Source: a bacterium
Lineage (GTDB): Bacteria; Bacillota; Clostridia; Oscillospirales; Acutalibacteraceae
Reading direction: 5' to 3'
Length of the DNA stretch: 54,439 bases
Assembly: GCA_963597385.1 (NCBI GenBank)
Contig: CAVBQD010000001.1
Location: forward strand, 1 to 54,439
Part shown: positions 1-54,439 of the stretch, piece by piece
How positions within the stretch are numbered: position 1 is the stretch's first letter
How the letters are laid out: every line of letters begins with the position of its first letter
Notes under the pieces: model-generated
The model's input: only the letters and a program-made list of their open reading frames with translations
Told to the model about the DNA's origin: nothing
Database searches by the model: none
Translations under genes and position numbers: made by a program

Positions 1-5
1 ATTTA

Positions 6-812
6 ATGCGTCAGTATTGGGCAGTTATCAATTCTTTCGGAAACGGTGTTACCGTCAAGCTCACAATCAATAACCATAGATTTGATAAGGAAGAATTTGA
101 AAAATCAATCCTTATGCCGTATTACTATGATAACCTTGATGTGTATCGTAAGGAATATAACGAAATGCTGCTTAATAAAGCGGCAACATCCGAGTGTATT
201 GTTCAGGATAAATATTTTACCGTTACGGTAAACAAAAAGTGCTATGAAGACGCAAGAGCATTTTTTACTCGTATTGAAAAGAACCTGTCAACAAACCTTT
301 TTACACTCGGCAGTAAATGTGAGCCGTTAAACGCAACCGAAAGACTTAAGATATTCCATAATTTCTACCGTGCAGGTAGTGAAGAAAACTTCAATCTTGA
401 TTTTGAACTTTTACAAAATCAAGGCTGTGATGTCCGTGACTATATTTCTCCCGATTCTATGGACTTCAACAGCGACTATATGATGATTAACGGTCAGTAT
501 TGCAGAACTGTTTTTCTTCGAAATTACGGTACATTTGTTGATGATAATATCATAACCGAGCTTACATCAATCAATAAGAACTTAATGCTCTCTATTGATT
601 TTATCCCTATTCCCGTTGATGAAGCAAACAAGGATGTAGATAACATTTTGCTTGGTGTTCAATCGGATAATCTTGCAAATTACAGTTTAAAACAAAAGGC
701 GTACTTTTGCATTGAGGGTGATATCAAAGGATATTTTGACAATATCAATATTATTCTCCATCTTCACTTTTTAATTATAATATATAAGTTTAGAAGCAAA
801 ATATTAAGATAA
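6..812 (+). pseudogene. Truncated VirB4/TrsE-like conjugative ATPase, N-terminal part only, probably 5'-partial at the window edge; ends in an RT-like fragment
   Basis: Resembles the N-terminus of Firmicute ICE VirB4 proteins (YRKEYNEML, QDKYFTVTVNKK..EDARAFF.RIE, L.ATERLKIFHNFYR.G.E, RDYISPDS, LMLSIDFIPIP.DEA). It stops at 268 aa with no Walker A motif, and similarity is lost around nt 695. Confidence 0.75.
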
Positions 813-1271
813 TGAATTTGAAATTGCTTCATCTGGAAATTTAAATGCAGCACCTTCTATATAGCTATTTTTGAATTTCAAATAATAGCAATTATCTTCT
901 CCTATATAAATTGTCCCAAAAAGGCTATGCGAATTATCATCATATGTTGCAAATATAGTGGCAAATTTAGTCACTAATTTTGTTTCGGGGATTTTTGAGC
1001 TTTTTTCTGCTGCAACTATTTCGTCAATTTCAGTTTTGTCAGAAGTAATATCTATTTTAATTCCACCATAGGAAACATATAATGATGTTATACTTTTCTC
1101 GTTTTGTTCATTAGAGTTGCTGCTTGGCTTAGTTGTACTTTCTTTCTTAGCATTATCGTTACTTGAATAACTGCTTTCGTTTGTGGTATTGATTGTTTCG
1201 ACACTTTTAGTACACGAAATTAAAGACAACGAAATTATTAAGCACAATATTAATATAATTGATTTTCTCAT
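804..1271 (-). CDS. Hypothetical lipoprotein
   Basis: MRKS + hydrophobic stretch + SLIS-C lipobox-like motif, S/T/N-rich linker, small C-terminal domain; GAGG RBS. Confidence 0.75.
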   Translation of the reverse strand: MRKSIILILCLIISLSLISCTKSVETINTTNESSYSSNDNAKKESTTKPSSNSNEQNEKSITSLYVSYGGIKIDITSDKTEIDEIVAAEKSSKIPETKLVTKFATIFATYDDNSHSLFGTIYIGEDNCYYLKFKNSYIEGAAFKFPDEAISNSLS

Positions 1272-1298
1272 ATTATTTTACCTCATTATAATTTAGAA

Positions 1299-1832
1299 TT
1301 AATACCATTTGTCTACCCAACCTTCTTTATCCGTAATAACTTGACTGCTTTTTTGAGTAGTACTGATTTGTGTTGTGGATTTTATATTTGTTGTACTTTT
1401 GTGCGTTGTTGAATTAGGCTTAGTGGTTTTAGAGTCACTTGTATTTCTTTCATGTGTTGACGAATTTGCTTGTGTCGTGCTTGTTATATTTGTATTTTGT
1501 GTGTCCACAGTATTTTCGTTTATTGAAGTTTTTGTGGAAATATTGCTTTTCTGAATTGCAGGATTTGTTTGCTTAATGTTTGATTTAGATGAAGTAGTTG
1601 TTTCATTTTTTGATGTATTATTAACCGATATTTCAGTTGTAATAGTTTCATCACTTTTATTAGTGACAAATTTTCCGTTTTTGTCTGTAATAGCTTTGTA
1701 ATAATGAGTAGTTCCTTGTTCGTCAGTAACAGCAGTAGTGGTTGCTATTTCACTACTGCTGTTATTTTCACAAGCAACAAAAGAAAAAATTATAACTATA
1801 ACAGATATTATAATTAATATTGCTTTTTTCAT
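1299..1832 (-). CDS. Ser/Thr-rich hypothetical lipoprotein
   Basis: Start moved to MKKAILII at 1832 (TAATG overlap with the upstream peptide stop). FVA-C lipobox, low-complexity T/S/N body, C-terminal TDKEGWVDKWY. Confidence 0.75.
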   Translation of the reverse strand: MKKAILIIISVIVIIFSFVACENNSSSEIATTTAVTDEQGTTHYYKAITDKNGKFVTNKSDETITTEISVNNTSKNETTTSSKSNIKQTNPAIQKSNISTKTSINENTVDTQNTNITSTTQANSSTHERNTSDSKTTKPNSTTHKSTTNIKSTTQISTTQKSSQVITDKEGWVDKWY

Positions 1833-1951
1833 TATGAACCCCATGGAATGTCTGTATCAGGTGAATTATCTCCTGAATCACTTGTGGTAATTACATCAAA
1901 TACAGAAAATTCTTCAATTAATGTTTCCGGCTTTGCGTATTTTTCTTTCAT
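1832..1951 (-). CDS. Unannotated 39-aa peptide MKEKYAKPETLIEEFSVFDVITTSDSGDNSPDTDIPWGS
   Basis: Translated by hand. AAGGAGG RBS upstream of the ATG; the ORF fills the gap between the protease stop and the lipoprotein start exactly, with a TAATG overlap. Confidence 0.85.
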   Translation of the reverse strand: MKEKYAKPETLIEEFSVFDVITTSDSGDNSPDTDIPWGS

Positions 1952-1953
1952 AT

Positions 1954-4689
1954 TTATGCCTCCTTATTAAGAGATAATTTAACTTGGTCTTTGATGTTTT
2001 GTTCTACTGTATCATCATTCAACACGGCATTTGCAACACTGCTGTAGCTTCGTGTAATGACAGGCGAATAAAAATACATTCCGTCAATATTTACATAAGC
2101 TCTTGCAGATATTTCGTCATTGATATGTTCTGCAGGAATACCGGTAAATACTGCATTATATGTTGAAACAGTTCCTTCAACATTTCTTTTATTTGCAGAT
2201 TTTACAAAAACATTGTTTCTGTTTGCTCTCAATGAATAATTTTTTTGAAAATCATTCTTGTTTTCATAAGAGTCAAAGGTATAAACAAAGCCGTAATCAA
2301 TATTTTCTGCGTATTTTTTGAAATCAAAATCAATAACTGTTTCATCAAACTCAAATCCAAAGCGCAAGCCATTATCTCTTGTTCGTATTTGTCCACCTTT
2401 GCTTTTAGCAAATTTATCACTTTCAACACGGATGAATCTATCTGTGTAACCATCTCTGTCTGCTTCGTTAAGTCCCGGTGTGTACTCCGGACTTACAAAT
2501 GTATATTTATAGTCCTTGTAATCATCAAGGAAATCAACTCCTGTCAGTTTATCACTGCAATAGATTGTTGTGTTATTTGGAATAGACAATGTTATATAAG
2601 TTGCCTTTGGTGCAAAAATCATATTTAGATTACTGCAACCGTTAAAGCGTCCGCTTAAGTCTTGCGCATTTGGAACATAAAGCACTTTAAGATTTTTACA
2701 GTTATTGAAAGCACTATTTCCAATTGATTTTGCTTTATTAAGTACAATTTCATCAGCTGTGCAGCCGTCAAATGCATTATCATCTGCTCTTGTGCAATTA
2801 GGAAGATGTATTGTGCTGAAATATGTTCCTGCTAATCCTTTTTCAGTAACCCAATCTACTGATGAAAAATCAGGTTGTTTTGGCAATGATTCACATCCGA
2901 AAAGAGCTTCACTGCCGATATATCTTACTTTTGATAAATCGATATCAGCAAGTTTACTGCAACCATAGAAACAGCGTTTATCTAAATTTTCAATACCATT
3001 TGCAGTTACTGATTTCAGATTTGTATTACTGAAAGCATCATCACCGATGCTTTCAATTGTATCCGGCAAAGTGATGGTTTCAATATTGCTGTTGCTGAAT
3101 ACTTGCGGACCTATTTGTCTTGGCTCTATTCCATTTACTACATCAGGAACAACAATATTTGCTTCATTGCCGAGGTATGCTTTAATTATGCCATCTCTGT
3201 CTATTACAAACTCACTTTCATTTTTTTCCAAGATGTAATAATCAAGATAAGTAAATTTACTGTGGAAAGGAGAACCTGCCCTTGCAAAGGCAGCTGCGAT
3301 AATTCTGGTTGAATCCGTAACATCAATAGTTGCAGTATATTTTGTGCCGTTTATTTCTGTCGGCAATGTGCCGTCTGTTGTGTAGTAAATATCCACAAGT
3401 GAATTTGCACATTTTAATTCAACGCTTATATTGTCACGGTATGCTCCGCTGATATAATTTGCAGTAACATCTTTGCATCTTGTGCCGTTTATGATGTTAG
3501 AAAAATTGACGATTCCTGCACCGTAACGGTCATTATAACAGTCACTCTTTTTAAATGGTGTTGCAGTTGCAATAATTTCCTGCTTAACCTGTTCGGGTGT
3601 GTAGCTTCTGTGTTCCATCAGGACATAGGCTGCGGCTGCTGATACAAGTGGCGTTGCAACAGAGGTTCCCTTGAATATTGCATAAGTATTATCACCGGGA
3701 AAATTAGCACTATATACACTAACTCCGGGAGCGGAAATATCCACACAACTACCATAATTTGAAGAAGTCCATGCATTTCCGTGTGGATTTATAGCAGCAA
3801 CTGTTATAGCACTGTCAAATAATGCAGGTTGTTGATAAACTTCTTTACCATCATTACCGGCAGCAGCAACAATAGTGACTCCCATATCAACAAGTTCATC
3901 TATTACAGTTCCAAGACTTCCTGTTGCAAATGAACAATTTATTATGTCAGGCTTGTTTTTTAATTGCTTGATATATGATAAAGCGGCTACAGCCTCTGAC
4001 GAAGTACCTTTTAAGTTTTTGTCAAATATTTTATAACCGAATAGTTTAACATTACTTGGCGTACTTTTAGCGATAACACCTGCCACTTTTGTACCATGAC
4101 CTGATGTGTCCATTTCATCACCTGAAGCATCAGTACTGAAATCTACTTTTGTGCGTTCAATTCTGTTTTTAAATAATTCGTGGTTATAATTGATTCCGCT
4201 GTCAACTACAGCAATATTTATATTGGATTTAGCCTTTAATTTGTAGTAATCAAGTGCAGAAACAGCATCGGTTTCCTCATAAGCCCATTCATCATTCGTA
4301 TTATACTTGTCATAAGTAGAACTTGAAGTAACAACACAATCATAATCTGCCGTATAGCCTGATTCTTCATAATTTTCTTTTGCTTTTTGTGCTGATTCTT
4401 CATCTGCATACTGCAAAAAAGCATAGCCAAAACCATATACACTGTCAACTGCACTGTATTCATCAATATTGTCATCAGTTTTTACAATCAGTCTTGTATT
4501 GATAGTTTGTTCATCTGTACTGTCTAATTCATTGTAATTGTCATATTCTTCACACATTTCTGCTATTTCACGCCCCACAGAAAGCGTGTTATTTAACTCA
4601 ACTTCCTCTGCTATTACACTATGGCAGGGATAAAGTGCAGATGAAAACATTGTAAGTGACAATAATAGGCTTATTGTTTTTTTAATCAA
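1954..4689 (-). CDS. Secreted S8 subtilase with chitobiase/FN3-associated domain, BspA-type LRR_5 repeats and an uncharacterised C-terminal domain
   Basis: Signal peptide; triad motifs IAVVDSG, HGTKVAG, GTSVATP; AAAGND oxyanion motif; IYYTTDGTLPT; xxIGxxAFxxCxxL repeats. Confidence 0.9.
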   Translation of the reverse strand: MIKKTISLLLSLTMFSSALYPCHSVIAEEVELNNTLSVGREIAEMCEEYDNYNELDSTDEQTINTRLIVKTDDNIDEYSAVDSVYGFGYAFLQYADEESAQKAKENYEESGYTADYDCVVTSSSTYDKYNTNDEWAYEETDAVSALDYYKLKAKSNINIAVVDSGINYNHELFKNRIERTKVDFSTDASGDEMDTSGHGTKVAGVIAKSTPSNVKLFGYKIFDKNLKGTSSEAVAALSYIKQLKNKPDIINCSFATGSLGTVIDELVDMGVTIVAAAGNDGKEVYQQPALFDSAITVAAINPHGNAWTSSNYGSCVDISAPGVSVYSANFPGDNTYAIFKGTSVATPLVSAAAAYVLMEHRSYTPEQVKQEIIATATPFKKSDCYNDRYGAGIVNFSNIINGTRCKDVTANYISGAYRDNISVELKCANSLVDIYYTTDGTLPTEINGTKYTATIDVTDSTRIIAAAFARAGSPFHSKFTYLDYYILEKNESEFVIDRDGIIKAYLGNEANIVVPDVVNGIEPRQIGPQVFSNSNIETITLPDTIESIGDDAFSNTNLKSVTANGIENLDKRCFYGCSKLADIDLSKVRYIGSEALFGCESLPKQPDFSSVDWVTEKGLAGTYFSTIHLPNCTRADDNAFDGCTADEIVLNKAKSIGNSAFNNCKNLKVLYVPNAQDLSGRFNGCSNLNMIFAPKATYITLSIPNNTTIYCSDKLTGVDFLDDYKDYKYTFVSPEYTPGLNEADRDGYTDRFIRVESDKFAKSKGGQIRTRDNGLRFGFEFDETVIDFDFKKYAENIDYGFVYTFDSYENKNDFQKNYSLRANRNNVFVKSANKRNVEGTVSTYNAVFTGIPAEHINDEISARAYVNIDGMYFYSPVITRSYSSVANAVLNDDTVEQNIKDQVKLSLNKEA

Positions 4690-4710
4690 AGTATAACCAC
4701 CTTATAGTCT

Positions 4711-4740
4711 GTACAGATATGCCCAAAGACATATCTGTAC
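4711..4740. other. Intergenic hairpin between the Rhs and S8 genes
   Basis: GTACAGATATG-N8-CATATCTGTAC is a perfect 11-bp stem with no U-tract on the minus strand, so more likely an mRNA stability element than a terminator. Confidence 0.55.
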
Positions 4741-4747
4741 TTAAATT

Positions 4748-7700
4748 TTATTCAACAGATTTTGAAATCTTGTATGGGGTGTTTTGTTCATTCACTGAAT
4801 ACTTTGTAACAGAAGATGTATCTTTGTCAATAGCAGATCCTATATAGTTCAATCCGTATCCACTTGTGACAATATCTTTTTGTTTGTTAAGAGTTTCATC
4901 CCAATAGGTTTTTGCATCAGCATCTAATGTTGTTCTTAAACCAAGACTGAGAACATCCAAACTTGTAGAAATTTCACCGAATTGTTTTGCAGTTGAACGG
5001 TTTTCTTTAATAAGATTATTTGTGCTGTTTACCAGTTGAGGAACAAAAGCATCACTTATTATCTGATCAGGTGCATTGAAACCTGTTTTTGTTATATTAT
5101 TAACAGGATCATTGCCACAATAGTTGAAAAGATTTGAGTTATATACACTGCTCATATCTTCTGTAAGTGTTGTAGGATCACTTGCATTAATGAAACGACC
5201 CCAAGAAGGTGAGTAATATCTTTTTTGACCATAATATAAACCCGTCTCAATATCATAGATATATCCTTTAAAACCTTGTTCCACACTAACAAATACACCA
5301 CTCAAATATAAAGCAACAACTAATGCAATTGCAATTTTTTGAATTATATCTACCCATACAGAACCACTAGGTTTATATTTATTTGCCATATCCTGAATAA
5401 ATGTACCCATATAGGTTGACGTCATATTTCCATAAGCATCATAAGACATTGAAATGACCACTTTTTCGCTTGGGTCATAAATTTCGGTAATATTACCTTG
5501 ACCATCCTTAACAAAAGTATAGTTTGCTGATTGCTTCCAATCAAGAATTTCTATACCTTCTTCTGTAATATTGGCAGTTTTATTAGCTTTTGAAGGTTCA
5601 CCCTCATTTGAGATAACACAAACTCCTACGATTTCATTATTGTTATAAATGATTTTTGTGGTTTTGTCGTAGCAAAGAACTGTTCCACTTCCATCTTCTG
5701 CTTCGCCATAAAATTTGGCTCTATAACCGGTAATTAAATCTCCGTCCCAAATATATACAATTTCTGATACCAAGTCTTTACCATTTGAATCATAACAAAT
5801 TTTTGATGTTCTTTTACCATCACCGTCATATGTGTATTGGTAAAGATTAGAACTGGTTTTAAATGACGTTAACAAATTACCGTTCCATGTCATATCGCCG
5901 TCAGTTAGCTCATTGTTTATGCTTGTACCGGCATATTTTACAGGATTACCCGCAGCATCATATTCTATGCTGTAGCCTTTATAACTGGTAAGATAATCAG
6001 TCATACCATTTGATTTATAATATAATTTTGTTGTCTCTCCATTAGTTTTTGGAGTGAAAATTAATGTGTCCGAATTATAATCATATGAATAATCTCTATC
6101 AGATATTTTTGAATAGGTCACTTTTTCAGAGATGTTTCCACCTTCGTCATAATAATATACAATTGCAATTTTACTTTCTAAATTAACATCTAAAGAAACT
6201 TGACCACCTTCATCGTATTTATAATAATGAATTAAATCACCTTCATTATAAGAATATGATGTTTTATTAGTTGGAGCATATGTAATATTGTTAGTTGATT
6301 TTTTAAATACAGATGTTACTCTACCGACATTGTCATATTTATAGCTCCATTCTGCTGATATACGGGTATTCTCATATTTTTCAGGCAAAATTTTATTAGA
6401 ACGTTTTGAAAGTTCGGTTTCGTAATGGGAAACTAAATTTGTCTGTCTATTGTTAATACCCTCAACATATTTTGTACTGGAGGTTAATCTATAATGTGTG
6501 TTTTTGTCGGCGTTACCCTTGTTTTCTACTGATGTACTCATCGTTCTGTCAAAAGTATCTAAAACTGTTTCAGCTTTTACAATAGGTCCTTTTGTGAGAG
6601 ATACTGTATATGAATCCTCTACAGTAGTTTTTGTTTTATCTTTTGATGGGGTTGATTTCTGATAGTAATCAAAGGATGTGCCAAAAAGATTTATTTTGCT
6701 TCCTGTATTAGAATAAACCGTTGTTCCATTCTTTTTAACAGTACAACCCTTGCTTGTGTAAGTAGTAACGGTATTTGAAACTTCATCCGTCATTTCAGCA
6801 ACAGAACCATCGCTGTTATATTCGTATGAGTAAACATAAGTTTCCTTTTCATCACCTGATTTGCCATTGTCGTAGATTGTTTTAATAATGTTGCTGCCAT
6901 CATATTTATAAATAATACTTGCACCATTACCGAAATTTACTTTTCCGACATTGTCAAGATCATATTCATATGACATTGAGTAATCAACATTCGCATTTTC
7001 TTCTGCAGATTCCTTAACAATTACATTTTCAATTTTACCATTTTTGTTATATGTGTACTCATAAAGACAACCATTATGATAAATTGAAGAAATTCGGTCA
7101 TTATCATCATAAGAATATTCAACAGTCTGATTAATGGTATCGCCTTCAGCAGTAGTGATTGCTTGTTGAACAGAGGTTAATACACCTATTCCGCTATATG
7201 TATATTGAGTGTTTTTGGACGAATCCGTATTTTTACCTTTTGATGTAAGTAATCCGCTGCCACAATCATAATTATAATATGTTACTTTTCCTGCTTCTTC
7301 AACCTGTGATTTATAATGCGAAGAATCATACTCATAATGCTTGCCGAGTGTTTTGTCACCGGTTCTTACTTTTATAATATCGGTAATTTGACCATATTCA
7401 TTTCTGACAATATCATATTTAGGAAGACCCGGTTCAGGAACAACAGGAGGGGCATTATCTATAGTTGCTACATACATTTCAAGATCGTCAAAATAGCATT
7501 CACCAGGCATATTCAAACTATTTATCTCAATTCTTACTTTAGAGATAGTTGAAGGAATATCTATCACGCATTTTGATGTTTGCCAATTATTAACGATATT
7601 GTAATCAAAATATGTTTCACCTATGAGAGTACCACTTACTGCACCATAAACTCTTACTGAATAATATCGCATATTATCTCTATCATTTTTAAAAGGTAGT

Positions 7701-9832
7701 GCTTGTTTACAATAAGCAGAACAGGATAGTACATATGATTCTCCCGGAGTTACACTAACTGTTTGTGTAGCTGTTCCACTTCTGTTATTAGCAATAAACG
7801 ATATAACTCCGTTATTTGTGTTGCCATTTTCCTTTAATGGGGCATCTTTTACAATTGATGCACCTTCTGTTAATGTCCAGTTACTATTACTTTCAAAACC
7901 ACCGTTAGTGATTATATTTTGAGAAGTTGAATCATCATATATCAAATGCTGTAATTCATTATTTGTGTAGTTCAAATAATATTCTTGACCATCGTAATTT
8001 TTGTAATGAATAAGATTTGAATCTTGGTCATAATGCATTATTTTCTTTGAATTATTTAATATATCTGAAAAAACACGATTATACGGGTTATCTAATGGTG
8101 AATTTATCTCTACTTCGTTTGAAATGACACCATCAGTTTTTAATGTGTATTTGGAAAGAATATTAGATTTATCCGTTCCGTTTTGATAATTTAATGTCAA
8201 TTCGGACGATGCTTCATTTGAAGAGTCATCGCTATATGTATTAATATTGCTGATTCTATTATCCTCATCATAAATATATGACACATAATATCCGTCCGGA
8301 TAAGTGACTTTTTCTAATCTGTTATTTTCATCATAACTATATTGAATTGTTATATCTTCGTCATTTATTTTTACCGATTGTTGTGTATCGTTATTATTGT
8401 AAAAAATACTGATTGAAGTCAGCATGTTATTGTTATAATTGAATTTGTATGTTCTTCTTGTACCATCTGTAATATATGAAATGTTTGAATTTTCATAAAC
8501 AATACTTACTTCATTTGTATATTGTTTTTCATTTTCATCTGTAAATACATATTTGATTTTTGTAACATAACCATTTGATCCTATTGAAGAAAAATAATAT
8601 GAAGTATTATCTTTTTCGCTTTTTATTTTTATTCTGTCATAATCGGTTTTATCATTAACACAGGTTAATATATATTTATCTCCTGAACTGTTAGAACCAA
8701 TAAATTTATTATCGGTATTACGCACGAAAAATATATATTCACCTTCGCAGTTTTTCCAATAATATTCTCCATTTTCATATTGAAGAATACTATAATAATT
8801 TGTACGAGTGTTAATTCCGTCCGAGGCGTTATTATCAATTGCCGAAGGGTTGATTATTGTTTGAACATTAACCTGTGCGAGCTCGTCATATACACTTAAA
8901 TCATTTCTGACAATCAGCGGAGAACAGGTGTAATCATTAACATATAATGTTCCTGCTCTGTCCAAATCTACAGTTTCAGATTCAATGGTTTTGTCAACAT
9001 CACCGATTTCACGATAATATATTCCCAAAACGATTGAATTAATTTCAATATATGTATTCTCTGATAACGGTTCAAGGGCCAATCCTTTGTTTTCATATAG
9101 CCCTAAGGAACTATAGTGTGCATATGATGTTATATCTATTTTACACTCATCAATTGTATCTGATGAAGCCATTTGCCTATCAATAATAACATCATCAATT
9201 GTACTTAAAGGAACATTTTGAATGTGATTTAATTCATTTTTCAATCTATATACATTAATAGTATTTGATGTATCGGCATTACCATTTGTCTCAACAGTTC
9301 CCGTTGAGATATTTAATGTAGCATTATTAATGAATACCTGCTTATCTGTAATGATGCTGGGTTTAACATAAATACAACTATCAATTCCGTTTACTGTTTT
9401 ATTTGAACCGGCAATTTTCATTGGATTTGTATCTACACCATTTGTATACATAGTTAAAGTTTCGCTTTCATAAAAACCTGTTTCGGCAGGATTTGAAACC
9501 GAATGTGCAGCAATTTCACTTACTGCATTTTCTGCATCTGCAACAGTATCAATGTTATTATCAATTTCTGATGTTTCCTTCCATTGACCATTAACATTGT
9601 TGTGAATAGGAACAGCGGCTGATACTTGATAATATCCGCCATCTTCGGTCAAGTATGTTTTAGAATTTTCCGTACGCTTACTTTCAATTTCATACTCGAC
9701 TGAAACTTCGTCAGCAGAAAATTCATAATCATTTTCAAACTCTTCCATTGCATAGGTAGTAGAAGGTATTACTGTTATTGCCATTACCATTGCAAGAAAA
9801 AGTGAAATAGATTTTTTAAAAGTCTTTTTCAT
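4748..9832 (-). CDS. WapA-like secreted Rhs/YD-repeat protein
   Basis: Sec signal; WapA-like N-terminus (KRTENSKTY...PIH...GQW); CBM-like NIITNGGFE segment; YD repeats; Rhs core YDAYG...GYIYDIETGLYY...RYYSPSWGRFINASDP...NLFNYCGNDPVN. Confidence 0.9.
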   Translation of the reverse strand: MKKTFKKSISLFLAMVMAITVIPSTTYAMEEFENDYEFSADEVSVEYEIESKRTENSKTYLTEDGGYYQVSAAVPIHNNVNGQWKETSEIDNNIDTVADAENAVSEIAAHSVSNPAETGFYESETLTMYTNGVDTNPMKIAGSNKTVNGIDSCIYVKPSIITDKQVFINNATLNISTGTVETNGNADTSNTINVYRLKNELNHIQNVPLSTIDDVIIDRQMASSDTIDECKIDITSYAHYSSLGLYENKGLALEPLSENTYIEINSIVLGIYYREIGDVDKTIESETVDLDRAGTLYVNDYTCSPLIVRNDLSVYDELAQVNVQTIINPSAIDNNASDGINTRTNYYSILQYENGEYYWKNCEGEYIFFVRNTDNKFIGSNSSGDKYILTCVNDKTDYDRIKIKSEKDNTSYYFSSIGSNGYVTKIKYVFTDENEKQYTNEVSIVYENSNISYITDGTRRTYKFNYNNNMLTSISIFYNNNDTQQSVKINDEDITIQYSYDENNRLEKVTYPDGYYVSYIYDEDNRISNINTYSDDSSNEASSELTLNYQNGTDKSNILSKYTLKTDGVISNEVEINSPLDNPYNRVFSDILNNSKKIMHYDQDSNLIHYKNYDGQEYYLNYTNNELQHLIYDDSTSQNIITNGGFESNSNWTLTEGASIVKDAPLKENGNTNNGVISFIANNRSGTATQTVSVTPGESYVLSCSAYCKQALPFKNDRDNMRYYSVRVYGAVSGTLIGETYFDYNIVNNWQTSKCVIDIPSTISKVRIEINSLNMPGECYFDDLEMYVATIDNAPPVVPEPGLPKYDIVRNEYGQITDIIKVRTGDKTLGKHYEYDSSHYKSQVEEAGKVTYYNYDCGSGLLTSKGKNTDSSKNTQYTYSGIGVLTSVQQAITTAEGDTINQTVEYSYDDNDRISSIYHNGCLYEYTYNKNGKIENVIVKESAEENANVDYSMSYEYDLDNVGKVNFGNGASIIYKYDGSNIIKTIYDNGKSGDEKETYVYSYEYNSDGSVAEMTDEVSNTVTTYTSKGCTVKKNGTTVYSNTGSKINLFGTSFDYYQKSTPSKDKTKTTVEDSYTVSLTKGPIVKAETVLDTFDRTMSTSVENKGNADKNTHYRLTSSTKYVEGINNRQTNLVSHYETELSKRSNKILPEKYENTRISAEWSYKYDNVGRVTSVFKKSTNNITYAPTNKTSYSYNEGDLIHYYKYDEGGQVSLDVNLESKIAIVYYYDEGGNISEKVTYSKISDRDYSYDYNSDTLIFTPKTNGETTKLYYKSNGMTDYLTSYKGYSIEYDAAGNPVKYAGTSINNELTDGDMTWNGNLLTSFKTSSNLYQYTYDGDGKRTSKICYDSNGKDLVSEIVYIWDGDLITGYRAKFYGEAEDGSGTVLCYDKTTKIIYNNNEIVGVCVISNEGEPSKANKTANITEEGIEILDWKQSANYTFVKDGQGNITEIYDPSEKVVISMSYDAYGNMTSTYMGTFIQDMANKYKPSGSVWVDIIQKIAIALVVALYLSGVFVSVEQGFKGYIYDIETGLYYGQKRYYSPSWGRFINASDPTTLTEDMSSVYNSNLFNYCGNDPVNNITKTGFNAPDQIISDAFVPQLVNSTNNLIKENRSTAKQFGEISTSLDVLSLGLRTTLDADAKTYWDETLNKQKDIVTSGYGLNYIGSAIDKDTSSVTKYSVNEQNTPYKISKSVE

Positions 9833-9937
9833 TTGGTATTCTCCTTTGTTTTTAATTTCAAAATAAATTCAATTCCCTTTGTAAAGTCTACACATCATCT
9901 CCTATAATGAAATTTCAGATACTATATTCAATTTAAC

Positions 9938-10009
9938 ATTATCATTTTTAGAATCATAAATTAATACCAAATACTGAAACGCAAGAAATTCGTGTCGATA
10001 CGCAATAAA
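9938..10009 (-). promoter_or_regulatory. Putative AgrA/LytTR-activated promoter of the Rhs operon
   Basis: Direct repeats TTTATTGCGTATC (10009-9997) and TTTCTTGCGTTTC (9988-9976) with a 21-bp period; -10-like GATAAT at 9943-9938; no good -35. Confidence 0.65.
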
Positions 10010-10039
10010 AAAGCGACTTGACATAGTCAAATCGCTTTT
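10007..10039 (-). terminator. Rho-independent terminator after agrC
   Basis: AAAAGCGATTTGAC-TAT-GTCAAGTCGCTTTTTT on the minus strand. Confidence 0.7.
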
Positions 10040-10047
10040 AGTAATTG

Positions 10048-11328
10048 CTATTTTAAAATAATTGTAGTTGTAAATTGTTTTTTTTCGTTGTTGTATTCCC
10101 ATTCCAAGTCGCCTTTATATTTTTTTAATACCTTTTTGACGCTTTTTATTCCTAAACCATGTGATTTTTTATTTTCTTTAGTTGTTTTTAATTCTCCGTT
10201 TACACTTTGGGGTGGTGTATCACAACTGTTTGTTACGATTATTGAATCATAAGTGTTGACTTTATTTGTTTCAAGTAATATACACTTATTTTTTGAGCTA
10301 TATGCAGCTTTAACTGCATTATCAAGTATATTGCCCAAAATGGTTACTAAATCGTAATCATCAACAATCTTCAGATTGGATAATCTTACATCAAAATTAA
10401 AATTGATATTTTTTATTTCACATTCCGTAACATATTTATTTATGATAACATCAAGTGTATGATTACCACTATGACAAGTGCTGCTGTGTGCTTTTAATTC
10501 ATTTGTCATTTTAGTCAAATATTTGTCAATTTGTTCATTGTGATTAAGAGCTTTAATAGCATTTAGGTGATTTTTAGTATCATGAGCATAAATCATTAAT
10601 TCGTTATTTTGCTGTTCGAGAATATCATAATATTTTTTATCTATATTTGTTTTTTCTATTTCTTGTTCAATGATTAAATACTGATTTTCTTTTACAACAC
10701 TATTTTGATAAACGATAAATAACATTACCGTTGAGAAGAACATCAGCATACTTGTTATAGATAATAATATTTGATGCGTATTGCTTAATTTGTAATTGGC
10801 ACAAATACTCCAAAACAAAATTAATGCCAAAGTAATTACCATTGGATAAAAATATAATGCTATTGGAATTTTTACACTTCTTTTTTCTTTTTTTATCAGT
10901 GCCGACAGAACCAAACAAGTTAAGAAATACAGTATTTTGCTTACAGAAACATCAATTATAAAGAAAGTTAAATTATCTACATATTCATTGACTTTTGTAC
11001 CAGTTAATGTTGATATCAAGAATATTGCTGCAAATTCGAGTGCGGTTGAAAATATGTCTAAGATTATAGAGTAAAATAATATTTTGGCTATTTTAATATT
11101 GAAACATAAAACTGCAAATAAAAAATTAATTATGATAAATAATAATATATTTAACCATACCGTATTAGAAAAAATAATATCACTTATAGCACCGATTTCA
11201 AAAACGGCAGTACCTATAATGCAACAAATCCAAAAATTATGCTTTCTCTCTCCAATTTGTGAAAAGAATATATATGCAATCAGCATTTCTATAAAATAAG
11301 TTGTACAAATAGCAATATTACTTGCCAT
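10048..11328 (-). CDS. agrC: AgrC-like membrane sensor histidine kinase (GHKL, HATPase_c_5 type)
   Basis: Multiple TM segments; H-box YAHDTKNHL, N-box LGNILDNAV, G-box KSHGLGIKSV; adjacent to agrA/agrB/agrD. Confidence 0.88.
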   Translation of the reverse strand: MASNIAICTTYFIEMLIAYIFFSQIGERKHNFWICCIIGTAVFEIGAISDIIFSNTVWLNILLFIIINFLFAVLCFNIKIAKILFYSIILDIFSTALEFAAIFLISTLTGTKVNEYVDNLTFFIIDVSVSKILYFLTCLVLSALIKKEKRSVKIPIALYFYPMVITLALILFWSICANYKLSNTHQILLSITSMLMFFSTVMLFIVYQNSVVKENQYLIIEQEIEKTNIDKKYYDILEQQNNELMIYAHDTKNHLNAIKALNHNEQIDKYLTKMTNELKAHSSTCHSGNHTLDVIINKYVTECEIKNINFNFDVRLSNLKIVDDYDLVTILGNILDNAVKAAYSSKNKCILLETNKVNTYDSIIVTNSCDTPPQSVNGELKTTKENKKSHGLGIKSVKKVLKKYKGDLEWEYNNEKKQFTTTIILK

Positions 11329-11330
11329 AA

Positions 11331-12026
11331 TTATCTCCTTTTAACATAATTAAACCAATACTTGTGAAAATCAGCTTGCTTCCTTGTTGCAACAGAAATT
11401 CTTGTATCATCAATATAAATTTCTTTATAACTGTATTCAGTTATGTAGTGTAGATTAACATAAAATGATTTGTGAACTAAATAGAAAAATGTATTAGGTA
11501 GAGCACTTATCAATTCGTCAAATTTGCAACGCACAGTATAAATTTCGTTATTAGTGACAACTATGTTTTTTCTGTTTTCTCGCTTTATATATTTAATATC
11601 ATCAACAGAAACTTTTATGTGTCGATTCTTATTTTCGATATATACATCAATGTATGATTCATTAAGATATTCTATTGCTCTGTTAAGTCCTGAATAAAGG
11701 CGTTCAATATTAAGAGGTTTATCAAAAAATCTGAATATATGTAAGTCCATTGCTTCATCTTGATATTCATCAAAAGCAGTTATGAAAAATAATATAACCT
11801 TGTTATTTCTGCTTTTTAATTCTTTCGCAAGAGTAATTCCGTCAATTTCAGGCATTTGAATATCTAAAAATGCAAAATCGAATACAGTATCAGTTGCTAA
11901 AATTTCACTTGGATTAGTTGTAGTGAAAAATTCTGCCTTCATATAATGATTCTTCATATATTCCTCTATATGTATTTTTAATTGATTAAGATTACTTTTT
12001 TCATCATCACATATTACTATTTTCAT
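11331..12026 (-). CDS. agrA: LytTR-family response regulator (AgrA-like)
   Basis: Receiver motifs ICDDE, FLDIQMP, FITAF, KP; LytTR motif HKSFYVNL. Confidence 0.9.
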   Translation of the reverse strand: MKIVICDDEKSNLNQLKIHIEEYMKNHYMKAEFFTTTNPSEILATDTVFDFAFLDIQMPEIDGITLAKELKSRNNKVILFFITAFDEYQDEAMDLHIFRFFDKPLNIERLYSGLNRAIEYLNESYIDVYIENKNRHIKVSVDDIKYIKRENRKNIVVTNNEIYTVRCKFDELISALPNTFFYLVHKSFYVNLHYITEYSYKEIYIDDTRISVATRKQADFHKYWFNYVKRR

Positions 12027-12038
12027 AACAAAACCACC

Positions 12039-12079
12039 AAAAAAATCACTCTTACCAAGTTAATGGCAAGAGTGATTTT
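12039..12079 (-). terminator. Terminator-like hairpin between xre and agrA
   Basis: AAAATCACTCTTGCCA-N5-TGGTAAGAGTGATTTTTTT on the minus strand, ending just before the agrA RBS. Confidence 0.6.
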
Positions 12080-12095
12080 AACACGATTAACTTTT

Positions 12096-12425
12096 TTAGT
12101 CAAATTTATATTTGCTATGAATATATGTTTTGATGAGTTCCATAGCTATATTTTGTTCATCTTGTGATAGCTGCTGAAATAATTGTATTATTTGATCTTC
12201 GCGCTGTTGTTCAATCTTGCCAAAATAGTAATAATCAAGTGTACCACCTAAAACATTACAAATTTTAGTAGATACTTTAATAGTTGGTAAATTGTGACCA
12301 CATTCAATACTGGATAAATGATTTTTTGAAATATCAATTAATTCGGCTAATTTTTCTTGTGAATAACCATATTCTTTCCTCTTTTGCATTATTCTTATAC
12401 CAACAAGTTTAGCGTTTACTTCCAT
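12096..12425 (-). CDS. XRE-family HTH transcriptional regulator
   Basis: RKEYGYSQEKLAELIDISKNHLSSIECG HTH_3 pattern. Confidence 0.9.
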   Translation of the reverse strand: MEVNAKLVGIRIMQKRKEYGYSQEKLAELIDISKNHLSSIECGHNLPTIKVSTKICNVLGGTLDYYYFGKIEQQREDQIIQLFQQLSQDEQNIAMELIKTYIHSKYKFD

Positions 12426-12549
12426 AATATATCACCTCTTATGGTTATGCTATCATTTAAAGAAAAAATAAACCAACAAGTAAAACAGAACATATCTATA
12501 TAATCAGTAATTATCATTAAAATATTTAACAATTAATTTAAAATAATGA

Positions 12550-12622
12550 ATTTCTGCATTTAATGCATATTTTATTGCAGTTTGCAAATAAAGTAGAAAA
12601 TATCCTTTTTTAATGATACAAT
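12550..12622 (+). promoter_or_regulatory. Putative AgrA/LytTR-activated promoter of agrDB
   Basis: Direct repeats ATTTCTGCATTTA (12550-12562) and TTTATTGCAGTTT (12571-12583) with a 21-bp period; extended -10 TGnTACAAT at 12614-12622. Confidence 0.65.
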
Positions 12623-12644
12623 AATGTAAAAGGAGGAAGGATAT

Positions 12645-12794
12645 ATGAAGAATTTTAAATCGCTTCTTACAAAAATGGTAAGAAACACAGCTGAAATTGC
12701 ATTAAAAAGAGACGCTAATTCGACTACTTGTGCTGCAGTATATCAGCCTAAAGCACCGGTTTCTCTTGACAAATTCAAAAAGCACATTGACTAA
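12645..12794 (+). CDS. agrD: AgrD cyclic (thio)lactone autoinducer precursor, 49 aa: MKNFKSLLTKMVRNTAEIALKRDANSTTCAAVYQPKAPVSLDKFKKHID
   Basis: Not in the ORF track. AGGAGG RBS, amphipathic leader, clostridial NSTTCxxxYQPKxP motif, TAATG overlap with agrB. Confidence 0.92.
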   Translation: MKNFKSLLTKMVRNTAEIALKRDANSTTCAAVYQPKAPVSLDKFKKHID

Positions 12795-13396
12795 TGATTT
12801 CGAAATTAGCAGAAAAATTAGTTGATTGTTTGTATTGTCAACACGACATATCAGATGATGAACAAGAACTGTACAAATATGGATTCTTTGTTTTACTTTC
12901 ACAGATACTATATTTAATAATTGCAATTATTCTAGGATTCATATTTAAATCAGTTTTTGAAAGCATTATTTTCTATATTGCTTTTCAGTTTATAAGAAGA
13001 TATGCCGGTGGCTATCATGCCAAGACTGAAACAAGATGCGAAATATTATCAACTTTATCAATTTTATGCTGTATAGTGCTTATCAAGTTATCAAAAATGT
13101 ATGATATTAGAATTGCATTACTTAGTATATCTTTAGTATTTGCTGTTTTAATATTCATTCTTTGTCCGCTTGATACCCCGGAAAAGCCTTTATCTGATAA
13201 GGAGTATAAATACTTTCGTAAAATATCTTGGATAATATTATTACTAATTATTGTTGCAATAATCATATCATTTATTTTCAAAATTAATATTGTATTTGCA
13301 CCTTGCTGTGTAAGTACAATTTTTGAAGGTGTACTAATTGGCACGGGTCAAATTAAAAAAGCATACAGTAAAAAAAGAGCAAACTCTGAAATTTAA
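12794..13396 (+). CDS. agrB: AgrB autoinducer-processing membrane peptidase
   Basis: IRRYAGGYHAKTETRC motif with catalytic His/Cys, PLDTPEKP motif, multiple TM segments. Confidence 0.93.
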   Translation: MISKLAEKLVDCLYCQHDISDDEQELYKYGFFVLLSQILYLIIAIILGFIFKSVFESIIFYIAFQFIRRYAGGYHAKTETRCEILSTLSILCCIVLIKLSKMYDIRIALLSISLVFAVLIFILCPLDTPEKPLSDKEYKYFRKISWIILLLIIVAIIISFIFKINIVFAPCCVSTIFEGVLIGTGQIKKAYSKKRANSEI

Positions 13397-13439
13397 AGAG
13401 TTTGCTCTTCATAATTGTATATGTAAATACAGAAACGCA

Positions 13440-13604
13440 ATGCAAATAAAAGAGATTATTTGCCTAACCGGCGCTAAGCTAGTGTTTCCGGTTTGTCCAC
13501 AATGCGGCGGAGCAATCGAAAGAGAATATATGAAATATTGCTCAAATTGTGGTCAAAAATTGTCATGGAAAGACTTTGATTTCATAGAAATAACATATAA
13601 ATAA
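13440..13604 (+). CDS. Small zinc-ribbon protein; start uncertain
   Basis: CPQC-x11-CSNCGQKLSW. Confidence 0.6.
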   Translation: MQIKEIICLTGAKLVFPVCPQCGGAIEREYMKYCSNCGQKLSWKDFDFIEITYK

Positions 13605-13795
13605 TTATTTACGCTAACGAATATTAGCAAATATTCGTTAAGGTCTTGTTTTTTGCCCGAATTTGGCTTGAATACTGCGTTTTATGGCATTTCGAATTTT
13701 AATTGTTCCTTATACAAAATCATATAACCACCATACTGACTCAAATATTTGGGGTACTGAAATTAGTAATTCATTCACGATTTTTTTTAAAAGCA

Positions 13796-13824
13796 TAGAC
13801 AAAAACTGACAGATAAGCTACAAT
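13796..13824 (+). promoter_or_regulatory. Sigma-A-like promoter upstream of tam
   Basis: TAGACA-N17-TACAAT. Confidence 0.5.
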
Positions 13825-14024
13825 AGCTATTGATTTTTAAAATGTTTGCAGTTAAAAACAGAAAGAGAGCGTTTCAGAAAAATCAGGCACGATTTGTCAA
13901 AAAATACAACGGCGTATTTACCTTTAACATTAACGGAGATAAATATATAACAGGCACTGTACTTGATAACATTGAATGTGTAAGTCAATAACACCTATTT
14001 CTTAGATTTTAAGGAGATGATAAT

Positions 14025-14792
14025 ATGTCCGACTGGAGTTCGGCACAGTATATGAAATTTGCAAAGGAACGCACACAGCCGTCGGTGGATTTGGTGGCTC
14101 GTTTGTGTGACATTAACCCCAAAAATGTACTCGACATCGGTTGCGGTCCGGGCAACAGCACGCATGCACTCAAAGAGCGTTTTACCGATGCCGAAATTCT
14201 CGGAATTGACGCTTCGCCCGATATGCTCGAACGGGCACGGGCAACCTATCCCGATATGAAATTCAAACAGTGTTTTGTGCCGCAGGGGTTTTCCGAAATT
14301 GATGAAAACTTTGATTTGATTTTTTCAAACGCGTGCATTCATTGGATACCGAAACAAAAGGAACTGTTGACCGCAACGGTTGACAAGCTGAACCCGGGCG
14401 GAACTCTTGCCGTGCAAATTCCTTACATTCAAGCGGCACCGTTTTACAAAGTTTTGTTCAAAATGGTCGAATGCGAAAAATGGCAAAAACTGTCGACAAT
14501 CAAAAATTTCCACAACCTTACACCGGAAGAATACTACGATGTTTTGGACGAAGTCGGACTTGATTTTGACATTTGGCAAACCGATTATTTTCACACGGTT
14601 GACGGAATTGACGGCGTAATAAATTGGTACAAAGGCAGCGGACTGCGACCGTACCTTGACGCACTTGACAAAAACGAACGGGCGGAGTTTTTGACTGAAC
14701 TCAAAGAAAACATCAAAAACGAATATTCGTTCCAAGCAAACGGCAAAATGATACTGAAAATGCCGAGAATTTTCTTCACAGCGAAAAAATGA
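14025..14792 (+). CDS. tam: Trans-aconitate 2-methyltransferase-like SAM methyltransferase
   Basis: W..AQYMKF..ERTQP..DL, LDIGCGPGNST, FSNACIHW, W.KGSGLRPYL. Confidence 0.88.
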   Translation: MSDWSSAQYMKFAKERTQPSVDLVARLCDINPKNVLDIGCGPGNSTHALKERFTDAEILGIDASPDMLERARATYPDMKFKQCFVPQGFSEIDENFDLIFSNACIHWIPKQKELLTATVDKLNPGGTLAVQIPYIQAAPFYKVLFKMVECEKWQKLSTIKNFHNLTPEEYYDVLDEVGLDFDIWQTDYFHTVDGIDGVINWYKGSGLRPYLDALDKNERAEFLTELKENIKNEYSFQANGKMILKMPRIFFTAKK

Positions 14793-14877
14793 GCCTGTGA
14801 TAAATCCCAAAAGCACAACAAAAATCGCACCTTTCTCTCTTTGTGCAAAAAATCAGATTAAATGGTAGCTTTATTTA

Positions 14878-14910
14878 TTGGCGTGATTCAGGAGCTTTAT
14901 CGACAGTCTG
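14878..14910 (+). repeat. Isolated copy of the MITE right end
   Basis: TTGGCGTGATTCAGGAGCTTTATCGACAGTCTG closely matches 22102-22134. Confidence 0.65.
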
Positions 14911-14921
14911 TAAAAAAACAT

Positions 14922-15008
14922 TTGACTTTTCAAAATAATAAGTGATATAATACAAAACATCGAGTAGCTTAATGCGTAAGTCCGGATGGGCTTACGCTTT
15001 TTATTTTA
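14922..15008 (+). promoter_or_regulatory. Promoter plus leader terminator (candidate attenuator) of the MFS gene
   Basis: TTGACT-N18-TATAAT, then GCGTAAGTCC-GGAT-GGGCTTACGC-TTTTTATTTT before the RBS. Confidence 0.6.
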
Positions 15009-15034
15009 CTCAAATACAAATAGGACGGTGCTTT

Positions 15035-16237
15035 ATGAAAGAAAAATCAAATGTAAAATTATGGAGCAAAGACTTCATAATAATTATTGTAGTTAATTTC
15101 CTTGTGTTTTTAAATCACTTGATGATACTGTCAACATTTCCGTTTTTTATCTCGTTTCTCGGATATTCAGACAGCATATCGGGTCTGTGCGTAACGCTGT
15201 TTTGCGTTGTATCGGTTGTGTGCCGACCGTTTGTCGGTTGGCTTCTTGACAACGGCAAGCGAAAACTAATTTTGCTTGTGGGTATTTTGGGTATGGCACT
15301 TATGCCTATGGGGTATCTGCTTGTTTATACCGCTCTGTCGTCAATTGCACTTGCCATGGCATTTCGTATGATTCACGGATTTGCCCTTGCATTTTCAAAC
15401 ACTTCAACATCAACGATAGCGTCCGACATCATACCAAAGGAGCGATTTTCCGAAGGTATGGGTATGTTCGGTATGGCGACGGCTCTTGCAACCGCCTGTG
15501 CTCCGGCAATCGGTGAAGCGTTAATGAATAAAAGCTTTGCCACATTGTTTGCCGTTTCGACAGGTTGTATGATTTTGTGCCTTGTTCTGTTTGCATTTTT
15601 AAAAGTGCCTGCATTAGAGGTTGAAAAAAAGCCGTTGAATTTTAAAGGACTCATCGACAAAGACGCCTTGCCTGCGTCGTGCGTTGTGCTTGTGTTCCTT
15701 TTAACCTACGGTGCTCTTGAAAATTACACGCTCAAATTTGTATCTCAAACCGACAAAATCACCCTTTCGGGCGGTGCATATTTCACCGTTATGGCAGTTA
15801 TGCTTTTTTTGACAAGGGTTCTCATAGGTAAACAAGCCGATAAAAAAGGTGAAGGTATTTTTGTATATGCGTGCAATGTTCTTATGCTTGCGGCTTTGCT
15901 TTTGCTTGCGTTTGTTCCGAATAACATTACATTTATCATTTCGGGTATATTCTCGGGTTTCGCCTTTGGCGGTATCGAGCCTGCACTTCAGGCAATGGCG
16001 GTTAACATCGCTCCGCCCGAACGCCGAGGTGCGGCAAACTCCACCTTTCTTTGTGCTTACGATATAGGTATCGGCATCGGCGGCGGTATTGCCGGTGTGC
16101 TAATCGACGGTGTGGGATATAACCGTATGTTTGCGATTATTTCAATTGCAAATGTCGTATCGATTATCATTTATTTCCTGTGGGGCAGCAAGCACCCGTC
16201 GTCAATGACATACAGAATTAAGAATAATCTGAAATAG
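15035..16237 (+). CDS. MFS transporter
   Basis: About 12 TM segments, motif A GWLLDNGKRK, PPERRGAANS. Start moved to MKEKSNVK on the AGGACGG RBS. Confidence 0.9.
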   Translation: MKEKSNVKLWSKDFIIIIVVNFLVFLNHLMILSTFPFFISFLGYSDSISGLCVTLFCVVSVVCRPFVGWLLDNGKRKLILLVGILGMALMPMGYLLVYTALSSIALAMAFRMIHGFALAFSNTSTSTIASDIIPKERFSEGMGMFGMATALATACAPAIGEALMNKSFATLFAVSTGCMILCLVLFAFLKVPALEVEKKPLNFKGLIDKDALPASCVVLVFLLTYGALENYTLKFVSQTDKITLSGGAYFTVMAVMLFLTRVLIGKQADKKGEGIFVYACNVLMLAALLLLAFVPNNITFIISGIFSGFAFGGIEPALQAMAVNIAPPERRGAANSTFLCAYDIGIGIGGGIAGVLIDGVGYNRMFAIISIANVVSIIIYFLWGSKHPSSMTYRIKNNLK

Positions 16238-16301
16238 AAACAACAAAAGCCTCTCATTGCGTTGTGCTGATGAGAGGTTAATTATTTGGTGTGCATAAAA
16301 A

Positions 16302-17156
16302 TCATCGGTAATTCAAATTGTTTCTGTACTGCGTCGGCGTCATATTTTTTCTGCGTTTGAACATACGGTTAAAATAGCTCAAATCGTTAAACCCACACGA
16401 AAGTGCAACTTCGGTAACGGATAAATCGGAAAGTCGAAGCTGTTCCGCCGCACATTCTATACGATAATAATTGAGATAATCAATCGGCGGTTTGCCGGTA
16501 AGTTCCTTGAATGCACGACAAAAATACTGCGAATTGAGATGTGCTTCCCTTGCCAAATCGTCAAGAGTGAGCGGTTTGGAATAATCATTGCGGATTTTTG
16601 TAAGCACACGCTTTATTTGCTTGTTTTTGCGGTAAACAGTATCGGTGTTTTCAGGTCTGATTTGCGATTTCTGTTCAATAAGTTCTCCCATAAACTGCCA
16701 AAGCAAACCCGTGGTGGTAAAGGTGTAAGCCGAATTTTCCCTTTCCATATTAACAAAAAGCTCGTCGATAATCCGACCGCACTTTGAATTGTCGTCAAAT
16801 ATCATTTCGCTCACACTTCCGTTATCAAGCGACGAATTGTATTTTTCAAGGCACTGCGGTGATAACGATAAAAACCGCTCAATGTCAAAAACGACACATT
16901 CATATATACAGTTTTTCGGCGTTCCGCCGTGAATGTACTCACCCGGAATAAACGCACTTTGCCCTTTTTGAAGGGTGTATGCCGTGCCGTTTACCGTAAG
17001 GTGCAATCTGCCGTCGAGCACAAGGATAAGCTCACATTCCATATGCCAATGAAACGGCATTTCGTACTGCGGATGATTGATGTCAACATAATATAATTGT
17101 ATTGGAAATCCAAAAGTGCCACGCACCTGATTTTCCTGATAGCCAAAATATCTCAT
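16302..17156 (-). CDS. AraC-family regulator (cupin + HTH), divergent from the fuc operon
   Basis: PFHWHMECE cupin; VALSCGFNDLSYFNRMFKR...TPTQYR. Confidence 0.92.
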   Translation of the reverse strand: MRYFGYQENQVRGTFGFPIQLYYVDINHPQYEMPFHWHMECELILVLDGRLHLTVNGTAYTLQKGQSAFIPGEYIHGGTPKNCIYECVVFDIERFLSLSPQCLEKYNSSLDNGSVSEMIFDDNSKCGRIIDELFVNMERENSAYTFTTTGLLWQFMGELIEQKSQIRPENTDTVYRKNKQIKRVLTKIRNDYSKPLTLDDLAREAHLNSQYFCRAFKELTGKPPIDYLNYYRIECAAEQLRLSDLSVTEVALSCGFNDLSYFNRMFKRRKNMTPTQYRNNLNYR

Positions 17157-17267
17157 ATTCCACCCAAAATGTCAAAATAATCCTATTACTTATCATTATA
17201 CACCTTGTTTTACAACAAAATCAACTATATAATAAAAATATAGTATTATTGAAAGGAAAATTTAACT

Positions 17268-17978
17268 ATGGATATTGAAACAATCAAAGACCAAATTTGC
17301 GACGTCTGCCATAAGATGTGGCAACTCGGATGGGTTGCCGCAAATGACGGTAATGTAAGTGCAAAACTTGACGACGGAACACTTCTTGCAACTCCTACCG
17401 GTATGAGCAAGTCGTTTATCACTCCGGACAAGCTCATCAGAATCGACAGAGAGGGTAATGTTCTTGAGGCAGCTGAGGGACTTCGCCCGTCAAGCGAAAT
17501 CAAAATGCACCTTCGCTGTTATGACAAAAGACCTGATGTAAACAGCGTAATCCACGCTCACCCACCGGGAGCAACAGGTTTTGCGGTAGCTCACAAGGCT
17601 ATGGATATGTACAATATGATTGAAGATGTTGCCGCTATCGGTGCAGTTCCTCTTACTCCGTACGGTACTCCGTCAACAACAGAAGTTCCGGACGCTATCG
17701 AGCCGTATCTTGAGGAGCACGATGTAATGCTTCTTGAAAACCACGGTGCTCTTGCAGTCGGCAGTGATGTTATCACCGCTTTTTACAGAATGGAAAGCCT
17801 TGAACTTTGGGCAAAAATCACCATCAATGCGGTTATCCTCGGCGGCAGCCACGATATTGATGACAAAAACATTCAAAAACTTATCGACCTCAGAAGTTAT
17901 TACAGAATCACAGGCCGTCACCCGGGCTACAAAGTGTTCAATCCGGATGACGAATTGCTCCACAAAAAGGAGGACTGA
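17268..17978 (+). CDS. fucA: Class II aldolase, probably L-fuculose-1-phosphate aldolase
   Basis: DGNVS, TPTG, PSSE..MH, HAHPP, LLENHG; operon context. Confidence 0.8.
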   Translation: MDIETIKDQICDVCHKMWQLGWVAANDGNVSAKLDDGTLLATPTGMSKSFITPDKLIRIDREGNVLEAAEGLRPSSEIKMHLRCYDKRPDVNSVIHAHPPGATGFAVAHKAMDMYNMIEDVAAIGAVPLTPYGTPSTTEVPDAIEPYLEEHDVMLLENHGALAVGSDVITAFYRMESLELWAKITINAVILGGSHDIDDKNIQKLIDLRSYYRITGRHPGYKVFNPDDELLHKKED

Positions 17979-17980
17979 TT

Positions 17981-18421
17981 ATGCTCAAAGGTATCAATCC
18001 TATTGTATCGCCCGAGCTTCTTAAAGCTCTTTGCGAAATGGGTCACGGCGATGAGCTTGTAATTGCCGACGGCAACTTCCCTTGCGAAAGCATCGGTAAA
18101 AACGCAATCGTTGTCCGTGCCGACGGTCATTCGACAACAGATATTTTGGACGCTGTTTTGTCGCTCATTCCGCTTGATACATACACAGAGAAGCCGGTTG
18201 CACTTATGGAAGTTGTAAAGGGCGACAACACGCCTACTCCGGCAATTTGGGCTGAATACGACAAGCTTTTCAACAAATACGAGCCTGCTCACCACGATAT
18301 TGAAATGACAGAACGCTTTACTTTTTATGAAAGAGCTAAAAACGCATATCTCATTATCGCAACGGGCGAAACCGCAATTTACGCAAATGTTTTGCTCAAA
18401 AAAGGAGTAGTAACAGTATGA
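17981..18421 (+). CDS. fucU: L-fucose mutarotase (RbsD/FucU family)
   Basis: MLKGI...MGHGDELVIADGNFP, FYERAK, TGETAIYAN. Confidence 0.9.
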   Translation: MLKGINPIVSPELLKALCEMGHGDELVIADGNFPCESIGKNAIVVRADGHSTTDILDAVLSLIPLDTYTEKPVALMEVVKGDNTPTPAIWAEYDKLFNKYEPAHHDIEMTERFTFYERAKNAYLIIATGETAIYANVLLKKGVVTV

Positions 18422-19827
18422 GCCGAGTATTAGCATTCGACTTCGGTGCGTCAACAGGCAGAGCAATTCTTGCCGAATACAAAAACGGTAAAATCGAATA
18501 TAACGAAATTCACCGTTTTGACAATGTGCTTACCGAAAAGGACGGTCATCTCCGTTGGGATTTCCCGTATCTTCTCGGTGAAGTCAAAAAAGCGATAGAG
18601 CTTGCCGACAGTGCAGACTCACTTGCTTTTGACACTTGGGGAGTTGACTACGGTCTTATCAACGCAGACGGCGAAATTGTCGATTTGCCGATTTGCTACC
18701 GTGACGGCAGAACAAAAGACGCACCGCAAAAAATATTTGAGAGCGTTTCTCAAACCGAACTTTACGAAAAAACAGGCAACCAGATTATGCCGATTAACAC
18801 GCTTTTCCAGCTTTTGGCAGAAGAAAACGGCGATGCGGATATGTTTTTGTTTATGCCCGACCTTTTTGCCTATGCTTTGTGCGGAGCAAAAACCGCCGAA
18901 CAAACGATTGCCTCAACTTCGCAAATGCTTGATTTAAAAAATGTCAAATGGCAAAACAGTGTTTTTGCACTCACCGGCAAGGATGAAAAAATGCTTCCGC
19001 CGATAGTTAAAAGTGCAACGGTTGCCGGAGAATACAACGGTATTAAGGTAATCAAGGTTGCGGGTCACGACACGCAATGTGCCGTTTGTGCAATGCCGAG
19101 CGTTTCCGGCGAAGAGCCGGCGTTCTTGTCCTGCGGCACTTGGTCGCTCATAGGCTGTGAAAACGACGGGCCTATCCTCACCGAAAAGAGTATGGCGGAT
19201 GAACTGTCAAACGAACTCGGTGCAAACGGCAAAATCAACTATCTTAAAAACATCAGCGGTTTGTGGCTGATTCAGGAAATCAGACGCAATTTCAAAGAAG
19301 AGGGCAAGAATTATTCATACAACGATATGGAACAGCTTGCAAGAAACGAAAAGCCGTTTGAATTTTTCATCGACCCGGACGAGGATATTTTTGCTTCTCC
19401 GAAAGATATGCCGAAGAAAATCCGTGACTATTGCAAAAAAACAGGTCAGGGCGAGCCTCAGACCGACGGTGCTTTGGTAAGATGTATTTACGAAAGCCTT
19501 GCAATGAAATACCGCTTTGCAATCAGGCAGATTGAAGAAAACACAGAAAAGAAATTTGATGTGCTTCATCTCCTCGGCGGCGGAACAAAGGACAGCTTCC
19601 TTTGTCAAATGACGGCAGACAGCCTCAACTTACCTGTTGTCGCAGGTCCTACGGAAGCAACTGCACTCGGCAACATCATTCTTCAGCTTATCGCTCTCGG
19701 TGATATAGAAGATGTAAATGCCGGCAGAGAAATTATAAAATCACAGGAAAATCTAAAAGAGTACAAGCCGATTGACCCTCAAAGTTTTGAGGCGGCTTAT
19801 CAAAAATTTTTAAACGCAATTAATTAA
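18418..19827 (+). CDS. fucK: FGGY carbohydrate kinase (rhamnulokinase-like), probably fuculokinase
   Basis: AFDFGASTGR, DTWGVDYGL, GHDT, SCGTWSLIG, GPTEATALGN; context. Confidence 0.75.
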   Translation: MSRVLAFDFGASTGRAILAEYKNGKIEYNEIHRFDNVLTEKDGHLRWDFPYLLGEVKKAIELADSADSLAFDTWGVDYGLINADGEIVDLPICYRDGRTKDAPQKIFESVSQTELYEKTGNQIMPINTLFQLLAEENGDADMFLFMPDLFAYALCGAKTAEQTIASTSQMLDLKNVKWQNSVFALTGKDEKMLPPIVKSATVAGEYNGIKVIKVAGHDTQCAVCAMPSVSGEEPAFLSCGTWSLIGCENDGPILTEKSMADELSNELGANGKINYLKNISGLWLIQEIRRNFKEEGKNYSYNDMEQLARNEKPFEFFIDPDEDIFASPKDMPKKIRDYCKKTGQGEPQTDGALVRCIYESLAMKYRFAIRQIEENTEKKFDVLHLLGGGTKDSFLCQMTADSLNLPVVAGPTEATALGNIILQLIALGDIEDVNAGREIIKSQENLKEYKPIDPQSFEAAYQKFLNAIN

Positions 19828-19847
19828 TTTTGTAAAGGAGTATATTT

Positions 19848-21632
19848 ATGAATTATCCTAAAATAGGCATTCGCCCGGTTATCGACGGCAGATGGGGCGG
19901 AGTTCGTGAAAGCCTTGAAGAACAGACAATGAGTATGGCTACTTCAGCCGCAAAACTCATTTCCGAAACTCTTTGCTACCCTGACGGCACACCTGTTCAG
20001 TGCGTAGTATCAAACACAACCATTGGCGGCGGTGCAGAGGCTGCCGCTTGCGAGGAACAATTTTCAACAGAAAATGTTGTTGCAACTCTTTCCGTAACTC
20101 CTTGCTGGTGCTACGGTATGGAAACATACGACAACAATCCGAAAACAATCAAGGCTGTTTGGGGCTTTAACGGTACAGAAAGACCGGGTGCGGTTTATCT
20201 TGCGGCTGTTATGGCGGCTTATGCACAAAAAGGTATGCCGGCATTCTCAATTTACGGTCACGATGTTCAGGATATGGACGACAAGTCAATCCCTGACGAT
20301 GTTGCCAAAAAGATTTTGACTTTTGCAAAATGTGCCGTATCTGTCGGTTGGATGAACAACAAGTCATATGTAAATCTCGGCGGTGTTGCAATGGGTATTG
20401 CAGGTTCTTACTGCAATGCAGACTTCTTCCAGAAGTATCTCGGCATTCGTCCGGAATGGGTTGATATGACAGAAATCGTACGCAGAATTACACTCGAAAT
20501 TTACGACCACGACGAATACGACAAGGCTATCGCTTGGGTTAAGGCTAACTGCAAAGAAGGCTTTGATGTAAACGCAGGTAAGGACTTGCCTGAAATCATC
20601 AGAAAATCAAAGGTTGTTGCTCCTGACAAAGATTGGGAATTCATCACAAAGATGACAATCGTTGTTCGTGATATTCTTTTCGGCAACAAGAAACTTGACG
20701 AAATGGGTTGGCACGAGGAAGCACTCGGCAAAAATGCTGTTGCAGGCGGTTTCCAAGGTCAAAGAAACTGGACAGACTGGCTTCCTAACGCAGACTTTAC
20801 AGAGGCTATTATGGCTTCAACATTCGACTGGAACGGTAAGAAAATGCCTACTCCTTTCGCAACAGAAAACGACACACTCAACGGTGCTTCAATGATTCTC
20901 GGTACTCTTGTATCCGACACAGCACCTTGCTTCCACGATGTTCGTACATACTGGAGCCCGGACGCTTGCGAGCGTGTAACCGGTATGCGTCCTGACGGCG
21001 TTGCAAAAGACGGATTTATCCACCTTATCAATTCGGGTGCAACTGCACTTGACGGCTCGGGTGCTTCAAAGAACGAAAACGGCGAAGGGTGTATGAAACC
21101 GTTCTGGAAGATGACAGAGAATGATATCAAGGCTTGCATCAACGCAACCGATTGGTGCAGAGCAAACTATGAATATTTCCGTGGCGGCGGATTCTCATCA
21201 CACTTCCGTTGCAGTGCAGAAATGCCTATCACAATGCTCCGTATCAACATTGTTGAGGGTATCGGCCCTGTTCTTCAGCTTGCCGAGGGTTACACGGTTA
21301 ATCTCCCGGATCAAATCCACAACACCATTGACCAACGTACAGACAAAACATGGCCTACAACTTGGTTTGCTCCAAAGCTTACCGGCAAAGGTGCTTTCAA
21401 GGATGTTTACAGCGTTATGGCAAATTGGGGTGCAAACCACGGCGTAACGGTTTACGGCCACATCGGCGACAAACTCATCACCCTTGCGTCAATGCTCCGC
21501 ATTCCTGTAAATATGCACAATGTTGAAGACGACAGAATTTTCCGTCCGCAGTGCTGGGCAGCATTCGGTACAGACGATAAACAAGCTGCCGATTACAGTG
21601 CTTGCAAAAATTACGGCCCGCTTTATAAGTAA
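19848..21632 (+). CDS. fucI: L-fucose isomerase
   Basis: KIGIRPVIDGR, VTPCWCYG, WGFNGTERPGAVYLAA, ATEND, DVRTYWSP, NWGANH, YGPLYK. Confidence 0.96.
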   Translation: MNYPKIGIRPVIDGRWGGVRESLEEQTMSMATSAAKLISETLCYPDGTPVQCVVSNTTIGGGAEAAACEEQFSTENVVATLSVTPCWCYGMETYDNNPKTIKAVWGFNGTERPGAVYLAAVMAAYAQKGMPAFSIYGHDVQDMDDKSIPDDVAKKILTFAKCAVSVGWMNNKSYVNLGGVAMGIAGSYCNADFFQKYLGIRPEWVDMTEIVRRITLEIYDHDEYDKAIAWVKANCKEGFDVNAGKDLPEIIRKSKVVAPDKDWEFITKMTIVVRDILFGNKKLDEMGWHEEALGKNAVAGGFQGQRNWTDWLPNADFTEAIMASTFDWNGKKMPTPFATENDTLNGASMILGTLVSDTAPCFHDVRTYWSPDACERVTGMRPDGVAKDGFIHLINSGATALDGSGASKNENGEGCMKPFWKMTENDIKACINATDWCRANYEYFRGGGFSSHFRCSAEMPITMLRINIVEGIGPVLQLAEGYTVNLPDQIHNTIDQRTDKTWPTTWFAPKLTGKGAFKDVYSVMANWGANHGVTVYGHIGDKLITLASMLRIPVNMHNVEDDRIFRPQCWAAFGTDDKQAADYSACKNYGPLYK

Positions 21633-21654
21633 ATCAAATAAGCAAACTTATCTT

Positions 21655-21870
21655 GGCTCCTCTTGTTTACAAGGGGAGCTGTCGTGCTTTAGCACGACTG
21701 AGGGGTTAAAAAACGAAATTTGTGCGACTGATGGGTGCGGGTCTCCGGTGGAGACCTCTGCACCTTAGTGCAGAAGCACCGACCGAACCGGCAGGCGAGA
21801 TTAAAAGGTAAAACCCTTCCGTCTTTTTGCCGTGCAAAAATCCACCTTCCCTTACATTTAAGGGAAGGCA
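21655..21870. repeat. Composite palindromic REP-like cluster
   Basis: Stacked hairpins (GGGGAGCTGTC..GACTGAGGGG; GGGTCTCCGGTGGAGACC..ACCGACCGAACCGGCAGGCGAGA). About 160 bp is homologous to the reverse complement of ~51868-52048. Confidence 0.85.
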
Positions 21871-21902
21871 GGCGTGTCGAAAAAGTTTTTTCGACACGCT
21901 GT

Positions 21903-22133
21903 AGGCTGTTGAGAAAGGTTCTGAATTTCGTTTTCTTGCGAACTTTGCTGTACGATGGTACCGCTTGTGAGCAAAAAACGAAAAACGCCAAAAGTACCAC
22001 AAATTCGATATTTGTGGTACTTTTCTTTAGACAGTGCTATTAAAATGATAATATTTCGGGATAGGCAAGCCTATCCCCTACAAAGCTTCGCTAAAATAAT
22101 TTTGGCGTGTTTCAGGGACTTTATCGACAGTCT
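21903..22133. mobile_element. Putative MITE (~230 bp) with imperfect 15-bp terminal inverted repeats
   Basis: Left end AGGCTGTTGAGAAAG versus reverse complement of the right end AGACTGTCGATAAAG (12/15). No transposase; contains a GTAG REP at 22058-22081. Confidence 0.6.
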
Positions 22134-22183
22134 GACCTTACCTTACATTTAAGGGAAGGCATTTTTCGTTTTTTATATTTAAT

Positions 22184-23524
22184 TCAGACTTCTGTATTAT
22201 CAAGTATTGTACTTGTTATATATTCATTCTCAACAATATTAAAACTGTATTTTCCGTTATACTTTTTTGCAATATCATTGATAATCTTTTGACCGTAGCC
22301 GTGAAAATCTTTGTTTGTCGGTTTCTTTTTATTTGAATTTCTATACATATTTGTGCTTTTTATCACTATATTTGCGGGAGTGATTTTTATAGAAAGTTCA
22401 ACATCTCTCTTTTCTGAAAAATTATCCATGGCTTCAATCTGATTGTCGATAAGATTGGTTAAAATTCTGCATAAATCATAATTGGATATTTTTATTTCGG
22501 CATTTTCATCAACATTAATCACAAGATTAATTCCCTTTTCTTCGGCTTGCTGATGTTTAATTGTATAAATTGTATTTATAGTTTCATTTTTACAAATTAT
22601 TTCATATGCCGAATTATGAATATCGTCGTTTGCCTTTTGCAAAATCTCAAGTGCTTTTTGCGGCTTTTCAATCTCAATAAATCCGGCGGCAGTCGTTATG
22701 ATGTTTGACAAATCGTGCCTGATTTTTCTAAAACGCTCTCTTTCTGTTCTTAATTGCAGATATTTTTGATAATCAAGTTCGTTATTAGCAACCAATTGTT
22801 TATATTTTAAATTTTCAAGTTCTCTTTTTTCAAGAAAATCGACCGCAAACATTATCGAAAAATCTATTATAAAACAAATAACAAAATATATACAGGAAAC
22901 AGAAGATAACCTTTGAGGATAATCGTTAACCTTAGTTACAAGTTGCTGTTCAAAAGCATAAACAATTTGAATGGCAAATATATGCGTCAATGGGAAAAGA
23001 TAAAAATATATGTATTTAATATTATGCTCAAGCGTATTATTGAGTTTGTTTTTTATAACCTTTATTATAAACACGACAAAAAACGAAAATGCAACCATAA
23101 ACAAACACAAGCATATCAAAGACAAAAGCGTTGTTTTGTTAAGGAATGCTTCTGTTCCCTCTTTGCCAAATGTAAGGGTTATAAAAGAATAATACAGTGC
23201 CGATGAAAGCAACATTGTTAAAAATGCCGAAATAACAGAAATAAGCTTTAAATATAATTTGTTTTCGGTCAAAAAAATCACAAGAACAAATTGTATTACA
23301 AAATACAATGTCAAGCATGCATATTCAACCTTTTGCGACATATCTTTTAACTGCAAGGTTGCATACGAATACACCATACACACACCGATATAAATTATAA
23401 AAGTTTTAAACATACCGTATTTTCGTTTTGTTAAAGCATTAACCACATTAAATGACAAAAACGCCCTTGCAAAATGCAGCATCCACGCCCACGGAAAAAA
23501 ATCAACAGTAGATATTTCATTCAT
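22184..23524 (-). CDS. Orphan AgrC-like GHKL sensor kinase
   Basis: TM-rich N-terminus, RKIRHDLSN H-box, NLIDNQIEA N-box, HGYGQKII. Start moved to MNEISTV on the GAGGTGA RBS. Confidence 0.82.
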   Translation of the reverse strand: MNEISTVDFFPWAWMLHFARAFLSFNVVNALTKRKYGMFKTFIIYIGVCMVYSYATLQLKDMSQKVEYACLTLYFVIQFVLVIFLTENKLYLKLISVISAFLTMLLSSALYYSFITLTFGKEGTEAFLNKTTLLSLICLCLFMVAFSFFVVFIIKVIKNKLNNTLEHNIKYIYFYLFPLTHIFAIQIVYAFEQQLVTKVNDYPQRLSSVSCIYFVICFIIDFSIMFAVDFLEKRELENLKYKQLVANNELDYQKYLQLRTERERFRKIRHDLSNIITTAAGFIEIEKPQKALEILQKANDDIHNSAYEIICKNETINTIYTIKHQQAEEKGINLVINVDENAEIKISNYDLCRILTNLIDNQIEAMDNFSEKRDVELSIKITPANIVIKSTNMYRNSNKKKPTNKDFHGYGQKIINDIAKKYNGKYSFNIVENEYITSTILDNTEV

Positions 23525-23649
23525 AATATTCACCTCACCCATCAAATCAACAAATAATTTTTATAATTAATAAGCCTTAAAAGATTAAATACTTACCTTA
23601 GTAAAATACCAAAGCAAGTATTTTTCATTCTATATAATACTTCTCGATT

Positions 23650-23774
23650 CACCGCCGAGTTGCAAAAATTCAAATTTGACCGTTCGGTTAATTTAAAAAC
23701 GAGGAAAATCTGGGTTTATTGTGACGAGAGCTGTGTCGTTGTACACCGCCGAGTTACAAAAACCCGGATTTGAC
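23650..23774. repeat. Two 31-bp imperfect direct repeats within a long hairpin (REP-like)
   Basis: CACCGCCGAGTTRCAAAAAYYCRRATTTGAC at 23650-23680 and 23744-23774 (26/31 identical). Confidence 0.65.
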
Positions 23775-23779
23775 TGTTT

Positions 23780-24628
23780 TTAAACGCCTGAGTATGCGTT
23801 GAAACCGCCGTCAACGGGTATATTTACACCTGTGATAAATCCGCTGTACGCTTCGTCGCAAAGGAAGAGAAGCGTTCCGTCAAGCTCTTCAGGCTCGCCG
23901 AAACGGTCCATAGGTGTTGCGGCAAGGATTTTGCCTGTACGGGCAGTTGGAGTGCCGTCCTCGTTCCAAAGGAGAGCGGCATTTTGCTTTGTTGAGAAGA
24001 AGCCCGGAGCGATAGCGTTTACTCGGATACCCATTGGGGCAAAGTGAACAGCCATCCACTCGGTGAAATTCTTTACAGCAGCTTTAGCCGCAGAATATGC
24101 AGGGATACGGGTGAGCGGGCGGAACGCATTCATCGATGTAATCATAACGATGCAAGCGTGTTCCTTTTCAACCATATCTCTTGCGAAAACCTGAGTAGGA
24201 ATAAGCGTACCGAGGAAGTTGAGATTGAATACAAACGAAATGCCGTCTGCATCAAGGTCAAAGAATGTTTTTACATTTTCGTCCTTTTGAACAAGGTCGA
24301 TTTGTTCCAAAGTGTCCTTTGTTGTTGTGCCCTTTGGATTATTTCCGCCGGCACCGTTGAGAAGGATATCGCAAGTGCCGAGCTTTTCGTTAATTGTTTT
24401 TCTTGCGGCTTGCATTGACTCCTGATTGAGCACATTACAGCCTACCGCAATGGCAACGCCGCCGTCTGCGGTAATTTCATCGGCACACTTTTGTGCAGCC
24501 TCTTCGTTTAAATCAAGAACGGCAACCTTACAGCCCTGCTTTGCCAAAGTCTTTGCAAACTGTCCGCAAAGAACTCCGCCGCCGCCTGTTACAACCGCAA
24601 CTCTGCCTTTTAAATTTTCATGTGTCAT
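23780..24628 (-). CDS. uxuB: SDR-family D-mannonate oxidoreductase (fructuronate reductase)
   Basis: TGGGGVLC, NGAGGNNPKGTT, PLTRIPAYSAAK, DGGFNAYSGV; next to uxuA. Confidence 0.85.
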   Translation of the reverse strand: MTHENLKGRVAVVTGGGGVLCGQFAKTLAKQGCKVAVLDLNEEAAQKCADEITADGGVAIAVGCNVLNQESMQAARKTINEKLGTCDILLNGAGGNNPKGTTTKDTLEQIDLVQKDENVKTFFDLDADGISFVFNLNFLGTLIPTQVFARDMVEKEHACIVMITSMNAFRPLTRIPAYSAAKAAVKNFTEWMAVHFAPMGIRVNAIAPGFFSTKQNAALLWNEDGTPTARTGKILAATPMDRFGEPEELDGTLLFLCDEAYSGFITGVNIPVDGGFNAYSGV

Positions 24629-24720
24629 TTTTATATCTCCTAATAATCTAACATCATAATACGGTAAATATCTTACATATATAATGCAATTTGCCGTATT
24701 TTACTATAGATTTCAATATC

Positions 24721-24744
24721 GGGACGGGTAAACCCGTCCCCTAC
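24721..24744 (-). repeat. GTAG-type REP
   Basis: GTAG-GGGACGGG-TTTA-CCCGTCCC; same architecture at 22058-22081 and 51778-51803. Confidence 0.75.
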
Positions 24745-24766
24745 AATATTAATTTTATGTACAAAA

Positions 24767-25831
24767 TCACTTGCGTGACTTTTCCACAGCTTCCCAAAGA
24801 CCGTTGAGATAGCATGCTCCGAGTGCTCTGTCATAAAGTCCGTAACCCGGACGGGCAACCTCGCCCCAAATCATTCTGCCGTGGTCAGGGCGGATGTATC
24901 CGTCAAAACCGACTTCCTGCAAAGCCTTTACAATCTCGTACATATCGAGTGATCCGGCGTTGCTTTCGTGTGCGGTTTCGTTAAACCACTGATTATTGAT
25001 TTGAACATTGCGAAGGTGGGCAAAATAAATTCTGTCGCCTGCCGCTTTGATAATTTCAACCATATCGTTGTTCGGACTTGCACCGAGTGAGCCCGTGCAA
25101 AGAGTCAAGCCGTTATACTTTGACGGAACCATTGTAAGCAACTTTTCAACAGCCGCCTTATCCGTGATAATTCTCGGAAGACCGAAAATGCTCCACGGCG
25201 GGTCGTCCGGATGTATTGCCATTTTGACATCACATTCCTCACAGGTAGGCATAATTGCTTCAAGAAAATACTTTAAGTTTGCCCACAAATCGTCCGCAGT
25301 GACATCCTTGTATTTTTCAAAAAGCTCCTTGATTTCGCCCATACGCTCGGTTTCCCAGCCCGGCATCGCATAGCCGTTTGAGTTGTCGTCAATTTCCTTA
25401 AACATATCCTCGGGTGACTTGCCCTCTACCTGCTTGCCGTCGTAGCAAAGGCAGGTTGAGCCGTCAGGCAAAGGCATATAAAGGTCTGTTCTCGTCCAGT
25501 CAAAAACAGGCATAAAGTTATAACAAATTACCTTTACGCCAACCTTTGAAAGATTGCGAATTGACTCCTTGTAATTTTCAATATACTTATCCCTTGTCGG
25601 CAAACCGATTTTAATATCTTCGTGCACATTTACACTTTCTATGCACTCCATAGTAAGCCCGGCGGCTGTAATTTCGTCATACATCGCCTGAACCCTGTCC
25701 ATACTCCACGCCTCACCGGCAGGCAAATCGTGAAGTGCTGGAACAACGCCGACAACATTCGGTATTTGCTTGATTTGTTCAAGAGAAACGGTATCTTTCT
25801 CCTTACCAAACCAGCGAAATGTCATTTGCAT
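24767..25831 (-). CDS. uxuA: Mannonate dehydratase
   Basis: MTFRWFG, ESVNVHEDIK, CYNFMPVFDWTRT, HPDDPP, RPDHGR, PGYGLYDRALG. Confidence 0.96.
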   Translation of the reverse strand: MQMTFRWFGKEKDTVSLEQIKQIPNVVGVVPALHDLPAGEAWSMDRVQAMYDEITAAGLTMECIESVNVHEDIKIGLPTRDKYIENYKESIRNLSKVGVKVICYNFMPVFDWTRTDLYMPLPDGSTCLCYDGKQVEGKSPEDMFKEIDDNSNGYAMPGWETERMGEIKELFEKYKDVTADDLWANLKYFLEAIMPTCEECDVKMAIHPDDPPWSIFGLPRIITDKAAVEKLLTMVPSKYNGLTLCTGSLGASPNNDMVEIIKAAGDRIYFAHLRNVQINNQWFNETAHESNAGSLDMYEIVKALQEVGFDGYIRPDHGRMIWGEVARPGYGLYDRALGACYLNGLWEAVEKSRK

Positions 25832-25893
25832 ATCCTATTCCTCCGTTTTTTATTCTCTATAATTTTAGCACAACACAAAAGCATATTCAACCG

Positions 25894-27090
25894 CTAATCG
25901 GACTTTTTTGCTTTATTTGACTTTTTTGAGATTAAACCTACCTCTTCGCCTATGTTTTCCAAAACTTCAACCTTGCCGCTTGCAACGGCTGAATTTGAAG
26001 TCAAAGCGACCTTTATATCCTTTGAAATTACATTGTCCTTGCCGTAATTTGACATCAGTTTTTGTTCAGTCAAACTGTCGGTCAGTTTCAACAACTCCCT
26101 GTCCGACAGCGTAACGGTATAAATATTATATACTTTGACATCGGTTTTGACGATACCAATCGGAACGGGATTTTTGTTAATCATCAAATATGAATTATGT
26201 TTCACGATTTCGGCATTTTTCTTTGGAATTTTGCCGATATAAAGCGGTAAGTACAGCCCGAAAAACGAAACCGCCTTGTACACTTTTTCATCGGTATATT
26301 CCTTTCTGCACTGCTCACGGCTGACTGTCAGGCTGAATTTTTCGCTAACCTTTGCTATAAAATCACCGCTTGCGTGAGCAAAAAGATTTTCCTTTTTCTT
26401 TTCGGGTGCGTAAACGCCGGACACAAGCACAGTTCCCTTTGTTACACTGTCGCCCACAAAAACCTGTTGCCAACCGTCACGCACCGTAGCCGACACGATA
26501 ACACCGTCTTTTGTTGCGGTAAGGTTTGTATATTCCTTGCTTTCGATATTCGGCTTTGGCGTTGCTTCCTGAATTTCCACACGGGCGGTTGTGCCCACGC
26601 GGTTAATATGTACCCAGGCAATTTCATCGAACGACGCGAGCATCAAATCCTCAATTTTCTGTTTTTCCTCAATACTCCAACGAGTGCCCGCTCTGAAATT
26701 TTGCTTATCCAAAAACGCCTCTATCCTGCTGTCTTCAACAGTATTGTTTCCGATGTATTCAATGTTCCATACAAACCCCGACAAAAAACAAAAAAGTGCA
26801 ACAAACAGCACACAACCGACCGCCAAGCCCGGGCGGGCAACGAGTTTTGACAAATATATCGGCAATCCGCATTTTTTGCGTATTTTAACCTTTCCGCCGT
26901 GACGGTGAGCGATTTTATGCAAGTATTTGTATGCCGAACCGGGACAGCGAGCAACAAGCGTTTTTTCGTATCGTATATTATAAACATTCAAATGCCGACG
27001 GAAGCATTCATCTAAAAAATCACTGCAAAATCCGTTTGAAAAAGAAAACTCAACATATCCGACAAGCCAATTGACAAGACGGTTAATCAC
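25894..27090 (-). CDS. yqfD: Sporulation protein YqfD
   Basis: GYVEF N-terminus, single TM, FVWNIEYIGN, ATKDGVI...VFVGDSVTKGTVLVSG. A GTG start at 27090 overlaps yqfC. Confidence 0.85.
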   Translation of the reverse strand: MINRLVNWLVGYVEFSFSNGFCSDFLDECFRRHLNVYNIRYEKTLVARCPGSAYKYLHKIAHRHGGKVKIRKKCGLPIYLSKLVARPGLAVGCVLFVALFCFLSGFVWNIEYIGNNTVEDSRIEAFLDKQNFRAGTRWSIEEKQKIEDLMLASFDEIAWVHINRVGTTARVEIQEATPKPNIESKEYTNLTATKDGVIVSATVRDGWQQVFVGDSVTKGTVLVSGVYAPEKKKENLFAHASGDFIAKVSEKFSLTVSREQCRKEYTDEKVYKAVSFFGLYLPLYIGKIPKKNAEIVKHNSYLMINKNPVPIGIVKTDVKVYNIYTVTLSDRELLKLTDSLTEQKLMSNYGKDNVISKDIKVALTSNSAVASGKVEVLENIGEEVGLISKKSNKAKKSD

Positions 27091-27337
27091 TGCAATACTC
27101 CACGGACAGAATATCGCCCTCAATTACGGCACCCTCGGGTGAAAACTCATTTATACACAAATTTGAGCCGACAACCTCAAGACAATATCTGCCGAGGTTA
27201 ATTTTTATTTTGTCACGGCTGTAACCGCATATTCCCTTTAAGCCGTCAACAACACATTGCGACGAACCCACAAGATGCACATGCGGACATTCGCAATAAC
27301 CCACGACGGTGCCGTTAAGTTTCTCTTTTTTCTTCAT
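27083..27337 (-). CDS. yqfC: YabP/YqfC-family sporulation protein
   Basis: VVDGLKGICGYS...VVGSNLCI...IEGDILSVEY; upstream of yqfD. Confidence 0.82.
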   Translation of the reverse strand: MKKKEKLNGTVVGYCECPHVHLVGSSQCVVDGLKGICGYSRDKIKINLGRYCLEVVGSNLCINEFSPEGAVIEGDILSVEYCSD

Positions 27338-27351
27338 AAAATCACCGTAAA

Positions 27352-27380
27352 ATTTTATGCCGAACGAAAGCCGAATATCA
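27352..27380 (-). promoter_or_regulatory. Sigma-E-like promoter of yqfCD
   Basis: TGATATT-N14-CATAAAAT; yqfCD is sigma-E dependent in Bacillus. Confidence 0.55.
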
Positions 27381-28238
27381 CCTTTTAAACTTCAGCCAGA
27401 CAATCATTCCGACTGTTACGGCAACCGAAATTGCTCCTGCGAAAGCTGTGCCGTACGGTGAGGACACAAGTGGCATATTTTTGAAATTCATTCCAAACCA
27501 ACCGGTAATGAATCCGAGCGGTGCAAATATGACCGTAACTACTGTGAAAAGTTTCATTGTGTTATTAAGCTTCAAATCTATTGACGACTGATAGGCGTCA
27601 CGCAAATGGACTATGCTTTCGATGATAAGCCTTACATCGTCACGAAGCCTTGCAATCTTATCGGACAAATTATCAAAATATTTCAGCTCCGTTTCATCAA
27701 AAAGGTCAAAATCGTTATCTTTGAGTTCTTCAACGATATTTTGCACCTTTGAATAGTAATTACTTCTTGAAATGCACTTTTGCTTTTCACAATACAAAAT
27801 GCGGTTTAAATTTTCACTCTGCTTACCGTCAAGTATTTGCTTTTCAAGTTTTGCAAGCGTTTTTTGAAATTCACCGTGAACTCCCGCTTCCTCGGCAAGA
27901 AGTTCATCAATAAATGTATAAACTATTTTTGCCGTTCCTGCATTTGTGCCCTCAATCTTTGAAAGAACATTGTGAAAAATCGGAAGTTTTTGCTTTGAGT
28001 TATCGCTGACTATAATCACAAAATTATGCCGAATAAATATTTTGATTTTTTCTATGCAAACACAAACACATTCGCCGTATTTATAATATCCCAGGGTTTC
28101 CACCCGATTTTTCGGCAAATTAAATAAGCCGGCAACCCCGTCAAACTCGGACTCTCCTATATATCCAAGCACAAAATCACGCTTCGCCGCTTCATCGATT
28201 GTTATATTTTCCGCATCGTCACAAAAAGTATAAAACAA
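27378..28238 (-). CDS. corA: CorA-family divalent cation transporter (short form)
   Basis: LNNTMKLFTVVTVIFAPLGFITGWFGMNF with the GMN signature and two C-terminal TMs. Confidence 0.8.
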   Translation of the reverse strand: MFYTFCDDAENITIDEAAKRDFVLGYIGESEFDGVAGLFNLPKNRVETLGYYKYGECVCVCIEKIKIFIRHNFVIIVSDNSKQKLPIFHNVLSKIEGTNAGTAKIVYTFIDELLAEEAGVHGEFQKTLAKLEKQILDGKQSENLNRILYCEKQKCISRSNYYSKVQNIVEELKDNDFDLFDETELKYFDNLSDKIARLRDDVRLIIESIVHLRDAYQSSIDLKLNNTMKLFTVVTVIFAPLGFITGWFGMNFKNMPLVSSPYGTAFAGAISVAVTVGMIVWLKFKR

Positions 28239-28287
28239 AAAACCACCTGTTTTATTTTTCCGACAAAACAGGTGATTATTAACACAT

Positions 28288-28827
28288 TTAATTTTTTCTG
28301 ATTAAATCCGAAAGAGCAGTAAAAAGAATGTCCTTATCATTCTTTACATCTGCGTTGAGCACAATACCGGTTACGGCATAGATTACAAGCGTTACTCTTG
28401 CGTATTCAACTGTGCCCGGCTGAACATTGTTGTTCTTGCAAACCGTTTCAATAGCGGTTTTTTGAAGTCTTTCAGTTACTGCAACCGCAAGTCTGCTGTT
28501 TTTGTACTTTTCAATCACATCACTGTTTGTGATTACCTGATTGATAATGTCGTTAACAACAACGCTTGGATTGATGTGTGCCTGCTGGCAGTTAACCGTT
28601 GCGGCAAAATTGGCAACTGAAAGTACCAAATTTTCAAAAATAGCCTTTGCACAATCATCAATGCTTTTGTAATGAAGATAAAATGTGCTCTTGTTAATTC
28701 CGGCATCTTCGCACACCTTTACAACACGAACCTCACTTAAATCTTTGTCTTTTGTTTGTTCCAAAACGGACACTAATATTGCCCGTCTTGTTCTCACGAT
28801 TCTTTTATCCACAATTCTTGCCCCCAT
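28288..28827 (-). CDS. TetR/AcrR-family regulator
   Basis: DKRIVRTR...VCEDAGINKSTFYLHY. Confidence 0.88.
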   Translation of the reverse strand: MGARIVDKRIVRTRRAILVSVLEQTKDKDLSEVRVVKVCEDAGINKSTFYLHYKSIDDCAKAIFENLVLSVANFAATVNCQQAHINPSVVVNDIINQVITNSDVIEKYKNSRLAVAVTERLQKTAIETVCKNNNVQPGTVEYARVTLVIYAVTGIVLNADVKNDKDILFTALSDLIRKN

Positions 28828-29062
28828 GTGAAAACTTATTTTTTATTTAACGCTGATATGTTAGCACATAATTCGACTTTTTTCAACAAAAAATTCAACA
28901 ATTTAACATCTTTCCAACAAAAAAATCCCGTATAGGACAAGTATACGGAATTTTTATTCAAATTAACATTCATTTGTTCGTGATTTTTGTCTTTTTTTCA
29001 AATGTCAGTTGTACGCCCTGCAAACCGAGGCTTTTGCCACGACTGCAATGTTTTACACAATA

Positions 29063-30343
29063 TTACCAGCCGAGGCGAACAATTTCAATTGTGCAAGAGC
29101 CGACGCCGAGCTTGTAGCATTCGCTGTGTCCGCCCGGGGTGAATATATCAATTCTGCCCTTTCTTGACAATCCGCTTCCGCCACGGTCTACTACCGTGTA
29201 ATTTGTGCCGTCAACATTGATTACCGAACCGAGCGGCAACCAGTTACACGCAACATAATATGGGTCATCCATACCGTTTTTGATTTTTTTACCGGATGAG
29301 GTTACGCCTCTTGAATTGCCGTTGCATATTGCACAGGCACAGTAATGGCTGTATTTGCCCTCAATAACCTGACCGAGTTTGTAGCCGTTCTTGGACTTTA
29401 CGCCGTTTGGTTCAACTTCGTTTGTTGACTTGGCGTCGTCTTTTTCATCGTCCTTTTTATCGTCCTTGTCGGTCTCTTTTTCGTCTTTTGTTCCTACGGC
29501 AACTTCTTTTTGAATTGCCTTTTTAACAACAGTTCGTGATACTTCGGCAGAGTCTTTTTTCTTTCCGTTAACATATTTAACCTGATATGTTACCTCTGCC
29601 TCGCCGTTTTCACCCTTTGTGAGCACCTTTGTTTTGCCCTCTTTAAGAGTGCTGTCTTTTGTTTTAACCGTTGAATACTTAACAACTTCTGTTTTTTCTT
29701 CTATCTTGTATTCAACTCTTTTTACCTTTACTACAAGGTTCTTTTCAAGTTTTGTGTCAACTGCCGGCTCTGTGTAGTCATCATCGCCGAGGGTAACGCC
29801 TGCGGCTTTGAGAAGGTCTGCTACTGTTCCGCTTGTTAACGCATACTTTGTTTCTTTTCCGTCAGCCTTGAGGGTTACATATTGAGCGGAGGCAATCTTA
29901 ATTACCATACCGTCTGTAATTTCCGTATTAAGGCTGTAATTGATTTGGTCACTGTTTTCCACACTGATACCAAGGCTTGCAAATGCGTCGCCTATTGTGT
30001 GTGAATAAACCTGATACGCTGTGATGTTGCCGTCAAACTCAACATAAATAGTGTTAAGTCTGTTTACTGTTATACTGCCACCTTCCGATTCTACGAAATC
30101 GGAAATGTCAAGCTTGTCGCCTGCCGATACAGTAATACCTGCGGATTTGAGAATCTCGATAGGTTCCGTCTCGTTTGTAGTAACCGCAACACTTGTTGAA
30201 CCGTCAACAACGCTTACTGTGTATTCGTCAGTTGTTTTAGCCGAAGCCGTACCGGCGAACAATGTAACAAGAAGCACAATCGCAATTACTATTGTCAGGA
30301 TTGTTCTGAAAGAACGCTTACCTGCAAATGATTGGTTAGTCAT
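29063..30343 (-). CDS. YabE/Sps-like cell-wall protein (DUF348 repeats, G5, 3D-like domain)
   Basis: Signal peptide, ubiquitin-like DUF348 repeats, G5 (GENGE...VAVGTK), C-terminal PLGS...DRGG...RIDIF. Confidence 0.82.
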   Translation of the reverse strand: MTNQSFAGKRSFRTILTIVIAIVLLVTLFAGTASAKTTDEYTVSVVDGSTSVAVTTNETEPIEILKSAGITVSAGDKLDISDFVESEGGSITVNRLNTIYVEFDGNITAYQVYSHTIGDAFASLGISVENSDQINYSLNTEITDGMVIKIASAQYVTLKADGKETKYALTSGTVADLLKAAGVTLGDDDYTEPAVDTKLEKNLVVKVKRVEYKIEEKTEVVKYSTVKTKDSTLKEGKTKVLTKGENGEAEVTYQVKYVNGKKKDSAEVSRTVVKKAIQKEVAVGTKDEKETDKDDKKDDEKDDAKSTNEVEPNGVKSKNGYKLGQVIEGKYSHYCACAICNGNSRGVTSSGKKIKNGMDDPYYVACNWLPLGSVINVDGTNYTVVDRGGSGLSRKGRIDIFTPGGHSECYKLGVGSCTIEIVRLGW

Positions 30344-30836
30344 CTTAATCTCCTTACTTTCTTAACAAGTGAATTTGGCAATTGTGGGTTATATTTCCGC
30401 ACTGCCTAATATCATTTTGTCACGAACGCTTGCTATTATAGCGGTTTTTAACAACAAGTCAAGTCCAAACTCTATTGAATTTTGTACAACATTCACAAAA
30501 GGTTACAGCCGTAATATTATCCTAATTTTTAAAATGTCCATATCTTGTGGTTCTAAACTTTAATACTTTATCACGCTAAATCAAATATTTGGAAAAGATG
30601 ACGAACTTCTTACAAAGGCTTACGATTTTGTAACCTTTTTTCGTCGATATTTTTTAACAATCTCAATATATAGTATAGTTTTTCAATTTTTAGCATTTTT
30701 ATGTCTATATATAGAATTGCACAAAATATTTGATTGATAATATTTTAACAAACTTTTGAGCTTTTTTCACTTCTCTTTTTCGGTTTGTTTTTGTCCTATA
30801 TATTATAATATATAAATTATATACATTATAAAAATG

Positions 30837-30868
30837 AAAACCCGTTCGACATAATTCGTCAAACGGGA
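30837..30868 (-). terminator. Terminator after pcrA
   Basis: CCCGTTTGAC...GTCGAACGGG-TTTT on the minus strand. Confidence 0.6.
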
Positions 30869-30904
30869 ATTATAATTATAAAATATCATCCTGTAACTAA
30901 CTTA

Positions 30905-33184
30905 TTACAGTTTTTGCAACTTTGCATAGTTCGCCATAAGCTTTTTAGTGCCGGCTTTGTCAAAGGCAATTTCCATAAGCGTATCGTTGCCCATAGGCTT
31001 TGCCGAAATAACAACACCCGTACCGAACGACGCGTGGCGAACCGTATCGCCTACCGCATAGGTTTCACCGCTCGCCTGCGGTTTTGCTCCGCCTACCTGA
31101 CCGAATGCGTGAGCCGCCGTTGAACTGCGTCTTGCGTCTCCGATAGGCGTTGACCTGCTGTATTTGTGAGGCTTTGCCGGAGAACCGAAATGACTGCTGT
31201 AACCGCCGGCAGAAGTTCCGTAAGTCGACTGCATTCGTACCGTCCTGTCGTCACAAATATCCGACGGGATTTCACCGACGAAGCGTGAGAGCATATTTCT
31301 GCTTGTTGTGCCGTAAAGCATACGCTGACGGGCAGAAACAAGATAGAGCTTTTCCCTCGCACGGGTAATACCCACATATGCAAGGCGGCGTTCTTCCTCC
31401 AAGTCCTCATCGCTGTACATACTTTGATTGCCCGGGAAGATACCCTCTTCCATTCCCGGAATGAAAACAACCGGAAATTCAAGACCTTTTGCCGAGTGCA
31501 AGGTCATAAGCACAACGCTGTCCTCGTCTTCATTGTACGAATCAATGTCCGACACAAGGGCAACATCTTCAAGAAATGTTTGAAGCGTAAAGTTTTCATC
31601 CTCTTCCTGATACTTAACAAACATTGACGAAAGTTCCTGTACATTGGCTTTTCTGTCGTCCGCCTTTGTCGGGTCGTCCTCATCAAGATACGCAAAATAT
31701 CCCGTCTGCTCAAGTATTTCCTGAAGCAAATCATTCACGCTCATTCCGTCCTCTAAGTCCTGACGGAAGCCGTTAATCATATTGCAAAACGATTTGAGTT
31801 TGTTTGCACTGCGTTGAGTTTTTGCAAATTCGTCCGCCTGCTCGCACACTTCAAACGCCGTCATCTTGTTTGCCGCGGCAATTTCCAAAATATAATTAAA
31901 CATCGTGTCGCCGATGCCACGCTTCGGCACATTGATGATACGCTGAAGTCGAACATTGTCGGCAGTATTGTTGATAAGTGCAAAATAAGACACAATGTCC
32001 TTGATTTCCTTACGGTCAAAAAAGCGGTTGCCGCCGATAATTCTGTAAGAAATACCCGACTTCGCCATCATAATTTCTATATTTCGGCTCTGTGCATTCA
32101 TACGGTAAAGAACTGCGTGGTCTTTGTACGCCATTCCGTTTTTAACATTTTCGTTAATTTGGTCAATGATAAACTGTGCCTCGTCAAGCTCGTTGTTCGC
32201 CGTATAAAGCACAATTTTGTCACCGTCCTTACCTGCGTACGAACGAAGTCGCTTGTCGGCAAGTCTGGTCTTGTTGTTTGCAATAACGGCATTTGCGGCG
32301 TCAAGAATGTTCTGCTTTGAGCGATAGTTTTCCGCAAGCTGAAGCTGAATAACCTTAACTCCCTCGCTCTCATACCTTTCCTTGAAACGCATAATGTTTT
32401 CAATTGTGGCACCTCTGAAGCGGTAAATACTTTGGTCGTCGTCGCCTACAACACAAATATTATGGTATTCGCCCGCAAGAAGATAAGTAAGCACATACTG
32501 TGCATAAGATGTGTCCTGATACTCGTCAACAATTATGTACTTAAATTGGTGCTGATAAGTTTCCAAAACATCGGGGTTTTCCTTTAAAAGTCGAACCGTG
32601 TTGAAAATCATATCGTCAAAATCCATTGCGTCCGAACGCAAAAGTTCCTGCTGATAATCACGATAACATTCGGCGATTTTGGATTTTCTGAAATCGTTTT
32701 GATTGGTGTGCTTGTACTCTCTCGGGTCGATAAGACTGTCCTTTGCACGGCTGATTTCCGTCAAAATCGAACGGTGGTTTAAGAATTTGTCGTCAATTCC
32801 GAGATTTTTCTGCACACGCTTCATAACACGCTTTTGGTCGTCGGTGTCATAAATAGTAAAATGCTGAGTGTAACCCAGTCTGTCACCGAAGCGACGAAGC
32901 ATACGACTGCACATACTGTGAAATGTTTGTGCCCAAATGTCATTTGCCTCAGGTCCGATAGTATTTTCAAGTCTTTCTTTCAGCTCGCCTGCCGCCTTAT
33001 TTGTAAAGGTAATTGCAAGCACCTGCCACGGGCGTGCATATCCGTCTTTGATTATATGCTCAATTCGCTTTACAACCGTTGCGGTTTTACCCGTTCCTGC
33101 ACCTGCAACAACAAGTACCGGTCCGTCAACGGTATCAATAACCTGCTGTTGCTCACGATTTGGCTTTACTGCGTCTTTATTCAT
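30905..33184 (-). CDS. pcrA: ATP-dependent DNA helicase PcrA/UvrD
   Basis: AGAGTGKT, ITFTNKAA, VDEYQDT, VGDDDQSIY, TLHSAKGLEF, EEERRLAYVGITRA; C-terminal Tudor-like tail. Confidence 0.96.
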   Translation of the reverse strand: MNKDAVKPNREQQQVIDTVDGPVLVVAGAGTGKTATVVKRIEHIIKDGYARPWQVLAITFTNKAAGELKERLENTIGPEANDIWAQTFHSMCSRMLRRFGDRLGYTQHFTIYDTDDQKRVMKRVQKNLGIDDKFLNHRSILTEISRAKDSLIDPREYKHTNQNDFRKSKIAECYRDYQQELLRSDAMDFDDMIFNTVRLLKENPDVLETYQHQFKYIIVDEYQDTSYAQYVLTYLLAGEYHNICVVGDDDQSIYRFRGATIENIMRFKERYESEGVKVIQLQLAENYRSKQNILDAANAVIANNKTRLADKRLRSYAGKDGDKIVLYTANNELDEAQFIIDQINENVKNGMAYKDHAVLYRMNAQSRNIEIMMAKSGISYRIIGGNRFFDRKEIKDIVSYFALINNTADNVRLQRIINVPKRGIGDTMFNYILEIAAANKMTAFEVCEQADEFAKTQRSANKLKSFCNMINGFRQDLEDGMSVNDLLQEILEQTGYFAYLDEDDPTKADDRKANVQELSSMFVKYQEEDENFTLQTFLEDVALVSDIDSYNEDEDSVVLMTLHSAKGLEFPVVFIPGMEEGIFPGNQSMYSDEDLEEERRLAYVGITRAREKLYLVSARQRMLYGTTSRNMLSRFVGEIPSDICDDRTVRMQSTYGTSAGGYSSHFGSPAKPHKYSRSTPIGDARRSSTAAHAFGQVGGAKPQASGETYAVGDTVRHASFGTGVVISAKPMGNDTLMEIAFDKAGTKKLMANYAKLQKL

Positions 33185-33271
33185 AATGTGTCCTCTATAT
33201 CCTCTATTGTTAAAAACAGAGGTGGAACAAATGTGCCACCTCTATTTATAATTGTATAATTTTTTATTTTA

Positions 33272-34489
33272 TTAGCCGAGAAGGGTAAGCAAAATACCTG
33301 CGGCAACGGCAGAGCCGATAACGCCCGATACATTCGGTCCCATAGCGTGCATAAGAAGGAAGTTTGCCGGATTTTCCTGCTGACCGACCTTTTGTGATAC
33401 ACGAGCCGCCATAGGAACAGCCGATACACCTGCCGAACCGATAAGCGGATTGATTTTACCCTTAGTGATAACATACATCAACTTACCGAAGAGTACGCCG
33501 CCGGCAGTACCGAATGCAAATGCGATAAGACCGAGAAGCACAATCTTCAAAGTGTTGAAGTTAAGGAATGATTGAGCCGATGTTGTTGCACCAACCGAAA
33601 GTCCCAAAAGAATTGTAACGATATTCATAAGCTCATTTTGAGCAGCCTTTGCAATACGCTCTGTTTGTCCGCTTTCTTTAAGAAGGTTGCCGAGCATAAG
33701 CATGCCGACAAGTGAAGCGGCGTCCGGAAGAAGAAGCGAAACGATAACAGTTACCATAATAGGGAACAAAATCTTTTCAAGCTTTGATACCGGACGAAGT
33801 GTGCCCATAACAACGCTACGCTCTTTTTTGGTTGTGAGTGCCTTCATAATAGGCGGTTGAATTACAGGTACAAGAGCCATATAGCTGTATGCCGCAACGG
33901 CAATTGTACCGAGCATTGCTGGAGCAAGCTTTGATGTTACGAAAATCGCGGTAGGTCCATCTGCACCGCCGATGATAGCGATTGAACCTGCCTGTTGCGG
34001 ATTGAAGCCCAAAACAATAGCGATAACATATGCTACAAAAATACCGAGCTGAGCCGCCGCACCGAGAATGAATGATGACGGGTTTGCGATAAGAGAGCTG
34101 AAATCGGTCATAGCACCGATACCGAGGAAGATAAGCGGAGGATAAATACCCGCCTTAACTCCAAAGTAAAGGAAGTCCATAAGTCCCGGGGTCAGTGTGT
34201 TGCCCGCCGTGTCTGTTAATCTGCCGGCTACCAAATCAATGAAGCCCTGCAAATCGTGATACTGTACCGCCAAATTTGCACCCGGCAAATTTGCAAGAAG
34301 CATACCGAATGCAATCGGTATCATCAAAAGCGGTTCAAAGCCTTTCTTAATTCCCAACCAGAGGAAAAAGAAAGCAACGATAAGCATAATTAAATTTTTA
34401 TATCCGCCGTCTGCGGTGAAGAAGTAAGCATATCCGCTGTTTACGAGAATACTTTTAATTACTTCCCATACGCCTTGTAATATTTCCAT
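33272..34489 (-). CDS. oadB: Na+-translocating decarboxylase beta subunit (OadB/MmdB/GcdB family)
   Basis: FEPLLMIPIAFG, IIGGADGPT, IGSAGVSAVPMAAR, HAMGPNV. Start moved to MEILQ on the AGGAGG RBS. Confidence 0.9.
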   Translation of the reverse strand: MEILQGVWEVIKSILVNSGYAYFFTADGGYKNLIMLIVAFFFLWLGIKKGFEPLLMIPIAFGMLLANLPGANLAVQYHDLQGFIDLVAGRLTDTAGNTLTPGLMDFLYFGVKAGIYPPLIFLGIGAMTDFSSLIANPSSFILGAAAQLGIFVAYVIAIVLGFNPQQAGSIAIIGGADGPTAIFVTSKLAPAMLGTIAVAAYSYMALVPVIQPPIMKALTTKKERSVVMGTLRPVSKLEKILFPIMVTVIVSLLLPDAASLVGMLMLGNLLKESGQTERIAKAAQNELMNIVTILLGLSVGATTSAQSFLNFNTLKIVLLGLIAFAFGTAGGVLFGKLMYVITKGKINPLIGSAGVSAVPMAARVSQKVGQQENPANFLLMHAMGPNVSGVIGSAVAAGILLTLLG

Positions 34490-34506
34490 ATAAATTGCAG
34501 TCCTCC

Positions 34507-34950
34507 TTAAAACGGTCTGGTATTGTCCATAACAGCCGCCTGTGCCCAAGGGTTACGGGTGGTAATAGGACTTGTTTTTCTTGTTACGCTGCGAATAACC
34601 GCCGAACTGCCCTCCATTGAATAAACGGCAGCACTTATTGCCGCAATAACCTCGCCGCTTATACCTTCTTCAACAACAGGAACAGGAGCGGGAGCACTTG
34701 CCTGAGCAGGTGCCGGAGTTGCCGCACTTGCGTTTGACAAGTCCGCCTCCATAGCGTTTTGAACTTTTTTAGCTTCGTTTTTCTTTGTCTTTGCCTGTGA
34801 TTTTGATACTACGGAACCAAATGCGTAAAACACAAGGATGAGCACCATCAATGTGGCAAGAACAATGCCAAGACCGGCAACAATAACAGTTGCCGTGAAG
34901 GTTGCCGACCTGTCTGCAACTATGCCTGCTGCCAATGTTAATGTATCCAT
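34507..34950 (-). CDS. oadG: OadG/MmdD-family decarboxylase gamma/delta subunit
   Basis: Single TM, Ala/Pro linker, EVIAAISAAV, C-terminal NPW. Confidence 0.8.
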   Translation of the reverse strand: MDTLTLAAGIVADRSATFTATVIVAGLGIVLATLMVLILVFYAFGSVVSKSQAKTKKNEAKKVQNAMEADLSNASAATPAPAQASAPAPVPVVEEGISGEVIAAISAAVYSMEGSSAVIRSVTRKTSPITTRNPWAQAAVMDNTRPF

Positions 34951-35060
34951 ACAATAAAATCCTCCTTATAAAAATTCATACTTAAATCATTATATAGCAT
35001 TGCCAAACTTTTTTCAACAATTATTTTATATAAAAATATTAAAAATACCGAAATTTACTA

Positions 35061-35089
35061 TTGATTTTCTTGTCAAAAGCGTATATAAT
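35061..35089 (+). promoter_or_regulatory. Sigma-A promoter for the small ORF
   Basis: TTGATT-N17-TATAAT. Confidence 0.65.
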
Positions 35090-35117
35090 AATGTTATCGA
35101 TCCTTTGGAGGTGGGTT

Positions 35118-35252
35118 ATGAGCAAAGAAGCACTTATAATTGCAATCCTTGTAGCGCTTATCATCCTATGGTTTACTGAAACCCTCGGGATGCAAAAAAC
35201 CTCACGAATACTCGCCGGAGCGATTGATCTCGGTTTCGCAGTATTGCGTTGA
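35118..35252 (+). CDS. 44-aa small membrane protein MSKEALIIAILVALIILWFTETLGMQKTSRILAGAIDLGFAVLR
   Basis: GGAGGTG RBS, its own promoter and terminator, hydrophobic N-terminal helix. Confidence 0.7.
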   Translation: MSKEALIIAILVALIILWFTETLGMQKTSRILAGAIDLGFAVLR

Positions 35253-35272
35253 CAATACTCTACTTAATATTT

Positions 35273-35320
35273 AAAATAAAAAAACGCATTCTTCCCAAAT
35301 CGGATGCGTTTTTTTATTTT
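35273..35320. terminator. Bidirectional terminator
   Basis: AAAATAAAAAAACGCATTC...GGATGCGTTTTTTTATTTT between the convergent small ORF and spoIVB. Confidence 0.75.
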
Positions 35321-35335
35321 GCTTTTTTAAAGCGT

Positions 35336-36526
35336 CTATTTTGTTGACTCCTCCAGCATTGTTTGAGCAAAGACGGCGTAGCCCTTTGTCGGATTGCCGA
35401 CTATAACATGGGTAAGTGCACCGACAAGTTTGCCGTTTTGAATAATCGGCGACCCCGACATTCCCTGCACAATACCGCCCGTTTTGGCAATAAGTTCCTT
35501 GTCCGTCACCTTTACAGTCATATTTTTTTCGCGGTTGTTTTCATTGTATCCGATACGCGTTATTTCAATTTCGTATTCTTTCGGTTGTCCGTTTTCAACC
35601 GTGGAAATCACTGTTGCTCTACCTTTTTTCACTTCTTGAACGGCGGCGACGGAATACTCTTTTGCACATTCGCCCACTTCGGCGTATGCACCGTAAATTC
35701 CGCAATCGGTGTTGGTCAGCAGTCTGCCGAGCGTTTGATTTGTAAAATCACATTCAAGAGAACCGGTAGTGCCTCTTGTGCTTTTTTCTACCTTTGATAC
35801 CGTTGCTTTGACCGCCTCGCCTTCAAGCATCGGCATAATTTCTTTTGTATCAACATCGTTGATTTGATGTCCGAGAGCCGCAAAGATTCCGCTTTGTTTG
35901 TTGTAAAATGTGATTGTTCCGATGCCTGCCGTGGAATCTCTGACCCACATTCCCGCCTTGTAACAGCCCTCACGCTCACAATAAACCGGCGTTACCGTAA
36001 ATTCTCTGTATCGCTCACCACGCTTGATTTTCACATCAAAGCTTTCACCGTTATTTGAGCCTAAAATCTCCTGAACTCTGTCGGAAGTGTACACATTTTC
36101 ACCGTTGATTGAAACTATAATGTCACCGACTTCTATTCCTGCCGAACCTGACGGACTTTTTTTACCCTCATCGGTTTGAACATCCTGAATACCGACAACT
36201 ATTACGCCGTCCGTGTACAACTTTATTCCGAAAACCTCACCGCTCACCATAACCTTTTGCTCCGATTTTTCTGTAACAGACACCTCTTTTACAGGGATTA
36301 TTCCGAAAAGTTTCAGATTTTCTCTCCTCGGCGTGGAAGTTTGCTTGTCCACGGCAAGGCTTGTGCTCTTTTGGCTGTAAGTAAACACCTTGGCAAGCGG
36401 TTCGCTGTTGCCGTCATAAGTAACTACGCCGCTCGGGAGTGCAAAATTGCCCCAAATGATTACGCTGAAAATCGCAACGCAAACGAAAAACAAAATAACA
36501 TCAAAAATTCTGATTGCCTTTTTCAA
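35336..36526 (-). CDS. spoIVB: SpoIVB peptidase (S55) with PDZ domain
   Basis: WVRDSTAGIGTITF, AALGH.I.D, TGGIVQGMSGSPIIQNGKLVGALTHV. TTG start at 36526 after GAGGTG. Confidence 0.95.
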   Translation of the reverse strand: MKKAIRIFDVILFFVCVAIFSVIIWGNFALPSGVVTYDGNSEPLAKVFTYSQKSTSLAVDKQTSTPRRENLKLFGIIPVKEVSVTEKSEQKVMVSGEVFGIKLYTDGVIVVGIQDVQTDEGKKSPSGSAGIEVGDIIVSINGENVYTSDRVQEILGSNNGESFDVKIKRGERYREFTVTPVYCEREGCYKAGMWVRDSTAGIGTITFYNKQSGIFAALGHQINDVDTKEIMPMLEGEAVKATVSKVEKSTRGTTGSLECDFTNQTLGRLLTNTDCGIYGAYAEVGECAKEYSVAAVQEVKKGRATVISTVENGQPKEYEIEITRIGYNENNREKNMTVKVTDKELIAKTGGIVQGMSGSPIIQNGKLVGALTHVIVGNPTKGYAVFAQTMLEESTK

Positions 36527-36542
36527 ATTTAACACCTCGTTA

Positions 36543-36572
36543 TAGTTTTGCCGAGGCAAACAAAATTCATAC
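36543..36572 (-). promoter_or_regulatory. Sigma-F/G-like forespore promoter of spoIVB
   Basis: GTATG-N15-GGCAAAACTA fits the sigma-F consensus; spoIVB is a known sigma-F/G target in Bacillus. Confidence 0.6.
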
Positions 36573-36640
36573 TTGCAACCATATATTATATGTGATAAAA
36601 TATTTTGTGTGAAATTCCGAAAGAAAGGTATGTTTTAATT

Positions 36641-37387
36641 ATGAGCGGACATAATAAATGGAGCACTATTAAAAGAAAAAAAGGTGCAAACGATGCTGCG
36701 AGAGCAAAAGTTTTTACTAAAATAGGAAGAGAACTTGCCGTTGCGGTTAAAAACGGCGGTGCAGACCCAAACAACAATGCAAAACTTCGTGATGTTATCG
36801 CAAAGGCAAAGCAAAATAATGTGCCAAACGACAATATCGACAGAATGTTAAAGAAAGCCGCAGGCGATGCAGACACAACAAATTACGAGGAAATCGTATA
36901 TGAAGGCTACGGCCCGTCGGGAGTTGCCGTTGTTGTTGAAGCACTTACCGATAACAGAAACAGAACTGCCGGCGAAGTAAGACATTACTTTGACAAAGCA
37001 GGCGGAAATATGGGCAACCCGGGTTCGGTTACATTTATGTTTGAAAAGCTCGGCGTTATCATTATCGAAAAGGAAGATACCGACGAAGACCAACTTATGG
37101 AAGACGCACTTGAAGCGGGTGCTTCCGATTTCCTTACAGATGAAGAGGATATTTTTGAAATTCGTACGGAACCGAATGATGTCGGCGTTATCCGTGACGA
37201 ACTTGAAGCAAAGGGCTACACAGTTATTTCAAGTGAAGCCGCATATGTTCCGAGCACATACACCCGTCTTGAAAATCCGGACGATATGAAAAAAATGGCA
37301 AAGATGATTGAAATGTTTGAAGAAAACGACGATGTTCAAAACATCTACCATAATTGGGAAAACGAAGACGAGTACGAAGAAGATTAA
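36641..37387 (+). CDS. yebC: YebC/PmpR-family protein
   Basis: MSGHNKWSTIK, YEGYGPSG, LTDNRNRT, DDVQNIYHN. Confidence 0.95.
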   Translation: MSGHNKWSTIKRKKGANDAARAKVFTKIGRELAVAVKNGGADPNNNAKLRDVIAKAKQNNVPNDNIDRMLKKAAGDADTTNYEEIVYEGYGPSGVAVVVEALTDNRNRTAGEVRHYFDKAGGNMGNPGSVTFMFEKLGVIIIEKEDTDEDQLMEDALEAGASDFLTDEEDIFEIRTEPNDVGVIRDELEAKGYTVISSEAAYVPSTYTRLENPDDMKKMAKMIEMFEENDDVQNIYHNWENEDEYEED

Positions 37388-37403
37388 TAAAATCACACTA
37401 AGT

Positions 37404-37436
37404 AAAACGACCGTGGAAGAATCTACGGTCGTTTTT
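37404..37436. terminator. Bidirectional terminator
   Basis: AAAACGACCGTGGA-AGAA-TCTACGGTCGTTTTT. Confidence 0.75.
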
Positions 37437-37454
37437 GATACAGAAAGTACTTTA

Positions 37455-38315
37455 TTACATCTTTTCTGAAGTTTTATGGCTTTCGTCGGTGTAGACTACC
37501 GGTTGCCATTGTTCGGCGAGCCAATACGGGTTATGTTTATCCTTTTTATCGTACCACACCTGAGGGTAGTGGACTTTTTTATTTTTGCTCACTTCGGTGT
37601 ACGGTTTAACATTTCCGTCCACCTCGACGCAAAGAATTACGAACTTGAAATTTTGCATAAAATCGGTGTTGATATTAATGCTTAAATAGCTGTCGGTATA
37701 CGACATATCAAACGCCGAATGGTAGAGCGAGCGTGAATATATTCTGTCCTCGTAATCGTTGAAGCTGTCTTCGGTGAGGTCGCCGTGCGTGTAGTACGGG
37801 AACACATATCCGTTATCGTCGGCGGCATTAATATTTGTATAGTACGCAGCGATGACCTGATAGGTTTTGCTTTTGCCGTAAATATCGGTGAGGGTCACCT
37901 TTTGCTTACTTTTTTTGTAGCTTTTTGGAGAAGAATACAAAGACTCGATGTCAACCGATGAGCTATCCAAACCGATCGATTTAATCTGCTTGCCGTCGTC
38001 TATTGCGGAACCGGAGTCAAAATGATTTCCGCTTTGGTAGACATCCGAAGTGACGAAAAGTTTGTCTCCGCTGTCGGCAAAAGTAAGCATACCCGAAGTT
38101 TCGGAATTTTGACCGTAAGCGTCGCAAAACTCTTCTGCAATATGACGGGGATATTTAATGTCGTACTTTTTTTCATACGGCTTTAAGTACGCCGTTGTTG
38201 CGGCATTGATAATTGCAATGATAAGCAAAACCGCAATCAATCCTGCCACGCAGATAATCGGTATTTTATTCTTTTTAATAAATTCGGCAAATGTGCTCTT
38301 GCTTTCTTTTTTCAT
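37455..38315 (-). CDS. Membrane-anchored class B sortase-like protein lacking the catalytic motif
   Basis: N-terminal TM; TDIYG..TYQVIAAYYTN...DNGYVF.Y, RSLY, YPQVWY resemble ruminococcal SrtB, but the TLxTC position reads LSININT. Confidence 0.55.
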   Translation of the reverse strand: MKKESKSTFAEFIKKNKIPIICVAGLIAVLLIIAIINAATTAYLKPYEKKYDIKYPRHIAEEFCDAYGQNSETSGMLTFADSGDKLFVTSDVYQSGNHFDSGSAIDDGKQIKSIGLDSSSVDIESLYSSPKSYKKSKQKVTLTDIYGKSKTYQVIAAYYTNINAADDNGYVFPYYTHGDLTEDSFNDYEDRIYSRSLYHSAFDMSYTDSYLSININTDFMQNFKFVILCVEVDGNVKPYTEVSKNKKVHYPQVWYDKKDKHNPYWLAEQWQPVVYTDESHKTSEKM

Positions 38316-39484
38316 TATTTAATCACTGTCTTTCTGGCACCCTGAACGGCTCTGTTGATAAGATTTTCGCTGTCGAGTGCCTTTTCGGCTTCAAGGATTT
38401 CCTCAATGTGCGGTCTTGTTTTCGGGTGCTTCGGAGTGAATACCGTACAGCAGTCCTCATATGGCAAAATCGATGTTTGGAATGTGTCTATTTCTCTTGA
38501 AATACGCACGATTTCGTCCTTGTCCATACCGATACAAGGTCTGAAAACAGGGAGCTCTGTCGCAACATCTGTGCAACCGAGTGCATATATCGTTTGGCTT
38601 GCAACCTGACCGACGCTTTCACCCGTAATGAGTGCCGAGCAATTTTGCTGTTTTGCCAAAATCTCGGCAATTTTCATCATATATCTTCTCATAATGATGG
38701 TGAAATATACTTCCGGGCACTTATCTCTGATAGCTTCCTGAAGTTCGGTAAACGGAACAACATATGTTGCGATAGGTCCGCTGTATGCCGCAACTTTGTG
38801 AAGCAAATCCATAACTTTTTGCTCGGCAAGTTCCGTTGTATAAGGCGGAGAAGCAAAGTGAACCGAAATAAGTTCAATTCCTCGCTTTGCCATCATATAT
38901 GCGGCAACAGGCGAATCGATTCCGCCGCTTATAAGCACCGCACCCCGTCCGCTTGTGCTGACCGGCATACCGCCAGCACCCTTGATATTATTGCCTCTGA
39001 TAAAAGCATATGTATCACGGATTTCAATCGTAACGGTAAGTTCCGGATTATGCACATCAACCTTTAAATTGTGGTGATTTGAAAGGATATGACCGCCGAT
39101 TTCTCTGCAAATTTCAGGTGATTTGAGCGGAAACTTTTTGTCGCTTCTTTTTGCCTCAACCTTAAATGTTTCAACCTCGTCAAGTCGCTCATCAAGATAT
39201 TCAAGCGTGAGCTTTTTGATATTTTCCATATCTTTTTCGGCAACAAGTGCTCTTGAAAGTGCCGCAATGCCAAAAACTTTTTTAAGCCTTTCAACCGCGT
39301 CGTCAAGGTCGATGTCCTCGTCCTTTGGCTCAACCATAATCGTTGACTGGCTTTTTTTGAATGTAAACTCGCCGATTTCGGCAAGTGCCTTTTTCATATT
39401 TTTAATGAGAATGTCCTCAAATGTGTTTCTGTTAAGTCCTTTAAGAACAAGCTCTCCGTTTTTAATAAGTATAATTTCTCTCAT
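38315..39484 (-). CDS. thiI: tRNA 4-thiouridine synthase ThiI (no rhodanese domain)
   Basis: GELVLKGLNR, THUMP domain, PP-loop ISGGIDSPVA, GESVGQVASQT, PYEDCC. Confidence 0.96.
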   Translation of the reverse strand: MREIILIKNGELVLKGLNRNTFEDILIKNMKKALAEIGEFTFKKSQSTIMVEPKDEDIDLDDAVERLKKVFGIAALSRALVAEKDMENIKKLTLEYLDERLDEVETFKVEAKRSDKKFPLKSPEICREIGGHILSNHHNLKVDVHNPELTVTIEIRDTYAFIRGNNIKGAGGMPVSTSGRGAVLISGGIDSPVAAYMMAKRGIELISVHFASPPYTTELAEQKVMDLLHKVAAYSGPIATYVVPFTELQEAIRDKCPEVYFTIIMRRYMMKIAEILAKQQNCSALITGESVGQVASQTIYALGCTDVATELPVFRPCIGMDKDEIVRISREIDTFQTSILPYEDCCTVFTPKHPKTRPHIEEILEAEKALDSENLINRAVQGARKTVIK

Positions 39485-39552
39485 TTTGTGTTCCTGCTGT
39501 GTTGAATTTAAATATTTTGCGGTTGAACCCCTCAGTCTGCATACAATATGCA

Positions 39553-39618
39553 GACAGCTTTACTGCGTAGACGCCCCCTTTTGTCTGCGTTGCAGACATT
39601 TCCCCCGATTAACGGGGG
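39553..39618. repeat. 66-bp palindromic repeat identical to 52076-52141
   Basis: GACAGCTTTACTGCGTAGACGCCCCCTTTTGTCTGCGTTGCAGACATTTCCCCCGATTAACGGGGG at both sites. Confidence 0.88.
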
Positions 39619-39660
39619 GGATCACCTTACAAGTAAGGGACGCCCCGGTTGGTTTTTGAT

Positions 39661-40794
39661 TTATAGCGGATATTTTTCCACGGTTTCCCTAATTGCCGAT
39701 GTAAGTGCGTCAACATCTGCTTTTGTATTCATTCGGCTGAAGCTTATGCGAATTGATTTTTCAATCACTTTATCGCCGAGTTTCATAGCCGTGAGCACAT
39801 GACTTTTTTTGCCTTTTGCACATGCCGAACCGTTGCTGACATAAACATCATATTGGCTTGACAAATGCTGAACTATTGTTTGGCTTGTCATAAAGCTCGG
39901 AATGTATACATTAAGTATGTAGTCCGATGACTCGGCTGAATTGTTGATTTTCACTCCGCTTATTTTTTGCAGTTCTTCCCTTGAATAGATATTCAGCGTG
40001 TGAATTTTTTCGGTCTGCTCTTTTAAATTCGGGAACAGCGATACCGCTTCTCCGAACCCTGCAATAAGCGGTGACGCCTCCGTACCCGGTCTGATTTTGT
40101 GTTCCTGCTCGCCGCCGTAAGTTCTCGGCACAATTCGTGTGCCTTTTTTAATATACAGTGCACCCGTGCCCTTCGGGCCATGAACCTTGTGTGCCGTGAC
40201 CGTTACCAAATCCGCACCGAGTTTGCTCGGCTTGATTTCATATTTGCCGTACGCCTGCACGCAATCTATGTGAACAAGTGCCGGTGCTTTTGCCTTTTTA
40301 ACGGCTTTTTGTATGCACCGAACAGGCAAAATCGAACCGACCTCGTTATTTACATACATCATTGAAACAAGAATCGTATCGCCGTTTACCGCTTCAAAAA
40401 TCTGTTCTTCGGTAATGTTGCCGTTGCTGTTCGGTTCAAGCCTGACAACCTCAAAGCCCTGTTTTTCAAGCTCTGCCACCGATTCAAGCACGCTCTCGTG
40501 CTCAATGGCAGTTGTGACAATTCGGTTGCCTTTGCGTCTGTTAGCCGCCGCTGTGCCGAAAATTGCAAGATTGTTCGCTTCCGTGCCGCCCGATGTAAAG
40601 AATATTTCCTCACTTTCGCACGACAAAGATTTTGCGATTATTTCCCTCGCTTTTCGCACTTCGGCATTTGCATTTAGCCCCTCTTTGTGAAAAGACGACG
40701 GATTGCCGAAATTTTCGGTAAGCATTTGATATACTTTTTTTGCAACAGCCTCCTCCGGCTTTGTGGTTGCACTGTTGTCTAAATAAGCACTCAT
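39661..40794 (-). CDS. iscS: Cysteine desulfurase (IscS/NifZ type, ThiI partner)
   Basis: YLDNSATT, GNPSS, TSGGTEANN, AHKVHGPKG, SNGSAC. Confidence 0.9.
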   Translation of the reverse strand: MSAYLDNSATTKPEEAVAKKVYQMLTENFGNPSSFHKEGLNANAEVRKAREIIAKSLSCESEEIFFTSGGTEANNLAIFGTAAANRRKGNRIVTTAIEHESVLESVAELEKQGFEVVRLEPNSNGNITEEQIFEAVNGDTILVSMMYVNNEVGSILPVRCIQKAVKKAKAPALVHIDCVQAYGKYEIKPSKLGADLVTVTAHKVHGPKGTGALYIKKGTRIVPRTYGGEQEHKIRPGTEASPLIAGFGEAVSLFPNLKEQTEKIHTLNIYSREELQKISGVKINNSAESSDYILNVYIPSFMTSQTIVQHLSSQYDVYVSNGSACAKGKKSHVLTAMKLGDKVIEKSIRISFSRMNTKADVDALTSAIRETVEKYPL

Positions 40795-41969
40795 TATTTT
40801 ATATTTCTCAATTCCTTTAATTTAAATGCAGCGGCAATTGTTTTTGCGTCTGTAATTTCACCGCTCATAATTTTTGCGATAAGGGTCGAAAACTTCATTT
40901 TCACCACCTGCAAAAATTCGTCATCGTCAAGTTCCTGACTTGTTTCGGTTAAACCCGTTGCCGCATAAAGATAAATCTCTTCACTCGTGTAGCCCGGTGA
41001 CGGATAAATTTTGCCAAGGTCAATATAGTTTTCCGCGATAATTCCGCACTCCTCGTGAAGTTCTCTTTTGCCTGTAACAAGCGGGTCTTCACCCTTTTCA
41101 CGCTTGCCTGCGGGAATTTCGTATATCGTTTCCTTGTACGGATAACGGAATTGACGAACCATATAAACACATTCGTCCTCGGTCAGAGCAATAATTCCGA
41201 CACCGCCTGGGTGGTCAACGATTTCTCTGTTGGCTTTGTCGCCGTTGCAAAGTACAATATCGTCCACATGAAAGGTCAACACTCTGCCGTTATATATGCC
41301 TTGTGAGCTTTCGGTTCTTTCATACAAACCGAGTGCGATTGACTCAATATCCTCTAACTTGTCGATAACATAATCTGCACCGCTTTCGATAAGCTCAAAT
41401 TTATTACCAAATCCCCACAGCACGCCCACGCTTGTAACTCCGGCTTCACGGGCACCGTCCATATCGTAAAATCTGTCGCCCACCATAATTGCTTCACTCG
41501 AGTCAACTCCGAGTTCACCCAGGCAACGGTTCAATATGCTTTGTTTTGACTCGCAGTCCGCATTAAAACTTACCGCACTGATGTAGTCAAAATATCCTTT
41601 AAGGTCGGATTTTATCAGCAGTTCGTCTACATAATTAATCGGTTTTGATGACGCAACGCCGAGCTTGAAGCCGTCATTTTTGAGAGCCTTTAAAAGCTGT
41701 GGAATGCCCTCGTAAAACTCGCTTTCGTACAGTCCGATATTTGTATATCGTTCACGGTATTTTTTAACAAGCTTTTCTGCGTCGGTAACACTTTGATTAA
41801 ACTTTTCCTGAAAAGTCACAAGCAGGGGCGGTCCGATGAAAAAGTCCAGTTCCTCCCATTCCGGCGACTCTATATCAAATGCGTCAAGTGCATATTTCGC
41901 ACTCTTTTTGACGCCTATCCCGGTATCGCAAAGTGTGCCGTCAAAGTCGAAAATAACCGCCTTAACCAT
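40794..41969 (-). CDS. HAD-IA phosphatase fused to a NudF-like NUDIX hydrolase
   Basis: FDFDGTL...MVGDRFYD, then Nudix box GKREKGEDPLVTGKRELHEECG with QFRYP and SPGY. Confidence 0.88.
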   Translation of the reverse strand: MVKAVIFDFDGTLCDTGIGVKKSAKYALDAFDIESPEWEELDFFIGPPLLVTFQEKFNQSVTDAEKLVKKYRERYTNIGLYESEFYEGIPQLLKALKNDGFKLGVASSKPINYVDELLIKSDLKGYFDYISAVSFNADCESKQSILNRCLGELGVDSSEAIMVGDRFYDMDGAREAGVTSVGVLWGFGNKFELIESGADYVIDKLEDIESIALGLYERTESSQGIYNGRVLTFHVDDIVLCNGDKANREIVDHPGGVGIIALTEDECVYMVRQFRYPYKETIYEIPAGKREKGEDPLVTGKRELHEECGIIAENYIDLGKIYPSPGYTSEEIYLYAATGLTETSQELDDDEFLQVVKMKFSTLIAKIMSGEITDAKTIAAAFKLKELRNIK

Positions 41970-42367
41970 TACTTCGCCTCCACCTTTTTCATAAAGCGAT
42001 CGCTGTCAACAACAAATCTCTCTATCGTTCCTTTGCCGATTACTGTTCCGTCTTCTTCGCAAGCCTTTACATCAAAGATGAGTTTTCTGCCCTGCGTTTC
42101 TATGAGTTTGGCATATGCAATAACAACTGTGCCAACACCGCTTGCCTTGTCGTGGCTTACATTTACGGAAGTTCCGACAGTTGTTTCGCCGTCGTCCAAA
42201 ACATCGGCAATCGCGGTGCAAGTTGCTTTTTCCATAAGTGCAATCATAAACGGTGTGCCAAATACAGGCAGCGAACCGCTTTGTGCCGCAATAGCTGTGT
42301 TTGTGGAATTAACAATGGTAAGAGCCTCGCCCTTAACTTCGGTAATAATTTCTTGCATAATGTTCAC
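41969..42367 (-). CDS. FlK-type hotdog thioesterase
   Basis: SGSLPVFGTPFMIALMEKA, TVGT.VNVSH. Start may be the second Met. Confidence 0.85.
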   Translation of the reverse strand: MNIMQEIITEVKGEALTIVNSTNTAIAAQSGSLPVFGTPFMIALMEKATCTAIADVLDDGETTVGTSVNVSHDKASGVGTVVIAYAKLIETQGRKLIFDVKACEEDGTVIGKGTIERFVVDSDRFMKKVEAK

Positions 42368-42449
42368 CTCGCAATTTATTCGATATATTATATCATATAA
42401 TTAAGACTAATACAATAATTTTTCGGTATAAGTAAGCCTCTTTCCGCGA

Positions 42450-42885
42450 ATACACGCCAATAAAGCTTTGGCGTGTTTCAGGAGTTTTAGTATAATTTAG
42501 GCGGCTAAGATAACGGTTGAATTCTGTTTTCTTGTGAAGGAAGATGTACCTCGTCAAAACATATTCCGTATAGAACAAAACAAAGTTTTGTAATTATACT
42601 TCGTATGTTTTTCCTCTTTCCAAAAAATCAAATGATTTTTTGGAAGCCTTTTATTTCGACTGAGCAAAAAACGGAAAAGGCAAAAAAACTGTAGATTTTA
42701 TTCTTACAGCTTGTTTAAAACCCCTCCGTCAACACTTCGTGTTGCCACCGTCTCACCTACCGGTTCGGTCGGTGCTTCTGCATTAAAAATGCAGAGGTCT
42801 CCACCGGAGACCCGCACCCCTTATAAATAAGTGGAGGCAAATTGTTGAATTTGTTTTGCGTGTTTCAGGAGTTTTATCGCAGGTA
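42450..42885. repeat. Cluster of MITE/REP remnants
   Basis: GCGTGTTTCAGGAGTTTTA occurs twice; segments are homologous to the 21903 MITE (GTTTTCTTG.GAA, GAGCAAAAAACG); the ~70-bp GGTCTCC element is nested in a REP at ~42750-42820. Confidence 0.7.
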
Positions 42886-42889
42886 TATA

Positions 42890-42991
42890 GAAAAAAGAGT
42901 AGGTGTAACACCTACTCTTTTCCCTCTCTGTCTATAACAAACTATAGGAGGACAGGTTACCCAAAACGGTTGCGGCTCCGTCTTGAGCGTA
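42890..42991 (-). ncRNA. Candidate ~100-nt small RNA of unknown family
   Basis: Perfect promoter upstream, two internal hairpins, a UCCUCCU tract, strong terminator GAAAAGAGTAGGTG-TTA-CACCTACTCTTTTTTC, and no ORF. Confidence 0.72.
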
Positions 42992-42996
42992 TGAAC

Positions 42997-43025
42997 ATTA
43001 TAGTTGAAATTTACTAACTTGTCAA
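42997..43025 (-). promoter_or_regulatory. Consensus sigma-A promoter of the candidate sRNA
   Basis: TTGACA (43025-43020)-N17-TATAAT (43002-42997). Confidence 0.85.
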
Positions 43026-43190
43026 GTGAAAAGTTAAAAAAATTTTGTTAATTTATACAAAAGGATAAATGAAATTTTATTATGATACTCATTAAATAAA
43101 ATTATAGTCTTTTAATAGACAAAAGGAGATTGTTTTGTATTCTTTCAAATTTTTAGTTGAGATATTTTTTGGACTTCTTCGGTTAAAAAG

Positions 43191-43219
43191 TTGACATAAT
43201 ACAAATGTTCGACTAATAT
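43191..43219 (+). promoter_or_regulatory. Sigma-A promoter with a possible degenerate LexA box in the spacer
   Basis: TTGACA-N17-TAATAT; ATAC-AAAT-GTTCG at 43199-43211. Confidence 0.5.
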
Positions 43220-43317
43220 AAATGTTAGGCAACGGAGAAGCAAAGCTTGATTTCAATTGCCGACAATCAACGAACCACTCAAGTTGATTAAAGTTTAAAA
43301 AAGAAAGAAGGCATACG

Positions 43318-43542
43318 ATGACAATTAACGAATTGGCTCATGAATATGAGCAGCAGTACAGGATTTTGAGCACGAAAATCGACGCAATGCGACCTCTGCT
43401 TTGCGTGTATCGCGGCGACGACCTTGTACAGCTGAGAAGAAAGATTAAAATATATTACGATATGGCTTGTGAATGCAGAAGAACGGCATCAATGCTTTTT
43501 GGATATTACGAGGAGGATGTAAACAATGATAGATTTTATTAA
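43318..43542 (+). CDS. Hypothetical 74-aa helical protein
   Basis: Purine-rich RBS; overlaps the next gene. Confidence 0.7.
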   Translation: MTINELAHEYEQQYRILSTKIDAMRPLLCVYRGDDLVQLRRKIKIYYDMACECRRTASMLFGYYEEDVNNDRFY

Positions 43543-43852
43543 TAACTACTATTACGAGGATTATTCTTCAATAAACGGAATGGATAAGGAAAAAGCAAAG
43601 AAAAAGGCGTTTTCTACTGTTTTGCCCATAATTATGCAAGAGGAGCTGACCCCGATGCAAAGTGTGTGTTTGCGATATAAATACGAAAACAACAAGACGC
43701 AGGCGGAAATTGCGAATTTGCTCAAGCTGTCGCAACCGACGGTGTCCCGTCATATTTCATCGGCAAAAGATAAGATGAACAGTTCGCTCGGCTATTGCTA
43801 CATTGCACTGTCAAAAGCGATTGACGAATACGACAGACTTGCAAATTCTTAG
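43526..43852 (+). CDS. Stand-alone sigma-70 region 4-like HTH protein
   Basis: LTPMQ...YENNKTQAEIANLLKLSQPTVSRHISSA; GAGGAGG RBS. Confidence 0.85.
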   Translation: MIDFINNYYYEDYSSINGMDKEKAKKKAFSTVLPIIMQEELTPMQSVCLRYKYENNKTQAEIANLLKLSQPTVSRHISSAKDKMNSSLGYCYIALSKAIDEYDRLANS

Positions 43853-43971
43853 CGTATATGAAATCAGGTATGGTTTGACGGCAGTTCAAGGCAGTTTTAA
43901 TGCACCGTTTCACCGTTTTTACCTGTTATCTTACACGCTATACTATGTATAAAATATAATACTGACACTGT

Positions 43972-44007
43972 AAAAGCGTTACGGCAACAAAACCGTAACG
44001 CTTTTTT
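43972..44007. terminator. Bidirectional terminator
   Basis: AAAAGCGTTACGG-N8-CCGTAACGCTTTTTT. Confidence 0.75.
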
Positions 44008-44030
44008 GAAAGGAAATTTATTATATATAA

Positions 44031-44549
44031 TTAAATATACTTTTGGATTTTGATTTTATCGAGTACCGCACCGACGATAACAAACACAATTGCCGAACCG
44101 ACTGCCTGCACGCACGAGAACGGCACCGAAGTGATTGCTGTAGGGAACGAATACATAAGACCCTCGGCAAGAAGATAACCGCCGATTGTCCAAAGACCGG
44201 ACACTACAGTCATAACCACAGTCCACTTTGTAACGATTTTGTGATTTGTGTTTCGTACAACCAAAATAAACGGAACCGCATTAATTGCCTTAATGATTGC
44301 CGTTGCCGGTGCCCATTGCGGTGCACCTGAAATCACATCTGCAAGTGCTCCGCCGATTGCCGCCGCAAGAGAAGCCCAAGGGCCGAGCAAACAACCTGCA
44401 AGATAAATCATACTGTCACCGAAGTGAAGATAGCCCGAATTAATTCCGGTCGGCATTTTAATAAAAGCAGTTGCAACGCAAATGAGTGCCGCCATAAGAC
44501 CTGTAACGCAAATTCGTTTTACTTTGTTATTCTTTACTGTTTTTTCCAT
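44031..44549 (-). CDS. ECF transporter S component
   Basis: GLMAALICVAT, GYLHFGDSMIYL, AAAIGGALAD, WAPATAIIK. Confidence 0.88.
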   Translation of the reverse strand: MEKTVKNNKVKRICVTGLMAALICVATAFIKMPTGINSGYLHFGDSMIYLAGCLLGPWASLAAAIGGALADVISGAPQWAPATAIIKAINAVPFILVVRNTNHKIVTKWTVVMTVVSGLWTIGGYLLAEGLMYSFPTAITSVPFSCVQAVGSAIVFVIVGAVLDKIKIQKYI

Positions 44550-44641
44550 AAACTTTCCTCCGTCTGTAGTTGATAAATGTATTATAGCTTACATTTAACC
44601 ATTAAAAAAGACACAAAAAGGATAATGTTTTAGAGTACAGA

Positions 44642-45313
44642 TTAATAGGTCTTTATCATTTCAAAATTCATAGATTTCAGCGTGTTGAGCAGGTCGGCAT
44701 TATTGCGTATCGGCTTGTCGGTGATTATACCGCCTCTTGCAAGCTGTTTCGGCACATGAAAATCCGAACCGGACACCATCAGCTTGCCGTATTTCGTAGC
44801 CCACGCTTCCGCTTTTTCGTTGCTTGCCTTATCGGTTTTGCCGTTATAGATTTCAACGCCGTCCAAATAATCCGGATTGCACCTTGTTATCGCCGGACGA
44901 AACGGATGAGCCTGATACACCAAGTAGCCTTGGCTGTGCATAAGTTCACTCATATCCTTTTCCCACAGGGCAAGCAGATTGCCTTGCTCTTTGAGCCATT
45001 TCTCGTCAACGCCGTATATGAGATAATCGTTTGCCGTGGCATAATGTCTTATTTCCATACCGAACATAACGGAAAAGTTGTCGTTCTCGTATTTTTTCAT
45101 TTCGTAATACGGATTGATATAGCAGTCAATGAACCTTTTCGGATTAAAATATCCGTGAAGCAAGTCGAATGTAAGCGGACTGTAGTGGTCGGTGAGCACA
45201 ATGCCCGAATACCCCTTTTCCTTGTACATTCTTGCAATGTCCTTTGGTTCTGTTCTGCCGCATTGACGGGAGCCGTATTTGGTGTGAGTGTGTAATTCGT
45301 ATTTGTATTTCAT
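44642..45313 (-). CDS. PHP-domain phosphoesterase
   Basis: ELHTHT, LTDH, GMEI, AHPFR, SGSDFH. The ATG overlaps the recG stop. Confidence 0.88.
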   Translation of the reverse strand: MKYKYELHTHTKYGSRQCGRTEPKDIARMYKEKGYSGIVLTDHYSPLTFDLLHGYFNPKRFIDCYINPYYEMKKYENDNFSVMFGMEIRHYATANDYLIYGVDEKWLKEQGNLLALWEKDMSELMHSQGYLVYQAHPFRPAITRCNPDYLDGVEIYNGKTDKASNEKAEAWATKYGKLMVSGSDFHVPKQLARGGIITDKPIRNNADLLNTLKSMNFEMIKTY

Positions 45314-47340
45314 CAATAATCTGTCTTTCTGAACATATTTGAAATTTGAGTGCAAAGCTCCGGAAAACAGTCAAGATTAGGGTCATCTTTAAGGATAAAC
45401 TCGGCACATTCTCTGCACTGTTCAAGAATTTTCGTATCTTCAAGCATATCGGCAATTTTGAGTTGAGGTAAACCGTGTTGTCGCGTGCCGAAAAAGTCGC
45501 CGGGACCTCTTGTTTTAAGGTCGTAGTCGGCAATTTTAAATCCGTCGGAAGTGGATTTGAGGAGTTTAAGCCGTTCAACCGAGCTTTCCGACTTATTGTC
45601 CGACACCAAAATACAATAGCTTTTTTCCTTGCCTCTGCCAACCCGTCCTCTGAGCTGATGAAGTTGTGACAAGCCAAAGCGGTCGGCATTTTCAATCAGC
45701 ACAACCGTTGCGTTAGGCACATCAACGCCGACCTCAACCACGGTTGTTGAAACAAGAATTTGCACATTTCCGCTTGCAAATTCCTGCATAACCCTGTCTT
45801 TTTCTTTAGGTTTCATTTTGCCGTGAAGCAGTCCGATATTATATCCCTGAAAGACTTTTGTTGAAAGGTTGTCGGCATATTCCTTGGCAGGAATGAGGTC
45901 GCTTTCGTTATCGTCAACAAGCGGGCAGACTATGTACGCCTGATTGCCGTTGTCAACGGCATTTTTGATAAATTTATATATTCTTTGATGATAGGCACTT
46001 GTAACCAAATCCGTACGGATTTCCTGCCTGCCGGGCGGAAGTTCATTCAAAACGCTGATGTCCAAATCGCCGTAAATGATAAGCCCCATCGTTCTCGGAA
46101 TCGGCGTTGCCGACATAACAAGCAGGTGCGGATTGTTGCCTTTCATCGCAAGATTTGCACGCTGTTCAACGCCGAATCGGTGCTGTTCGTCCGTGCAAAC
46201 AAGACCGAGATTTCGAAATTCAACATCGTTTTGAATAAGTGCGTGCGTGCCGATAATCAAATCAATTTGACCTTCGGACAAAGCAAGCTTGATTTTCTTC
46301 TTTTCAGCCGCCTTTGTTGAGCCTGTCAGCAATGCAATATTAAGCTTTGTGTCGGCAAACAGTTTGCAAAAACTTTCGTAATGCTGAGTGGCAAGAATTT
46401 CGGTCGGTGCCATCATTGCGGCTTGGTAGCCGTTTTTAATAACGGTGTACATAACCGCACCGGCGACGGCAGTTTTGCCCGAACCGACATCGCCTTGCAC
46501 AAGTCGGTTCATTTGTTTGTCGCCTTTTAAATCGGCTACGCAGTCGGCAACCGCTTTTTTCTGTGCATTTGTAGGAGTAAACGGCAAAAACGAATAAAAC
46601 TCATCGCTGAAGTCGTTTTCCATTTTCAACACATTTTTCGTGGCACGCCTACTTCTCAATTTCATCAAGCCGAGTTGAAGCGTCAACAACTCTTCAAAAA
46701 TAAGCCTGTGCCTTGCAATTTCAACATTTTCCTCATTGTCGGGAAAATGAATTTGCTTTATTGCAAAGTCAAGCGAACAAAGATTGTACTCGATTTGAAT
46801 GTACTCGGGCAAAGTGTCCTCGATTTTTTCGATTTTGGCAATTCCCGCTTTTACAACCTTTTCTATAATCTTTGACGAAAGGTTTGAGGTTGCGGGATAA
46901 ATCGGTTCAATACCCGTGGCTTTTTCTGCCTTTTCAATTTGAGGCGAGCTCATCGACGCCTCGGTAAAGGTTCTGTCAACCTTGCCGTAAAGTATGTAAT
47001 CGTCAAATGTACGAAGCGATTTTGCAAGATACGCATTGTTAAAAATCGTGATGTGAATAACCGTTTCGCCGTCGGTAAAATTGCATTTGTACAAGGTCAA
47101 TCCCTTGCGGATTTTAGACTCTCTGACCGGGGTAATCATTGTGGCTTTTATAAACGCCGTGTCGCCCGAGCGAACATCTTTTACACTGAGCGTTTTGCTC
47201 CAGTCAATGTACTTTCTCGGATAAAAATGAATAAGGTCATTCAAAGTGTAAATGCCCAACTTATTGAAAAGTCGGGCTCTTTTATCTCCTACACCTTTTA
47301 TGAATTGTATGCTGTAATTGCTGTAATCACTGAAATCCAT
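45313..47340 (-). CDS. recG: ATP-dependent DNA helicase RecG
   Basis: QGDVGSGKT, DEQHRFG, MSATPIPR, QLHQLRGRVGRG, RGPGDFFGTRQHG. Confidence 0.97.
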   Translation of the reverse strand: MDFSDYSNYSIQFIKGVGDKRARLFNKLGIYTLNDLIHFYPRKYIDWSKTLSVKDVRSGDTAFIKATMITPVRESKIRKGLTLYKCNFTDGETVIHITIFNNAYLAKSLRTFDDYILYGKVDRTFTEASMSSPQIEKAEKATGIEPIYPATSNLSSKIIEKVVKAGIAKIEKIEDTLPEYIQIEYNLCSLDFAIKQIHFPDNEENVEIARHRLIFEELLTLQLGLMKLRSRRATKNVLKMENDFSDEFYSFLPFTPTNAQKKAVADCVADLKGDKQMNRLVQGDVGSGKTAVAGAVMYTVIKNGYQAAMMAPTEILATQHYESFCKLFADTKLNIALLTGSTKAAEKKKIKLALSEGQIDLIIGTHALIQNDVEFRNLGLVCTDEQHRFGVEQRANLAMKGNNPHLLVMSATPIPRTMGLIIYGDLDISVLNELPPGRQEIRTDLVTSAYHQRIYKFIKNAVDNGNQAYIVCPLVDDNESDLIPAKEYADNLSTKVFQGYNIGLLHGKMKPKEKDRVMQEFASGNVQILVSTTVVEVGVDVPNATVVLIENADRFGLSQLHQLRGRVGRGKEKSYCILVSDNKSESSVERLKLLKSTSDGFKIADYDLKTRGPGDFFGTRQHGLPQLKIADMLEDTKILEQCRECAEFILKDDPNLDCFPELCTQISNMFRKTDY

Positions 47341-47361
47341 AATATGACCTTGAATTTTTGA

Positions 47362-48987
47362 TTATTCTACCGAAATAAGATAGTAATATACCGGCTGTCC
47401 GCCGTTTACCATACTTACCTCAATACCGCTTGAATATTTTTCAACAAGCTTTTCTTCAATCTTTTGTGCGTCCTCTTCGGTTGCGTTTTCGCCGTAAATA
47501 ATTGTTACAAGACCGTTTTCGTCCGGATCGAAAAGCTCATCCGTTGCGGAAAATGCAATTTCCTCTTTGTCCTCGCCTATAAATTTGATTGCACCGTTGC
47601 AAAGACCCATAATCTGGCCTTCTTTAATCGGCTTTCCGTCAACTTCACTGTCACGGGCGGCAAATGTAACCGACGCAGTTTGCACGGCACCTGCCGTTTG
47701 CATCATCGTATCAAGGTTTTCTTCCTTGCCTGCCGTTTCGTCAAATGCAAGCATAGCGGAAATGCCCTGCGGTACGGTTTTGGTTTCAAGAACAATAACT
47801 TCTCTGTCTTTTACGCTGTTTTTAGCCATTTGAGCCGCCATAATAATGTTCTTGTTGTTAGGCAAAACATAAACAACCTTTGCCGGAACTTTAAGCACGG
47901 CTTTAATAATATCGTCGGTTGACGGATTCATCGTTTGTCCGCCGCTTACAACAATATCCGCACCGAGGTCGGAGAACAGTTCCGTAAGACCGTCGCCTGC
48001 ACAAACGGATACAAAACCGTATTCGTTTTCAGGCTCAACAACTTCATTTTCATTGCTGTTTTCCTGCTTCTCCTGCTTAGGAGTTGCAAGATTTTGTATA
48101 TCAATGTCAAAAAGTTGACCGTATTTTGTTGCGGTTTGCACAATCGTTCCGAGTTGTTCGCTTGTCACCTTAACGGCAATTTTTCCGTTTTCTTCGTGTA
48201 CTTCAACATCGTTGCCGATTGCTTCAAGATACGCACGGAGCTTAATTGAATCGCTCTCTTTTGCACCGTGCTCCTTTTGAATAACAAATTTGCACTCGTA
48301 GCCCGTTTGAGCTTTTTCATCGGAAGTGTCGGCCTTTTTGTCTGCGATGGCTTCCTCACCGACAGGGCGAATAATAACATCGTTGACAAACACGGATTTC
48401 ATACCCTCAAGAATAAGCACAAATCCCTGTCCGCCTGCGTCCACAACGCCTGCCTGCTTGAGAACCGGCAGCATTTCCGGAGTTTTTGCAAGAGCTTCTT
48501 TTGCCGCTTCAAGAGCCGTCATAAACACATCAATCGGTTCGTTGTTATTCGGTGTAAATTCTTCAGCCGCTTCGGCAGCACATCTTACAACTGTGAGAAT
48601 TGTACCCTCGGTCGGCTTCATAACTGCCTTGTATGCCGCGTCACTGCCCATACGAAAAGCTCGTGCAACATCGTTGCCGTCCGCTTCTTCAAGACCCTTA
48701 AACGCCTTTGAAAAACCGCGGAATATAAGAGAAAGAATAACGCCCGAGTTACCTCTTGCTCCTCTGAGAAGTGCGGAAGCAACACGCTTTGCAACATCGC
48801 CGAGAAGGCTGTCGTTTGGCATATCCTTTATATCGTCGGAAGCAGAAGTGATTGTCATTGACATATTTGTTCCCGTGTCACCGTCCGGAACCGGGAAAAT
48901 ATTGAGTGCGTCAACCGCCTGTCTGCTGTTTGATATGTTGTTTGCGGCAGAAATAACTCCGTCGCGTAACATCTGTCCTGTAATCAT
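47362..48987 (-). CDS. fakA: DAK2-domain fatty acid kinase FakA (YloV)
   Basis: LNIFPVPDGDTGTNM, GARGNSGVILS, VVDAGG, GGQTMNPST, GGQPVYYY. Confidence 0.9.
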   Translation of the reverse strand: MITGQMLRDGVISAANNISNSRQAVDALNIFPVPDGDTGTNMSMTITSASDDIKDMPNDSLLGDVAKRVASALLRGARGNSGVILSLIFRGFSKAFKGLEEADGNDVARAFRMGSDAAYKAVMKPTEGTILTVVRCAAEAAEEFTPNNNEPIDVFMTALEAAKEALAKTPEMLPVLKQAGVVDAGGQGFVLILEGMKSVFVNDVIIRPVGEEAIADKKADTSDEKAQTGYECKFVIQKEHGAKESDSIKLRAYLEAIGNDVEVHEENGKIAVKVTSEQLGTIVQTATKYGQLFDIDIQNLATPKQEKQENSNENEVVEPENEYGFVSVCAGDGLTELFSDLGADIVVSGGQTMNPSTDDIIKAVLKVPAKVVYVLPNNKNIIMAAQMAKNSVKDREVIVLETKTVPQGISAMLAFDETAGKEENLDTMMQTAGAVQTASVTFAARDSEVDGKPIKEGQIMGLCNGAIKFIGEDKEEIAFSATDELFDPDENGLVTIIYGENATEEDAQKIEEKLVEKYSSGIEVSMVNGGQPVYYYLISVE

Positions 48988-49003
48988 TGGTTATCCTCCG
49001 AAA

Positions 49004-49378
49004 TCAGTTAATACTGTCGATACCTTCGACATGAACATTTACTTCGGAAACCTTCAGGTCTGTGGTGCTTTCGATAGTGTAGCGAACCTTATTTACTATG
49101 CTGTCCGCAATGGCATTGATGTTTACGCCGTACGATACGGCAATTGAAAGGTCAACAACCAATGCTCCGTTTACGCTTTTGATTGTAACGCCCTGATTTG
49201 ATGTGTCAAGGTCTACACCCTCAACCCTGTTTTTTATGGCTGATCTGATTGATTGCACAGGGTTTGCATTTACCATTCTTGTAACGCCAAAACAGCTTTG
49301 TGCCGCATTGCCGACAAGCTTGCCGAAATAGTTGTTTGTTATTTCGATATATCCGTGCGGATTTTCGTACTTAATCAT
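49004..49378 (-). CDS. Asp23/Gls24-family protein (YloU-like)
   Basis: G.IEI, CFGV, YGVNI...VRY.IE...VNVHVEGI; upstream of fakA. Confidence 0.88.
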   Translation of the reverse strand: MIKYENPHGYIEITNNYFGKLVGNAAQSCFGVTRMVNANPVQSIRSAIKNRVEGVDLDTSNQGVTIKSVNGALVVDLSIAVSYGVNINAIADSIVNKVRYTIESTTDLKVSEVNVHVEGIDSIN

Positions 49379-49402
49379 AAAATTCTCCTTTTCGAGTGCA
49401 GA

Positions 49403-50890
49403 TTAATTATAATACCAATCGTCTATGTTTGCAAAGAAATCGCTGTAACAGCCCTGCATATCGCCGTGCATAGCCTTTGAATAGCAGATGACGCCTTTTC
49501 TGTACACAACCGGCACAAACGGCATTTCGTTTGAAAAAGACAAGATGAATTTGCCGAGTTCGCCGCCCTTGTTGAGATATTTTCTGTAAAGCTTTGCCGT
49601 GTCGCTGTCGGTGCTGATTCCGTAATGGGTCTTGCCCGATTTGTCGAAAAACGACGAAAGCCGCATATCGTTCGGTATTTTTGTTTCGGAAACATAAATA
49701 TCGTAATTGCTGTATTTGAGTGCTTGATTAAAGGTCTTTTGACTGTAACTTTTTACCGTCACCTTAAACCCTACGGCTTCCAATTGCTGTGCCGCAAGCT
49801 TTGCAAGAGCAACCTTGTTTTCATTTTGATTAACAACGATTTTGAGCGTAAGCTGATTTGATTTGTAGCCGCTTTTTGCTATTGCCTGTTTTGCCGCCGC
49901 CGTGTCTGCCGTGTCGGCAAAAATCTCCGTTTCCCGTCCGATTTTTGAAACCGGATTAAACGGTGATGTTGCGGCTCTTGCGTAACCCTGATAGGCACTT
50001 TTTGCAAGCGTGTCCCTGTCTATCGCAAGTGAAATCGCACGGCGTATGTCGGCGTTTGATGTTATGCCCATCGTGGTGCGAAGTCCCAAGAACACCATAT
50101 TGTTCAAATTGACCTGCTTTTTGTTGCACTTCAATCGGGCAACGGTTTTGTTTACCTCATCACGGTAAGCATAGCTGATGTTGCCGATATTGAGTGCGTT
50201 GTTGATAGACTCCGCAGACGGAACATTCACAAGCTGAATTTTCGTAAACCGAGGGTTAAAATTCTCTTTATACTCGCTGTTTTTTTCTGCGTAAAGCTTG
50301 CCGTTTTCTTCAAGAAATTTGTATCTTCCGCTGCCGAGAGGGTACTTGCTTTTTGACGAATTTTTCGCAATGTAAAATGTTAAAAGCTGATGTGCATACG
50401 GATTTGCATATGATAATTTAAATCTGACAACCGTGTCGCTTACCGTAGTCGCACTGTAAATCGGAGTGAGGCTGTTTTTCCATCTCGGTGAACTTTGTGC
50501 TTCGTAAAACGATGTTACAACATTTTTTGCCGTGAGCGATGAGCCGTCCGAAAATTTAAGACCGCTGACTATTGTTACCGACAGCGTGTTTGCGTCCTCA
50601 TATGTGTAAGAACTTGCTATTTCGGGCACTGCTTCAAAACTTTCGTCCGTTCTGAACAGCGGTTCGTACACCAGGTCGTCTGCCGTTTGATTGTTAAGCG
50701 TGGTTGCTTCAAACGGATTGAGCGAATCCGACTGACTGTAACTGATTTTAAAATTGTCGGTATCTTCTGTAACCTGTGCGGTCGTTTGCAAAACAAGCTC
50801 GTGTTGCTCGGGAGTGTCACCGCTGCAACCGGTAAGCAAGGCGGCTGTTAGGGCAATCACACAAAGTATTGCCACTGCCTTTTTGCTCAT
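49403..50890 (-). CDS. Family-5 ABC substrate-binding lipoprotein (orphan)
   Basis: LTG-C lipobox, SLNP, LVYEPLF, KFSDGSSLTA, GSGRY, IRRAISLAIDR. Confidence 0.85.
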   Translation of the reverse strand: MSKKAVAILCVIALTAALLTGCSGDTPEQHELVLQTTAQVTEDTDNFKISYSQSDSLNPFEATTLNNQTADDLVYEPLFRTDESFEAVPEIASSYTYEDANTLSVTIVSGLKFSDGSSLTAKNVVTSFYEAQSSPRWKNSLTPIYSATTVSDTVVRFKLSYANPYAHQLLTFYIAKNSSKSKYPLGSGRYKFLEENGKLYAEKNSEYKENFNPRFTKIQLVNVPSAESINNALNIGNISYAYRDEVNKTVARLKCNKKQVNLNNMVFLGLRTTMGITSNADIRRAISLAIDRDTLAKSAYQGYARAATSPFNPVSKIGRETEIFADTADTAAAKQAIAKSGYKSNQLTLKIVVNQNENKVALAKLAAQQLEAVGFKVTVKSYSQKTFNQALKYSNYDIYVSETKIPNDMRLSSFFDKSGKTHYGISTDSDTAKLYRKYLNKGGELGKFILSFSNEMPFVPVVYRKGVICYSKAMHGDMQGCYSDFFANIDDWYYN

Positions 50891-51660
50891 TTTCTGAACC
50901 TTTCTATATTGGTAGTTTTGCCGGTTTTGTCGTCAATTTCAATCACAACGCCCTCCACGGTGCAACGCCCGTCGGGATTGGTGAATTTCACCGGCAAATT
51001 TGTTTTCATTTTTTGTATCGCAATTTCGGGAGTAACGCCCAAAACGGAATAATAAGGGCCTGTCATTCCTATATCGGTAATGTAGCCCGTGCCGTTCGGA
51101 AGTATCTGTTCATCGGATGTTTGGATATGAGTGTGAGTGCCGAACACAGCCGAAACTCTGCCGTCAAGGTAAAATCCCATTCCTTTTTTCTCTCCCGACG
51201 CTTCTGCGTGGAAATCGATTATTATAATATTTGCACCGTCGGCTTTTACCTTTTCAATTTCTCTGTCGATACCGTCAAACGGATTTTCGATGTTTTCAAG
51301 ATAAACCGCACCTTGCAAATTAATCACGGCAACCCGATTTTTGCCCTTGTCAAGAATAACCGAGCCTCTGCCAGGAGCGGACGGATGATAGTTGCACGGA
51401 CGGATAACAAATTCGTTTTCATCAAGATAGTCCGCAATTTCGGGTCTGCGAAGAGCGTGATTGCCGAGAGTGATAACATCTGCACCGCTTGTAAAAATAT
51501 GTTGTGCACTTTGGGGAGTTATGCCGTTGCCGACTGCACTGTTTTCGCCGTTTACAATTGCAAAATCCGCCTGATACTCTCTTTTCAGCTTTGGCAAATT
51601 ATCACGCAAATAATCACAGCCTTGGCTTGATACAACATCACCTATGGCTAATATTTTCAC
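50887..51660 (-). CDS. ymdB: YmdB-family metallophosphoesterase
   Basis: GDVV, VNGEN, TLGNH, DFHAEASGEK, GTHTH, YITDIGMTG. Confidence 0.93.
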   Translation of the reverse strand: MKILAIGDVVSSQGCDYLRDNLPKLKREYQADFAIVNGENSAVGNGITPQSAQHIFTSGADVITLGNHALRRPEIADYLDENEFVIRPCNYHPSAPGRGSVILDKGKNRVAVINLQGAVYLENIENPFDGIDREIEKVKADGANIIIIDFHAEASGEKKGMGFYLDGRVSAVFGTHTHIQTSDEQILPNGTGYITDIGMTGPYYSVLGVTPEIAIQKMKTNLPVKFTNPDGRCTVEGVVIEIDDKTGKTTNIERFRK

Positions 51661-51777
51661 CTTTTCACCGCCCGATATTATATAATCGATTTTATTATAT
51701 ATTATACCAAATTAAAAAACAATATATTTTTTGTAAATAAATCGCACGGCAGTTTGTTTATTTTAATCTCGATTTAC

Positions 51778-52170
51778 GGGAGGATGATATCCTCCCCCCC
51801 TACGGATTTTTGAATATTTTGCCTCCACTTATTTATAAGGGGAGGTGGCAACACGAAGTGTTGACGGTGGGGTTTTACCTTTTAATTCTCGCCTGCCGGC
51901 TCGGTCAGTGCTTGAGCACTAAGGTGCAGAGGTCTCCACCGGAGACCCGCACCCCTCAGTCGCACGGAAATCATAGGTTAATTCCTTTTAACCCCTCAGT
52001 CGTCATAAATGACGACAGCTCCCCTTTATAACATTAAAAGGGGAGCCATGGTCGGTTTATTTGATTTAAATTTGTGACAGCTTTACTGCGTAGACGCCCC
52101 CTTTTGTCTGCGTTGCAGACATTTCCCCCGATTAACGGGGGAATCCCCTTGATTACAATCAAGGGGAGCC
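51778..52170. repeat. Composite REP-like cluster
   Basis: GTAG REP, an uninterrupted CCGTCAACACTTCGTGTTGCCACC REP, the GGTCTCC element, the CCCCTCAGTC..GACAGCTCCCC REP and the 66-bp repeat. Confidence 0.85.
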
Positions 52171-52185
52171 TCAGTAGGTTTAATG

Positions 52186-52554
52186 TTACAGTTTTTCGTG
52201 TTCTTTGAGATGCTTTTTAAAAGCTTCAAGGGTTTTGTCGGATATAACATGCTCCATTTTGCATGCGTCCTGAGCCGCCGTCTGCTCGTCAACTCCAAGC
52301 AAAATAAGCGTTTTGGTAAGTATGGTATGGCGTTCGTATATCTTTTGTGCCAAGTCCATACCCGAATCCGTAAGTTCAAGATAGCCCTTTGGGTCAACGG
52401 TCAAATAGCCGTCACGCTTGAGTATGCTCACGCCTCTGCTTACGCTCGGCTTTGAAAAGCCCATTTCTTCCGCAACATCTATTGAACGCACATCCCTTTG
52501 TTTTTGATACAAAACATATATCGTTTCAAGATACATTTCGCCTGATTCGTGCAA
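52186..52554 (-). CDS. DtxR/MntR-family metal-dependent regulator
   Basis: ESGEMYLETIY, SKPSVSR, YERH, DACKMEHVIS. Confidence 0.9.
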   Translation of the reverse strand: MHESGEMYLETIYVLYQKQRDVRSIDVAEEMGFSKPSVSRGVSILKRDGYLTVDPKGYLELTDSGMDLAQKIYERHTILTKTLILLGVDEQTAAQDACKMEHVISDKTLEAFKKHLKEHEKL

Positions 52555-52581
52555 TTTATTAACCCCTTTTCTATAATAAAT

Positions 52582-54108
52582 TTACTTGATTTTTTTAACC
52601 TCTTCAAACGCTTTTACGATATCTTCATCCGGTGCTTTCGTGCAAAGAGAAACGATTACATTTACGGCAAGAGCTGTCAAAAATGCCGGCAAAAGCTCAT
52701 AAATGTCAAGAACCGGTGAAAGTCCTCTGATTACAAATTTCCAAATAAATACCATTGCACCGCCGGCAAAAACGCCTGCAATTGCACCGTATTTGTTAGA
52801 ACGCTTCCAGAAAAGCGAAAGAAGAACAATCGGTCCGAATGCGGCACCGAAGCCTGCCCACGCAAACGAAACAATGCCGAACACCGAGCTGTCCGAATCC
52901 CAAGCGATTACAACGCCGATAACGGAAATGATGACAAGAGTAAGTCTTGCAACAACCATTTTTGCCGTTTCGGAAAGATTGAGATTGAAAAGTCCGCCGA
53001 GGAGATTTTCGCTTGCAGATGACGAAGCCGCCAAAAGCTGACTGTCCGAAGTTGACATTGTCGAAGCGAGAATTCCGGCAAGAATTACACCTGCGATAAG
53101 AGCCGGAACAACGCCGTTTTTACTCAAAACATCGGAAATTTGAACAATGATGGTTTCGCTGTCGGCAAACGGTTCAATAGCACCGTTTACAACCATTCCT
53201 CTGCCCACAATTCCTATACCGATTGCAATAAACATTGAAATAATAACCCAAACGGTAGCAACACGACGGGAGGTCTTGATTTTGTTCGGGTCTTCAATAG
53301 CCATAAATCTTAAAAGAATATGAGGCATACCAAAATAGCCGAGACCCCAAGCGAGGGTTGAAATTATATTTATCGTGCCGAACGCCGTCGAAGTATTTCC
53401 GTTATCCGAATGAACGGCAAACAAATCAAGATAGCCGTTGAGCTGTTTTGCATTGTCCATAACGGCATTGATACCGCCTGCTTTGGTTACGCCGAAAACA
53501 AGAACGATTATAAGTGCCACAGTCATAATTATTGACTGAACAAGGTCGGTAACAGAAGCGGCATTAAAACCTCCGAGAGAGGTATAGCCCACAATAACGA
53601 TTGCCGAAACAATCATTGCAATGTGATAATCGATTCCGAACAATGTGGCAAAAAGCTTGCCGCACGCACTGAATCCCGAAGCGGTGTACGGAACAAAGAA
53701 AATGATGATTATCAAAGCCGAAAGAGCCATAAGGATTTTTTTGTCGTCCTTATATCTCAACGAAAAGTAATCGGGAATGGTAATAGCACCGATATGTGCC
53801 GAATAATTACGGATTTTTTTGGCAACTATCAACCAGTTGAGATATGTGCCTGCCGCAAGACCGATAACAGTCCAGCCTACCTCTGCACAGCCCGAAAGAT
53901 ATGCAAGTCCCGGCAAGCCCATAAGCAGGTAACTGCTCATATCCGACGCTTCGGCACTCATTGCCGTAACGATGGGACCGAGCTTTCTGCCGCCAAGATA
54001 AAAGTCGCCTACATTTTTTGTCTTTTTTGCATAAGCAACACCGATTAGAAGTACACTGAATAAATATACCACAATAGATATCATTATGCATATTTGTGCT
54101 GATGTCAT
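52582..54108 (-). CDS. putP: Sodium/proline symporter
   Basis: FYLGGRKLG, MSAEASDMS, WGLGYFGMPHILLRFMA, MSTSDSQLL, AWAGFGAAFGP. Confidence 0.9.
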   Translation of the reverse strand: MTSAQICIMISIVVYLFSVLLIGVAYAKKTKNVGDFYLGGRKLGPIVTAMSAEASDMSSYLLMGLPGLAYLSGCAEVGWTVIGLAAGTYLNWLIVAKKIRNYSAHIGAITIPDYFSLRYKDDKKILMALSALIIIIFFVPYTASGFSACGKLFATLFGIDYHIAMIVSAIVIVGYTSLGGFNAASVTDLVQSIIMTVALIIVLVFGVTKAGGINAVMDNAKQLNGYLDLFAVHSDNGNTSTAFGTINIISTLAWGLGYFGMPHILLRFMAIEDPNKIKTSRRVATVWVIISMFIAIGIGIVGRGMVVNGAIEPFADSETIIVQISDVLSKNGVVPALIAGVILAGILASTMSTSDSQLLAASSSASENLLGGLFNLNLSETAKMVVARLTLVIISVIGVVIAWDSDSSVFGIVSFAWAGFGAAFGPIVLLSLFWKRSNKYGAIAGVFAGGAMVFIWKFVIRGLSPVLDIYELLPAFLTALAVNVIVSLCTKAPDEDIVKAFEEVKKIK

Positions 54109-54246
54109 ATGGTTTTCCTCCAACGAAAATATACCCTATCATAATAACATAAATTGTATAATAATGCAAATATTTTACGCATTGAAAACAGTCGGTCATT
54201 GTGATATTATATTTTCAGCTTAATTTTTGTAAAGAGGGTAAGCAAA

Positions 54247-54439
54247 ATGAACAATAATCCGATAGGCTTTTTGGATTCCGGAATAGGCGGAGTTACCGTT
54301 TTGAGGGAAGCCGTTAAACTTTTGCCAAATGAAAATTATTTCTTTTTCAGCGACAGTGCTCACAATCCTTACGGCGACAAAACAGACGAAGATGTTATTG
54401 CAAGATGTGACGAAATTGTCGGCTTGATGATTCAAAAAC
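54247..54439 (+). CDS. murI: Glutamate racemase, 3'-partial at the window edge
   Basis: Not in the ORF track: MNNNPIGFLDSGIGGVTVLREAVKLLPNENYFFFSDSAHNPYGDKT. Confidence 0.93.
   Translation, partial: MNNNPIGFLDSGIGGVTVLREAVKLLPNENYFFFSDSAHNPYGDKTDEDVIARCDEIVGLMIQK

Follow-up and report, generated by a model that had tools for sequence, protein, structure and literature searches.

The stretch of DNA analysed here (the window, 54,439 nucleotides) carries an agr-type cassette beside a five-gene operon between positions 804 and 13,604. The reading that we favour, with about an even chance of being right, is that quorum sensing of the Fsr/gelE kind controls a surface protease and an Rhs protein, both tethered by lipoproteins. 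The regulator would switch the operon on at high cell density via direct repeats spaced at 21 bp, leading to export of an LRR-subtilase and of the Rhs shell protein; a separate lipoprotein likely keeps each of the two at the surface. Direct observation covers the genes with their order and packing, the repeats of the two promoters and the conservation of the block. The combination had not been recognised as a described system from the letters alone, and literature searches likewise found no paper describing an agr cassette with an Rhs-protease-peptide-lipoprotein operon.

Gene content, layout and conservation

Profile searches and ORF calls located all the genes named in the sequence-only reading at their claimed places within 804-13604. 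The features were as follows.

6-812, forward: truncated VirB4-like conjugation ATPase, CD1110 family (NCBIfam NF045971, E 2.4e-57)
804-1271, reverse: Lip2, predicted lipoprotein of 155 aa, lipobox LISC, occurring only together with Rhs
1299-1844, reverse: Lip1, predicted lipoprotein, lipobox FVAC; translation probably begins at the ATG at 1832, which overlaps the PEP stop
1832-1951, reverse: PEP, acidic 39-aa peptide without signal peptide; strong Shine-Dalgarno sequence (AAGGAGG) 7 nt upstream
1954-4689, reverse: secreted S8 subtilase, 911 aa (Pfam, PDB sequence search, 51-sequence alignment)
4711-4740, reverse: Rhs/S8 intergenic hairpin without T tract; structure conserved with compensatory changes across class-A loci
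4748-9832, reverse: class-A Rhs/YD protein, 1694 aa (RHS_repeat; Rhs core TIGR03696)
9977-10005, reverse: direct repeats TTGCGTATC-N12-TTGCGTTTC, predicted LytTR site of the Rhs operon promoter
about 10007-10038, reverse: terminator-like hairpin with T run, 3' of the kinase gene, conserved in the Rhs-less homologue L023
10048-11328, reverse: AgrC-type histidine kinase with polytopic N-terminus and GHKL domain (HATPase_c_5, 3.9e-21)
11331-12026, reverse: AgrA-type response regulator, receiver plus LytTR (Response_reg plus LytTR, 2.1e-13)
12096-12425, reverse: XRE-family HTH protein heading the regulator operon (domain matches; also in related cassettes)
12554-12582, forward: direct repeats CTGCATTT-N13-TTGCAGTT, predicted LytTR site of the agrDB promoter
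12645-12794, forward: AgrD precursor (...ANSTTCAAVYQPKAP...), predicted ring CAAVY (TIGR04223)
12794-13396, forward: AgrB peptidase/cyclase (PF04647, E 7.9e-40)

The agrD-agrB pair on the forward strand faces the XRE, LytTR regulator and AgrC-type kinase genes on the reverse strand, which are followed by a hairpin and then by the five packed genes in the order Rhs, S8-LRR subtilase, PEP, Lip1 and Lip2. The sequence-only reading had placed an agr set ahead of five tightly packed co-oriented genes; the five genes stood as described, but agrD-agrB is divergent, with agrD 5' of agrB. The XRE gene at the head of the regulator operon was absent from that description, and the 88-aa ORF 3' of agrB (13338-13604) proved to be a Zn-ribbon ORF and not agrD. 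The gap between Rhs and S8 is 58 nt with the hairpin inside, that between S8 and PEP is 2 nt with AAGGAGG lying within the S8 3' end, the PEP stop and Lip1 start overlap (TAATG), and 27 nt separate Lip1 from Lip2.

A setting on a decayed ICE, as earlier proposed, could be supported by three observations. The VirB4 fragment, which is cut by the contig start and abuts Lip2, covers profile positions 47-268 of 752, about the first third. Conjugation genes lie beside related cassettes, where the full 779-aa VirB4 gene, a class B sortase and a CD1115-type VirD4 are kept; in related locus L103 the full-length 779-aa VirB4 homologue stands at the same relative place. The G+C content of the island is about 30%, that of the remaining contig about 43%.

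Gene neighbourhoods revealed conserved co-occurrence, and the cassette was conserved in many gut Clostridia. Loci with a class-A Rhs C-terminus had the subtilase next in 31/31 metagenome loci, PEP and Lip1 in 23/23 and Lip2 in 18/23, and a kinase upstream in all 19 with enough upstream DNA; the MAGs that supplied these loci are themselves related, and the loci are thus non-independent samples. When the search was anchored on the subtilase, the 43 genes with enough upstream DNA were preceded by Rhs in 10, by a two-component system only in 14 and by neither in 19, so that the full cassette was present in 10/43. PEP or Lip1 followed 41 of 49 subtilases, most of them without Rhs, and S8-PEP-Lip1 is a module of its own. 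The claim that the genes form one conserved unit held.

The agr genes and the promoter repeats

AgrB scored 136.6 bits against PF04647 (cut-off 23). The AgrD gene adjoins agrB and its product passes TIGR04223 with 19.8 bits (cut-off 19). In 18 further distinct loci an AgrD was found upstream of agrB with a variable ring in the fixed frame ANSTT[CS]xxx[YF]QP. The window kinase reached 22 bits against the staphylococcal AgrC equivalog model, below its cut-off of 500. AgrB, AgrD, a LytTR regulator and an AgrC-type (HPK10) kinase together make up the gene set of a predicted agr-type system. AgrB would turn AgrD into a thiolactone peptide with the ring CAAVY, which the kinase would sense before phosphorylating the regulator; the regulator would then bind the repeats 5' of agrD (autoinduction) and those 5' of rhs (output).

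The same repeat motif had been reported in both promoters, and 9-bp direct repeats 21 bp apart were indeed present in each. The degenerate pattern matched the 2 sites and nothing else in the 54 kb (0.01 matches expected), although it was derived from the two promoter sites themselves; the independent test is provided by the kinase-downstream spacers of related loci. Among 46 distinct spacers, 22 carry a repeat that is perfect (9/9) and spaced by exactly 21 bp, and at least 8/9 positions matched in 32, compared with 0-1 perfect repeats at each control period from 15 to 28 bp and 0.06 in shuffled spacers. The repeat sequence shifts along with the regulator type. In L023, the same repeat and terminator stand directly 5' of the subtilase gene; in the window the terminator-like hairpin divides the kinase gene from the Rhs promoter. 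The paired direct repeats are predicted sites for the LytTR regulator in the autoinduced and target promoters. Since LytTR-type repeats are present in both promoters and change with the regulator type, density-triggered expression of a secreted or surface system can soundly be inferred, with activation of the operon predicted at high cell density.

The Rhs protein, the protease, the peptide and the lipoproteins

The Rhs protein matched PF05593 at 2.6e-11 and TIGR03696 at 51.4 bits (cut-off 32.5). It has a Sec signal peptide, by which the shell protein would leave the cell, one TM-like segment at residues about 1490-1521, and a C-terminus of 130 aa that is conserved across class-A loci. DPxGL is the defining self-cleavage motif at the end of the Rhs core; the window Rhs and all aligned class-A relatives have NDPVNNITKTGF instead. 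Alignment of the related loci showed the class-A tip to be conserved and not strain-variable: it was 83-98% identical in windows 16-17 for most loci and still recognisable at 33% overall identity. Searches for a toxin family gave no Pfam match and no PDB sequence match for the tip, and the AF2 model was unusable (pLDDT 39.6). As the sequence-only reading had noted, a protease and not a small immunity gene comes next after Rhs: the 58-nt spacer holds no ORF, and in the spacers of 58-63 nt 3' of class-A Rhs genes only the hairpin was found. A second class of Rhs proteins (class B) is encoded at this position in other loci, ahead of a subtilase of the same kind; these have an intact DPxG and divergent tips, with their own small ORF (64-69 aa, 2-TM) directly downstream. 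Given a conserved tip and the lack of an immunity gene next to it, the window Rhs probably does not serve in kin discrimination as a WapA-like toxin would.

The subtilase consists of a signal peptide, an I9-like prodomain, the S8 domain, CHB_HEX_C/Fn3_assoc, BspA-type leucine-rich repeats (LRR_5) and a C-terminal beta-sandwich plus helix, and would leave the cell by the Sec pathway. Its S8 domain matched PF00082 at 2e-43 with the triad D163, H198 and S343 invariant in 51 sequences. Subtilisin and proteinase-K chains matched at 1e-33 to 1e-21 in the PDB sequence search, and NCBIfam denti_PrtP at 3e-21, below its cut-off. Among subtilases without PEP or Lip1, 5/8 carry a Cys-rich plus dockerin-like extension replacing the C-terminal helix, compared with 0/41 of those having PEP or Lip1 downstream; this exclusivity amounts to only 3 independent tree contrasts (sign test p 0.25).

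Lip1 and Lip2 each have a predicted signal peptide ending in a lipobox Cys, the criterion for bacterial lipoproteins; homologues were checked by a regular-expression screen. A Lip1 family member follows 27/49 subtilases. Lip1 has an S/T-rich (Thr-rich) stalk and an invariant C-terminal end (...TDKEGWVDKWY). Of the roles that had been suggested for the lipoproteins, that of an anchor is the best supported for Lip1, based on the dockerin-like ends that replace PEP/Lip1. Lip1 would tether the protease: a lipid anchor, the Thr-rich stalk and the GWxxKWY end, which is invariant, would together take the place of the dockerin of sister proteases. The end of Lip1 hardly varies, whereas the subtilase surface modelled to bind PEP differs between classes, hence Lip1 may bind elsewhere or have another binding partner.

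Lip2, whose AF2 model has a core (residues 60-148) at pLDDT about 90, was present in 8/8 Rhs-bearing and 0/36 Rhs-less subtilase loci. Its identity follows Rhs residues about 1200-1500 and not the subtilase, the Rhs N-terminus or the tip, a covariation that comes essentially from two haplotype groups. Lip2 is variable between loci (31-95% identity), and the same family follows class-B Rhs proteins with different tips. An immunity function, also suggested earlier, is therefore disfavoured, as one Lip2 family follows Rhs proteins with unrelated C-termini and class B has its own 2-TM ORF. Lip2 would instead be a matching partner of the Rhs shell, although the TM-like segment could itself anchor Rhs, in which case a Lip2 tether would be unnecessary.

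PEP combines a conserved head (MKExYxKPxxxIxxFxxxDVITTS) with an acidic tail whose last residue is aromatic. Its unannotated family comprises 1659 clusters; the head is conserved across an order (38/401 genomes), tails differ by paralogue, and PEP genes in the same genome also follow proteins without a detected protease domain. The fold-model score for the PEP tail on the subtilase C-terminal domain was 0.61, against 0.01 for the best of 3 controls. The docking mark was reached by 116/157 solved complexes and 2/215 mismatched pairs, counts that are only rough because the analyst's own alignments were used. The runs agreed in at least 62% of contacts, with a partner pLDDT of 49-50, and placed PEP residues 28-39 on subtilase residues 769-776, 800-805, 828-836 and 843-855, where the invariant R776, N845 and V847 face the invariant PEP D32. 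The modelling lends support to a putative docking of the PEP tail on the C-terminal domain, where it may act as plug, adaptor or competitor on the beta-sandwich. The tail and the interface covary, and since both are encoded within about 400 bp, linkage can explain this covariation. The earlier idea of PEP as a protease substrate fits poorly with the model, which puts the tail away from the active site. As PEP lacks a signal peptide, meeting the exported protease would need an unknown export route or an encounter in the cytoplasm.

Maturation of the Rhs protein by the subtilase had been proposed by the sequence-only reading. In its full form, in which the protease releases or matures Rhs (perhaps also the peptide) by cutting the tip outside the cell as DPxGL is lost, with the lipoproteins protecting the producer, this is in our estimation unlikely. 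The NNITKTGF at the DPxGL position and the adjoining subtilase in 31/31 loci speak for it, and PMC3482391 names subtilisin/S8 as one of the proteases that process RHS toxins exported by Sec. Yet the subtilase-PEP-Lip1 module occurs without Rhs in 33/43 loci, subtilase alleles swap freely relative to a conserved Rhs, and Rhs presence is scattered on the subtilase tree (10 changes for 11 rows). Class-B Rhs with an intact DPxG precedes the same kind of subtilase, so the protease is not a stand-in for lost autoproteolysis. Protection of the producer is at odds with a conserved tip beside a variable Lip2 of one family across unrelated tips. We hold it to be similarly improbable that Rhs is a WapA-kind contact-dependent toxin against other species, with Lip2 as extracytoplasmic immunity protein and the protease and peptide as an unrelated co-regulated module. 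The Rhs repeats and core, the strict co-occurrence of Lip2 with Rhs and the resemblance of class-B relatives to classical toxin-immunity pairs favour a toxin, as do the nearest named Atlas clusters of the tip (Ntox34, 0.78; Ntox16, 0.76), scores that lie below 0.9 and are rated often chance. It is opposed by the conserved tip without toxin-family match, the ORF-free spacers, the covariation of Lip2 with the shell and not the tip, and the presence of both the 2-TM ORF and Lip2 in class-B loci.

For PEP, an exported leader-plus-core peptide (signal, inhibitor or RiPP-like) was also considered, in which the head would serve as leader, recognised by a transporter or maturase whose gene lies elsewhere, and the released acidic tail would act outside the cell, either on the C-terminal domain of the protease or, in Rhs-less loci, on the orphan AgrC-like kinases; there is a slim chance of this. 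The order-wide head with paralogue-specific tails and the size of the family agree with it, as do two loci in which the PEP ends in GWIDKWY, the motif of the extracellular Lip1, many RR-HK-S8-PEP loci without agrBD nearby, and the modelling of the tail, not the head, on the protease. However, no cassette contains a transporter or maturase, PEP genes follow proteins in kinase-less loci too, the window already has its own AgrD, and PEP has no Cys residues, no hallmarks of known RiPP classes and no family match. It is very improbable that the genes are independent ICE cargo whose apparent operon reflects hitch-hiking: conjugation genes adjoin the cassette, and it is mosaic with module identities differing widely between loci, but order and spacing were kept in 31/31 Rhs-anchored loci despite recombination within the block, stops and starts overlap, and the five genes lie between one promoter with repeats and a terminator.

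Comparison with known systems

The switch for a tethered protease and Rhs protein that we favour is most readily compared with fsrABDC/gelE-sprE of Enterococcus faecalis, where, according to PMC5454873, an agr-like cassette (LytTR regulator, AgrB-like and AgrD-like genes, AgrC-like kinase) likewise adjoins an operon of secreted proteases. FsrA binds LytTR sites before fsrB and gelE, and the predicted sites of the window similarly precede the signal genes and the output operon. The fsr-gelE output is a metalloprotease and a glutamyl endopeptidase, whereas that of the window is Rhs, LRR-subtilase, a 39-aa peptide and two lipoproteins; in addition, the window has divergent agrDB, an added XRE gene and an ICE-borne location, and sequence orthology does not extend past shared families. 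The window shares its four agr gene families with the Staphylococcus aureus agr system (P2/P3). The regulator site there likewise consists of paired 9-bp direct repeats spaced 12 bp apart. The window differs in its adjacent, protein-coding output operon and in a kinase far below the staphylococcal equivalog cut-off.

The window Rhs resembles WapA/WapI-type toxins in its Sec signal peptide, YD/Rhs repeats and Rhs core, but differs in the missing DPxGL, the conserved tip, the TM-like insert and the lack of an adjacent immunity gene; the class-B relatives, with DPxG, divergent tips and a small downstream ORF, are closer to that type. PEP is comparable to the staphostatins and Spi, cytoplasmic inhibitors of small size whose genes come right behind those of secreted proteases, in being small, without signal peptide and encoded directly after a secreted protease gene. 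It is 39 aa long compared with about 100 aa, is modelled off the active site and, in the same genome, also follows proteins in which no protease domain was detected.

In lactococcal PrtP-PrtM and the Treponema denticola dentilisin PrtP-PrcA-PrcB, an S8 protease needs one or more lipoproteins for its surface form, and the window likewise encodes an S8 protease with lipoproteins; Lip1, however, has no PPIase or PrcA-like domain and is made up of its lipobox, the S/T-rich stalk and a conserved end of 11 residues. In the cohesin-dockerin display of Clostridia, the suggested function would be the same as in the window, namely non-covalent surface attachment: sister subtilases end in a dockerin-like module where others have the helix followed by PEP/Lip1. 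The window partner in place of a cohesin would be a lipoprotein or mini-protein tail on the beta-sandwich, for which the fold model covers PEP only.

Gene layout and conservation of the cassette

The window represents one entire contig of a 2.14-Mb MAG of 242 contigs. Its G+C content was approximately 30% in bases 1 to ~14,000 compared to approximately 43% in the remaining contig. The following genes were located by ORF listing and family scans.

12096–12425, minus strand: XRE helix-turn-helix gene
11331–12026, minus strand: receiver-LytTR response regulator (AgrA type)
10048–11328, minus strand: AgrC-type GHKL histidine kinase
4748–9832, minus strand: Rhs protein of 1694 aa with a signal peptide
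1954–4689, minus strand: subtilase of 911 aa with an I9-like prodomain, S8, CHB_HEX_C/Fn3_assoc, BspA-type LRR and an unassigned C-terminal domain
1832–1951, minus strand: PEP, a 39-aa peptide
1299–1844, minus strand: lipoprotein Lip1
804–1271, minus strand: lipoprotein Lip2
12645–12794, plus strand: AgrD (TIGR04223, 19.8 bits, cut-off 19), containing STTCAAVYQPKAP, divergent from the XRE gene
12794–13396, plus strand: AgrB, divergent from the XRE gene
13338–13604, plus strand: Zn-ribbon-like ORF of 88 aa with two CxxC pairs, below Pfam cut-offs, overlapping the end of agrB

This 88-aa ORF is not agrD. Related loci carry ORFs of 139 and 174–179 aa at its place, one of them weakly sigma-70/ECF-like.

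The five output genes were as tightly packed as the sequence-only reading had described. The rhs–s8 gap of 58 nt contains a hairpin, the s8–pep gap is 2 nt with AAGGAGG lying within the 3' end of s8, the pep stop and lip1 start overlap as TAATG, and 27 nt separate lip1 from lip2. ORF 6–812, which runs into lip2, encodes the first third only of a CD1110-type VirB4, and the contig ends at base 1 beside this fragment. On the same side, related loci carried either a complete VirB4 of 779 aa together with a class B sortase and other genes, or a CD1115-type VirD4. The proposal that the block lies on a decayed ICE is supported by the VirB4 fragment together with these conjugation genes beside related cassettes. 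At the right edge of the island, a 53-aa remnant (13830–13991, plus strand) aligned at 62% identity with the last 26 aa of a GHKL kinase; that kinase is an orphan AgrC-like gene of 453 aa (22184–23545, minus strand) in its own low-G+C (30%) islet with no adjoining regulator.

Related records, from gut samples, bear the titles Eubacterium sp. or uncultured Clostridia. A subtilase-anchored scan of species-representative genomes revealed 62 loci, which were annotated with an ORF caller of our own, with BLAST searches against proteins of the window and of the congener, and with a profile for PEP. For 43 of the subtilase genes, 2.5 kb or more of upstream DNA was available; there, kinase and Rhs were found at 10, a two-component system only at 14, and neither at 19. 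Downstream of the 49 genes with at least 1.5 kb available, PEP was present at 37, Lip1 at 27, and either or both at 41. Lip2 occurred in 8 of 8 Rhs-bearing loci versus 0 of 36 Rhs-less loci, and agrB, searched with the AgrB profile, was confined to Rhs-bearing loci of this set (8 plus the window).

The reverse metagenome scan, with the C-terminal 450 aa of Rhs as query, produced 77 loci. Annotation covered the 31 that were at least 37% identical and reached the Rhs tip (L124–L154); the other 46 (L155–L200; at most 31% identical) matched the generic Rhs core only. Co-occurrence among homologues, on which the sequence-only reading depended, was conserved: the subtilase lay directly 3' of Rhs in 31/31 loci, the kinase was present in 19/19 with enough upstream DNA, and PEP with Lip1 in 23/23, counts that are not independent events because the loci come from related MAGs. 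Lip2 was present in 18 of 23 loci. Of the five exceptions, four have another lipoprotein, of 156 aa, at that position, and one has an odd fusion of Lip1. The agrB gene was found in 15 of 31 loci, and the other 16 start with a cassette gene at the contig end.

Several cassettes (L076, L130, L134, L143, L144, and L145) carry a further Rhs gene (1279–1431 aa, 26–38% identical to that of the window) after Lip2 and a 152–169-aa ORF. In the otherwise Rhs-less locus L117, a 38-aa ORF between kinase and subtilase, 60% identical to part of Rhs, resembles what a deletion of Rhs would leave behind.

Promoter repeats and predicted agr wiring

Known sites of LytTR regulators are paired 9-bp repeats with 12-bp spacers. 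The following elements were located in the window.

~10007–10038: hairpin with a T run, 3' of the kinase gene
9977–10005: direct repeats TTGCGTATC-N12-TTGCGTTTC, directly after the kinase hairpin
12554–12582: direct repeats CTGCATTT-N13-TTGCAGTT, 5' of agrD

A degenerate pattern from the four half-sites matched twice in the 54-kb window, at these two sites, against 0.01 expected, a circular test since the pattern was built from the sites themselves. An independent repeat test was conducted on 46 distinct spacers 3' of the kinase gene in related loci. In 22 of these, a 9-mer recurred perfectly as a direct repeat with a period of exactly 21 bp, and in 32 it did so with at least 8/9 identity; other periods between 15 and 28 gave 0–1 perfect repeats each, and the mean over 100 shuffles was 0.06. 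The repeat sequence varied with regulator type (CTTGCGTTTC, TTTGCATTTT, TCTGCATTT, CTTGCAATTT, and others). An Rhs-less congener locus (L023), with regulator and kinase ~82% identical, showed the same terminator and repeat directly 5' of the subtilase gene. A search for generic sigma-70 promoters did not outperform shuffled sequence (95 sites, 82.7 expected).

All four agr gene families were present along with the repeat architecture, and by both the cassette belongs to the agr family. AgrD preceded agrB throughout, with the rings CAAVY, CTAVY, CAAVF, CTIVY, CGAIF, CVALY, SGTVF, SSTIY, and others; C[AT]AV[YF] rings accompanied kinases at least 82% identical to that of the window. The regulator would drive both agrDB and the five-gene operon, and at the level of sequence this regulatory reading of the cassette is solid.

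A second agr cassette of the same genome, on contig C35 (~5892–14156), consists of agrB divergent from XRE, regulator, and kinase, and continues with a 1517-aa LRR-subtilase and a PEP gene; no Rhs or lipoprotein was seen there. It is a more distant paralogue of the window's cassette. A third agrB lies on contig C56.

The Rhs protein and Lip2

The Rhs core of the window and all close relatives (class A) ends in NDPVNNITKTGF, not DPxGL. The 130 aa after the core are conserved and recognisable even at 33% overall identity, and one transmembrane-like, strongly hydrophobic segment precedes the core motif (residues ~1490–1521, Kyte-Doolittle 2.25). In the window and close relatives, the rhs–subtilase spacer contained no ORF and the structure-conserved hairpin alone. 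Neither a fold nor a toxin family was assigned to the tip, which returned only noise in a Pfam search at E up to 1, no phmmer match against PDB, and a best Atlas score of 0.87 with no family; its AF2 model from 25 sequences had a pLDDT of 39.6. At two loci, one of them the paralogous cassette of the congener, the Rhs slot holds a second Rhs class (class B), ~26% identical. It bears a canonical DPxG, tips that are unlike between the two loci, and a 64–69-aa two-TM ORF directly 3', so that these loci look like classical toxin-immunity pairs. Downstream, both classes are accompanied by the subtilase, PEP, Lip1, and a Lip2 of one and the same family.

These observations bear on two roles proposed from the sequence alone, the subtilase as the protease maturing Rhs and the lipoproteins as possible immunity proteins. 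The maturation idea has a precedent, as S8 appears among the processing proteases of some Sec-exported RHS toxins listed in PMC3482391. The distribution data oppose it here. The protease does not replace a lost self-cleavage site because the DPxG-bearing class B also precedes the subtilase. On the subtilase tree, the 11 Rhs-linked rows were dispersed, with 10 changes and no better clustering than under label shuffling, and the subtilase nearest to that of the window is dockerin-bearing and outside any Rhs cassette. Immunity fares no better for Lip2: as the same family follows both Rhs classes, its sequence distribution indicates that Lip2 is not a tip-specific immunity protein.

Lip2 was at least 90% identical to that of the window exactly where Rhs residues ~1200–1500 were 90–99% identical (L124, L127, and L141), and ~45% identical where this region was 57–77% identical. 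The Rhs N-terminus, subtilase, and kinase varied independently of Lip2. These two haplotype groups suggest a contact between the Rhs shell and Lip2. For the Lip2 fold, Foldseek retrieved no PDB structure at E up to 0.001. VIA-align retrieved an uncharacterised Ruminococcus gnavus protein as the best match (Z 4.9, rmsd 4.3, 82 aligned) and a putative C. perfringens lipoprotein (Z 3.8), with no functional lead.

The peptide PEP, the subtilase and Lip1

No Pfam or NCBIfam model covers PEP. A word-indexed search retrieved 271 proteins, every named one "hypothetical", and a full profile search with an E-value limit of 0.001 retrieved 1659 cluster representatives, of which nearly all are 30–60 aa long. 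PEP was present in 38 of 401 sampled genomes of the order, with seven copies in the window's genome. Six of these lie just 3' of a large same-strand ORF (three LRR-subtilases, an M64 peptidase, and two other large proteins), of which four have a signal peptide; the ORF on contig C128 has none at the called start, and that on C116 only after upstream extension. No large ORF lies immediately 5' of the seventh copy (C134), which sits within non-coding DNA rich in repeats. In other families, more distant members were also mostly 3' of long same-strand ORFs. On contig C82, PEP follows an M64 IgA-peptidase-like protein of 1176 aa, whose C-terminal region is common with the large ORFs on C130 (with a signal peptide) and C128. 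A C-terminal domain common to all PEP-preceding proteins was not supported: that of the subtilase and the C-termini of three others in the same genome look alike by eye, and hhalign gave a probability of 0.17%.

PEP has no signal peptide. Its head, MKExYxKPxxxIxxFxxxDVITTS, is conserved, and its tails fall into the classes …EPDTDIPWGS, …DDNIVDGSDGW, and …GDTDLxFGD. Two loci encode an extra PEP with the Lip1 tail GWIDKWY (L065:11310–11429 and L077:12757–12873), in tandem with a normal PEP; …SGWIDKWY is a natural head-tail swap between the families. PEP as a read-through or frameshift C-terminal extension was rejected, as the spacing to the upstream stop varies and the gene has its own SD and ATG. 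A PEP-profile match in a 1223-aa protein (10 stretches) was dismissed as a repeat protein with a chance-like motif.

The catalytic domain of the subtilase is ordinary and subtilisin-like, with the triad D163, H198, and S343 invariant in 51 sequences. At the signal peptide end (residues 20–23) there is a Pro-Cys pair (P21), kept in at least 90% of the 51, that does not fit a lipobox. A complex of subtilase residues 28–911 with PEP was modelled using our own alignments of 51 and 34 rows. The score was 0.61 (best of three controls, 0.01). Among solved complexes, 116 of 157 attained this mark, as did 2 of 215 mismatched pairs, counts that are rough with own alignments. The runs shared at least 62% of contacts. 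The fold of PEP itself is uncertain because its pLDDT was 49–50. The model supports rather than demonstrates binding of PEP to the subtilase, with confident contacts predicted between the tail (PEP 28–39) and subtilase residues 769–776, 800–805, 828–836, and 843–855. This face is the most conserved of the C-terminal beta-sandwich (R776, Y799–F801, A832, N845, V847, I851, and P852 invariant or nearly so), and the invariant D32 of PEP is placed next to R776, N845, and V847. The PEP tail classes covary with the contacting segments, which linkage explains equally well because both are encoded within ~400 bp. The Lip1 tail does not covary with them and, being nearly invariant, may use another site.

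Lip1 is built of a lipobox, a conserved TTAVTDxxGTTHYY, an S/T-rich linker, and a near-invariant end, TDKDGW[IV]xKWY. In five of eight subtilases without PEP or Lip1, the C-terminal helix is replaced by a Cys-rich segment and a dockerin-like DLNNDxxINAKDY repeat, and this end was found in 0 of 41 subtilases with PEP or Lip1. On the tree, this amounts to only three independent contrasts, each of which goes the expected way (sign test p 0.25). Lip1 would most simply be a membrane tether replacing the dockerin, and the tether reading of the lipoproteins is plausible. A bolder reading, which we consider rather unlikely, is that PEP and Lip1 form an undescribed, widespread Clostridial system for the display of exported proteins, here under agr control and with a non-toxic or novel-acting Rhs shell. 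A short acidic tail with an aromatic end would dock on the C-terminal beta-sandwich as receptor domain, borne by a lipoprotein stalk or by the conserved 24-residue head of a mini-protein, and this non-covalent, exchangeable surface display would stand in for cohesin-dockerin.

To our knowledge, almost no targets of agr systems are known in gut commensal Clostridia. The cassette provides a concrete and conserved agr output operon, predicted to be directly wired and testable with one synthetic peptide. Here an Rhs protein is a constant member of a putative quorum-sensing regulon that a mobile element carries. A multicopy mini-protein family without annotation also emerges, along with a modelled binding site for it. 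In abundant gut bacteria, secreted LRR-subtilases could plausibly act on the surfaces of the host or of neighbours, and knowledge of any density control and of how the cell holds them would matter for gut ecology. In the subset of the literature searched, we found no account of the cassette, of the family of PEP, or of those of Lip1 and Lip2.

In its logic, the cassette is similar to Enterococcus fsr/gelE-sprE, in which an operon for exported proteins lies next to the agr-like cassette that directly controls it; PMC5454873 places FsrA binding 5' of fsrB and gelE. Within the WapA-like polymorphic-toxin family, the Rhs protein of the window would be atypical. It breaks three rules of that family, as it differs from WapA-like toxins in having no cleavage motif, no variable tip, and no adjacent immunity gene, all of which were tested.
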